Assembly: GCA_951406725.2 (NCBI GenBank)
Contig: CATOCA020000001.1
Location: 1,736,001 to 1,800,000, forward strand
Origin: Octopus vulgaris
Taxonomy: Eukaryota
Direction: 5' to 3'
DNA: 64,000 nucleotides
Positions 1 through 64,000 of the stretch are shown here, in pieces. The translations under genes were made by a program, and so were the position numbers. The notes below the pieces were generated by a model, which was not told the DNA's origin, searched no databases, and saw only the letters and a list, made by a program, of their open reading frames with translations. Every line of letters starts with the position of its first letter. Position 1 is the stretch's first letter.

Positions 1-294
1 TTTGTGTGTCTATATTTGTCCTCCCAACATCGTGTGGAAACCGATGTTCGTGGGTCCTGGTAACTTAGCGGTTCGTCAAAAGACACCCATAGAATAAGTA
101 CTAGGCTTACAAATAATAAGTTCTGGGGTCGATTTGTTCGACTAAAGGCGGTGCTCCAGCATGGCTGCAGGCAATTGACTGAAACAAATAAAAGAATAAT
201 AGAATACATACACACACACACGTACATGCATATATATGTGTGTATGCATATATATATATTTACGTGTATGTGTGTGTATATGTATATATATATG

Positions 295-333
<39 letters not shown>

Positions 334-429
334 TAATACTTTGAGGGAATATTATTCCTAACTTACAGGGGAAAATTCAATTTAGAAGTACTAAATCAAA
401 TTTCACAAAATATAATTTAATATAATATA

Positions 430-485
<56 letters not shown>

Positions 486-486
<1 letters not shown>

Positions 487-886
487 GCGCAGGAGTGGCT
501 GTGTGGTAAGTAGCTTGCTTACCAACCACATGGTTCCGGGTTCATTCCCACTGCGTGGAACCTTGGGCAAGTGTCTTCTACTATAGCCTCGGGCCGACCA
601 AAGCCTTGTGAGTGGATTTGGTAGACGGAAACTGGAAGAAGCCCGTCTTATATATGTATATATATGTATGTATGTATATGTTTGTGTGTCTGTTTTTGTC
701 ACTCCACCATTGCTTGACAACCGATGGTGGTGTGTTTACGTCCCGTATCTTAGCGGTTCAGCAAAAGAGACCGATAGAATAAGTACTGGGCTTACAAAGA
801 ATAAGTCCCGGGGTCGAATTGCTCGACTAAAGGCGATGCTCCAGCATGGCCGCAGTCAAATGACTGAAACAAGTAAAAGAGTAAAA

Positions 887-888
<2 letters not shown>
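486..888 (+). mobile_element. tRNA-derived SINE family A (CORE-like centre, CR1-type tail), full copy
   Basis: A/B-box-like head, CCTTGGGCAAG core, tail GCTCCAGCATGGCCGCAGTCAAATGACTGAAAC. Partial or old copies at about 1-200, 8230-8490, 18310-18475, 19300-19455, 43880-44170, 57720-58128. Confidence 0.9.
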
Positions 889-941
<53 letters not shown>

Positions 942-1753
942 TATATATATATATGTATGTATGTATGCATGTAAGTCGACCACAATATACAATTTAATTT
1001 AGATTGGTTGATTCTCTCAATTTCGATCCCTTTTGATAAAGACAAGGAATTCTGTCTTCTCAGTAATTCAGAACTATTATTTATTTTTTCTAGAACTTCC
1101 CTTGTACACTCGGTTATAGACCGTGTATACCGATGTTGGTAGTGTGTTGATATATGTGCATGTGTGCCTTTCTTTATATACATATATATATACATACCTA
1201 TACATGTCTATGTATGTATATAAATTTATATGGTATTTGAGTGTATATACATATATACATATTTACATACACACACACATAGGTAGATAGATAGATAGAT
1301 GTCGGAAGGTAGATACATAAATAAATTCATGTGAATACATATATATATATATATGCTCCACACAAAGGGTTTCATTCAGTTTCTATCTACCAATCGGCAC
1401 AGACGGCTGTAGTTGGCCACAACTATAATGGAAGAGAATTGCCAAATGTGGGGTTGAACCAGGAATCATTTGGTTGTGAAACAAACTTCTTACCACACCG
1501 ACACATTTGGAAGCACATAATCGTTGATCGAGCAGACATGATCACAAGCATTCCATCCACGACCATCTTGATGATTTACATGCATTTAGAATTACACTAT
1601 GTAATCTGTCATACGATATATGACTAAGGTGAGATTTGGGCTAAAATTTGGCTGCTATTTCTTGTAGATCAAATGAACCCCACAAATCCAATCGTTACAT
1701 GCTTCTGTGTATGTTTGTGTGTGTGCGTGTATGCCCATGTATGTGTGTGTGTG

Positions 1754-1796
<43 letters not shown>

Positions 1797-2335
1797 CCGT
1801 GTGTGTGTCCTGTTCTGCTTGTAAGTAAAGCCTTTTGTCAGCGTTGTAAATTTAATCTCGTATTTTATCTGGAAATTAGGTCGAGTGTTTATGACATTCC
1901 TCTTGTGTTGCATGGCTGCCATGGTATATACAAGCGGGGAAGGCCATTGCCGCTCCTAACAGAAGTCATTATGTAAATAATGTCAGTAGAAAGAAGATAA
2001 GATAATTCAATATTTGAAGTGGTGTGCAAAGTTGTTTGAATGTCAGTGGCTTATTTGGTCCACGTGAGTTCAATTCCTTGTAAAGTATTGTGTCCTTGAG
2101 TAAGACTCTTTATTTCCCGTTGCTTCAGTTCAATCTGCTGGTAAAAATAAGTAGTACCTGTATTTCAAAGGGCCAGCCTTGTCCCACTCTGTGTCACGCT
2201 GATTCTCCCTCAGAATTACGTTAATTGTACACGTTTCTGTGGAGTGTTCGGCCCCTTGGACAATAATTTCACGAGGAGGCTGTTCCGTCGATCGGACACC
2301 GTGGAACCTTTGTTATTGTAACTAACTGAGTGTCA

Positions 2336-2413
<78 letters not shown>

Positions 2414-2469
2414 TGTATGTGTGTGTATGTGTGTGGGTGTGTATGTATATATATATATATATATATATA

Positions 2470-3724
2470 TAAGTTTGTCTGGAAAGTTCTGAGTGGTTTA
2501 AATAAGCAAAAAGGCTATAAATAATTTAGCTTTTAAGTAATTGTAATTAATGAAATATTTTCTGTTTTTATTAATGACCTCTGCTCATCTATCTGGCAAT
2601 TTAGATATTCCATTAATAAAGAATTTGACTGATTTTGAATAGAAAAAAGCTATCTAGATGCATCTTCACTCCATCTAAATCGTTAAATCTTTTGCCTTAC
2701 AATGAGTTCTGTAGAGACAAAAACATGACAATGGTTGATTGAAGTAAGAGATCCCAGCCAAGTTCATGTCACTTTGTTCGGTTATCCAAAGAGACATGCG
2801 GTCGGGCATTGCCTGGTTGAAACACTACCCCTTTCCTATTGGTAATTTCCGGCCTCAAGTCCTTGGTTATTTTGATTCAAATTACCCAACTGACGACAGT
2901 ACACATCAGAATTAATGGTCTGGTCTTGTGGGAGAAACTCATAATAAATAATGCCTTTGTGATCCCACCAAACACAAAGCATATCTTTTTCGGTGTGGAT
3001 ATTCGTCTTTGGCAGCTGTTTTAGGGATCATCACGCAAATACCAGGATCTTTTGGGCACAACGTTTTCGTACACAATCCAGTTTTCTTCTCCAGTCACAA
3101 GTTTCTTAAAAAAGCATGCTTCATTTCGTTTCAAAAACATATTACAAATGGAATACCAGTCCAAGCAATTCTTTTCTCAGATCTGTGGGGGACCCATACA
3201 TTATAACGAGAAATGCATCCTAGCTTCCCTAGGTGTTCCTGAGCTGTACTTACAGAAACTTCCAATTCCTCTGCAAGTTCTCTAGTCGTGATATTTGAGC
3301 TCTCTTCGAAGTTTGCCTTCAATACATCTTCATCCAATGTTGAAGGTCTTCCACTGCGGCCGTCATCTTTCAAGCTAAACTCTCCAGCTTCAAATTTTGC
3401 AAACCACCTTCGAATCGTTGATTCACCTACAACATGGTCACAATTAAACTTCGCAAATGTTTTTGAAAGTCTTTGCAGAATTTTGCCCTTTTTTTTTAAG
3501 AAAAGCATTATAATGGGAATATAAAGTTTTCGGTTATCTAATCCGAATGTCAATAAAGGGCAACCGGAATGAAATATAAATCTATTTTTAGCCAGGAACA
3601 AAGAATAGGGGCACTACCACTTCAAGCAACGCCAAAGTTTCGATTGTGTTACGTTTCAGGTGTGTTCAATGAAGCGTTAAAAGATTTAGCTTAAACACCC
3701 CCACAACTTTCCGGACAACCTAGT
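2470..3724 (-). mobile_element. Mariner-type DNA transposon, defective
   Basis: TIRRWFAKFEAGEFSLKDDGRSGRP and WVPH motifs; imperfect TIRs (TTGTCTGGAAAGTT / AACTTTCCGGACAA) next to TA. Confidence 0.88.
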
Positions 3725-4009
3725 ATACGCAAAAGGTGCATGGAGGACGGTTTAAAAAAAGAAAAACATGACATATATTGATGAGAGATCTAGAAGCATT
3801 TAGGAAAGATTAAACGTACATTTGAGACTTATGAAAACAAAAAATAAACAGTCCTCCATATTCTACCAACATGCCCAAAAAACCGAACTGAAGGTACACT
3901 AGGCCGACTTCACACCCGCATTTTATCGTAGAAGGTAGTGACACCCCAATCCCACACTATATACAGATACACAGATACACAGGTAGATTTGTTAGTTGAC
4001 TGTTATATA

Positions 4010-4066
<57 letters not shown>

Positions 4067-4292
4067 GAAATATTAAAATTACTAAGTCTCTCTGAAGGAG
4101 ATTACGGCAGCGTTACTGGAAATTAACAGCTATCGCCATACTAATATGGCAGTCTTATAAATATGAGACTAAAGCTGTCGCTGATTAGCTCCAAGAGGCC
4201 ACCGCCTCTAGCTAGCTACTTGGCACACAAACTGCGTCCGTTATAAACCTTCGAACAGGGGAGGTCGGCCGCTTCATCCTGCTAGTCAGACA

Positions 4293-4335
4293 GCTGCAGA
4301 CATGTTTCCGGGTTGTTGCACTTTATCAATGCAGC
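4293..4335 (-). ncRNA. Degenerate hammerhead motif, core UUGAUAA
   Basis: GCTGCA-TTGATAA-...-GAAA-CATG-TC-TGCAGC: perfect stem I, poor stem II. Confidence 0.55.
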
Positions 4336-4402
4336 GTAGTCGACCCGCAGGTGTCGCTACTGACCGTCTCTGTTCGAAGATTCTATTTACATAGTTACAG
4401 TG

Positions 4403-4459
<57 letters not shown>

Positions 4460-4463
<4 letters not shown>

Positions 4464-5190
4464 GTTGTCTGGAAAGTTCGTGCCAATTCTTAAAGGAAAG
4501 AAAAAGGTCAATAAATACTTGCCATTACATTTTTAATCAACAAAATATGAACCACAATGCGTTTCCATCTTCCCTTTAACTTGAAAATACCCTCTTCCCA
4601 GAATTGGGGTGTTTTCATGGCAAAGAATTCATCAAGGTATGTTTTTACATCATCCAAGGAATTAAAATTTTTACCATTAAGACTATTCTGCAGAGACCTG
4701 AATAAGTGCAAATCCGAAGGAGCAATATCTGGTGAATATGGAGGGTTGGGTAACACATCCTAGCCGAGCTGCAGCAATTTTTGTCTGCTTCCCAAGGAAA
4801 CGTGTGGTCTTGCATTATCATGTTGGAAAACAACACCCTTCCTGTTGGCCAATTCTGGACATTTCTCTTGAACTCGTCCAGTTGTGGGCAGTATTTGCCA
4901 GAATTAATAGTCTGGTTACTTGGGAGAATCTCATAGTACAGAATTCCTTTCCAATCCTACCAGACACAAATCAAGACTTTCTTAGGGTAAAGACCCGCTT
5001 TTGGGGTGGCTTAAGGTGGCTCATGTCGCTTAATCCAGGATCCCTTTCTCCGAATATTTCGGCAGATAATCCATTTCTCATCACCTGTCACAATTTGCTT
5101 TAAAAAGATACGTTTTCATTCCGTTTCTAAAGCGAATCACAGATGGAAATGCGATCCAAAAGGTTCTTCACACTCAACTCTGTGATTCCC
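4460..5190 (-). mobile_element. Mariner transposon 3' half
   Basis: PPYSPDIAPSDLHLF motif; TIR GTTGTCTGGAAAGTT at the (TA)n edge; truncated by the Penelope-like element. Confidence 0.85.
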
Positions 5191-6760
5191 TTTATAAACG
5201 GAAGTGGTCAGTGCTGGAGTGTGCGTGGTGGTGTGATGCGATGCGATGTGGTCTCGTGTGGTATGGTGGTGTATAGTGCAGTGGTGTGTAGTGTGGTATG
5301 ATGGTGTTGGGAGGTGGGAGAGGCGAGAGTGGGGAAAGCAAGGGTGGGGTGTGGGTTAGGCTGATGGTGGGGGTAGATGTGGAGTATGTGGGTAGGATGA
5401 GGGTGGGGGTAGAGGTGGGGTATGTGGAAGTGTGTGTGAGAGATGGTGTGGGATGGATTGGGAAGGTGGGGTTGCCGAGTCGAATGTCTCGGAGGTGTTC
5501 CGTGAACCGGTCAGCCAAGCGGCGTCCCGTTTGCCCGATGTATAGAGAAGGGCAGAGAGAGTAGGAGATGCAGTAGATGACATTGGTAGAGGTGCAGGTG
5601 AAGGAGTCGGTGATGCGATAGGGTCGATGTGGCGGGGAGGAGACTGGTGTTGGGGAGGTCAGGGCAAGTGCGGCAGCGTGGGCGGGAGCAAGGGAACGAG
5701 CCGGGTTGGGAGGTTTGGTTCGCGAAGAAGCTGTATACCAAAAGGTCTTGTAGGTTGTGGGCTCGTTTGAAGGAGGGGAGGTGTCGGTTATGGAAGATGT
5801 GCGAAGTGCAGGGGTCGGACTGGAGTCGCCGGAAGTCTCCGAGAATGTTGTGTTGGAGAGATAGGGTGGTGGTGGGTCGGTGATGGGAAATGGGAGACGG
5901 TAGACGGCGGCGCTGGTGCGGGGTTGAGAACAGATGCACGATCCATCGAACGGGCTGTGGCAAGGGCGGTGTGGATAGTGGTGAGGGGATATGCACGTAG
6001 GATGAATTGGCGAGCCATGAGTTGAGACTGAGTCTCAAAGTCATGGTCGTCACTACAGAACCTGCGTCGACGGAGGAATTGAGAATAGAGGATGGCAAGA
6101 TTAATGTGTTTAGGGTGGGAGGAGGTGAATTTGAGGTATGAGTGTGAGTCTGTGTGTTTGTACTGGATGGAGGTGGTGAGAGTGGAATGATGAATGCTGA
6201 TCGAAACGTCAAGAAAGGTGACAGAGGTGTCTGAGATAGTGCAGGCGAAGTGGAGGACTGGATGGAAAGATTTGACAAAAGAGAGGAAGGAGTCTAGATG
6301 TTCGCGGGAGAGTGAGGTCGCACGAATACAGTCGTCAATATAACGACCGTATAGATCGGGAGTGGGACCAGTGAAACTGGAGAATATTTGGACTCAACAT
6401 AGCCAACGAACAGGTTTGCATCGTTGAGACCCATTCTTGTTCCCATGGCCACTCCCGAAAACTGCTGGTAAAAAGCACCAGCGAACGAGAAGCTGAGTGA
6501 AAGAACAATTTCGGCCAGACGAACGGGTGTGGAAGTGTCGGGTTGGGGGTTAGGTCGAAGGTCAATGAAATGATGGATTGCCCGCAGCCCCTCGAGTTGA
6601 AGGATCACTGTGTAAAGCCTCTGGATGTGGAGAGTGAAGAGAAGTTTTGAGGGGCCAGGAGGGAAGGAGAAAGAGTTGAACAAACGAAGTGCATGGTTGG
6701 TGTCATGGATGTGAGAGGGAGGGGAAGCCACTAGGAGGGCAAGAACGCGGTCAGGATAAA
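5190..6760 (-). mobile_element. Penelope-like retroelement remnant (RT plus GIY-YIG)
   Basis: FYQQFSGVAMGTRMG...ANLFVGYVE (RT); CSRPRCRTC and LYIGQTGRRLADRFTEH (GIY-YIG) across frameshifts. Confidence 0.85.
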
Positions 6761-6829
6761 TATATATCTCTGTGTCTTATTTGTACTATTTTCTTTAAGA
6801 TTATCAAACTTCTGGCCATAATTCTCAGA

Positions 6830-7930
6830 AACCTTTACCACCATGTTTGTCCCATCTAAGGTCACATAGGAAATGGTTTACTCTTCGAGATTTATAAAGG
6901 TGTTAACGCAAGTGCGGCAGCAAGATCTATTCAGAGCAGTTATGGTGATGATCTAGGGAATGAAAGAAGTTGCAGGAGGTGGTTTTCCCGTTTCCAAAGT
7001 GGTGGTTTCCCTTTGAAAGAAGAGCCAAAAGGGGGTCATTCAAAAAAATTTGATTCCAAAATGTTGGAAGCTCTTGTTTCTGAGAACTCTACCGTTACCA
7101 CTAGGGAACTTGCAGAACAGTTAAACATGGCCCATACAATTGGGATACGCCAGGTAAAACACATTGGACAGGTTTCAATGGCTGGAAAATGGGTCCCTCA
7201 GGAGCTGTCTCCAGAGAATCAACAACAGCATGCTGCTTGTGGCCAATCATTGCTTTCGCGATACTTTCAAGCAACATATTTAGACAGGCTCGTTACATGT
7301 AATGAGAAGTGGATTCTTTACCATAATGTTAAACGCTGTCGTTCTTGGACCAGTCGAGGAGGATGGCCAGTTCAACAACCGAGAGCAGGACATCCTACAA
7401 AGAAGATCATGTTGAGTGTATGGTGGGATATTAAAGGAGTAATTCATTGTGAACTGTTGGTCAACAACCAAACAATTAATGCTTAGCTTTCCTGTGAGAA
7501 ACTTCGTCGTTTGAAAACAGTTCTGAGCCAAAAATCAAGTACCCTTGGTTAACAGAAGGGGTGTCATCTTCCATCATGACACAGCACGACTAACGAAAAC
7601 TCTCTTCGAAGAACTTGGTTGGAAAATACTGCCTCATCCTCCATATTCTCCTGACCTTGTTCCTTCTGATTACCATTCGTTCCGAGGACTACAGAACTAT
7701 TTTGATGGACTTAACCACCAGAGAAGAGATTGGAAATGAGTTGGATTCATATTTTCGTTCTAAACCTACAGAATTTTACAAGCGAGGCATTTATGAGGTT
7801 TTTGAAAGCTGGAATAAGGTCATTGAAAGCAACTGAGAGTGAATTAAGGAATAAATACTTCCATAGTCGTTGACTTATTCATCTTTACCTTAGATCTTTC
7901 AATCGGACATTACTTGTGCACCAACCCGAA
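6830..7930 (+). mobile_element. Mariner transposon, defective
   Basis: WVPQEL, VTCNEKWILY, MLSVWWD, HPPYSPDLVPSDYH; TIR-like ACTTGTGCACCAACC at the right end. Confidence 0.88.
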
Positions 7931-7996
7931 ACCTACATACATATATATATGTATAAATGTATAAATGTATAAATGCCAATACAATTCTTGTTAACT

Positions 7997-8047
7997 AGCT
8001 TCCTGAAGATTTCTCTTGAATGAAACAGTTCTAGTCCTGTAGAAGCT
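7997..8047 (+). ncRNA. Type I hammerhead ribozyme motif
   Basis: AGCTTC-CTGAAGA-TTTCTCTTGAAT-GAAA-CAG(TTCTAGTC)CTG-TA-GAAGCT: 6-bp stem I, canonical core, first pair of stem II mismatched. Confidence 0.8.
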
Positions 8048-8130
8048 CCTTCTATATAATAAATTAATTTTACTCTGCTATGTATTGAGTACCTTATTTA
8101 CTGTGGTTAACCCCGAATCAACCCGGGACC

Positions 8131-8168
<38 letters not shown>

Positions 8169-8238
8169 CATACAGATATATAAATCGTTAAACTAATATA
8201 TGTCTTGTTTTTCATTCGTTTCTCTCGCCGTATATATG

Positions 8239-8273
<35 letters not shown>

Positions 8274-8557
8274 TTGTGTGTCTGTGTTTGTCCCTCCCAA
8301 CATCGCTTGACAACCGATACTGGTGTGTTTACGTCCCCGTAACTTAGTGATTCGGCAAAAGATTCTGATAGAATAAGTACTCGTCTTACAAAGAATAAAT
8401 AAGTCCTGGGGTCTATTTCCTCGACTAAAGGCGGTGCTCCAGCATGGCCGCTGTCAAATGCCTGAAACGAGTAAAAGAGAGAAAGAGAGAATTCTCCCCA
8501 CCTCTACGTGGTTGTTCTGCATAGAACAATGTTACTACAATCTGCTGGTTAGCGACA

Positions 8558-8598
<41 letters not shown>

Positions 8599-8730
8599 CC
8601 TCTTTATTCTTTTAGGGATTGCGGCGATGCTGGGGCAGAGCCTTGAAGAATTATTACTGGAATATATCGGCCGCATTACTTTTTTGTAAAATCTGTTATT
8701 TATTCTCTCTCTCACTCTCTCTCTCTCTCT

Positions 8731-9134
8731 TTTACTCTTTTACTTGCTTCAGTCATTTGACTGCGGCCATGCTGGAGCACCGCCTTTAATCGAGCAACTC
8801 GACCCCGGGACTTATTCTATTGTAAGCCCAGTACTTATTCTATCGGTCCCTTTTCCCGAACCGCTGAGTAACGGGGACATAAACACACCAGCATCGGTTC
8901 TCAAGCAATGCTAGGGGGACAAATACAGACACACAGACACACACACGCATATATACATATATACATGTATACAACGGGCTTCTTTCAGTTTCCGTCTACC
9001 AAATCCACTCACAAGGCTTTGGTCGGCCCGAGGCTATAGTAGAAGACACTTGCCCAAGATGACACGAAGAGGGACTGAACCCGGAACCATGTGGTTGGTA
9101 AACAGGATACTTACCACACAGCCACTCCTGCGCC
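8731..9134 (-). mobile_element. SINE family A, full copy
   Basis: Reverse complement of 486-888. Confidence 0.9.
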
Positions 9135-9414
9135 TATCAATATATTTTGCTTAACCATTAACTGATGGGCTCGTAAACAAACCTGCACCGGTTGCCAAGC
9201 GGTATCTTAAGCGGGGTAGCACACATAGACACACAGATATATACATACTTAAATACAACGGAATTCTTTCAGTTTCTATCTACTAATTCCGTTTAAAAGG
9301 TTTTGGTCACCCCGAGTGTAGAGTAGAGGACACTCACCAATGTGTCATGCAATGGGACTAAATTCGGAAGCATGTCGCTGCGAAGCAAGTTTTCCATATA
9401 TAGAAATAGACAGG

Positions 9415-9490
<76 letters not shown>

Positions 9491-9561
9491 TGGTAAAAAA
9501 TGTAAGATAAGAAAAGAAAGAAAGAGATCTCAATATTATGTAAATAGAGGAAATTTATCTA

Positions 9562-9773
9562 TAAAATAATATGTTACATTTACTCAATAGTCAAGATAAA
9601 ACTCTGAGTTTCAGATGCCGAAGTGGAAATCCACAACACCATCTGTTCGGTTATTTTTTCATAGCGTTTTTCAGATGGCCAGATAACCGAACAGATGGTG
9701 TTGTGGATTTCCACTTCGGCATCTGAAACTCAGCTTTATCTTGACTATTGAGTAAATGTAACATATTATTTTA
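9562..9773. repeat. ~90-bp fold-back inverted repeat in a (TA)n island
   Basis: Arms about 9562-9655 and 9682-9773; a single-arm relative lies at 38408-38520. Confidence 0.9.
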
Positions 9774-9779
9774 TATATG

Positions 9780-9859
<80 letters not shown>

Positions 9860-10231
9860 AATGTGTGCGTGTGTCTGTGTCTGTGTGTCTGTGTGTTTCT
9901 GTGTACATATAATTTCCTACTACATACTTTATTTTTTATATTTCTTGTGTTACCTTTACTATGATTCAAAGCAATCGCATTATCGTTTAGCGCAATGAAG
10001 TTTCGTGTTAATTATCGAAGTTGCAATGGTTATACTGGACCGGGTCTTACGAAGCTTTTGGCTGTAATAAAGCCAGATCAGGGAATTTAGGAACAGCCAA
10101 AAACGAATTAAATGTTACAGAATTTATTTGGGATTTATTAAATACTTTCTTATACGACAGTCACGATTATGCGTTGAAGACAAAATAAGTTTTCACTTAT
10201 TTGATGCGCAGCACTTCAGGAGCAATTAACA

Positions 10232-10288
<57 letters not shown>

Positions 10289-10447
10289 CACGTTTCTCTA
10301 TCTTGGTAGTCATGGTGCAATACTAATAAATGACCACTTAAAAAAATATATCAATTTATTTGAAAGCTAGAAAAAGCAAAATGCTGTAATTAAAATGTTG
10401 GTAGAGGAGGAGTGTGAGAAAATGAATACAGAATGAAAGGAAGAAGA

Positions 10448-10585
10448 TTAATTTAAGCCACAGCACAGGAATTTATGACATGGCAGCCATGGAAACAGCT
10501 TTATGGTGGTGACATCTAGCGGATAAATGGGTGCGTAGCAATGGGATTTGGGAAATAATCCCAGGCACTCATTTATAACTTTCAT
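10448..10585 (-). other. Candidate 45-aa Cys-rich small ORF or terminal exon, copy 1
   Basis: [45 protein letters not shown], followed by a pyrimidine-rich tract and AATAAA. Confidence 0.3.
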
Positions 10586-10740
10586 GGGTTGTTAAGGAAA
10601 GTATGAACCCACTCTCATATAAGTATGTATGTACGGGTGCATGTGTAGTCATGTATGTACATATATATATACGTATATATGTATATACATACATACTTAT
10701 ATATATATTTATGTATATATGTATATATATATATATATAC

Positions 10741-10822
<82 letters not shown>

Positions 10823-10926
10823 GCAAATATGTGAGTATAGAGCTGTGTATGTATATGTATGTTAGTGTGTATATTCACTTATGTTTATATATATGTATAT
10901 ATATGTGTGTATTTATGCATGTGAGT

Positions 10927-10963
<37 letters not shown>

Positions 10964-11359
10964 GAAAATAGGAATAGACTTGAATATATTATCAAGTCTC
11001 TTCATGTATAAATATAACATTTTTCTTTAATTGCGTTAGTTATTGGACTGCGGCCAGACTGGGGCAGCTCCGTGAAGTTTTCAGTGGAACAACTCGATGT
11101 ATCTACTTGCTAATTCTATTCCTTATCCCCATCGGTTCTGTTTTTACTGAACATCTCAGTATAGGGACGTAACCAGAACCCTACTGATGGTCAAGCGGTG
11201 GTCGTCGAAATCCCATCCCCCGGGGCACAAACCCACACATACATACATCAGGCTACTTTCAGTTGCTGTCAATCGAATTCTCGCATAATCCATTAGCTCC
11301 GATTCGGAGTAGACTGAACTTGGACCCATGTGGTTACAAATACCAGACCCTTCCACTTG

Positions 11360-11590
11360 ACTGCTGTGGTGCCACTCTTGGCTGTCACCATTCTTAAGGG
11401 AATAGAACTGTTTGTGGGACCGTTTCCTCAGCTTATCCTTCCTAGGGCGACATATTATAACAAGAACACTGCATCAGTGTTGAAGATTCGCCTCTTCTCA
11501 CCCATGGCTTTGTTCGATTGTTCACGCAATCCTGTTTCCATTCGGACTATGTACAGCTTGGGACAAAAGTCTGATATTCTGAGGAAATAT
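11360..11590 (-). mobile_element. Short degenerate mariner transposase fragment
   Basis: KAMGEKRRIFNTDAVFLL resembles the AIxEKR...VLLLHDNA segment. Confidence 0.4.
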
Positions 11591-11636
11591 GTGTATTTGC
11601 ATACATACATAATACATACATACATACATACATACA

Positions 11637-11688
<52 letters not shown>

Positions 11689-11879
11689 AATTAAATTAGA
11701 GATAAAACCACTATTAGGCAAATAAAACAGTGAAAAGCATAAACCAAAACATAAAAATAAATATAATTAATATAATATACAAAATATATAAAATATAAAA
11801 TTTAAAATTTAAATTATTTAGATTTAAATTTTTTAAATTTATATTTATAAATTTTAAAATATATTTTTTAAATTTTTAA

Positions 11880-11920
<41 letters not shown>

Positions 11921-11963
11921 TCCTAAATCTAATTTTTACCTGTAAGTTGGATTTACTCCCTAG

Positions 11964-12012
<49 letters not shown>

Positions 12013-12095
12013 GAAGGTGGAAATAGCACAGAATTTGTTCAAAGACATTTCAATTTCAGAGGGGATTTAATAAAAGATTATATAAATAAAATATT

Positions 12096-12135
12096 AATAT
12101 TACCGGTTTCGATGTATTTCATCTTATCAAATTAT
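12096..12135 (-). ncRNA. Degenerate hammerhead motif, core UUGAUAA
   Basis: TTGATAA-GATG(AAATA)CATC-GAAA-CCGG-TA; weak stem I. Confidence 0.5.
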
Positions 12136-12184
12136 CAGGAGACGTTTTAAGTAAAAACTGTCTACCTTCTGTCTGGAAGTCAGG

Positions 12185-12248
<64 letters not shown>

Positions 12249-12342
12249 TATGTTAGGGAATATAATTCCAAACTTACTGGGAAAAATTCAATTTAGGAAT
12301 TCTAAATCAAATTTCAAAATATATAATAAATATATATATATT

Positions 12343-14112
12343 GGAACACAGACAAGTGAACGAACCAGTGGACTTCTTTGCCGCCTCCCCTATAACCAGT
12401 GAGGCGGTTACAATAGAATGTATTGATATTAGCGAATAAGATGTCCTACTAGCCATAGATGAAGTGGACACAAACTCAGCTGCTGGTCCAGACGGTTTCC
12501 CAGCCATCCTCCTCAAAGCGTGTAAGCATGCCCTGGCAAAACCCCTCAAGATTCTCTTCCAGAGCATTCTTGCGAATGACAAACTGCCAAGCAACCTGAA
12601 GGAGGGAATAATATGCCCAATACATAAAGGGGGAAGTAGAGCAGATGCCAAAAACTATAGGCCTGTCTCTCTAACTTCACACATCAGCAAAGTCATGGAA
12701 CGGATAGTCAGAAAGAAACTAGTCGCATTCCTTGAGGAAAATAACTTGCTGAGTGATACCCAGCATGGTTTTCGACCAGGTAGGAGCTGCCTGACCCAGC
12801 TCTTACAGCATTATGACTGGGTGTTGAGGCAGTTACTCAACAAATCAAATGTGGACGTAATCTACCTTGATTTTGCAAAAGCTTTTGACAAGGTGGATCA
12901 TGGTATGATATGCCACAAACTACGTGACCTCGGCATAGCTGGAAAACTTGGAGTGTGGTTGCATGACTTCCTGAAAGATAGGAGCAAGGCAGTAGTGGTT
13001 AATGGAGCCACCTCTATGAACACACAAATAGTGAGCGGTGTTCCACAGGGCACTGTCTTGGGACCACTGCTTTTTATAGTGGCCCTCTCAGATATGCCCT
13101 CAAATGCCTGGATAGCCACTCTGGCCAGCTATGCAGACGATACGAAAGTCTCGCAGAAAATACAGATCCCCAGCGATGTAGCACACCTGCAGCAGGAGTT
13201 GGAGTCAATCTACAGATGGGCTGAGGATAATAATATGCAGTTTAATGCTGAAAAATTCCAGGCCCTGCGCTACCAGCACCCAAAACTCAATATTAAACTT
13301 ACAGGATACACCGGTCCACAGGGAATTTCAATCCCAGAGCCTAAGTCTGTGACGGACCTGGGTATCGACATGAGTGATGATACCTCTTTCCAAGTGCACA
13401 TTACCAGGATGGCGACAAAGTGCAGACGACTGGCTGGGTGGATCCTAAGAACATTCAGAACCAGAAATAAGGAAACCATGATGGTCCTCTGGTGGACATC
13501 GTCCTCAGTCGCCTGGATTACTGCTCACAGCTATGGTCACCCACCAGTGTAAAATTAACAGCGGACCTTGAAGCAATCCAGAGAAGATTCACAAAGAAGA
13601 TCGTCTCTTTGCAACAGCTCAGCTACTGGGAAAGGTTGAAACAGCTAAGACTCTACTCCCTGGAGAGAAGACGGGAGAGGTATGCAGTAATATATGTCTG
13701 GAAGATCCTGGAAGGAATTGTGCCAAATTTTGGCATTGTAAGCTACACCAATGCTAGAACGGGACGACACTGCATAGTGCCAAAGATCCCAGCAATGCCA
13801 TCATGCTTCACGACCAGGTTCTGCAACAGCCTGGATTTCAAGGGCCCACAGCTTTTTAATATTCTCCCAAAGAGTCTGAGGAACTTGCACAAAGTAGATG
13901 TAGCGGTTTTTAAATCAAAGCTGGACATCTTCCTGTCGAGAGTCCCAGATGAACCTACCTCACGGCAAGAGGTGCAAATGAGAGTAGCTATATCAAACTC
14001 CATTCTTCACCAAGTGCCACATATTAGACGAGGTTCGTCGTAATAATAGTGTAGCACAAAACGGCGGTGCATCAGCATGGCCGCAGCTCTGAGCTGAAAC
14101 TAGAAAAAAAAA
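12343..14112 (+). mobile_element. 5'-truncated CR1/L2-group LINE (RT), one frameshift near 13495
   Basis: AGPDG, NYRPVSLTS, QHGFR, DFAKAFDKV, GVPQGTVLGP, YADD, LEAIQRRFTK, LYSLERRRER; short 3' UTR plus A tail. Confidence 0.9.
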
Positions 14113-14249
14113 TATATATATATATATTATTTAAAGAAAAACCTTTATTAAGCAAATTCAATAGTGAAAGACGTTATTCACCTCATCAAAAAAAAAAATT
14201 AATTTTGATGATGTAGTTTATAAATGTGTAGTGACTTTGATATATAATA

Positions 14250-14372
14250 ATAGGAAAGGTTATAACTTAAATGCGTTTTACTTAGGGTCGACTTCTAATA
14301 ATAGGAAAGGTTATAATTTAAATGCGTTTTACATAGGGTCGACTTCTAATAATAGGAAAGGTTATAATTTAA
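14250..14372. repeat. 51-bp tandem repeat, about 2.5 copies
   Basis: ATAGGAAAGGTTATAA(C/T)TTAAATGCGTTTTAC(T/A)TAGGGTCGACTTCTAATA. Confidence 0.9.
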
Positions 14373-15139
14373 ATTACTTATATAATAACTTTAACTAATT
14401 TGTGTGAATATGTAAACCCTATTTTATGATACTAATTGTTGTAGTTATAATTTCTAGGAGTATAATGTGTATAAATTAGCACGTAATCATATAGTGTATA
14501 TTACATAATTAGAATAAGATTAAACTAAGAAGTTTATAAAATAAATGCACAAAGTAATGAATATAGATTATAGTATAGAAATTTAGCTTACTTTATGTAT
14601 CATATGTGTTTTACGTATTTTAATTTTAAATTATTTAGACTTTAAAATTGTCCAAACAGTTTTTTTTCTTATTCGCACAGCTAAAATATATTTTGTCATT
14701 TTTACAGCTAAAATACTTTATAATTTTTATTTATGCCCCGATGGGAATGATAGGGAAGGTAGAGTAGGAATTTGTAGGGTTGGGGTAGGCTTATGGGGGA
14801 GGGTTGACGAAGAAGGGGGAGGGGAAGGTGGGTATGTGAGAGAGAGAGAGAGAAAGGAAGAGAGGGTAAAAGAGTAAGAGAGAAGAGAGAAAGAGAGAAG
14901 AAAGAGAGTAAGAGAGAAGAGGGAAAGAGAGTAGGGGTAAAGAGAAGTAGGAGACGGGACAAGAGGGGAGAGTTGGGTGGGAGGAAGTAGGAGGGAAGGG
15001 GAGAGAGTTGAGCCCAAATGGCGTAAAAGAGCGAAGAGAGAAGATTGTGCGCGTGTATGTATTTATGTATGTATGTATGTAAGCATATGCATATAATTAT
15101 ACACTTGTAAACACACACATATACATATATATATATTTA

Positions 15140-16035
15140 TAAGATTCAACTACATCAAATTACATGCGGTCAAATGATACTTTTTCTTAGGGATCTATGG
15201 GTAAAGTATTTCCTAATTTATCAACCAATTACACTGATGTAAAATGGCCATGTGAAACAGTTCTACCCCCCCCCCCACCCCACTAATGAAACGGTCGATA
15301 AACTCGATAATGAAATTCTTCAAAAGTCAACAGGTACAAGAAAAATGACTTTCGATCAATTGACAACAGTCGATCAAGATGAGGTTGTTCAACACCCTGT
15401 TGAATTTCTCAACCCACTGGGACGCCACCGCATAATTTGACACTAAAACCCGGTGCTCCCATTTTGCTGCTTAGGATTCTTGAACCATCTCACCCGTGTA
15501 ATGGAACTCGCTTAATTTTTACTCCCGTGAAGTCCCATCTCATACAATCACAAAGGAGAAAATGTCTTTAGATCAAAGATTCCTCTCACACCCACAGATA
15601 TTCCATTTGAATTTAAGACGCTTCAATTTCCAGTCAAACTAATTTTTGGTATTACATTTAACAAATCTCAGTGTCAATCCTTCAAGCTAGTTGGACTTGA
15701 TCTCTCGATAACATGCTTCTCCCACGGGCAACGCTATGTTGCTTGCTCTCGAGTTCGAAGCAGTAACAATTATCTTTAATTTCGACACCAACAAAAAAGT
15801 CCAGAATGCATATTGTTTACCCTGGGGTGCTTCAACATTGACAGATTTTCAGTTCAAAATTCTGTTATCAATACCATTTGAATATTGCTCAATAAAATCT
15901 AGAAATTTTGAAATAAATATGAGAATATAAAAGATCGACTCAGTAGTTGTACTGACGAGTAATATTCTTTATATTTATTGTTTACTAATCTGAATAAGAA
16001 CAGTAGTAACCCAGGTAACATAGGTAACACTACGA
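15140..16035 (+). mobile_element. Helitron 3' remnant (Pif1-type helicase)
   Basis: PVEFLN, PHNLTLKPGAPILLLR, CNGTRL, LQFPVKL, TFNKSQ, FSHGQRYVACSRV across frameshifts; degenerate 3' hairpin/CTA end near 16010-16035. Confidence 0.85.
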
Positions 16036-16457
16036 AAAACTAATGCGTGTCACCACCTCAACGTGGTAGTTCTGCATACAACAATATTACTATTTATTTT
16101 TAATCCCAGGAGGATACATTCTCCATCTGGTTAACGACACAAAAGATATAATCTTTTCGACCACATTATTTTTTTAAAAACCTGTTGTTTATTCTATTGG
16201 TATCTTTTACTGAATCCTTAAATTTAGGGAAAGTAAATATACCATCACCGGTTACCAAGCTGTAGCTGGGGCGGGTGCACACACACAGACACACACACAG
16301 ATATATACATACTTAAATACGACGGCTTTCTTTCGGTTTCTACATACTATTTCCACTTACAAGGTTTTGGTCGCCCCAAGTGTATAATAGAGGACACTCA
16401 CCAAAGTGCCATGCTATGGGACTGAACTAGAAAGTGTGTGGCTGTGGAGCAAGGTTA

Positions 16458-16495
<38 letters not shown>

Positions 16496-16557
16496 GTGTG
16501 TGTGTGTGTGTGTGTCTTTATACATATATACATATGTATATATAAAGACACACAAAC

Positions 16558-16595
<38 letters not shown>

Positions 16596-16600
<5 letters not shown>

Positions 16601-16840
16601 TAGGTGCGTGATTATTGCGGCATCTTTCAACAAATTTTATTCAACAAAAACAATAACATGTAACAAAAACATCTTTAAATGATTATTCCGGAGCATATTC
16701 ACCATCTACTTCAATTACTGCTTCCGATTCGCTTGACAGACGGTCAGAACGTCATTAAAAATTTTTTTGTTTAATATTGTTATTGTTTTTGTTGAATAAA
16801 TGTTGCTGAAAAAAGTCGCAATAATTATGCACCTACCCAA
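16596..16840. mobile_element. Mariner-derived MITE
   Basis: ~85-bp imperfect TIRs (TTGGTAGGTGCGTGATTATTGCG / CGCAATAATTATGCACCTACCCAA), non-coding, at a TA site. Confidence 0.8.
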
Positions 16841-16864
16841 TGGGTGTGTATGTATGAATATATG

Positions 16865-16898
<34 letters not shown>

Positions 16899-16992
16899 TG
16901 TATGTATGTATGTATGTATGTATGTATGTATGTATGCATGCATGCATGCATGTATGTATGTATGTATGTATGTATGTATGTATGTATGTATG

Positions 16993-17023
<31 letters not shown>

Positions 17024-17587
17024 GTATGTATGTATGTAGGTGTGTGTGTGTACATATAGCCTTCTACTGCGTACGTAAATTTGTACATCTCTTGTATTAC
17101 CTATTCTATGAATCAAAGGAATCGTATTATTGTTTAGTGACGTAAAGTTTGGTGATATTTAGAAAAGTTGTAATTGTTATACTGGACCGGTTTCTAATGA
17201 AGTTTCGTTGTTGGATAAAATGAAACCCCATCACTGAATTTAGAGAGAAGAAAAATGAATTCAGTATTTATTAAGGATTTGTTAAATATTTTATTTTAGA
17301 ATATTCACAATTATGCATAAAAGGCAAAATAATAATTTTCAGTCAGTGATGCACAGCACCTCAGAAGCAATATACATATGGGCATATATGAATATGGGTG
17401 AAAAATATGTGTGTATATCCCTTTTTCTCTATCTCTAAACTACTTGGTCAGGGTGCAGTACAAATAAAAGACCACTGAAACAAAAATATATCAATTTATT
17501 CGAAAGCTAGAAAAAGCAAAATACTGTAATTAAAATGTTGGTAGAGGAGGAGTGTGAGAAAATAAATACAGAATGAAAGGAAGAAGA

Positions 17588-17725
17588 TTAATTTAAGCCA
17601 CAGCACAGGAAGTTATGACATGACAGCCATGGAAACAGCTTTATGGTGGTGACATCGAGCGGATAAATGGGTGCGTAGCAATGGGATTTGGGAAATAATC
17701 CCAGGCACTCATTTATAACTTTCAT
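17588..17725 (-). other. Candidate 45-aa Cys-rich small ORF or terminal exon, copy 2
   Basis: Same frame intact, with P to S, K to N and one silent change. Confidence 0.3.
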
Positions 17726-17793
17726 GGGTTGTTAAGGAAAGTATGAACCCACTCTCTTATATGTATGTACGGGTGCGAGTGTATTTATATATG

Positions 17794-17870
<77 letters not shown>

Positions 17871-18558
17871 GAAATATGTAATGTGTGAATATAGAGGTGT
17901 GCATGTGCACATATCTTTGTGTGTATATACACTTATGTTGAAATATATGTTTCTGCGCGCGTCTCGATGTGTACCAAAACTAAGAACGGACTTGAATATA
18001 TCATCGTATCTGTCTCTCTATACATATGCATACATTGCTTTTAATTGCGTTAATCATTTGACTGTGACCAGACTGGAGCAACACTTTCAAGGTTTGACTG
18101 GAGCAAATCAATGTAACTACTTATTTTTAATCCTGGTTCTTATCCCCACGGTTCTGTTTTTACTAAACAGATCGGTACGGGGACGTAAACAAACTAACGT
18201 CGATGGCCAAGCAGTGGTGGAGAACAATGACACCTCCACATATACAAAAGACAGTCTACTTTCAGATGCTGTCAACCAAATTCCTCTGAAGTCAATAGCT
18301 CGGATCCATAGGCGCAGGAGTGGCTGTGTGGTAAGTAGCTTGTTTACCAACCACATGGTTCCGGGTTCAGTCCTAATGCATGGCACCTTGGGCAAGTGTC
18401 TTTACTATAGCCTCGGGTCGACCGACATCTTGTGAGTGGATTTGGAAGACAGAAACTGAAAGAAGCCCGTCGTATATAGTATATATATATATATATATAT
18501 ATAAATATAATTTATATTTATAAATATATATATATATATATATATATTTATAAATATA

Positions 18559-18613
<55 letters not shown>

Positions 18614-18616
<3 letters not shown>

Positions 18617-19014
18617 GCTGCAGTGGCTGTGTGGTAAGTAGATTGCTTACCAACCACATGGTTCCGGGTTCAGTCCCACTGCGTGGCACCTTGGGCAAGT
18701 GTCTTCTACTATAGCCTCGGGTCGACCAAAGCCTTGTGAGTGGATTTGGTAGACAGAAACTGAAAGAAGCCCGTCGTATATATGTATATATATATATATG
18801 CATGTGTGTGTTTGTGTGTCTGTGTTTGTCCCCCTAGCATTGCTTGACAACCGATGCTGGTGTGTTTATGTGCCCGTTACTTAGCGGTTCGGCAAAAGTG
18901 ACCGATAGAATAAGTACTGGGCTTACAAAAGAATAAGTTCCGGGGTCGATTTGCTTGATTAAAGGCGGTGCTCCAGCATGGCCGCCGTCAAATGACTGAA
19001 ACAAGTAAAAGAGT

Positions 19015-19018
<4 letters not shown>
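18614..19018 (+). mobile_element. SINE family A, full copy
   Basis: High identity to 486-888. Confidence 0.9.
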
Positions 19019-19056
<38 letters not shown>

Positions 19057-19267
19057 AGACCCTTGACCAAGTTATAACACCGAGGAACTGAACCTGGAAC
19101 CATGTGGTTGCAAACAAGACCGTTCCACTTCACTGCAGTTGTGCTACGCTTGGATATCACCGATCGTTGTAGAACACAGCTCCTTATCAAGTCTCTCTCT
19201 CTTTAATGATACTTTGATATATATGTACACACACACACACACACACACCACACACACACACACACAC

Positions 19268-19302
<35 letters not shown>

Positions 19303-19451
19303 GGCTGTGTGGTAAGTAACTTGCGTACCAACCACATGGTGCCGGGTTCAGTCCACTGCGTGGCAGCTTGGGAAGTGTCCACTACTATAGCCTCGGGCCG
19401 ACCAAAACCTTATGACTGTATTTGGTAGACGGAAACTGAAAGAATCCTGTC

Positions 19452-19488
<37 letters not shown>

Positions 19489-19503
19489 TACATATTCACA
19501 CAC

Positions 19504-19534
<31 letters not shown>

Positions 19535-19569
19535 ATTATACATACATATATGTATGCATGTATATAGTT

Positions 19570-20400
19570 CAGACTCCTGCCTATAGAAGCCACTTGAACA
19601 ATCCTCGGGCATCAGTTTTCTCAACCGGCGTCATTCCGGCATCATCGTACAATGTCGTTCTGCGTCGTCTTCGATCGCTGTGCATCAGCACTCACTTTTT
19701 CTCGGTGTTTCCACAAATATATGAGTAGAGCAAAGGCAATGACCTGGGTTAGATATTTAGTTCTAAATGTGCCCCTGACGTCGACTTTTGACTCCACAAT
19801 GTATCGGTCGTTTCTGCAATTCACAACGGCGTCCACTTTGAAGATCTCATCAGAGAAATAACCCTAACCCTAACTTGTTCTTCTTGAGGCATGTGAAAAT
19901 GTTTTTGCACCTTTCAAGTCTCCCGGGTTTCATAAGTTCTGTCCACATATTCCTCGGTTTTCTCGTGTAGGACTTGTGGCCCAAGTTATCATTCACAGTT
20001 ATTCTGATGGTCTCGCGGTCCACATCAATTGCAGAAGCCAGCTTCCTCATGGTTGTAGTTGGGTCCGTTGAAATTTTGGACTCAAGGGTGTTGATGAAGT
20101 CTTGAGTACGCTTCATGTTGGCCCGACCGCTGCCAGACTTCCTCTCAATGTGGTTGCCTACGTGCCTTATCTTCTTGACGTTATAAAGCGTGCGTAAGGA
20201 TACCCTATGTTTGTGATCCTCTTAGATCCGCCTTGAGCACGGACCAAATCACATACTCATTGGCCTTCGTCTTCCTGCGCAGGTATCATCTCCAATATTT
20301 CTGCAAAAAAATTCGCTTATTATTAGCTAACACTGTATTGTTTGTTCTTCATTAGCTTTCATATCATTTGGTGTTGTGGTTGTTGTGAAATATTAGCAAT
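19570..20400 (-). mobile_element. Tc1/mariner (DD37D-like) transposase remnant, N-terminal half
   Basis: SGR, MRKLA..DV...TIR...DNLG, RLERCK and FSDE motifs across frameshifts. Confidence 0.75.
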
Positions 20401-20431
20401 TTCTGCTTCCTCACATGATTTCAAGCTGTGA

Positions 20432-20780
20432 AGGCGCGTGGCTCAGTGGTTAGAGCGTCGAGCTTACGATCGTGAGGTTGTGAGCTCGAATCCCGGACCG
20501 GGCTGCGTGTTGTGTTCTTGAGCAAGACACTTTATTTCACATTGCTCCAGTTGACTCAGCTGTAGAAATGAGTTGCGACGTCACAGGTGCCAAGCTGTAT
20601 CGACCTTTGCCTTTCCCTTGGATAACACTGGTGGCGTGCAGAGGGGGGCGGTATGCATGGGCGACTGCTGGTCTTCCATGAAACAACCTTGCCCAGACTT
20701 GTGCCTCAGTGAGTAACTCTCTAGGTGCAAACCCATGGTCAGTGTCTGACCGAAGGGGGTCACTATATCACTATCACTAT
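20432..20780 (+). mobile_element. tRNA-derived SINE family C
   Basis: TGGCTCAGTGG A box, GCTCGAATCC B box, CTTGAGCAAGACACTTTATTTCAC core; related pieces at about 2020-2330, 34320-34453, 56720-56850. Confidence 0.8.
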
Positions 20781-21117
20781 GATTCCAAGCTATGATATTT
20801 GGTAATATATAAATATAAAAGGTATAACTTAAACTGGACCGGTTTTATGAAGCTTCGTTTTGGGATGAGATAAAATCACTTGACAGAATTTAGAGACAAT
20901 TAAAAATGATTTGAATATTACGGGATTTATTTTTGATTTGTTAAATATTTTACTTTACAGCATTCACCATTATTCGTAGAGGACAAAATAATAATTTCCA
21001 ATCATCTGATGCACAACACTCCAGAAGTCGGAGGGCTAGAAAACTCACCAAGAAAGGCTTCAATCTCAAAGAAAAAGCGAAAGGAGGTTGGTGTCTCAAG
21101 CCAATAGAAAAGGCAAC

Positions 21118-21159
<42 letters not shown>

Positions 21160-21162
<3 letters not shown>

Positions 21163-21572
21163 CGCAGGAGTGGCTGTGTGGTAAGTAGCTTGCTAACCAA
21201 CCACATGGTTCCGGGTTCAGTCCCACTGGTGGCATCTTGGGCAAGTGTCCTTCGCTATAGCCCCGGGCCGACCAATGCCTTGTGAGTGGATTTGGTAGAC
21301 GGAAACTGAAAGAAGCCTGTCGTATATATGTACATATATATGTGTGTTTATGTGTGTGTGTGTTTGTGTGTCTGTGCTTGTCCCCCTAGCATTGCTTGAC
21401 AACCGATGCTTGTGTGTTTACGGCCCCGTCTCTTAGCGGTTCGGCAGAAGAGACCGATAGAATACGTACTGGGCTTACAAAGAATAAATCGCGGGGTCGA
21501 TTTGCTCGTCTAAAGGCGGTGCTCCGGCATGGCCGCAGTCAAATGACTGAAACAAGTAGTAGAGTAAAGAGT
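21160..21572 (+). mobile_element. SINE family A, full copy
   Basis: High identity to 486-888. Confidence 0.9.
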
Positions 21573-21869
21573 ATATATATCATATATAATCAAAATAAGG
21601 AACAAGGATATCCAGAGGTAATGCAGTACGATCGTTTCATGCGACTCCATTTAATTGAACAAAGTATGTACTACATCAGTTTTAAAATGTACGGTAAACT
21701 TCAGGTGCATACAAATATAGAATTTAGTCAAATTTAGAAGATTCATTTTTATAGTCATTCCATTAACAGAAATCACAAAGAGGGTAAGTAGGTAGACAGA
21801 GAGACAAGTTTCATCAACAAAAACATGGTAGTAACTAATACTATGTTTTTGTTGATGAAACTTGTTTCG

Positions 21870-22998
21870 AACCCATTTTCCGCGCTTAAATTACAAATCC
21901 GCTTCCACTTTATCATGTTGAAAATTTGATTGAAATCCGGCAAAATGTGTCCAATCTAGACCCACCAGTGTCCCCCCCAAATCAATAAAATCCCAGTTTT
22001 TACAGCAAAGCAACCACTGTAGCGCCCCAAAACGTCTCCCAATCAATTTCTCACTTCAAGTTACCCCCTACTGTAAATTCTAATCCCCTTCCAGCCCCAT
22101 TTAAACCCCTTTTTATATAAAAATCCAGTTTGTATCAACGTTCGCCTTTTTCATTTTTTACATTAGATTAGATGCCAATCGCGCCAATTTGGAGGGGCTT
22201 AGAGCCCCCTCGAATCGATACAAAATCACACTTCTCACCATAGCAACTGCATCTTTCCCGATGGCGAATTTTAACCTACTCAACTCTCTGCCTTCTATGC
22301 CTGTGCCAATTTTCAGCTCGATCCGACCACTGGTCTGACCCCAACCTCTGACGTAGCCAAATGTGTGCACAATTTTGAGCCAAAGCCTCTTTTGTATATA
22401 TCGACAAGAGGAGAGACCACTCAGTGGATCCCTTATATGCTAAAAATAATATTAATTTCTACTCCTTTTATCTTTTATCATGCTTTGCTACCTTTCATAC
22501 CATCAGGTTTGGTGAAATTAGTTTTAAAATTATTAATTGCTTTTTTTACTACTTTTTGATTTCTTTATGTTCGATTGAATTAACAGATAACTCTCGCGCT
22601 CGTATGCACGTACACACACACACACACAAACACACACATATTCACACACTCACGCACACACGCATGCGCACGCACATATTATTTCGCAACAGATAAGTAA
22701 TCTTGATATTTATGTTTAGTCGTTACTTGTAAATGAAATCATTGAAACTACTGAGTTGTTCCCCTTGCAACGTATCTATTTCTGAATGCTGAAATACTAA
22801 AAAAAACATCACCCTTTTTGCCATAACAACCACATCTTTATAGCTTGCGAATTTTAACCATCGTGGGTCTCATCCTCACCACGCATTTAGTATCCCTGCC
22901 TATTTTCAGCTGGGTCCTAGCTTCGGTTTGGCCGCCATTAAACGTCAAAGCAAAATGTACATACGATTTTCGTCCAAGGACAGTTTTATAGATATCGA
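21870..22998 (-). mobile_element. Two old non-autonomous Helitron-like 5' fragments (about 21870-22404 and 22790-22998)
   Basis: Minus-strand TCGATAT(A/C)TA(C/T)AAAA starts and a shared AGCTGAAAAT(T/A)GGCA segment. Confidence 0.5.
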
Positions 22999-23057
22999 TT
23001 ATAGTCCATTGTTGTTATTATAGTATATTGCTGTGCCAATATATATATATATGGGGG

Positions 23058-23330
23058 CGGGGGCATATGACCTAGTGGTTAGAGCAGGGGACTCGTGCGG
23101 TAGAGGGATCGCGGGCTCGAATCTCAGACCGGGCGATGTGTGTGTTTATGAGCGAAGCACCTAAACCCCACGTTGCTCCGGCAGAAGGTGAGGGCGAACT
23201 TCTGCTGACTCTTTCGCCACCACGTTCTCTCACTCTTTCCTCCTGCATCTAGCAACTCACCAGGTGGGGAACCTATTCGCCAATGAAACCGGGAAACCGG
23301 CCCTTATCAAATGGAACAAACAATAACAAG
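23058..23330 (+). mobile_element. tRNA-derived SINE family D
   Basis: TGACCTAGTGG and GGCTCGAATCTC boxes, distinct body, ACA-rich tail. Confidence 0.65.
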
Positions 23331-23336
23331 AGCATT

Positions 23337-23393
<57 letters not shown>

Positions 23394-23429
23394 ACATACA
23401 TATATGAATATATATTCTCTTTTTCTCTC

Positions 23430-23801
23430 TCTCTTTTACTCTCTTTTACTTGTTTCAGTCATTTGACTGCGGCCATGCTGGAGCACCGCCTTTAATCGAG
23501 CAACTCGATCCCGGGACTTATTCTTTGTAAGCCCAGTACTTATTCTATCGGTCTCTTTTTTGCCGAACCGCTAAGTGACGGGGACGTAAACACACCAGCA
23601 TCGGTTGTCAAGCGATGCTAGGGGGACAAACACAGACACACAAACACACACATACATATATATACATATATACGACAGGCTTCTTTCAGTTTCCGTCTAC
23701 CAAATCCACTCAGAAGACACTTGCCCAAGATGCCACGCAGTGGGACTGAACCCGGAACCATGTGGTTGGTTAGTAAGCTACTTACCACACAGCCACTCCT
23801 G

Positions 23802-23851
<50 letters not shown>

Positions 23852-24195
23852 TTTTACCGTTTCAGTCATTTGACTGCGGCCATGCAGGAGCACCGCCTTT
23901 AGCCGAACAAATCTTCCCCAGGACTTATTCTTTGTAAGTCTGATACTTATTCTATCGGTCTCCCTTGCCGAACCACTAAGTTACGGGGACGTAAACACAC
24001 CAAGCGAAACAAACACTCAGACACACACGCACACATTTGTATATATTTCGGTTTCCGTCTACCCAATCCATTCACAAGGCGTTGGTCGGATCGAGGCTAT
24101 AGTAGAAGACACTTTCCCAAACTGCCACGCAGAGGGACTGAAGCCTCAGCCACGTGGTTGGTAAGCAAGGTACTTACCACACAGCTACTCCTGCA
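23430..24195 (-). mobile_element. Two adjacent SINE family A copies
   Basis: About 23430-23802 and 23850-24195, with internal deletions. Confidence 0.85.
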
Positions 24196-24269
24196 TATAT
24201 ACACAAACGTGTGTGTCAATGCACTCATACACACACACATGCGCCTACACACACACACACACACACATG

Positions 24270-24329
<60 letters not shown>

Positions 24330-24562
24330 TGATACTTGTGTCTACATACACATGAATATATTCTTTGAATGTATTGATTACTTTTGTTTTCTGGACTACG
24401 GCCAAACTGGAGCAACATTCTAAAGGGTTCAGAGCAGGAAAGCGTTGCATGTACTTATTCTTAAAGCTGGCTCTTATCCTATGGGTCCCTGTATTCTGAA
24501 CATTTACATTATGAGGACGTAAACATAAGATCATCGGTTGTCATTCTGTTGTGGATGACTAA

Positions 24563-24643
<81 letters not shown>

Positions 24644-24835
24644 GCGCACCTAAACACACTCACAGACGACAGACGACTTTCAGTCATTTTCTATCGAATT
24701 CACTCATAAGTCATTAGTCCGTGACTATAGTAGAAGGCCCCCGTTCAAGTTACCGCACTGTGGGATTGAACCTCGAACCATGTGCTTGTAAAGCAAACTT
24801 ATTTTCACGTTTCCACACCATCACCTGCCTATTTG

Positions 24836-24925
<90 letters not shown>

Positions 24926-24927
24926 GG

Positions 24928-24964
<37 letters not shown>

Positions 24965-25310
24965 ACTATCTATCTATCTATCTATTGACGGATGTGATGT
25001 CGTTTCAGCTCCGAAGGTAATCATTTATTTTGACTATTTATAGGCCAATTTTTGTGTAGATTTTTGCAAATAAGGTGTGTAAGGCAACCAACTTTCATTT
25101 GAGTGCTTTTCCAAGGGAGGAATTCGCCCCTAGGGGCAGTTTCGACCCCATTTCATTTCTGTTATTTTCTTCTCGACATTAGAAAATGTCTAGAAATTTT
25201 ATTGTTGAACGCTGGTCGCGTTCTTTTTTGGAACAACATTTTCCTAGTCTGGAAACGACAGAGAAAAAAAGAACGTTCGCACGGAAAATGCCAACGTGAA
25301 ATTCGGTGAA

Positions 25311-27070
25311 ATGAACGCTGCAACCACGTGCGTTAACAGCCCTGTCACCACCGCCACCACCACCACTAACAACAGCAACCACGAGACAACAACTGCTACC
25401 ACCACCACCTCCACCACCACCACCACCACTACCACGACCAACATAAATGATAAAAATAAAACTGAAACGAAAACTATTGACAAAAACAACAGCAACAACA
25501 AGAACAACAATAAAAATGAACTATCTAATAGTGAAGATGCCAATACAAAAAAGTCAACAACAGTAAATTTCGCAGATATTCTTCGCCAGAAAAAGGAGAT
25601 TGTTACATTCACAAATGAAGAGCTCATAGAAACAAGAGCTCTCTTTACAACCCGTGGACAAGATTTAGTCCTGCATACACCTCAACATATAAAACAAGAA
25701 ATTGAAAATAAGACAATTGTATATAAAATTATTAGAAAAAACAAAAAACCAAATGAACAGATTACAAAAACTGATGTGGAGAAATGTTTAAAAAACATAA
25801 TGAAAGAAAAAGAGTATATAAACTGGGGTCCCCAGTTTAACACAGTAGTGGTCCGCTTCCCTAACCAGGAAGTGGCAAAAGCTCACTCTACTGAGTCTCT
25901 GGGAAATGATGAAATCATCATGGTCCCTTATTATAAAAACCAGAGGGTGAGTAGAATTACTATCAGAAATGTATCCCCCGATATGCCGAACAAATGGATA
26001 ACAGGGGCAATCTGTTACCACTTGAAAAAGATCAATATTCTAGAAACAGCCGTGTACCTAAACGACAATTGGGGTGGAAAAACAGTAGTTGTGACCATCC
26101 AGATTGAGGGGGCCTCTATCGAGAGCCTACCCGACAAGATATACTTGGAGAATGGGCAATGCCTATATGTTATGGCAGAAGGCAAAAAGCCTAGATGCTA
26201 CAAATGTGGCAGCCCCGAACATTTGATTGCCAAGTGCGATCTGGTACAGAAAAAACAAGAAAGAACAATTCAGAAAACAAATAAAATCCCTTTGTTGCCA
26301 ACACCAACACCAACACACTCAATTATGGAACAACGCCAAGAAAAACAACAAACCAGCAAACAAACCCCAACAACATCACCAAGAAAAACAGTACCAACAC
26401 AATCACCGTTGACGTCACAACCAATTAAACTTGTTGAATCTTCAAAAAATCGACCCACACCCACACCCAGGACGACAATTAAAAAGACAGAAAACACTGA
26501 CGAGAAGACAAATGCTACCCCTAACACCACAACAACACAAACACCGCACAAAACATCAACAATTTATACAAGCATACATAGTGATCCTGTTCTTTTTCCT
26601 CTACCCCATACTGATACGTCGGACGACGAAAGTTCGACGGAATGGCAAATAGCCACAGGGGTAAAAGAAAAAGATCCAAAAAATCCACCAAACAAGGAAT
26701 TAAAGCAGGGAGATATCTAACTCAGGACAACATTCCCCTAGACAATCAAAAAAGTAATGAACCCGTAAAACCACACACACAACTAACTGCAATAGACACA
26801 GACAATAAAGAATTAATGGACTACATCAAATCTAACATGGTCGTCTGTGAAGATGATTTTAAGACAAACAATCATCCGCACACCACACCACCGAAACACA
26901 TCAGAATTTTACACATAACACAAGCACAACACCACATACTGAAAACATTATTTCCGAATGCGGTAGGCGGGTATCAACGATACCTGTCGAAAAAACTATA
27001 CAAACACCTCATCAAAAACGATACAAAAGAAGAAGAAGAAAAAAATGAAACTTTTAAAATGAGTAAGTGA
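25311..27070 (+). pseudogene. Tx1 ORF1, gag-like, one frameshift near 26660
   Basis: CYKCGSPEHLIAKC zinc knuckle; ORFs 25296-26720 and 26642-27070 overlap and the basic GKRKRSKK stretch resumes in the second frame. Confidence 0.8.
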
Positions 27071-27137
27071 CCTCACTTCTTGCCTCTTGTCTCTTCTAAT
27101 ATAGTGTGTAAAACACAATTTTCGTAAATTGTCAAGT

Positions 27138-30100
27138 ATGCTTAAATTAGGTTGTGTGAATGCGCGTGGCTTGGCGTCGGCTTGGAAGCAAGGTTACCTT
27201 CTAAACGACATCAAGTCACTGGACGTGGATATAGTAGCTATCAGCGAAACCAGACTCAGTAAGCCGCGGGCCCTCGAGTCCATGTTTGGCAATCAATTTG
27301 ACATTTATTTTTCTCCCTGTCTGCCGAACATGGGTGGTGGAGGTACTGCGGTGCTTTTTCGAAAGAGTCTAAAGGTAAAAGTAAGAGCAATATTCCTAGA
27401 CCCGGAGGGTAGGCTGGTTGTCTTGGACGTGGATGGCAGAAATGGGTGTGCATTCCGTCTGATGGCAGTTTATGCACCGTCCTTAACGGGTCGGGCGGAT
27501 TTCTTCAGACGTCTAGAGGTTTTCCTGGGTACGTCTAGACCTTTACTGTTAGTAGGGGATTGGAACGCTACCTTGGACACGCATCTAGATTATGTGGGAA
27601 GGGATAGGAATAGAAGGGGGTGTAAGAGCCTCAAAGACCTGCTCAGACGTTTCCATTTGTCTGACAGGTTCCGACTCGACCATCCGAACGTGCCAACGTG
27701 GACTTGGACAAACCGCGTCGGATCGTCGAGATCTTATCTAGATAGAATTCTATGCAGGACAGCGGATAGGGATAGTGTAGGATGTCCACAATTTAAAATA
27801 GTCAGCTACACAGATCACAAATTTGTTACGTGTACGCTCGACTTAGATAAAACACATAGGCAGGGTCCCGGTTACTGGAAACTGAACACGTCGCTGTTAG
27901 CGCGACAGGTTTACAGGAACCGGATTAGCGAGTTAATTAAGAGGGCGCTGACGGGAGCGGTCGTTAACAACCGCTGGTGGTACGCCCTGAAAATGGCAAT
28001 AAAATCGGAATCAATTAGGTTTAGCAAGGAATTAGCGATAGAACGAAATAGAGTAGAGGGAGACTTAGTTAAGAAACTAGAAGAGGCACTTACCACTGGC
28101 AGCGCAACCAACGTGCTGGCTGCGAGGATGGCCCTCGACCAACACCTCAACGCCAAGCACGAAGGTTGCGTCGTCAGAGCTAAAATGCGTGCCTTAAGGA
28201 ACGAAGGGATTGAAGCTGCGCGAGAGGCCCGGGTAGCGGAGGCGCAGCGTGGCAACAGATCAACCATTCGGTCTCTAATAGATCAACAGGGATGCAGTTT
28301 ACTCGAACCCGAAAGGATGTGTGAGGCCTTTCAACAGCACTTTGCTCGACTGTTTGGTGCGAGTGGTGGGTCGGAACGAGGGATGGATTTCAGTGCCTAC
28401 CTGACCGACCTGCCGCGGCTCTCGGCAAGAGAGGCGGAGTGTTGTGAAAGTCCCATCACAGCCGCTGACGTGTGGGATGCGATGGCGGGCTGCGCGAGGG
28501 ATAAGTCGCCTGGATTGGATGGTTTACCCTACGAGCTGTATTGTCGAATGCCAGACTTGTTTGGCGACCTCTTGGCATCAGTCTACTGCAACTGGCAACA
28601 AAACGGGAGAATCCCCGGTTTCGTGAGCCGAGGTGCAGTGACGTTGCTGAAGAAAGACTCAAACAAGGGGAATTTTATAGATAATTTCAGGCCCATCACT
28701 CTGCTCAACGCAGATTTGAAAATTTTGGCCAAAGTAATAGCCGAGAGGTTGGCGCTTGTCATTGGTAAACTGGTCGACAGGGCGCAAACATGCGCCGTGC
28801 CGGGCAGAACCATACATGACAACCTCCATCTGATGCGCTACATTGTGGACAGGGTAGTTAAGGATCCTGGCATGGGTGGGGCGCTGATCAATTTGGATCA
28901 GTCTAAAGCCTTCGATAGGGTCGACCATCGGTACTTGGCGGCCGTCCTCAGGGCGGCTGGCTTCGGTCCCGTCTTCCGCGGTTGGATCGCTGCCTTGTAT
29001 AGCGGCATCCGATCGGTGATTCGGGTGAACGGTCACCTGTCGAAACCGTTTGACATCACGCGTTCGGTCCGTCAGGGGTGTCCCCTGTCGGCGCTTCTGT
29101 ATGTATTGACTCTCGAGCCGCTACTGCGGAAGCTGGCGACACTGAGGGGCATCCCACGGGAACTGGGTTGCGGGACGAGCGTGTCGGCATATGCGGACGA
29201 TGTCACCGTCATAGTGTCGAGCTACCAGCACATCGAGCTGGTCGGCGAGACACTAAAAAATACGAAACGGTGACGGGAGCAAAGATTAACCCGGAAAAGT
29301 CAGTGGGTTTGCTACTCGGCACCTGGAGAAGCAAGCCCATGCCGTCCGACTGCGGCTCAGTAGTGGGACGCTGGACGGACGGACCGGTTAAATTGCTCGG
29401 GGTCTGGTTCAGTCCGGACCTCCAAATGGATAAGAACTGGGACGAGATCACGAGTAGAGTGGTCGCTCTCAGCCAAACATGGGCCGAGAGAAAGCTGTCT
29501 CTAAAAGGCCGGGCGGAGGTGGCGAACGCGTACATCGCATCCGTCATCGATTACCGCCTGACCGTCGTACCTTGTCCCGACGCCACCATCACCAAACTGG
29601 AACGCATACTCTTCCGCTTCCTGTGGAAGGGTGGCGTTCCGATGGTGAGGAAGTCCATTTGCTGTCAACATCCGTTGAATGGAGGACTGGGCATGCCGTG
29701 GTTGATGATGCGCAGGCATGCGCTGAGACTGCGACATCTCTGGAAATTCATCGACGACGGTGAACAGGTGTGGGCGCCGTTTGTGAGGCGCGACTTCCCG
29801 CAGCTCGTCTCACTGACCGAACTGCAAACGTGGATCAAAAAGAGACCGAAACTGGGCGATTGGCACCGAGAGTGTCGCCAAGCTCTACAGCAGCTCTGCC
29901 GACCGGGGTCAAACTTGTGCAACTTCAAACGACTAAAGCGTTCTATAGAGGACTAGTGGAGGGGAGGTCCGACGACACACTCGGGGCAAACCTGGGCGTC
30001 GACGAGAAATTCCTAACCCGCCTGTTCAGGACGACGTTCGGGCCGGGGCCTATGGATAACTTCCAGAAATCCCTGGCTTGGCAGTGCTATCGAGACGCAC

Positions 30101-30576
30101 TACCTGTTCGAGAGAAGAGCTACAGACACGGTTCGAAAACCATCACCGGACCGACCTGCCCGAGATGCGGTCAGAGCGACGAAACCGTTCTGCACGCACT
30201 CGTTCAGTGTCCAGATATTTCAGAGCTGTTGTCCTTCGTCGAACAGCTGTTGTCACGTGTAGGTCAGGCTCGCCTATCGGCCGAGTCTATTGTGGATATT
30301 GTTCCACCACCTTCCTTTAAACGGGAAGGGAAAACGGTTTTCGTTACGCTGATGGCTATGGCGAAAGAATGTGTGTGGTGGACGCGTTTGAAAGGACTGC
30401 AAACAAACACCTTCCTCTCTGGTCAGTCTCTCGTCAACTTTTTCAAGTACCACTTGAAAAGGAGGATGAGAATAGAGAGGAAGGCTTTGTCGAACGAATG
30501 TTTTAATAAAAAGTGGGTAAAAGTGGCAAAAATGGTCAGTATGAAAGACGACACTATTTTAAGCATAAATCTGTAA
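27138..30576 (+). pseudogene. Tx1 ORF2 (AP endonuclease, RT, C-terminal zinc finger), frameshifts near 29260 and 29925
   Basis: NARGL, SET, GDWN, SYLDRI, TDH (APE); KSPGLDG, FRPITLLN, KAFDRV, QGCPLS, YADD (RT); CPRC...HALVQC. Confidence 0.93.
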
Positions 30577-31351
30577 CCAAAAGAGACAACGAGAAGTAAG
30601 GCGACTTACTCATGTGTTCTTTTTCGAATTGTCTGAGGTGACCTTGGTCTTTTTTGTAGGTTTTTCTTTCCAAGGCTACACCTAAACTGTGAACCTTATA
30701 TATATATATATTGCTTTTTTATACACCACACAACCCACAGATCCCTATTGATCAAACGTTTTTTTTTTGTGCCCCACCCATCCCACCTCGAAAAGAAAAA
30801 ATTCTACATTGTATTTCGTCCATTTTTATTCTGTGTTTAGCCCTGTGTGGCTACAATAAAAAGTTATCTATCTATCTATCTATCGGTCTGTCTGTCTGTT
30901 GGTCTATATCTATCTATCTACCTATCTTTCTATTTATCTATCTATTTGGTGGTGGTGGCGGTAGCCGGAGCAGTCAGTGAAAGAAAGCGATGTGAAAGAC
31001 TGTGGTGATGGTGGTGGAGGGGAAAGTGACGAAGTCAAATATATTGATGGTGGTGGCGTCAGAAGTCTGAATCATGTGTGTATGGCAGTTGAGGTAGCAA
31101 CGGTAGTGGCGCTGGTGATAGTCAACAGAAAGAGAAAGAGGGAGAGAGAGAAAGAAGGAGGTTAGACAGAAAATATTGCATTGACCCCTTAACGGGAAGA
31201 CAAAAGATGTTGTTTATCCTGCAACTTTGCAATAAGTTGTTCATTGCTTGAAAAATATCGGTCAAGTTGAAAAAGATTTAATATGTACTCAATGCATGAA
31301 GTGTCATTGTTGGGCCCAAGGCCCACCTATCAGGCAGCTTTTAAACGAGTG

Positions 31352-31401
<50 letters not shown>

Positions 31402-32259
31402 TATTGAAATGGATAAATGAATTATCTTGTTACAGATTATTCAAATGATAACCGATACCTGGGTAGCAAAAATCACAACAGAAAATCACGGTTGAGGTTA
31501 CGACCATGGGGTCTCAAAACCGTGCCTCAGTGCGGAAATTTGAAGTTTTATATATTTAGTGTAGGAAGAAATGGAGCTGAACGAAGATTTAACAAAATTC
31601 CTTTTTATTATTTTCTACATATGTTTCAAAGGCTGCAAAGTCCCTAATTCGGATTGAATAAGGAGACCATTTTGCAGCCTTCTCTTCAGGAAAATCCAGG
31701 AACTTAATTCTCGAAATGATCGTAGAGCAAGGTGAAATGAAATGCGTTGCTCAAGAACACAACGCCCAAGAACAATCGATCTGAGAATCGATACCACGAT
31801 CTCACAATCGTGAGTGCAACACCCTAATCACTAAGCCATGCGCCTTCATTGGATTATATATATACATACTTTGTTCCTCTTGTATATCTCTTAGACATTG
31901 GTTAAAGCGTATAAGCTGTGTGTGTATCTATCGATCCTAATGTAAAAATTAACATGATTACGTTGAACAAAATGAATTTTCACTGAGGAAAATTATTTGC
32001 AGCATTAAATAATTTTCTTGTTTGAATTAAAGAAAGTACTGGAATTGTGTGAATTATTCTGCCCAGTAGAGTCTGCATCTTCTACTTCTATACAAAATAA
32101 GAAGGAAACATTTTTGCTCTCGGTTAATTGGTATAATTAAAAAGAAAATGAACAAAGACAAACAGTTCCGTAAGGACAAGAAAAGGAAAAGCGCAAAATA
32201 AAATGCTGATTTATTGAAATTATCCAAGCTTTGAGAAAATGTAAATAAATAGTTGTATG

Positions 32260-32292
<33 letters not shown>

Positions 32293-32294
<2 letters not shown>

Positions 32295-33195
32295 TAACTA
32301 TCCAACAAAATGCACAGCAAGCTTTTCGACAAACGCTCGCGAGGAGCCCATGGGATAAATGGCACAAAACTGTCTCTCAATATGCGTTGACGCCAGGCTG
32401 GGTGAAAGCCGACGAAAAAGTCCGTTAAGATAATTCAAGGTCAAAATCCGGTTAACAGGGGGGGGTTGCAGGAAAATCAAAGAGTGTGAATGTATTCTGT
32501 ATGACTGGTGTTAATATTCGAATTGTTTTAAGAATGAGTGCTATAGTGTTTGGGTGTGAGAAATTGCCTACATGTATGTGTGTGTGCGCCTATGTATGTG
32601 TGGCAGTGTGTTTAGAAGGCTGCAAGGGAGAGAGATATAGCAGCTATTAATGGTCAAGCAGCTGAAAAAACTGTGCCTGTGTGTTCGTCTGTAACCAGTT
32701 GATAGAGAGATGGAGTGTCAACAATGGGAGGATACAGTGACATCCCTGACAGCAGTTCTAGATAAGTAGCAGTTCTTACGCTAATAGTGGAGTGATTTCC
32801 CCTTACAAATTTAATTCAAAATTTTTTCTTTTCTTAGGAAATCAAGGGGTTAACTATCTTAGACTTCATTGGAATGCAAGAAATGTGTGCCGCTTCCAGT
32901 GCGGGCATCTAAAAGAATTTTGCACAATCGAGTTAACAAGTTGCCCTCGGGCGAACAGAATATGAAAGAGCTCCGAGTTGCAAAGATTACAGATTCTTTT
33001 GCCTCTATCAAACGGTAAAGACACCGATAAAATCGACCATTCCAGTCTAAAGGTTGAATTCGCGTTCTTCAAACGCCAGACTAATTTACTTAGTCCCGTA
33101 GCGTGTTGCTTTCCATAGTCGTTAGAAACATAGGAAAAGGAAAGTTCCAGAGAAGGGAAGACGGGGGAAAACAATCGCCAACGGTACACATGAGG
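32293..33195 (-). mobile_element. Penelope-like 3' fragment (GIY-YIG C-terminus plus 3' UTR), second family
   Basis: TGLSKLVWRLK...WSIL...CNLCNSE...CPH motif, with a degenerate hammerhead near the 3' end. Confidence 0.75.
32312..32385 (-). ncRNA. Degenerate hammerhead motif at the Penelope-like 3' end
   Basis: GCATA-TTGAGA-GACAG...TTGTC-GAAA-AGCT-TG-C-TGTGC. Confidence 0.4.
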
Positions 33196-33209
33196 TCACA
33201 TTTTGAATG

Positions 33210-33244
<35 letters not shown>

Positions 33245-33548
33245 TTGTCTTTAAGTATTAGAAATAGTTTTAAAAAAGGTTTTTTTAGCTGCTATTTCTA
33301 ATGAGTTCAGTATGCGGCAAAGTAATTTATTTTACTAAGCCCTTTTATATAATGTAATAATTTGAATTCGCCTTAAATGGTCCCTTTGCATACTGAACAC
33401 TTGGTGAAATTGATTAATAATTAATTAATTTTACCCTCAATTGTTGAAATTATATATATATATATATATATATATCAATGTATGTATCTAGCTATCTACA
33501 TACACATATACATACCGATATACATGTATGTATTTATTATTATTTCAG

Positions 33549-33703
33549 CTCAAACAGAATTAAAATATTTGCTATTTACTGTACAGTATTTAGCGAAATG
33601 ACTGAAAGTCAACTGCGGCGCAATATCTCCCAAGTTTTGAACAAATCCCAGGCATTGCATAACATAGGAGTTCAGAAGAGTCACATGAAATTCATTGATG
33701 AAC
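33549..33703 (+). CDS. Adhesion GPCR, candidate extracellular exon (SNRIKIFAIYC...MKFIDE)
   Basis: tttcAG acceptor and strong GTAAGT donor, open frame, phase-1 end matches the next exon. Upstream exons not identified. Confidence 0.6.
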
Positions 33704-35495
33704 GTAAGTAACGTGTTTCTTATTAATTTTATCACCATTACCATCATAATTAGCTTCATCAATCACCATTACCATCCTCTTCGTCGTTGTCATCATCTTC
33801 AACCACAGTGGATGATACCATAGGACACGCACGCACGCGCGCGCATGAACACATACATGCACACAGACTCTCTCCCTTTCTCTCTCTCTCTCTCTCTCTC
33901 ATACATACAACTATTTATTTACATTTTCTCAAAGCTTGGATAATTTCAATAAATCAGCATTTTATTTTGCGCTTTTCCTTTTCTTGTCCTTACGGAATGT
34001 TTGTCTTTGCTCATTTTCTTTTTAATTATACCAATTAACCGAGAGCAAAAATGTTTCCTTCTTATTTTGTATAGAAGTAGAAGATGCAGACTCTACTGGG
34101 CAGAATAATTCACACAATTCCAGTACTTGCTTTAATTAAAACAAGAAAATTATTTAATGCTGCAAATAATTTTCCTCAGTGAAAATTCATTTTGTTCAAC
34201 GTGATCATGTTAATTTTTACATTAGGATCGATAGATACACACACAGCTTATACGCTTTAACCAATGTCTAAGAGATATACAAGAGGAACAAAGTATGTAT
34301 ATATATATAATCCAATGAAAGCGCATGGCTTAGTGATTAGGGTGTTGCACTCACGATTGTGAGATCGTGGTATCGATTCTCAGATCGATTGTTCTTGGGC
34401 GTTGTGTTCTTGAGCAACGCATTTCATTTCACCTTGCTCTACGATCATTTCGACATCTGACGTGTGGCTCCCGTTGTTCGGTAAGAAATTGTCGAACCGT
34501 CATACGTCGTCTAACGACCTGAGAGTCCATGCGAATCCAATGAAAACAAGAAGAGAAAGAAAAGCCTGTAAGAGTCTTTAATTATAAGTTACAAATGTTT
34601 CCGTAATATTTCCATTTGCATCGCCAGTTCTAAACTTCTAAAAGAAAAATTACGTAATATTTGCGGTTTTAGGCATTGGAGAGGAACTTCCTCAGACTTG
34701 CATGAAAGGCGTGCTATTACATTGTGCGTTTAGGTCTGACAGACGCATTTTTACTTGTTACAGCCACTTCACTGTGGCCACGCTGGAGCACCACCTTGAA
34801 GAGTGTTAGTCGAAGAAATCGATCCCAGGAGTTATTCTTTGAAAGCCTAGTGCTAATTTTATCTGTCGCGGTCCTTGGAATTTTCCGAAGGATTCCTGGT
34901 ATTGTAGTGAAAAGGGAGATAATAGAGGGGTAGGCAGTATGTTGACGTTTGAATTGCGAGTTGCGATTCGAGTCTGTATCAGTATCATGGGTCATATATA
35001 AATATAAAAGTCTTTACAAATTGTTATTTCTGGTGATATTGACCAAGACTTTTGATTCTCAGTTACATTCTCATAAATGACCAGCTCAAATTTTTTCCCA
35101 AATTAAGCATTTCTTATCCAGAAAATCAAACTCATTTCAACCTTCTTTAATCAGCATCTACCTCTTTCAACGACTTCTTGTATGTCGCTGTTATACATGT
35201 CCATACTTTGCACATATCTCAGTCGGAAAGTATTTCTTTCCTATTATATCATGGAAAGTTCATGGTGAACCACTTTCGAGCGAAATCATTAATAGATCGG
35301 TGTTAAAGTCATGCCTGGCTTGCCTCAAGGGGGATAATATTTCGAAAATGTCCGATATTTTTAATATTTTTGATAGCGTAAGAGAATATCGCTCTCCATA
35401 TGTGTTTCTAACACTTCATGGTACATGGTTCTCAAATCAGCCAGCACGTCCAAACTATTTATTTACAACAGCAACTGCTGCTGCTACTGCTATTT

Positions 35496-35583
<88 letters not shown>

Positions 35584-35796
35584 AACTACTACATCAGCAA
35601 TACCAACATCACAACACCACCACTATCACAACCACCACCACCACCACCACAACCATCACCACCACCACCACCACCACCACCACCACCACAACCAACACCA
35701 ATACCACTACCAACACCGCCATCACTTTTGCATCTAATATTTCAGCTCAGAGCAACTGTAATTCCCTTAAATTTCATGTTAAATTTTCCATTGCAG

Positions 35797-36025
35797 GAAA
35801 CATCGACAGTATTTTGGAGGAGGTTTTAGATGTATCCCAGAAATCAGTGTATTTCAAAGAAGATGTTGAATTGACTGTAGACCTTCACGAGAAAATGGTG
35901 CCACTTGTATCGACTGTGTCGGCCAATATAACTTTGAACCACACACTTCGTAGTATCAACAATTTGTTAAACATACCAGAGGAGGTTCTGGCCGAGACAG
36001 AACAAGAGAATAGAAGTGCCAACAG
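35797..36025 (+). CDS. Adhesion GPCR exon, helical GAIN subdomain A (NIDSILEEVLDVSQKS...EQENRSANR)
   Basis: ttgcAG / GTAATA, phase 1 to phase 2, amphipathic helices typical of the GAIN N-terminal part. Confidence 0.8.
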
Positions 36026-36104
36026 GTAATATTCAAATCACTTTTGGTAGTAGTAGTAGTAGTAGTAGTAGTAGTAATAATGGTGGTGGTGGTGGTAGTG
36101 GTAG

Positions 36105-36138
<34 letters not shown>

Positions 36139-36179
36139 TAATAATAATAATAATGATGATGATGATGATGATAATAATG

Positions 36180-36225
<46 letters not shown>

Positions 36226-36245
36226 TGATGATGATGATAATAATG

Positions 36246-36304
<59 letters not shown>

Positions 36305-36324
36305 TATAATAATGATAATAATAA

Positions 36325-36680
36325 TACCAGCAGATGACAACGTGTCTCTACAAGAAATGGAGAAACTTTCAAAATACAAGGACCTGGAAATAGAGGTAAC
36401 TCGAACGTGGAATAATTCACACAGAAACAATTCCTATCATAGTGAGCGCATTAAGTATGATGTAAAAAACATTCAGACAAATACATAAGAAAAACACCAG
36501 GACTAACAAATATACATAACTTACAGAAAATAGTACTACTAGGCACTGCACATATACTACGTAAAACACATTCAATAAAGTAACCATAAGAGCGTCACAG
36601 CAAACCACAGCACATACCCAAGGCACACATAGCTGCGCTCGATAGTGAAGTGAAAGCACGTTATAAAAATAAGACTACTG
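36325..36680 (+). mobile_element. 5'-truncated R4/Dong-type RLE LINE 3' fragment in (ATA)n
   Basis: IPADDNVSLQEMEKLSKYKDLEIEVTRTW resembles the RLE C-terminus of the 51-55 kb element; TAA repeats on both sides. Confidence 0.8.
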
Positions 36681-36958
36681 AATAATAATAATAATAATAA
36701 TAATGATGATGATGATGATGATGATGATAAGAAGAAGAAGAAGAAAAGTAAAAAGAAATAGATCCCGCGGTCATATATGGAGCGGCATAAATAATAAAAG
36801 TTGTTGCATCAATGCTAACAACAACAACAGAAGTATTAGAAGCAAGAGTAGCATGCAAAAATTTGTTAAGCGGAATAATTAGTGTAATTACACCTAAAGC
36901 TAATTACGTATTCGAAACACATTGTTAATGGAAAGTCGTTTTCTTGATTTCCTCACAG

Positions 36959-37130
36959 ATTGCTGCATCTTATACAAGAAATCCCAAAAAAGATTCCACT
37001 GGAGGAGCAGCAAGTCACAGCTATCTATTCTAATCTTGGTATTGGTGTTGCCAAAGTGAATCCGGACGCATTCGATGGTCTTTTCTATGGGGTTTCCTAC
37101 GGAACCAATGAAACAGAAGCCAAAACATGG
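36959..37130 (+). CDS. Adhesion GPCR exon, GAIN (LLHLIQEIPKKIPLEEQQVTAIYSNLGIGV...AKTW)
   Basis: cacAG / GTACCA, phase 2 to phase 0, in frame with the previous exon. Confidence 0.8.
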
Positions 37131-37249
37131 GTACCAAAAGTTCTCATGATTACTCTCTTGTTCTAAACACCCAAGTTGATAAAATACATTAGAATGGAAT
37201 ATAATTACGTTTATTGTTATGTAAAGTAAGACAAGATGTCTATGCATGT

Positions 37250-37291
37250 ATCTATCTACCTGTCTGTCTGTATACAATCTATCTATCTATA

Positions 37292-37329
<38 letters not shown>

Positions 37330-37802
37330 GCTATCTATCTATCGATCGATTTATCTATCTACCTACCTACCTACCTACCTACCTACCTACCTACCTACCT
37401 ACCTACCTACCTACCTACCTACTTACCTACCTACCTACCTACCTACCTACCTACCTACCTACATACCTACCTACCTACCTACCTACCTACCTACCTACCT
37501 ACCTACCTACCTACCTACCTACCTACCTACCTACCTACCTACCTACCTACCTACCTACCTACCTACCTACCTACCTACCTACCTACCTACCTACCTACCT
37601 ACCTACATACCTACCTACCTACCTACCTACCTACCTACATACCTACCTACCTACCTACCTACCTACCTACCTACCTACCTACCTACCTACCTACCTACCT
37701 ACCTACATACCTACCTACCTACCTACCTACCTACTACCTACCTACCTACCTACCTACCTACCTACCTACCTACCTACCTACCTACCTACCTACCTACCTA
37801 CC
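37250..37802. repeat. (ATCT)n then (ACCT)n microsatellite
   Basis: Directly visible. Confidence 0.97.
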
Positions 37803-38216
37803 TTTCTCCTTGGTTCCTTCCTTCGAATTCGGTGCGTGTGTATATTTGATGAAATAGTTTGACTTTAGCGTCTCGTTACAGCGTGTGGCTTTACTTATTG
37901 TAATCACACTTATTGTGATAATGCATTTAAAAAAATTATATACCTCGTATTAATTTTTTCCGTAATTGATTTTACAAGGTGGCTACTTAATAAAATATAA
38001 ATTTTATCCTTACATTCTATATATATATATATGTATATATATACATATATATATATATATATTAGAAAAACACTTTTTAGCAATTCAAAATGAACAATTA
38101 AATTACACCATCTAGAAAATTACATATAATAGAAATTTTAAAATTAAAATAACAATAATATACCGAAGATTAAGTAAATTGCAAAAAAATAATAGAAACG
38201 TATATATTTGGTAGAA

Positions 38217-38324
38217 TAACGACACGTGTTTCGTGACCATATTTAAGAAATGATTATAGTAAAAAAATTTAATAATAGTAGTAGTAAAATCACTTCGATA
38301 TGAATATTGCCACCCATCAGGTTA
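38217..38324 (-). ncRNA. Type I hammerhead motif with long stem II, core CUGAUGG
   Basis: TAAC-CTGATGG-GTGGC...GTCAC-GAAA-CACGTG-TC-GTTA. Confidence 0.7.
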
Positions 38325-38364
38325 GAATAAACTAGAATAATAAAATAATCACTTAATAAATATA

Positions 38365-38411
<47 letters not shown>

Positions 38412-38516
38412 ATGTTACATTACTCGGTAGTCAAGATAAAACTCTGAGTTTCAGATGCCGAAGTGGAAATCCACAACACCATCTCTTCGGTTATCTGGCT
38501 ATTTGAAAACGTTATG

Positions 38517-38565
<49 letters not shown>

Positions 38566-39304
38566 ATACTATATATACATTAAGTGAAAACTAAAAACAA
38601 TTTTTTAAATTATTCAATACTTTAAAATTAATTAATATATACAATGCTAGTACAGGTCATTAATATCATAATGAAAATAAGAAATGGTTCAAATATAGAC
38701 AAACTCATTAAATAAGCTAACTATATAATTAATATATATGTGTAGTATCTATAGATTTAATAAATCACTCAATAATATAATTGACTAAATATCAATTAAT
38801 ATAATACCTAATTATCTTAAATTTCATACTACATAATAAATTTACCAACTAATACTTAATATATTGTGTAACAAAATTAATTCTCAAATTAAATTAAATG
38901 TAATACGTTAGATCCTTTTATAAAAAAATCTAAATAAATAGGTTTAATAATTAATATCTATCGTAACTCATAACTATCAAAAATTATTTACTAATGGAAA
39001 GTAAGAAACATTTAAGCCCCATAAATTAAAGAAAGGTGCAAAAATATTAGAACAAATGAACAATACACTATGAAGATATTCAACCACAACCAACAGTCCA
39101 CTACAAATCCAGTCAATGACAATAATAATAATAACAACAACAATCAAACTCAAAATAATACAGGATCCAAATAATATTGATAAACAATGTATATTACGAT
39201 GTTCAACGATTAAATTGATCTAGCTGGATTTTAAATGTATAAAAATATGTTTTAGCGTCTTATTAATATACCCAATGCTATAACTAGTCTTGAATAATAT
39301 ATAA

Positions 39305-39775
39305 TATTCTCCCTAGAGCGAAGGCAGGAGAGATATGCGGTGATATACATGTGGAAAATCCTGGAGGGTCTTGTCCCAAACTTTGGCATTCAAAGTTACC
39401 CCAACCGCAGAACGGGGCGCCAATGCATGGTGCCAAAGATTCCAACATCACAATCAAAGTACAGGTCCAGATACTGCAACAGCTTGGGTTTCAGAGGACC
39501 ACAGCTCTTTAACATCCTCCCTAAATGCCTGAGAGACTTACATGGTGTGGATGTGGGTTTCTTTAAAACTAAACTGGATCTCTTCTTGTCGGGGGTCCCA
39601 GATGAACCTACCTCACGACAGGAGACACAGATGCGGGCAGCGGCATCGAACTCCCTTGTTGACCAAGTGACACGTATCAGAGGTGGATTCACATATTAGT
39701 GTAGCTCATTCAGCGGTGGTGCCCCAGCATGGCCGCGGCCTTCGGGCTAAAACATTTTTAAGGATTTAAGGATTT
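39305..39775 (+). mobile_element. 3' fragment of a related CR1/L2-group LINE subfamily
   Basis: WKILEGLVPNFGI...VPDEPTSRQE homologous to 13680-14043; ends in (TTTAAGGA) repeats. Confidence 0.85.
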
Positions 39776-39779
39776 ATAT

Positions 39780-40050
39780 ACTAGCAGTATCACCCGGCGT
39801 TGCGGTTTGTTTAGACCCTTTAGAATTGGAATTTTTGAAAAGTAAAAATTTGGCAGTATGTAGCTTGTTATTCTCTTTAAGTGAAATACACCGAAAAATG
39901 GCGACACAACAGTGAAAAGATCGTAAAAAATAGGGATTTTCATAGAAAAAAGGCACCTTTTTGATGTAAATAATTTTTGGTGTTAACATGGTCCGATTTG
40001 AATATTTTCTTCCACGGAAGGAAGAGTTAGCCTTCTTCTATCATACTCTC

Positions 40051-40147
<97 letters not shown>

Positions 40148-40540
40148 TACGAAAAACCCTCTAGGCTACATCCCGAAAATTCCTTTCTTTGACGAATTTC
40201 TACAATGTTTACGGCGATTCCTTTTTATATCTTGATTTTTTATTTTTCATGCAATTTACGCATGCTTTCACGCGTGGTGAACACAGTTCACGTCAAACAG
40301 CTGACTGAGTAAAGATCACTATTCAATGCATGGGATAAGCTCTAAACAAACACATTATCGAATTTTGCACTTGCGAGATGAATTTCGGAACAGAAATAGC
40401 GCAGTTCAATTTTCATTCGCCTAAACTTTAAGTGTCCCATTTTTGGTGGTTCTACAATTTGTTGGCTAGGAGGAGATGTGCCGGGAAGTTAAACACACAG
40501 ACACACACACAGACACACAAGTTGAGTTTTATATATATAG
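39780..40540 (-). mobile_element. Non-autonomous Helitron
   Basis: Minus strand starts TCTATATATATAAAA plus GT microsatellite and ends GCAACGCCGGGTGATACTGCTAG. Confidence 0.75.
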
Positions 40541-40553
40541 ATATATATATATA

Positions 40554-40590
<37 letters not shown>

Positions 40591-41372
40591 ACCACATAAA
40601 AAAGATGAACAATATAACATAATAATTAGAGTATACATTTATACTGCATTATTTTTCTGATCATTTGCTTCATCAGAAAAATATAAAAAGTTTGTGCATA
40701 TTTCAGCTAAATACATCATCATGTGTAATTGTGTGTAGCAAATGGAGTACACGGGTGTATTTGGTTTTTTGTATGTATGCTTGTTACAAAACGTTTCAGG
40801 AATATTGTTATATTTCGGAATGGTCATTTTGCCAGTTTAGCCAATAAGATTAAGATTAATGTAAAAAATAAATAACACTGAAGCAAAATAACACCAAATA
40901 TATAGTGCGTGTGTTTTTGTTGGCTAAACTGGCAAAGTGACCATTCCGAAATATAACAATATCTGTTTCAACACACGACTTCACATAAAAAATCTTGCAC
41001 AACAAATATATAAACGTTTCAGGAATAAATAGTAGGAAATTATGTCATTGGTTGAAAATAATGGGAATTTGTACAAAATACTTCTGTCTTCATTTCACTG
41101 CGATCCCAAGACTAGAAAGCGATCGAGGCAGAATGTAGAAAATTATTGAATAGACCAATAATTAGTTGACCGACGTAGAAACCCCAATGGTTGCTTGTGT
41201 ATGAGATAATGGCAGTGTATGATACTGGTAGTTTGAGATATTATGTTACTTGCAATGTTGTAGTCGTGTAGTGGTTGTGGAAGAAGAGGTTACAATAATA
41301 GTAGCAGTAGCAACTGTAGTAGTGTTATTTATTCTTTATTGATTTCAATTTATCTTTCTTTTTCTCCACCAG

Positions 41373-41530
41373 ATAAACCCTCACCAAATCCCGACCAACA
41401 AGAAGCAGATGCGAAGATCATGGCATCTATTTCATTACCAAGGAGTTTATTAAAACATCTGAAAGACGAAGAAAGGTCATCCGTTTCGCGGATAACTTTT
41501 TTCTCCATGCGGGACGATAAGCTATATAGG
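41373..41530 (+). CDS. Adhesion GPCR exon, GAIN (SPNPDQQEADAKIMASISLPRSLL...DDKLYR), 1 nt short of frame
   Basis: Polypyrimidine tract plus accAG, GTATGG donor, ASISLP motif typical of GAIN. 158 nt between two phase-0 neighbours. Confidence 0.75.
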
Positions 41531-41725
41531 GTATGGAACAAAAACGGACATTTTTCATCTTCTTGTTGACAGGAGAATGTTTGGATGCATTGAGGCTCTT
41601 TTTGATAATAATAGAAACAATACTAATGTAACATAACTGCCAATGTTTATGTGAATATACTCATCTATATATGAGAGCATGTGTGTGTGAACAATTTATT
41701 ATGCATATAGAAACTCAGGAGAGAA

Positions 41726-42125
41726 GGCGGCGAGCTGGCAGAAACGTTAGCACGCCAGGCGAAATGCTTAGCATTATTTCGTCTGTCGTTACGTTCTGAG
41801 TTCAAATTCCGCCGAGGTCTGTCTTTGCCTTTCATCCTCTTGGGGTCGATATATTCTGTAACAGTTACGCACTTGGAGTCGATGTAATCGACTTAATCCA
41901 TTTGTGTGTCCTTGTTTGTCCCCTTTGTGTTAAGCCCTTTTCGCCTGCCGTTACGTTCTGAGTTCAAATTCCGCTGAGGTCGACTTTGCCTTTCCTCCTT
42001 TCGGAGTCGATTAAATAAGTATCAGTTATGCACTGGGGTCGATGTAAGCGACTTAATCCATTTGTCTGTTCTTGTTTGTCCCCTGTTCTATGTTTGGCTT
42101 CTTGTGGGCTATAAAGAAATAAGAA
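41726..42125 (+). mobile_element. SINE family B (Meta-domain-like centre), internally duplicated
   Basis: Head GGCGGCGAGCTGGCAGAA, B-box GAGTTCAAATTCC, family core GCCTTTCATCCTTTCGGGGTCGAT (variant here). Confidence 0.8.
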
Positions 42126-42519
42126 ACTCGGGAGGGAACTTGTTTTGAGTTTTGTTTCGGATAGACTTCTCTTAAGAAAATTAGTTTATCAAAAGCAGAA
42201 ATAACATCAACGAATCTTGAGACACTGAGGTTCCAACTTGATTCTACCGCTACAGACATTCGGACTTTATTCAGAATCTTTGTTCAAATATAAAAAACCG
42301 AAAGACATTTGCTGATTTCTGTAGAAGTTGGCCGGGGACAAATGGAATCCCTCTTTGCTCTCCAAACAACGTTAGATTCAAGGAACGATGGGAAGAACAT
42401 TTATAACTGAAATAAAAATTTAAAACAATGGCAGCGATAAACTTTTGTCTCGGAGGTCTCTGATAAGATACACGAAATCACTTAGGAGAAACTTCTGTGA
42501 CAAAACACACGCACGTCAC

Positions 42520-43600
<1,081 letters not shown>

Positions 43601-44215
43601 CGCACACACACACACATACACACACACATACACACACACACATACACACACACACATACACATACACATGTATAACGTCGTCATCCTTTTAAGGACCATT
43701 TCCTCTGCTTGCATCGGGAAGACAGAATTCATTGAACCAGATTTTCTCCGGCCAAATGTCGTTCCGGACACCAAACTTCACCTGTCTCAAACAAGTCAAT
43801 CCTTTCCCGTGGCAGAACAGGGTTTCAAGAAAAAAAAGAACCCCGCTTGTATGACGGTGATGCATCCTTTTCTTGTTTTTGTCATTGGACTGCGGCCATG
43901 CTGGAGTACCACATTGAATGGTTTACTTAAACGAATTGACCGCGGCACTTATATTTTTCTAGCGTGGTACTTATTCTAATTCTTTTGCTGAACTCTTTAA
44001 GGGAATGTAAACAAACTAACACAGGCTGTCATGCGCTGGTGAGAGCAAAGACAAACACACATACATTCACAAACATAAAAATACATACACACATGCGTAT
44101 ATGCATGCGTGCGCGCGCGTGTGTGTATATGACAGTTTTCGTTCAGTTTTCATTCATCAAATCGATTTTCAATGACTCCCGTGCCACCACCATCACTTCC
44201 ACCTTCTTGATCCAC

Positions 44216-44248
<33 letters not shown>

Positions 44249-45099
44249 ATCTCCCCAACACTCCATTCTGATGACATTAACCATCAACCACACCACCTTC
44301 GTTCATCACTTAAACACTCAACCTCTTGCCTCATCTTTACCACCTGTCTTTACACTCTCTTGACCCACAGGTTTCTTTCCCCGTGTTCCACCGCCTGGAT
44401 ACCCTCATATACTTATCTTCTTGTACCTTGATGATGCATCTAGACACCTCGTTACCAACGTCTACATCCTACTTTCACTTACTGCTACCTACACACATAC
44501 AGAGCGTGGTAGTCCTGCATCTCCTCTCTTCTCAGACTCCTGTGCTTGTCTCTCCATCATAATTTAACCTTCAGAAACTGGCATTATGCCACCCACATTT
44601 TCTCAAATATGCTTCCTCGCTGCCAAGGGGGATTTTCTTTTCTATTCTTTGTTTTACAAGTTACTTGGTAACCTTACTTGGGCTGGTAATGCGGAAATAA
44701 CACTTAGTCCACGTTGTAAAGTGGTTGGCATTAGGAAGGTCATTCAGCTGTGGAAACCAATGTCAAAGCCGACATTATAGGCCGATGCGCTCCTGGGGCT
44801 TGTGGAATCCTTTCCGAGCATCCAACCCATGCCATCATGGAAAACATGCTAAATAACAATCATCATGAAGATGATAACTCTTACATATATGCATTTTCGT
44901 ACACATGTACACAGACATATGTATTCTTATGGTATATATACGTATTGTTGAGAAGCTCAGAGAACCAACTGTGTGGTCTTGGGTCCAGTAAGTGTGCACG
45001 GCATATTGGGGAAGTTCCTTTTAGTATAACCCCAAGCATACCACATCCTTGTAAGTGGATATGGTAGGCGGAAGCTGAAGAAAGCCCTTAGTATCAAAA

Positions 45100-45600
45100 T
45101 GCCAACATCACGATTGCTGCTCATTGCTCTGTGAACACTGTAAAGGCTGTGGCATGGACAGCAGCAATGGATACTACAAGGAAGTGACCAGCAGGAAGGG
45201 ATACACTATGCAATCTATCTGCGTCCAAACGCCGAAAATTCATCTCCGCATCTTTGAACAGGACCTTAGGCAGGATTCAGGCGGCTACTGACTGGCGAGG
45301 TTTGCTGCTCAAAGGCGTCATGTGTGACAACAGCAAATGGCCACTTGCCATATCTCCGGAAAGAGTCAGAAGTGGTTGTTTGTGAAAAACATCAACCTGT
45401 CTGCCTGTAACAGCAAGCTGCTGGCTAGGATCAAGGAGGTTTTCAAAAACATTTCCATTAACCCTGTGAGAAGCGCATGAGCTAGGTTCCAGAGTTGTCT
45501 CGAGGTCATGGTAGAAGTTGATGGGAGCTAGTTTGAGTAGACAGTTTCCTCCCAGCAATAAACTGGTGGATATTTTTTTGAGTTTTTAAGAATAGTTTTG
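45100..45600 (-). mobile_element. Degenerate Tc1/mariner C-terminal remnant
   Basis: Weak resemblance to the SAPSH and WPPxSPD regions. Confidence 0.4.
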
Positions 45601-46249
45601 TTTTTGGACAAGACATCGTGTTGTCTTTCTTTTTATGCAAATTATCAGATTCAGCCCGAACATGTATAGACTTTATTTAGTTTGCCAGATTTTTAATGTG
45701 AATTCGTGTGTTGAATCAAATTTTGTTGTGCCTATGAAGAGTCATGACACACACACACGCACACACATACACGCACGTACACACATACACACACACACAC
45801 ATGCACGAAAGCAAAGACTGAAAACTTGAGTGTATTTTTATTTCCATGTTACAACACCCTGACCGCTTGGCTATGCGTCCACACTACACGCTTACAGACA
45901 GACACAAAGACACACACATTCACACACACGCAAACACACGCACACACACATACAAACTCATAAACACAAACACATACACACACGGGCGCTCGCGTGCACA
46001 CACTTATATATATATATACACCTTTTTAATCACAAGCGGATTACAGACCAATTTATCGACCGTCAGTGTTAGAAATCTATTTAATCAAGGTGCTGAGCAG
46101 TGAGGCTGAACGCAGGATTCGTTGATTACCAAGAGATTTCTTAAATACCGGCAGCCCTTATGTAAAAAAAATTCAATGCAAAAAACTTTTATGTTCCTTA
46201 GAACAAGTACAACTGTCAATGGAGATGGGATATTTTTTGTAGTATATAT

Positions 46250-46880
46250 TTTTTCTACTCTAGGCAGAAGGCCCGATATTTTGGGGGAGGGACAGTCGAT
46301 TAAATCGACCTCAGTACGCAACTGGTACTTAATTTATCAACCCCGAAAGGATGAAAGGCAAAGTCGACCTCGGCGGCATTTGAACTCAGAACGGAGCGGC
46401 AGACGAAATACCTATTTCTTTACTACCCACAAGGGGCAAAACACAGAGAGGACAAACGAGGACAGACAAACGGATTAAGTCGATTATATCGACCCCAGTG
46501 CGTAACTGGTACTTAATTTATCGACCCCGAAAGGATGAAAGGCAAAGTCGACTTGGCGGAATTTGATCTCAGAACGTAACGGCAGACGAAATACTACTAA
46601 GCAATCCGCCCGGCCTGCTAACGGTTCCGCCAGCTCACCGCTCTTTTGTAGTATATATTATATTATTGTCAGACTTCCATCTGGCAGAATCGTTAGCATG
46701 CTGGGTAAAATGCTCACAACCATTCATCTGTCTTCACTTTCAGAGTTCAAATTTCGCCGATGTCGAATCTGCCTTTCATTCTTTTGGAGTCAATAAAATG
46801 AGTACCAGTTGAGTACGGGCGTTGATGTAATGGACTTTGCTTACACACAAAATTGCTGGCCTTGTGCCAACTTTTGAAAC
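46250..46880. mobile_element. SINE family B, head-to-head copies (46250-46642 minus, 46680-46880 plus)
   Basis: Same head and core as 41726-42125. Confidence 0.8.
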
Positions 46881-47018
46881 CAGTATATATTTTATGAAGT
46901 TGTGCTGTTGGCTAAAGTAACGATGTCTAATTACAACAATCCTAACGTTTGATCGTTTCATGCTTTAATAATGTTTTCCATTGAATAGATTAATTTACTT
47001 AATAACTTCTCTTCACAG

Positions 47019-47147
47019 GTAACACAAAACTCCAGTGCCAAAGGAAATACTGAAATTAACAGCCAGGTACTTGCTACAAGTATCCCGAACATTTCAATAA
47101 GCAACCTTGATGAACCAATTAATATATCCTTCAATTTAATAAACCAG
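47019..47147 (+). CDS. Adhesion GPCR exon, GAIN (VTQNSS...INSQVLATSIPNISISNLDEPINISFNLINQ)
   Basis: cacAG / GTAATA, 129 nt, phase 0-0, NSxV...NLxEPxxIxF GAIN motif. Confidence 0.9.
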
Positions 47148-47543
47148 GTAATAGCTGTGTGTTTATTATTGCTGCTTTTGCTGTTTATATTCATGTCATC
47201 CGTAACCCAGTCGACCTATGGTGAAACACATCCCATTCCTGACCACCACGTCGTTTTATACTTCATTAAATATTTCGTGAACTACTCCATTCAATGAATT
47301 TTTCATCCATTGTTATGACGGTGCAGTGTAAATCATGAGAAAAGACAGATTTATAAGCGAGATGAAAAGGTCAGTTAAACTAGGTCACAGCATCTGATAT
47401 GGACTTCACAATGTCAAAACCAACCAAGCATTGACAACCATCGTTTGTTCGGTGTTTTCTAAGTCTAACGAGTCACATTATAATTACATATATTCTAATT
47501 ACCAAGTAATTTGATTAAATTATCAGGTTTTAATTTGTTTCAG

Positions 47544-47693
47544 AATGCTAACAAACCACAATGTGTTTACTGGGATGAAAGCTCGGGATTGGATCCCCAT
47601 TGGTCCCTAAACGGCTGCAATGTGTCCAATTATATACCTGGAAAAGAAGTAACTTGTTCCTGTGACCGTCTTAAAAGTTTTGCCGTACTAATG
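47544..47693 (+). CDS. Adhesion GPCR exon, GPS motif (CVYWDE...WSLNGC...TCSCDRLKSFAVLM)
   Basis: CxxW...WSxxGC...CxC..L.SFAVLM GPS signature; ttcAG / GTTGGT, 150 nt. Confidence 0.95.
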
Positions 47694-48482
47694 GTTGGTA
47701 ATATTTTGACAAGTTATCAATTAATTGTAATTTTTGCCAGTTATATCTATGCCTTACTAATTTTAAGGAGTTGTATAATAACATATCCACTGCACTTTGT
47801 GATGCAGAGTATCTTGGTAAATGTATAAGGTTGATATATTTTAAAAAGTTACTTTTGTTCTTCTTGCCATTGCTGTTGTTTATACTTTATACTCCGGATG
47901 GTTCCGTTTAGATGTACGAAACTACCATTCTCAATGTAATGTATAGAAATTCCTCCGCTGTTGATGTGAAGGGGAATCATCCCTCTTGAATTAAAAAATC
48001 TTCATTTGTGTTGAGACATGCTTGGTTTGCAGACGTTAAACATTTGGTCTCTTCGTGATTCTGTTAGAAGATCTCTCCTCTCGTGCATGACATTTGTTCA
48101 CTTGAAACATTCATGTCAGTAATACACATGTATCCAAATATCTGCCAGTCAAACAGTACCACTGCTATTTACAACAATAAAACAGTACCGCTGTCTATGG
48201 TAACTATTTCGGCCTAAAGGAAAAGCTGATCTAAAGGCACATGTTAATTCACTCCATGCCAGTTCTGCCATCACCTGACATCACGAAGACTGAGATTAAA
48301 TAGTCAGGTCATTGATGTTGTTTCTATTGGTGTCAGCATCGCCTGGAACATTATTAATGCAGCATACAGTGGTCACCACTTTCTACACCAGTATTATACA
48401 CAAACTCCTCCTTGTATAAGTGTTAACTGACATATAAGGAAGGTGTAGTAGGAGGAGGCTAAACTCTTGGTTTCTCTTGTAG

Positions 48483-48604
48483 GATGTCTACCAAAAGGAA
48501 GGAGAGAAAGAAAATGCAAATTACTTGTCTATTGTATCCAACGCTGGCTTTGGAATTTCATTCGTCTGTCTTGTTTTTACAATAATAATTCATGTTTGTT
48601 TCAG
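48483..48604 (+). CDS. Adhesion GPCR exon, linker plus TM1 (DVYQKE...LSIVSNAGFGISFVCLVFTIIIHVCFR)
   Basis: tgtAG / GTAAGT, phase 0 to 2, adhesion-family TM1 pattern. Confidence 0.92.
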
Positions 48605-48921
48605 GTAAGTATTTCAATTTCTATTTTCTTTTATAAATTGTTCAAATACAGAGAAACAACATCTGTCAGTTCGTGGGGTTTTCACAGGCTGATCAGATCG
48701 ATGCAGGTCGAGGAAAGAATTCCAGAATATTGTCACTTTGATGAAGAGTAACTGGATAAATATTATAGAGAAGAATATTTAAGTGACACACTGTAATGAT
48801 GACACGAGATAAAGGAGGGGGGGCGGAATAATCTATCTCGTGTGTTTAAGTAGAATTAATTTATAGCTTTGCAATTCAGAAAAAGTAGAGGAAAAGAGTA
48901 GTGACAGAAGTGACTCTGTCT

Positions 48922-49056
<135 letters not shown>

Positions 49057-50432
49057 GCAGTCGTTAAATTATTTTCACATATTTGATTCCAAAGTTGTGT
49101 CATTTTTCTGGCATATTCCTTTGTATCTTTTATTCGTCTAATCCTACCCAGATTAGTCGTCTAATCCCACTCAGTAACCAAATTCAGAATCATACCAAGC
49201 TCTCACCAATACGGTGTTAGACTTTATGAAGAAACCAGGTATTACCGCTTAACCTCCCACTTTTAGACAAAAACACAATGTACGTGGTCATTTAGTATGC
49301 TAGATACAGCATGAATCCAGAGATCAAGTTGGCTTGTTCTAAGGCCTGTAGCATAACAAATATCCGTTTCAACAAATTCACAACTGATAATTTCATTATA
49401 TTTTGAATTAAGCCAGTATCTCTGAAAATTTCCTTTTATGGAAAACGTATGCATTTAACAAATTCTAAATGGAGATAGGTGGAATAGGTCTTAAAATGAT
49501 TTTTCTAAAATAATTGTATTCTACATCAATCAAAATAACTTCCAGGTTAATCGCAATCTACGTCACCTGAAATTTATTTGAATAAAATTTTATTTAAAAA
49601 TATCTACTTTCTTGGAAGTTATGAAGAAGGCAAGGCGTGAGAAATACTCATTTGAAAGACAATAAGACAAGTGTATATTTGGTGAAATCAAGTAAATTAC
49701 AATCATTTTTCCTATTCGGGTTTTTAATTCCTTCAACAAATATAAAAGGATATTGTCAGTGATATAGTTTCGCTGACGCCTGATTAAGCTTGTAATTTGG
49801 AAAAATGCTGTTGCTGATATGTCTGTAGAAAGTAGATTTGCAAATAATTTGGGTATCTTTTATATTTCCGCAGTTAAAAAAAGGCCTTAAAAACCTCCAT
49901 CCGGCAACGTGACGCAGTGAAAAAAAGCAGAAATTTCCATCAATAAAATAAATCTAGGAACGACATTTTGATACATACGTCAACATTCAAATTGCTTTCT
50001 TTAGTAACAGTTACATATCCTCAGCTAATAAATAAGCTGCTTTATTAAAGTAGAGAAGTTGATCTTTGGATTTTTGGAGGGGATGCGTGGGGAAGTTAGA
50101 GTGTCTTTGTGAAATAATATTTGTCATTCAGCTGGACGAACCACTTTTGTTTATGGTAGAGAATATCTGCTTGTGTGATGTGTATGTGTGCGTGTGTGCT
50201 GTACCTTTGTTGTGTACATACGTGTGTATTTACGTGTGAGTGTGTGTGCGTATAGCAGCAAACTCTTCCATAGATGTGAGCAGTACTCTAATGAGGAACT
50301 AAGTTGAGATTCCGAGAATGTCTGCGGTTGCTTAAAACTGGCCAATATTTCCTAAACCTAAACAGAAATCTGAATAGAAATCTAAGAAGCAGAAATCTAA
50401 GTCTTCTGAAACACTATCATGAATGGTCTATT

Positions 50433-50521
<89 letters not shown>

Positions 50522-50578
50522 ATATTATTATTATTATATATTATCATTATTATTATTATTAATATATATTATTATTAA

Positions 50579-50623
<45 letters not shown>

Positions 50624-50625
50624 CA

Positions 50626-50672
<47 letters not shown>

Positions 50673-50951
50673 TAATTATTATTATTATTATTATATTATT
50701 ATTATTATTATATTATACTATTACTATTAATATTAGTAGTTATCTATTATTATTATTATCATTATTATTATTATTATCATTATCACTATTATTATTATCA
50801 TTATAATTACTATTATTATTATTATATGAAAACTCAGCTTATTTTGCTGGGTATGATGGAAAGTGTCAGTTGACGACAGCCATAAGAATTAGATGATACT
50901 TGTTTACTGGTCATTCTTCAAGAACGCAGCGAAGAATTCTTGAAGCATAAC

Positions 50952-51010
<59 letters not shown>

Positions 51011-51011
<1 letters not shown>

Positions 51012-54000
51012 TTTTTTTTTCTTCTTTCAAATTTGTTTCCATTTCTTGCCGAGTGTCTTCCCGACTCCTAGGGCAAAGAAACTCATAGTATACATTGGTA
51101 GGCCATTAAACCAAACTCAGTAGTTCGTTTTTTTTTTTTTAAAGTTAAATTAAAATACATGAGCAGCAACAGTTCTTACATCGACAATGCTCTTCTCAAT
51201 ACGTGTGATGTACCAGTTAAGACAATCTTTTGCACTTCTTGCAGGGATGGTAAGCCAGGGATCATTCTCATATAATTTTCGGTTCCCTTCTTGATCATTC
51301 CTAGTGCTCCTACGATCACTGGTATTGTAACCGCCTTGAGATGCCACATTTTCTCAATTTCAATGAGTAGGTCTTTATATTTTCTGAGCTTGTCAAACTC
51401 TTTCGCTGAGATATTATGATCACAGGGGATGCTCATGTCGATCAATAAGCAAACTTTATTGTTTTGGTCTTTCACAACAATATCTGGTTTATTGGCCTTG
51501 ATGGTTCGGTCTGTATGTACTGGAAAGTCCCACAGAATGGTTACATTTTCTCCTTCAGTTACAGCCTCAGGGTGGTGATTATACCACTTGTCGGCAGTTT
51601 TGATATTGTAATGCCGACTTATTAGCCAGTGGAGATATTGGCCAACTCTGTCATGTCTTAATTTATACTCCACTGGTGCTAAGACTTTACATCCAGAGAT
51701 TAGGTGGTCCACTGTTTCAATCATGTCGTTGCAGAATCGGCATTTTGGGTCTGCTCCATTTTTCATCACATTGGCCTGGTAGTTCCGGGTTAATAGGCTT
51801 TGATCTTGAGCAGCCAGGATGAAACCTTCGCTCTCTGCTTTTAGCCCTGAGCTCCGTAGCCACTGATGGGTTTGCTTCTGGTCAACATCAGCTTGTTTGC
51901 TGCGGGTCACATATTTGCCGTGCAGAGGTTTCTCCTCCCACCTATCAGCCAATTGCTCGTGCGCTTTTTTCATTGCCATCATTTTCACCTTCTTTGCAAC
52001 AATAGTTGCCGTACTTCCCTCGGGTTGTTCAGTTTGGGTATCCTGCACGAGATCAATAGCAAATTTTTGCTTTCCTTGATGATAGAATGAAGCTTCTTTC
52101 GTCTCTCGTGATTTTCCACGAGCTTTAGCATCCAGTCATTCGATATTTCGAGATATTTGGCCAGTCCAATTGTGGTTGTTTTGTAAGCTAGTTCAAATTG
52201 GATCAGGCCTCGACCTCCTTGGGCTCTGGGAAGGTAAAGGCGATCTACGTCTGCCTTTGGGTGGTGCATCCTATTACAACTCAGCAGCTTGCGTATTTTT
52301 CTATCTATATTCTTTACTTCACTCATATTCCAGTTCAACACATTGTAGCTCTAAGTAACAACTGGAACTGCTAAGGAATTTATAGCTAACACCTTGTTAC
52401 GTGCATTTAGTTCAGATTTCAGGACTGCACGAACTCTCCTATAACATTCCTTCCTGATTTTCTCTTTCATGCTTGCATGCTGAATACCAGAGCCTTCATT
52501 TATCCCTAAATATTTGTATGTTTGTTCTTGCTCAAGCTCTCTTATGACTGTGTCAACATCTAACACGACTGAATTTGTGGTCTTCACTTTCCCTTTCTGG
52601 AAAGTGGCCTTGTCACACTTCTCAAGTCCAAACTCCATCCCTATGTCATCGCTGAATGCTTTCACGGTGCGCAATAGGCCTTCAAGTTCATTATTGTCTT
52701 TACCATAAAGTTTTAAGTCATCCATATAAAATACATGGCTTATTTTTTTATTGGCAATTTTATACCCATACCCTGTTCTGTTTAATTCACTTGTAAGGGG
52801 TATTAGGGCTATGCAGAATATTAAAGGTGAAAGTGAGTCACCTTGAAAAATTCCACAGTTGATGTTTATATTTTCTGAGGCAAGTACTCCATTAGAGTGG
52901 TGTAATTGGAGATTCGTATTCCACAACGACATATTGTGCTTCAGGAAGTTTGAAATCACAGGGGAAACTTTGAAGATGTCCAGCGATCTCAAGATCCATG
53001 GATGCGGTATACTGTCGAAGGCCTTTTTGTAGTCAATCCATGCGGTGCTGAGATTTCTGAGCTTGTTGTGACAGTTCTCAAGGATCATACGATTGATTAG
53101 CAGTTGATCTTTGCATCCGTAAGAGCCTCGGCGGCACCCTTTTTGTTCAATGGGGAAAATATCGTTCTTCTCCATGAATGCATATGTTTTCTCCGCCAGG
53201 ATAGATGTTAGGATTTTATACGTGGTGGATAGACAGGTTATAGGCCGATAGTTTTTGGAAGGTTGGTTTCGTTATTCTTTGGGAGTAGGTAAGTAATGCC
53301 ACTTGCTAACCATTCAGGTGTTTTCTTTGGGTCTCTCATAATTCCATTGAGCAGCTGAACTAGCTTACCGTGTGCGCATGGGAGCGATGCGAGCCAGAAA
53401 TTCGGCACCCTATCTTTACCGGGGGATTTCCAATTATGGGCCTTCGTGAGTGCCTTTCTTAGGTCTGCTATTGTGATGTCTTCCCATGATTGTTGTTGTA
53501 AATTTTGGTAGGATCTTTCAGTTTGTATAATCCAGTCTGCATTTATGTTGTACGTCTTCTTGTCACTCCAAATCCTTTTCCAAAAGTTTTGAACTTCTTC
53601 CATGGGAGGGGGTTCTTTAGCGGTTACTTTCTCCTTCCCTATTTCTCTGTAGAATTTTTTGGCATTGGATGTGAACAGCTTATTTTGCTTGTAAAACTTG
53701 TTTCTCTTCTCAAATCTTCGTATTCTTTGGGCTTTTGCTTGGACTTTTTGTTTCAGCGTTTCTTTTATTGATATCAGTTCTTCTCTTGGTGAGGATCCAA
53801 ATTTTCTCTTCATCTTTCTTCCTGTTCTGGATCTTACATCATTTCCACATATTAGTTCATTTAATATTGATATTTCCCCTCTCATAAATTCAATCGCTTT
53901 TTCAATTTTACTTCTCCAGGTTTGATTTCTTCCCAGGTTTTGTTTTCTTTGTTTTTTCGGGGGCATACAGCTGGTTTCAATTGCCCTAGCAGAAGCGTAA

Positions 54001-55260
54001 ATAATTTCATTTAACTCAGTAAAATCAGGTTTTAATTCTCGTATTATTTCATTTGTTACATAGTTGCCAATTTGGATTTGTTTTTTATTTTGGTTTGTAT
54101 TTGAGAGTTTATGAAGCGGTTCTCTGTCATTCATACTTGTATGTCTTACAACTTCAAGCGTATTCAGGATTTTCTGCCTCATTTCTGCCATAGACTCTCT
54201 GTGTTCTTCAGCAAATGCGAGATCTTCAGTTACTGTTGTTTTTTCGTTTTCCTGGCTATCTTTAACAGGTACAATAGAATTTCTTGTATCTTCAGGCCTT
54301 TGCGTACTTTGGTCAGATGGCAGTCTTTCAATTAAGCCTCGTGGCGGGCTATACTGTTCATCTGATTCTTCATTTCCTTTGTGTCTTATATTTATGTCAT
54401 TTTCCGTTGCGTGCTTGATCGCGTTTATTTCACTGTCTGTGAGTCTGTTATTTCTAAGGATATCCCTCCTCACATTTGCTAATTTGTTCTCGTCCAAATA
54501 GGGCCTACTGTCTTGATTCCGTGTTCTCCATATACTGTAAGAGTTTGCGGTGTGTCTCTCTTGAGATGGCCTACCTAATGCATAGTAATAAGCGTATATT
54601 ACTTCTTTATACTCTTCTCGGGTCCATTTGTTCCGCTTACATTTTTCTTTGTGGTGGTTGTGGTGGTGAACTTGGAGGGCTCGAGTTGGGGGATTTCCCG
54701 TTCAAGTGACCATCCATGTCCGTATTCGGAGAAGAGTTTGTGCCAGTTGATGACTTTTCGATCCCAGGCTGGCTCTTCCCTGGGGGACGCGCTTCCAGAT
54801 TAACCATAGGACAAGCGATTTGGTATACTGATTTAGTTTCCCTTTTAGTTTCCAAAAACATTTTGGTGCTACGATAATGTTATCATTTTTTAGCTTTGAT
54901 TGGCTCGTGGGGAGACGGCCATCATTGTCGTTACAATTATAATCGTACCATTATTGCAGCCGTAGTCGGCTTATTATTGTTATTATCATCACCATTACCA
55001 TCACTATCATCATTATCACCACCATTACCATCATCATTATCTTCATCACCATCACCATCACCACCATCATCATCAATGATATTGTTTTATGTGTAGTCAC
55101 AGCAGTATCTTATTATTGTTATTTTTGATTTTTTTATCATTATCACCATCACAGTAGTGTCTGTCTGTCTCGTTGGCTGGCTTGGTGGTTGGCTGGCTGA
55201 CTGTCTTCAACACCAGAGTTCTTGCCTGTCAAATAATACTTTCTTTGTGTTGGTTGAACT
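51011..55260 (-). mobile_element. R4/Dong-type non-LTR retrotransposon (RT plus restriction-like endonuclease), near full length, disrupted ORF 54861-51176
   Basis: KSPGKD, EQKGCRRGSYGCKDQL, DYKKAFDS, QGDSLSP, YMDD, CRFC...HLISGC, KPDIVV...D...K..KY. At least three frameshifts and a TAG at 52351-52353. 3' end abuts (ATT)n; 5' boundary approximate. Confidence 0.9.
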
Positions 55261-55424
55261 CTTTGAGTGTGTGTGTGTGTAGATAGATAGATAGATTATC
55301 AGCACTATTACTATCATTATTATCATCATCACCATCATCACCATCACCATCAGTGATATTTTTTTTTTTTAGGTGGGGTCCTATCGGTCAAAAAAAGTTC
55401 AGATGTTTACTACTATTAGGCTTA

Positions 55425-56475
55425 AGAAAAATTAAGGAAGGGCTGTTCTGTATTGTTTGTGAATAGAAAACTTGTGTTCGACCAGAGAGAATCTTAGCAT
55501 CATCATTTTTTTGTTCCATGTGCGTTCGTGTTATTGCAATAAAACGTGTTTGTATATTTCCTCTAAGGTAATATTGTGGAGGTTGAAGTTGACTTTTCTA
55601 GAGATGTTTGTATGTCCAGTTAGAAGAACAGGTGTGTTTTTACAATAAAAAGTATATGTTTACATTTATATTTGAATATTCAGGGAGGAAGCAAAGAAAA
55701 GTCAGATTTTCATAGAAAGTTTTAGGGTTTTGTAAGTCCACAAAAAGAAAAGCGTGATGTTTTTAGAGAGAAGAAAAAAAGAAAAAAAGGATGTTTACAG
55801 AGGCAATTGTGGGTATCAAAGTTTTTAAAGCTGGTCGAATGTATGATTGAAAACTGTAGACATGTAAATTTGTAAATTTTCTTAACTTATTTTGAAGGGC
55901 TGTTCTGTATTATTTGTGAATAGAGAAGTTGTGTTCGACCAGAGAGAATCTTAGCATCATTATTTTTTCCATGTGCGTTTGTGTTATTGCAATAAAAAGT
56001 GTTTGTATATTTCGTGCTTATTTTGAAGGGCTGTTCTGTATTATTTGTGAATAGAGAAGTTGTGTTCGACCAGAGAGAATCTTAGCGTCATTATTTTTTC
56101 CATGTGCGTTTGTGTTATTGCAATAAAAAGTGTTTGTATATTTCGTGCAAGGTAATATTGTGGAGGTTGAAGTTGACCCCTCTAGAGATGTTTGTATGTC
56201 CAGTTAGAAGAACAGGTGTGTTTTTGCAATAAAGAGTATACGTTTACATTTATATTTGAATATTCTGGGAGGAAGCAAAGAAAAGTCAGATTTTCATAGA
56301 AAGTTTTAGGGTTTTGCAAGTCCACAAAAAGAAAAGCGTGATGTTTTTAGAGAGAAGAAAAAAAAGGGTGCTTACACAGAGGCAGTTGTGGGTATTAAAG
56401 TTTTTAAAGCCGATCGGATGTATGTTTGAAAGCTGCAGATATGTAAATTTGTAAATTTCTTAACCCACTTTGAAG
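55425..56475. repeat. Tandem duplication of a ~470-bp segment with an extra ~130-bp internal repeat
   Basis: GAAGGGCTGTTCTGTATT...GTGTTCGACCAGAGAGAATCTTAGC recurs near 55437, 55893 and 56024. Confidence 0.9.
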
Positions 56476-56850
56476 ATAATTTCAAATACCCACGAGGTAT
56501 TGTAGATGTTCCAGTCTTTGAGAGTTATTTTTCCTCGTTGCTAAACTGGCCCATATTAGTGTTTCTATGGCTTTCAGCCACCGAACTGTCAGAGCAGTGA
56601 GGAACACGTCCAGTATTATTATTATTATTACTAGTATTATTATTATTACTATTAATATTATTATTATTATTGTTAATAATACACAGGGTTAATACTACAC
56701 ACCATACAGTTATCATTGGGGCATATGTTAGAGCGCCGAGCTTATGATCATGAGGTTGTGGGTCGTATTCTTGAGCAAGACACTTTATTTCATGTTGCTC
56801 CAGTTCACTCAACTGTAGAAATAAGTTGTAATTCACTGGCGCCAAGCCAT

Positions 56851-56909
56851 ATCATGCTGAAGAGGGAAATGAATTTTACGCCATTCTAATCCTGAAACGC
56901 GTACACGAT
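56851..56909 (+). ncRNA. Type I hammerhead ribozyme motif
   Basis: ATCATG-CTGAAGA-GGGA...TCCT-GAAA-CGCG-TA-CACGAT: canonical core, palindromic stem III. Confidence 0.8.
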
Positions 56910-58135
56910 TAATTAAGGCTGGTTAGTTTCGTTATTTTTTCTTCTTTTTGCCTATGTCAGATACGAGTATAACTGTCTGTGGAGACATATTGTAGTAGAA
57001 GAATTAGTAGATTTGACTGCTAATTCTAAATTTCGGTATGCGGTGAAGCCACTTTTGCTGATCCCTTAATTATGTTTATAATTATTAAAAAAAAACTTTT
57101 TGTATAAGTTTTTACCAATAATGGGTTTTTTTCCATACCGAACTACTTGGTAAAATTATTAATTATTAATTTTATTAATAAATTAATAATTCTTTACCCT
57201 ATATCTATAATGGTAATTCACTCCCCGATAGTAGACTGCAGATTTCTGCGGTGCTGCTTGTGACGCACATGGTGAACTTTTTTCATTTTTTTTTTGCCTA
57301 TGTGAGTTACGAGTATTGCTACCTGTGGAGACATTATTAATAAATTAATGATTCTTTACCATATATCTATAATGATATGATATGATATACATGTATACAC
57401 GCGCGTATGTTCAGAACAGTGTAAATTCAGTATCACTGTTCTCGTTATGTAGCTGGCTTGTCGAGTTATTCCGTAGTTCCAAAGTTGTCTTGCAGGATTT
57501 TGAACACTTGGCGATGGGTTTGAATTATGAAGCTGTTATTTTTCCCCGTAGTTAATTTGTAATCCATATGTACAGTTTCTATCGTAACCTGCTATAGTAT
57601 GTTTGTTTGTGCGCAAGCATCTAGCCAATCTCTCAAACAATCGATCAATAATGTCATCCGTCGTCAACAGTAAAGACAACGATTCTTCGGAATATAGTCG
57701 GAGTTTGCTGGACAGAGTGTCGTATGGACAACTCAGGTCATGTTTAAGCTTAAAGAATTTAAGTTGAACACATTGACCCCAGGAGTGATTTTTATGTAAA
57801 AATCCGGTACTTATTCTATCGACGGCTATTATTCGAACCCCAAAATTAAGGGATTATATACACCAATACTGGTTGTGAAGCAGTGGTGGGGTCAAATGTA
57901 GGCATAAACACACATACACACACGCACGCATTCACACAAAAGCGCATGCACACACATATGCACACACATATAAAAGCGCCTTCTTTCTGTTCCCACCTAC
58001 CGCATCCACTCAAAAGGCTTTGATAGTGCCGAGGCTGTAATAGAAGATATTTGTCCAAAGTCGTACGCAGTGGGGCAGAACCCGGAATCATGTGGTTGAG
58101 AAGCAAACTCCTTACCACACAGCCACAGATAAAAC

Positions 58136-58531
58136 ATTTATTGATTTTAAGATATTTATTGATTTTAAGATATTTATTGATTTTAAGATATTTATTGATT
58201 TTAAGATATTTATTGATTTTAAGATATTTATTGATTTTAAGATATTTATTGATTTTAAGATATTTATTGATTTTAAGATATTTATTGATTTTAAGATATT
58301 TATTGATTTTAGGATATTTATTGATTTTAAGATATTTATTGATTTTAAGATATTTATTGATTTTAAGATATTTATTGATTTTAAGATATTTATTGATTTT
58401 AAGATATTTATTGATTTTAAGATATTTATTGATTTTAAGATATTTATTGATTTTAAGATATTTATTGATTTTAAGATATTTATTGATTTTAAGATATTTA
58501 TTGATTTTAGGATATTTATTGATTTTAAGAT
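58136..58531. repeat. 18-bp minisatellite (ATTTATTGATTTTAAGAT) x ~22
   Basis: Directly visible tandem array. Confidence 0.97.
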
Positions 58532-58658
58532 CCCCTTTATTTTCTGACTGAGCCAGCCACCAACACACACAGTCGTAGTTCTTATTTATGCATTGAGTGA
58601 GTGTTTTAGAGTTTGCTTCAATAAATAAAATATTAATTGTTTTTCTTCATTATTTCAG

Positions 58659-58779
58659 AAAACTATGGGATTTAATGAGTTCAAAGATTTTAGTAAGCCT
58701 GTGCTCTTCTTTGGCTGTCACTTATTTTATCTTCCTTGTCGGGATGCAATCATACGTACAAACAATGGCTGGTTGTAAG
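58659..58779 (+). CDS. Adhesion GPCR exon, ICL1-TM2 (KLWDLMSSKILVSLCSSL...AGCK)
   Basis: ttcAG / GTAAGC, phase 2 to 0, KILxxLCxSL motif. Confidence 0.92.
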
Positions 58780-58900
58780 GTAAGCGAAAAGACTTCCCAG
58801 CCATTATATATTTTGTTTTGTGTTAAGCGTTATGAACAACAGTCTATTACTTCAAATGCATTTTAACCTCTCTAACCCAGACGGCACAGCTCTTACTAAA

Positions 58901-58902
<2 letters not shown>

Positions 58903-58944
<42 letters not shown>

Positions 58945-58968
58945 TATTATTATTATTATTAATATTAC

Positions 58969-59044
<76 letters not shown>

Positions 59045-59045
59045 T

Positions 59046-59076
<31 letters not shown>

Positions 59077-59129
59077 ATTATTATTATTATTATTATTATT
59101 AATTTTATTATTATTATTATTACTATTAC

Positions 59130-59163
<34 letters not shown>

Positions 59164-59213
59164 ATTATTATTATTATTATTACTATTACTATTATTATTA
59201 TTATTATTATTAA

Positions 59214-59258
<45 letters not shown>

Positions 59259-59303
59259 TACTATTACTATTATTATTATTATTATTATTACTACTACTAC
59301 TAC

Positions 59304-59339
<36 letters not shown>

Positions 59340-59395
59340 TATTATTATTATTATTATAATTATTAATATTATTATTATCATCATTATTATTATTA
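58903..59395. repeat. (ATT)n microsatellite
   Basis: Directly visible; similar trinucleotide tracts at 35470-35720, 36045-36325, 48920-49055 and 50430-51010. Confidence 0.97.
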
Positions 59396-59396
59396 A

Positions 59397-59786
59397 GGCG
59401 GCGAGCTGGCAGAAACGTTAGCACGCCGGACGAAATGCTTTGCGTTATTCCGTCTGTCGTTACGTTGTGAGTTCAAATTCCGCCGAGGTCGACTTTGCCT
59501 TTCATCCTTTCGGGGTCGATAAATTAAGTACCAGTTACGCACTGGGGTCGATATAATCGACTTAATACCTATGTCCCTCCTTGTTTGCCCCCTCTATGTT
59601 TAGCCCTTGTGGGTAATAAATAAATAGGTATTTCTCCTGCTGCTACATTCTGGGTTAAAATTCGCCTGAGGCCACCTTTGATTTTCAGCCTTTCGTGGTC
59701 GATAAATTAAGTACCTGTACTGGGGTTGATCTAATCGACTTAACCTCTCCTCACAAATTCCAAGCCTTGTGCTTATGATAGAAAGG

Positions 59787-59821
<35 letters not shown>

Positions 59822-60310
59822 GTTTATTTTTATTATTATTAAGGCGGCGAACTGGCAGAATCGTTAGCATACCGGGCAAAATGTTAGCGGCATTTTGGCA
59901 GTCGCTACACTCTCAGTTCAAATTCCACCGAGGTGGACTTTGCCTTTCATCCTTTCGAGTCAATAAATTTGCAGTGAGACAATGGGGTCGATATCACCGA
60001 CTAGTCCCCCCACTCCCAAATTTAAGGCCTTGTGTCTTTATTAGAAAGGATTTCTATTATAATTATGAATGTTTTACTTCTCAAAGATGTCGGTCTAACT
60101 TGCTCTGGTTGATTCTGTGAGAATGGAAAGTATTGACAGTGAACATTAAGTTTTGTGTCAAAACTTCAGCAGGCGTCTATTTTGGGTTTCATCCTTTCTG
60201 GGTTCGTAAACCTAAAATACCAACGAAGTACTGACATTGATATAGTTAACCCTATACCAACACCCAACAAAACAATATCTATTTAAGACCATGTATCAAT
60301 CTCAGAAATC
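59397..60310 (+). mobile_element. SINE family B, tandem copies separated by (ATT)n
   Basis: Copies start at about 59397 and 59843, a degenerate one near 60130, and a further head at 61121-61195. Confidence 0.85.
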
Positions 60311-60346
60311 ATTAACCTGTTGTCGTCGTTGTTGTTGTTGTTGCTA

Positions 60347-60410
<64 letters not shown>

Positions 60411-60442
60411 TTTTGTTGTTTTTGTTGTTGTTGTTGTTGTAG

Positions 60443-60587
60443 GTAGTAGCTGGCTTTTTACACTACTTCCTCCTGACATCTCTCGCGTGCATGAGTGTTG
60501 AAGCTTTCCATGTCTTCCTAAGTGTGGTCGTTGTATTCAAAACATGCGAGACGTCTTTTATGAAGAAGAGTTCAATTTTGGCTTGGG
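60443..60587 (+). CDS. Adhesion GPCR exon, TM3-ICL2 (VVAGFLHYFLLTSLACMSVEAFH...ILAWG)
   Basis: tgtAG / GTATGT, phase 0 to 1, LHYFxL..MxxE and WG motifs. Confidence 0.93.
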
Positions 60588-60688
60588 GTATGTATAATGG
60601 CTTTCTGGTTTTCTGTCTCAAACTTTATATCTTACACACATATTCTTTCTCTTCTCTCTCCTTCTCTCTCTCCTTCTGTCTCCCCCTT

Positions 60689-60781
<93 letters not shown>

Positions 60782-62477
60782 CATTCTCCACATTTCAGTT
60801 TTGTATTTGAAATTACTTGATAGGAAAAAGATTTACTTGAAAGATTCGAGACCAGCATATCTCTTGGTCTTATTCATTTCATTGAACCAAAAATGTTGAA
60901 GGGAAAAGCTAACCTAGATAGAACTTGAACTGTGGATGCTAAACAGTGTAACCATGTTCCTTGGATTTAATTTACTGTTAGTTATCAGTAGGGGTTCCGT
61001 TTATTTTTCGTATTACTTTAATCTAACTTTACAGAAATCATTTACAATCCCATCAAGGATCGTGCTCTATTTTCTTGAATCTTCTTCATCATTATCAATC
61101 TTTCACTATTTAAAAGCACTAAGGCGGCGAGCTGGCAGAAACGTTAGTACGCCGGGTGAAATGCTTAGCGGCATTTCGTTCTGAGTTCAAATCCAGGAGC
61201 ACTGAACTTTCACTGTAAACTTCTCTACCCTACTGTTGTAGTTTGGCGCTAATTTAGAACTGATTAGGCAGACCTATAATTGACAACGTTCTGTCGATAA
61301 TTATATGGTCAATATATCAAATACTACATTATCTAATTTGTTCTTCCATTTAGCAAGAGTGTAGAATGGGATCTAAAGTAATTTAGCTACTCTTTCTAAC
61401 ACGTCGAGAAAATCATGGACACTTAGAAATTATTTGACGGTTTAATTTTTGTAATACTATCGTGTAACGTACGTAAATGTCCAGGTTATGGTGGATGACT
61501 ATATATCGTGCGTTGAATATGGAGTGAGATTTTAAGCTAAAATCCAGATGAACCAATGGATACACGGACTCCGAGTTCTGGTGGAGTCACATTTTATGCT
61601 AAACATTCTTAGCTAATATTTTCATTCCAGTGGAGAGATGACTCATTAGATTTGAAGCTATCATAAAATAATCAAATATCTCCTTCATTCAGTGTTTTTA
61701 CTTGTATAATTTACTTGTAAATTCAAAATATATCATGTTTTGGAGAATGACACAAAAAGGATAATTGTTTTAACAACTTGGAACAAGGAAAATGGCAGTT
61801 AGCTAAATAACTCAATGAATAATCAGCGTGGTAGTTCAGTCAAGAATAAAGACAAATGAATGATTTGATTTTTATGTGAAACGTAATGGGTTAGCTGTTC
61901 ATCATTTGGGATTGAATAGATTGGTAAACTGTTGAGGTGTTGCAAGAAGTTGAAAAGAGATGCAAACGCGTGGATACAAAGATGAATGAAATATAATATT
62001 TATACATCCGTGATGAAATGTAAACTATAGAGAACTAAAGCACCCACTCCTTGTTCTAGTCTGTTGGGTAGGCTAAAGTTATTTGAATTTTCATGCAAAT
62101 GATTGCAGTCTGATCTCGTCTCTAGACAAAACCTAAGAGTAATCCATTTTGCACTTTTACCTGACATACGAAGTAATATGTGAAGATGGTGAGCGAATTT
62201 TTGTTGTCCCTCATGCCATTTAATCTTCAAACGTTCTCCAGAACTTTTCAGATTTTATTTTTGTTTTCCATTGAAACATATTCTTGAAAGAAGCCAAGAA
62301 GATAAGGAGCAAATGGTAAGCAGGGACCAGTGTGTGATACGAAGTAGAATATTGATTTGTTTTAAACTAGACAATTTTTCTGAACGAAAACATAGTCAAC
62401 AAAATTCATTCAAATGTCATATGATAATGATTTTAAATATTAATTAATATCTTCATTTCTGTAAATTTCGTTGTCAG

Positions 62478-62550
62478 GTCTTCCAGCAGTCATCGTTACA
62501 ATTACCCTGGCAATTAATAACACAGACAATTACACCAAAATCGCAGAGGT
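62478..62550 (+). CDS. Adhesion GPCR exon, TM4-ECL2 (LPAVIVTITLAINNTDNYTKIAEV); gene continues beyond the window
   Basis: gtcAG / GTAAGT, phase 1 to 2, completes the WG-LP motif. Confidence 0.9.
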
Positions 62551-62611
62551 GTAAGTATTTCTCTTTTTCATCCATCTTATTTTCTCTGCTCAACTAAATT
62601 TATTGCTAGAT

Positions 62612-62949
62612 TTACTCTTTTACTTGTTTCAGTCATTTGACTGCGGCCATGCTGGAGCACCGCCTTTAATCGAGCAACTCGACCCCGGGACTTATTCTTT
62701 GTAAGCCCAGTACTTATTCTATCGGTCTCTTTTTGCCGAACCGCTAAGTGACGGGGACGTAAACACACCAGCATCGGTTGTCAAGCAATGCTAGGGGGAC
62801 AAACACAGACACACAAACATATACACACACACTTATATATATATACATATATACGACAGGCTTCTTTCAGTTTCCGTCTACCAAATCCACTCACAAGGCA
62901 TTGGTCGGCCCGGGGCTAGAGTAGAAGACACTTGCCCAAGATGCCACGA
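62612..62949 (-). mobile_element. SINE family A, 5'-truncated, intronic
   Basis: Near-identical to 8731-9065. Confidence 0.9.
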
Positions 62950-63299
62950 TTTATTTATACTTTTAATATTGTAGAATAGTAGGTCATCTAGCACCAAGGT
63001 AAAGCCACGACTTTGATTGCTGGTGGTAAACCTAATTCACTATCATCTACCTAGTGTGGATAAAATTCCCGAGATCCATGGACGAGTTCTCTCTAGCAGT
63101 TCTTGTCCTTCAATCATCGCTGCTATGTCCTGCGTCTCCCAGAGTCCAGTGTCCGTCCTTAGGACATCAGCATGTGTCATTCTCGGTCTCCCTCCTCTAG
63201 TGTGTACATGTACGGAGCACTGATTGCCGTATCAACTCTGAATGACAGTGAGCATCTCTAGCTAACCTCAGTCTCCTCCTCTGTGTTATTTTCGAGCTA

Positions 63300-63790
63300 A
63301 ATTTTGGGAGGCGCTCGTACATCTATCACTTCTTCATCATCAGTATATACTGATTAATATTCAGAGCCATCATCAGCATTCTCTTGTAGCACCCATCCAC
63401 CAGCTTGTTGCTGGTTGTTTATTTTCCTGGATATTTGCTGTATAGAGAGTGTGTTGTGTTTGTGGATCGTTTTGTTTGTAGTATTGAATTGATAATATCT
63501 TGCGTACGATATGGGCTGTTCCTAGCACGACTATGTTTTGGGAAGTGTATAGTACTGAATTGTCCAAAACTAGCTTCCACGATTTTGTTCATATGTTTTT
63601 ATCATGTCTACTGCTACAGATATTACTGGTACTGTTTTCCCCTTCATACCCCACAACTTTTTTTTTCTTCAATTTCGAGATCTTTGCACTCTGCCAATAT
63701 CTCCATAACTTTTGCGGAAAATATTTTGGTCATTGCAATGTCTATCAATGTATATGGATATATATTAATATATAAACAAAAATGCTAGTC
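63300..63790 (-). mobile_element. Degenerate R4/Dong-type RLE LINE 3' fragment
   Basis: Minus-strand QNIVVLGTAHIVRKIL and a KDLEIE-like segment. Confidence 0.65.
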
Positions 63791-64000
63791 CTAAAATCTC
63801 TTTAAGGAATCAACACAGTAGTTGTACTGAGAAGTAATATTCGTAGCCACTTTAACATGGCTGTCCGTTCGAGCGGACTCTACTGCGATTTTTTAAACCC
63901 AAAAGTACATCTCTATGTGGTTAACGATTCACAGCTGCATCCGATGAATTGCGAGCACGGGAGTGAACTCCTAACACCTTCTAGCATCGAGACCAGTGGA

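Follow-up and report, generated by a model that had tools for sequence, protein, structure and literature searches.

A 272-bp island in octopus segmental duplications, probably kept uniform by gene conversion

The window, that is, the whole stretch of 64,000 nucleotides analysed here, comes from Octopus vulgaris (contig CATOCA020000001.1, positions 1,736,001 to 1,800,000 of the forward strand). It contains two duplicated units, A and B. Each unit carries a nearly identical block between diverged flanks, and the features around both copies are the following.

9905-10225, plus strand: truncated copy of repeat X in unit A, not homogenised, 72-73% identical to the copy in unit B (repeat matches)
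10236-10287, no strand assigned: (GT)n microsatellite on the 5' side of copy A, missing from B; one duplication breakpoint falls within it
10346-10617, no strand assigned: homogenised block with A-type flanks (alignments and copy comparison)
10448-10585, minus strand: ORF of 45 codons including the stop, rejected as a gene (variant count and protein searches)
10481-10595, plus strand: predicted three-way RNA fold with a 14-bp closing stem, a short hairpin and a long bulged hairpin (prediction, no covariation support)
10523-10576, plus strand: bulged quasi-palindromic hairpin, predicted to be stable as DNA too (-11.7 kcal/mol)
10620-10820, no strand assigned: TA-rich microsatellite at the 3' boundary of the block, with a counterpart behind copy B
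10764-11303, no strand assigned: 3' homologous flank, not homogenised, 69% identical to 17782-18305 (gaps counted)
17055-17375, plus strand: truncated copy of repeat X in unit B, with the same break point as in unit A (repeat matches)
17486-17757, no strand assigned: homogenised block with B-type flanks (alignments and copy comparison)
17621-17735, plus strand: the same predicted three-way fold in copy B (prediction)
20798-21100, plus strand: independent copy of repeat X (repeat matches)

The two blocks differ at 7 of 272 bases, one of them the last base. Their pairwise alignment has no gaps and a constant offset of 7140 bp. The initial annotation had described this offset and the absence of indels correctly, with a count of about 6 substitutions over some 270 bp. 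It had also called the flanks more diverged and indel-rich, and the global alignment of units A and B agrees. Outside the microsatellites, the flanks present 74-78% ungapped identity with frequent gaps, against 97% in the gapless block. The divergence of the flanks amounts to about 0.29 substitutions per site. The edges of the block are sharp in this alignment; in some copies of the genome, the shared sequence fades out only at about 10331 and 10642. The identity of the block, relative to its flanks, is far beyond chance. Small inverted-repeat (MITE-like) elements lie within TA microsatellites of the window (9553-9822 and 38356-38519; 16600-16840), and the MITE-like insert of unit A differs from that of unit B.

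An old dispersed repeat, named repeat X here, makes up the 5' flank; we take it to resemble the 5' end of a Helitron. It has 31 matches (6 B-type, 9 A-type, 5 of the third type and 11 on other contigs), and the copies on other contigs show 68-80% identity. Units A and B leave repeat X at one common point. Segment 20798-21100 passes this point and continues in step with the copies on other contigs. Because the break point is common to A and B and is passed by 20798-21100, we regard A and B as true old duplicates. Segment 20798-21100 had been described as a partial third duplicate that lacks the block; judging from the break points, it is an independent insertion of repeat X and not a third duplicate of the unit, so its missing block is uninformative. 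Within repeat X, copies A and B (72-73%) are hardly closer to each other than either is to the independent copies. This suggests that conversion ended early in this part of the units.

The block is not limited to the pair in the window. The genome of the same animal has 17 full copies with 96.7-100% identity and one remnant of 53 bp (18 of 18 candidates checked). A 22-mer from the block gave 17 exact matches at the same places, with no additional one at up to 2 mismatches. The hundreds of dispersed copies considered beforehand as the mark of a young transposable element are therefore not present. Fifteen copies are clustered on contig C31 and two are on contig C29. By their flanks, 10 copies are A-type and 5 are B-type, and the two C29 copies have an A 5' flank joined to a B 3' flank. 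Every copy is inside segmental duplications, which extend over several kb to tens of kb and are mostly 90-99% alike, and the copies lie mainly in clusters 7-16 kb apart. One duplicon (L018) has lost the block: it ends at base 53 and is followed, by eye, by sequence matching the window from 21470 onward. The part common to all duplicons examined is about 10249-10820, a partly circular result since the duplicons were located through the block.

Outside the block, the duplicons consist of transposon debris and microsatellites, and the block itself is a single-family, non-repetitive sequence. A DNA search with E up to 10 recovered 17 of the 17 known copies and no diverged paralog, and nhmmer gave none either. 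Likewise, a covariance model of the block gave two known copies and one chance-level match in 32 sources, and a gapped block motif had 0 matches in metagenome and viral contigs. A literature search found no description of this element, which is not proof of its absence from print. The Pfam scan (150 of about 270 candidate frames) gave one convincing non-transposon match, the GPS motif at 47499-47825. This adhesion-GPCR link is not common to the clusters: four exon probes match the window's own region only, among 8 cluster regions.

The variation among copies supports recurrent local gene conversion between the duplicates; local gene conversion was one of the two readings proposed in the initial annotation. 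Between 10 A-flank and 5 B-flank copies, the block has no fixed difference, and 5 variable sites are common to both groups, this shared polymorphism being counted among copies of one assembly and not in a population sample. Of 153 pairs formed by non-singleton sites, 52 show all four gametes. In the 5' 177 bp, diversity is 3.7% within A, 2.8% within B and 3.6% between A and B. The tract edges are mosaic, with B alleles 5' of the block in L006 and L012 and A alleles 3' of it in L002 and L009; L005 becomes B-like after 10642. The block thus shows two properties of a conversion tract, namely paralog identity of 97% against 74-78% in the flanks and shared polymorphism without fixed differences. 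The marks of recurrent conversion under the neutral model of Fawcett and Innan (2011; PMC3924837) match those of the block.

We examined the substitutions of individual copies to evaluate the other reading, purifying selection on an unannotated small gene or ncRNA. Among the 15 C31 copies, private substitutions are found at 18 of 4065 site-copies in the block and at 49 of 11147 in four flank segments, that is, 0.0044 in both. The C29 copies differ from the nearest C31 copy at 10 of 272 block sites (3.7%). Their divergence is 2.6-4.7% in the 3' flank and mostly 3-7% per 100 bp in the 5' region, so these isolated copies drift clock-like, as the flanks do. The 5' 177 bp of the block even has a diversity of 3.9%, against 1.1-2.8% in five flank segments. 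Private substitutions are not depleted in the block, and purifying selection is not supported by the tests run. Because new mutations accrue as fast as in the neighbouring sequence, the block is probably ordinary non-coding DNA. As for a small gene or ncRNA, the block lacks a coding signature, a match in Rfam and an snRNA promoter.

Two observations, both spotted post hoc, are weak hints of constraint. The ratio of indels to substitution alleles is 0:35 in the block and 69:515 in the complex sequence of the duplicons (Fisher p 0.024; a looser mask gives 125:727), a comparison biased by the fact that the block is partly defined by the absence of indels. In addition, its 3' 95 bp are more uniform, with 1.2% against 4.1% elsewhere in the block (p 0.007 for a fixed window, 0.03-0.04 for any window), and the block includes an invariant run of 48 bp (p 0.037). 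Redundancy among 17 copies could also make selection per copy too weak to deplete private variants.

These hints, together with the predicted fold, would fit a lineage-specific structured ncRNA on the plus strand, either at about 10481-10595 or as an exon of 270 nt. It would be weakly selected and would anchor conversion, with tracts spreading to the nearest microsatellite. We consider this reading unlikely. The fold z of the plus strand is -4.3 in copy A and -5.1 in copy B (-2.1 and -2.4 on the minus strand). The closing stem and the long hairpin belong to the minimum-energy fold in 15 of 17 copies, and 10523-10570 is invariant in 17 of 17. Indels are absent and the 3' third is uniform. The block is also single-family and non-repetitive amid transposon debris, and the only part common to all duplicons examined, these having been located through it. 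Nevertheless, the fold window was picked after inspection, and a crude matched control weakens the z values: 14 of 39 random 272-bp segments have z <= -3.8 (as good as copy A) and 7 of 39 reach -5.3 (as good as copy B). Two-sided changes occur at 0 of 64 predicted pairs, a count of low power given the little variation. Nor is the fold spared by variation: its ten variant alleles disrupt it as much as random changes of matching type do (p 0.56). At gathering score, Rfam 15 gives no family anywhere in the window; with E up to 10, the block has only two weak matches at chance level. ARAGORN finds no tRNA. The plus strand of the block lacks a run of four T. The block scores at most 9 for the snRNA promoter, against 12-28 for the 17 training upstream sequences, using a two-box model (about -90 and -59, 32-bp spacing) derived from the U1, U2, U4 and U5 genes of this genome. 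The fuller proposal is an octopus-specific RNA gene of 115 nt with a three-way junction and no known family. It would have kept ancient duplicates in concerted evolution and would be the core of the duplications of a 12-Mb contig, expanding to 17 copies. This proposal, too, is unlikely.

No RNA run containing the block is among the 24 public runs listed, and four that we guessed to be RNA speak neither for nor against transcription. In X2-X4, coverage extends to 168-232 bp of the block with depth 2-7 and the longest records are 16-17 kb, which fits low-depth DNA as well as RNA. Run X1 has short contigs with depth up to 274 over 10295-10401 and several copy-specific alleles. The four runs show no joints and were read without a silent-stretch control. 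Runs labelled with two other species contain 0.41-0.66 of the sampled block words, a fraction uncalibrated by flanks. As to known RNA classes, a look by eye for typical features of SECIS, hammerhead, telomerase, 7SK, vault, H/ACA, C/D and U7 was negative, and Rfam has none of them here. Solo LTR and CTCF site were considered in the same way and dropped.

The absence of indels is also what a cis-regulatory DNA element (promoter, first exon, enhancer or insulator) would produce, if both sequence and spacing were constrained. By eye, the block is bracketed by a TATA-like hexamer, situated about 27 bp ahead of a putative start near 10353, and by a donor-like hexamer near 10622. These motifs are short and lie within AT-rich or microsatellite sequence, and the mutation counts are neutral-like. 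Moreover, the clusters share no gene: among 8 cluster regions, adhesion-GPCR exons are beside the pair of the window only, and near-identical paralogs of these exons are located elsewhere. Such an element is improbable. A further candidate is a single-exon gene on the minus strand, encoding a cysteine-containing peptide of 45 residues. The ORF and an invariant polyadenylation-type hexamer near the block end (10355-10360) are both within the block. By hand count, though, the 15 alleles in the ORF comprise 2 synonymous, 11 missense and 2 nonsense changes, with 2 stop-loss changes in addition. The peptide has no relative among 1.84 billion representative proteins and no Pfam family, and the plus strand has stops in all three frames. 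With no synonymous bias, a broken frame and no homologs, the peptide gene is largely refuted and very improbable. The high identity of the copies would likewise fit a young mobile element inserted separately at each place. There are just 17 copies, all in homologous flanks within duplicons, and A and B share both flanks and the repeat X breakpoint. Since all 17 copies and the remnant are inside segmental duplications on two contigs, the block is not a young dispersed transposon, and this explanation deserves hardly any credit. Segment 10454-10513 resembles an RTE-like LINE reverse-transcriptase motif with a score of 82.6; genomic controls score 79.4 at the 90th percentile and 92.6 at the 99th. 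We reject the likeness as unproven, and it is absent with nine other reverse-transcriptase regions.

We consider it the most likely account, held with some reserve, that the block is a conversion island of 272 bp, present in 17 near-identical copies whose flanks are about 25% apart, and that it is maintained by conversion and probably has no function of its own. An old tandem duplication would have produced units A and B, now about 0.29 substitutions per site apart. Conversion would have ended wherever microsatellites, insertions and substitutions disrupted pairing. One stretch may have kept converting throughout, or a repair event may have reset it a single time. Segmental duplications of recent date, with copies mostly 90-99% alike, would then have multiplied the island, mainly in clusters 7-16 kb apart. 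With many donors supplied by these duplications, the island would therefore become self-sustaining. As a trigger, we can only guess at breaks, either in the TA-rich repeat beside the block or in the hairpin within it. The island may also have served as a recombination substrate, joining the A 5' flank to the B 3' flank in the two C29 copies. As this chimera split at roughly 3-5% divergence, the island would be older than the split, with an age up to that of the duplication.

A neutral island also faces objections. Two neighbours of the same length as the block, repeat X and the 3' flank, have fully diverged. Because equally long neighbours diverged, one preserved stretch needs a special cause or luck. 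In yeast, as reported in PMC3924837, long-lived conversion is confined to selected coding sequence, which also counts against a neutral island. Persistence would thus be the main remaining argument for function.

As read here, the block is a new case of a known process, gene conversion between duplicates, and a small and clean example of it. As in the interlocus conversion and concerted evolution described in PMC3924837, old paralogs show low divergence, shared polymorphism and chimeric haplotypes; the lineage accumulates substitutions at a neutral rate, and conversion terminates where insertions or indels disrupt pairing. The block differs in being a single non-coding island of 272 bp that persists between flanks about 25% apart; long-lived conversion in that review concerns a region of several megabases in rice or coding sequence in yeast. 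Primate core duplicons (LCR16a/NPIP) offer another parallel: there too, many duplicons, interspersed and tandem, have in common a short core that takes part in rearrangement. The primate cores differ in harbouring transcribed genes, and the octopus duplicons were located via the block. A canonical microRNA precursor shares a stable hairpin, of about 54 nt in the block. This hairpin has only about 19 pairs and a 7-by-1 internal loop, and its stem is not extended at the base. Motif searches in supplementary files of PMC9699675 and PMC11701709, in which no sequence list was seen, gave no match. The case also calls for caution: a sharply bounded block of 97% identity between old duplicates can mimic a conserved gene through conversion alone, and copy-level mutation counts distinguish the two. 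If the RNA reading were true, the block would represent a new multicopy ncRNA family in cephalopods, tied to a rearrangement-prone region. RNA regulation in cephalopods is of wide interest.

The snRNA arrays of this genome (U1, U2, U4, U5, U6) are, like the block, multicopy and clustered, with a near-identical short core and more variable flanks. Unlike them, the block has neither an Rfam match nor the two-box promoter. In the 130 bp upstream of U2, U1, U5 and U4 (L079-L090, L101-L134), this Pol II promoter presents an AATTAA box near -90 and a second box, ATCAGTG, at -55 to -61. Sixteen of the 17 upstream sequences used have 32 bp between the boxes. The A-rich 3' box of these genes ends in AGAC or AGAT. 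The literature search found no paper title on the snRNA promoter of this genome. For U6, an octamer-like box (near -75) is combined with a TATA box (near -30) at 4 of 10 loci (L092, L094, L099 and L100). The remaining loci have neither box and look like retrocopies.

Other features were observed in the window and near the copies. An adhesion-GPCR gene occupies about 33550-48610 on the plus strand, with GAIN/GPS and transmembrane exons, and continues at L021 (about 64500-65200). The 66 matches to its GPS exon include four identical copies and two with 96-98% identity on C30 and C31. An inverted pair of 583 bp, 98% identical, lies on either side of the first recognisable exon of this gene (31711-32291 and 33872-34453). 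A near full-length LINE (25248-30573, plus strand) carries an ORF1 with a zinc knuckle and an endonuclease-RT ORF2 that is interrupted by frameshifts, and is at one duplicon edge. By eye, unique duplicon sequence includes a possible micro-exon of about 30 bp (21752-21790, plus strand) with a pyrimidine-rich acceptor and a strong donor. An exon that we labelled by eye as ankyrin-repeat-like lies in L025 (about 4148-4624, minus strand), some 7 kb upstream of the pair at 4.15 Mb on C31. Finally, 58050-58540 is a tandem array of 18-bp units, open in several frames.
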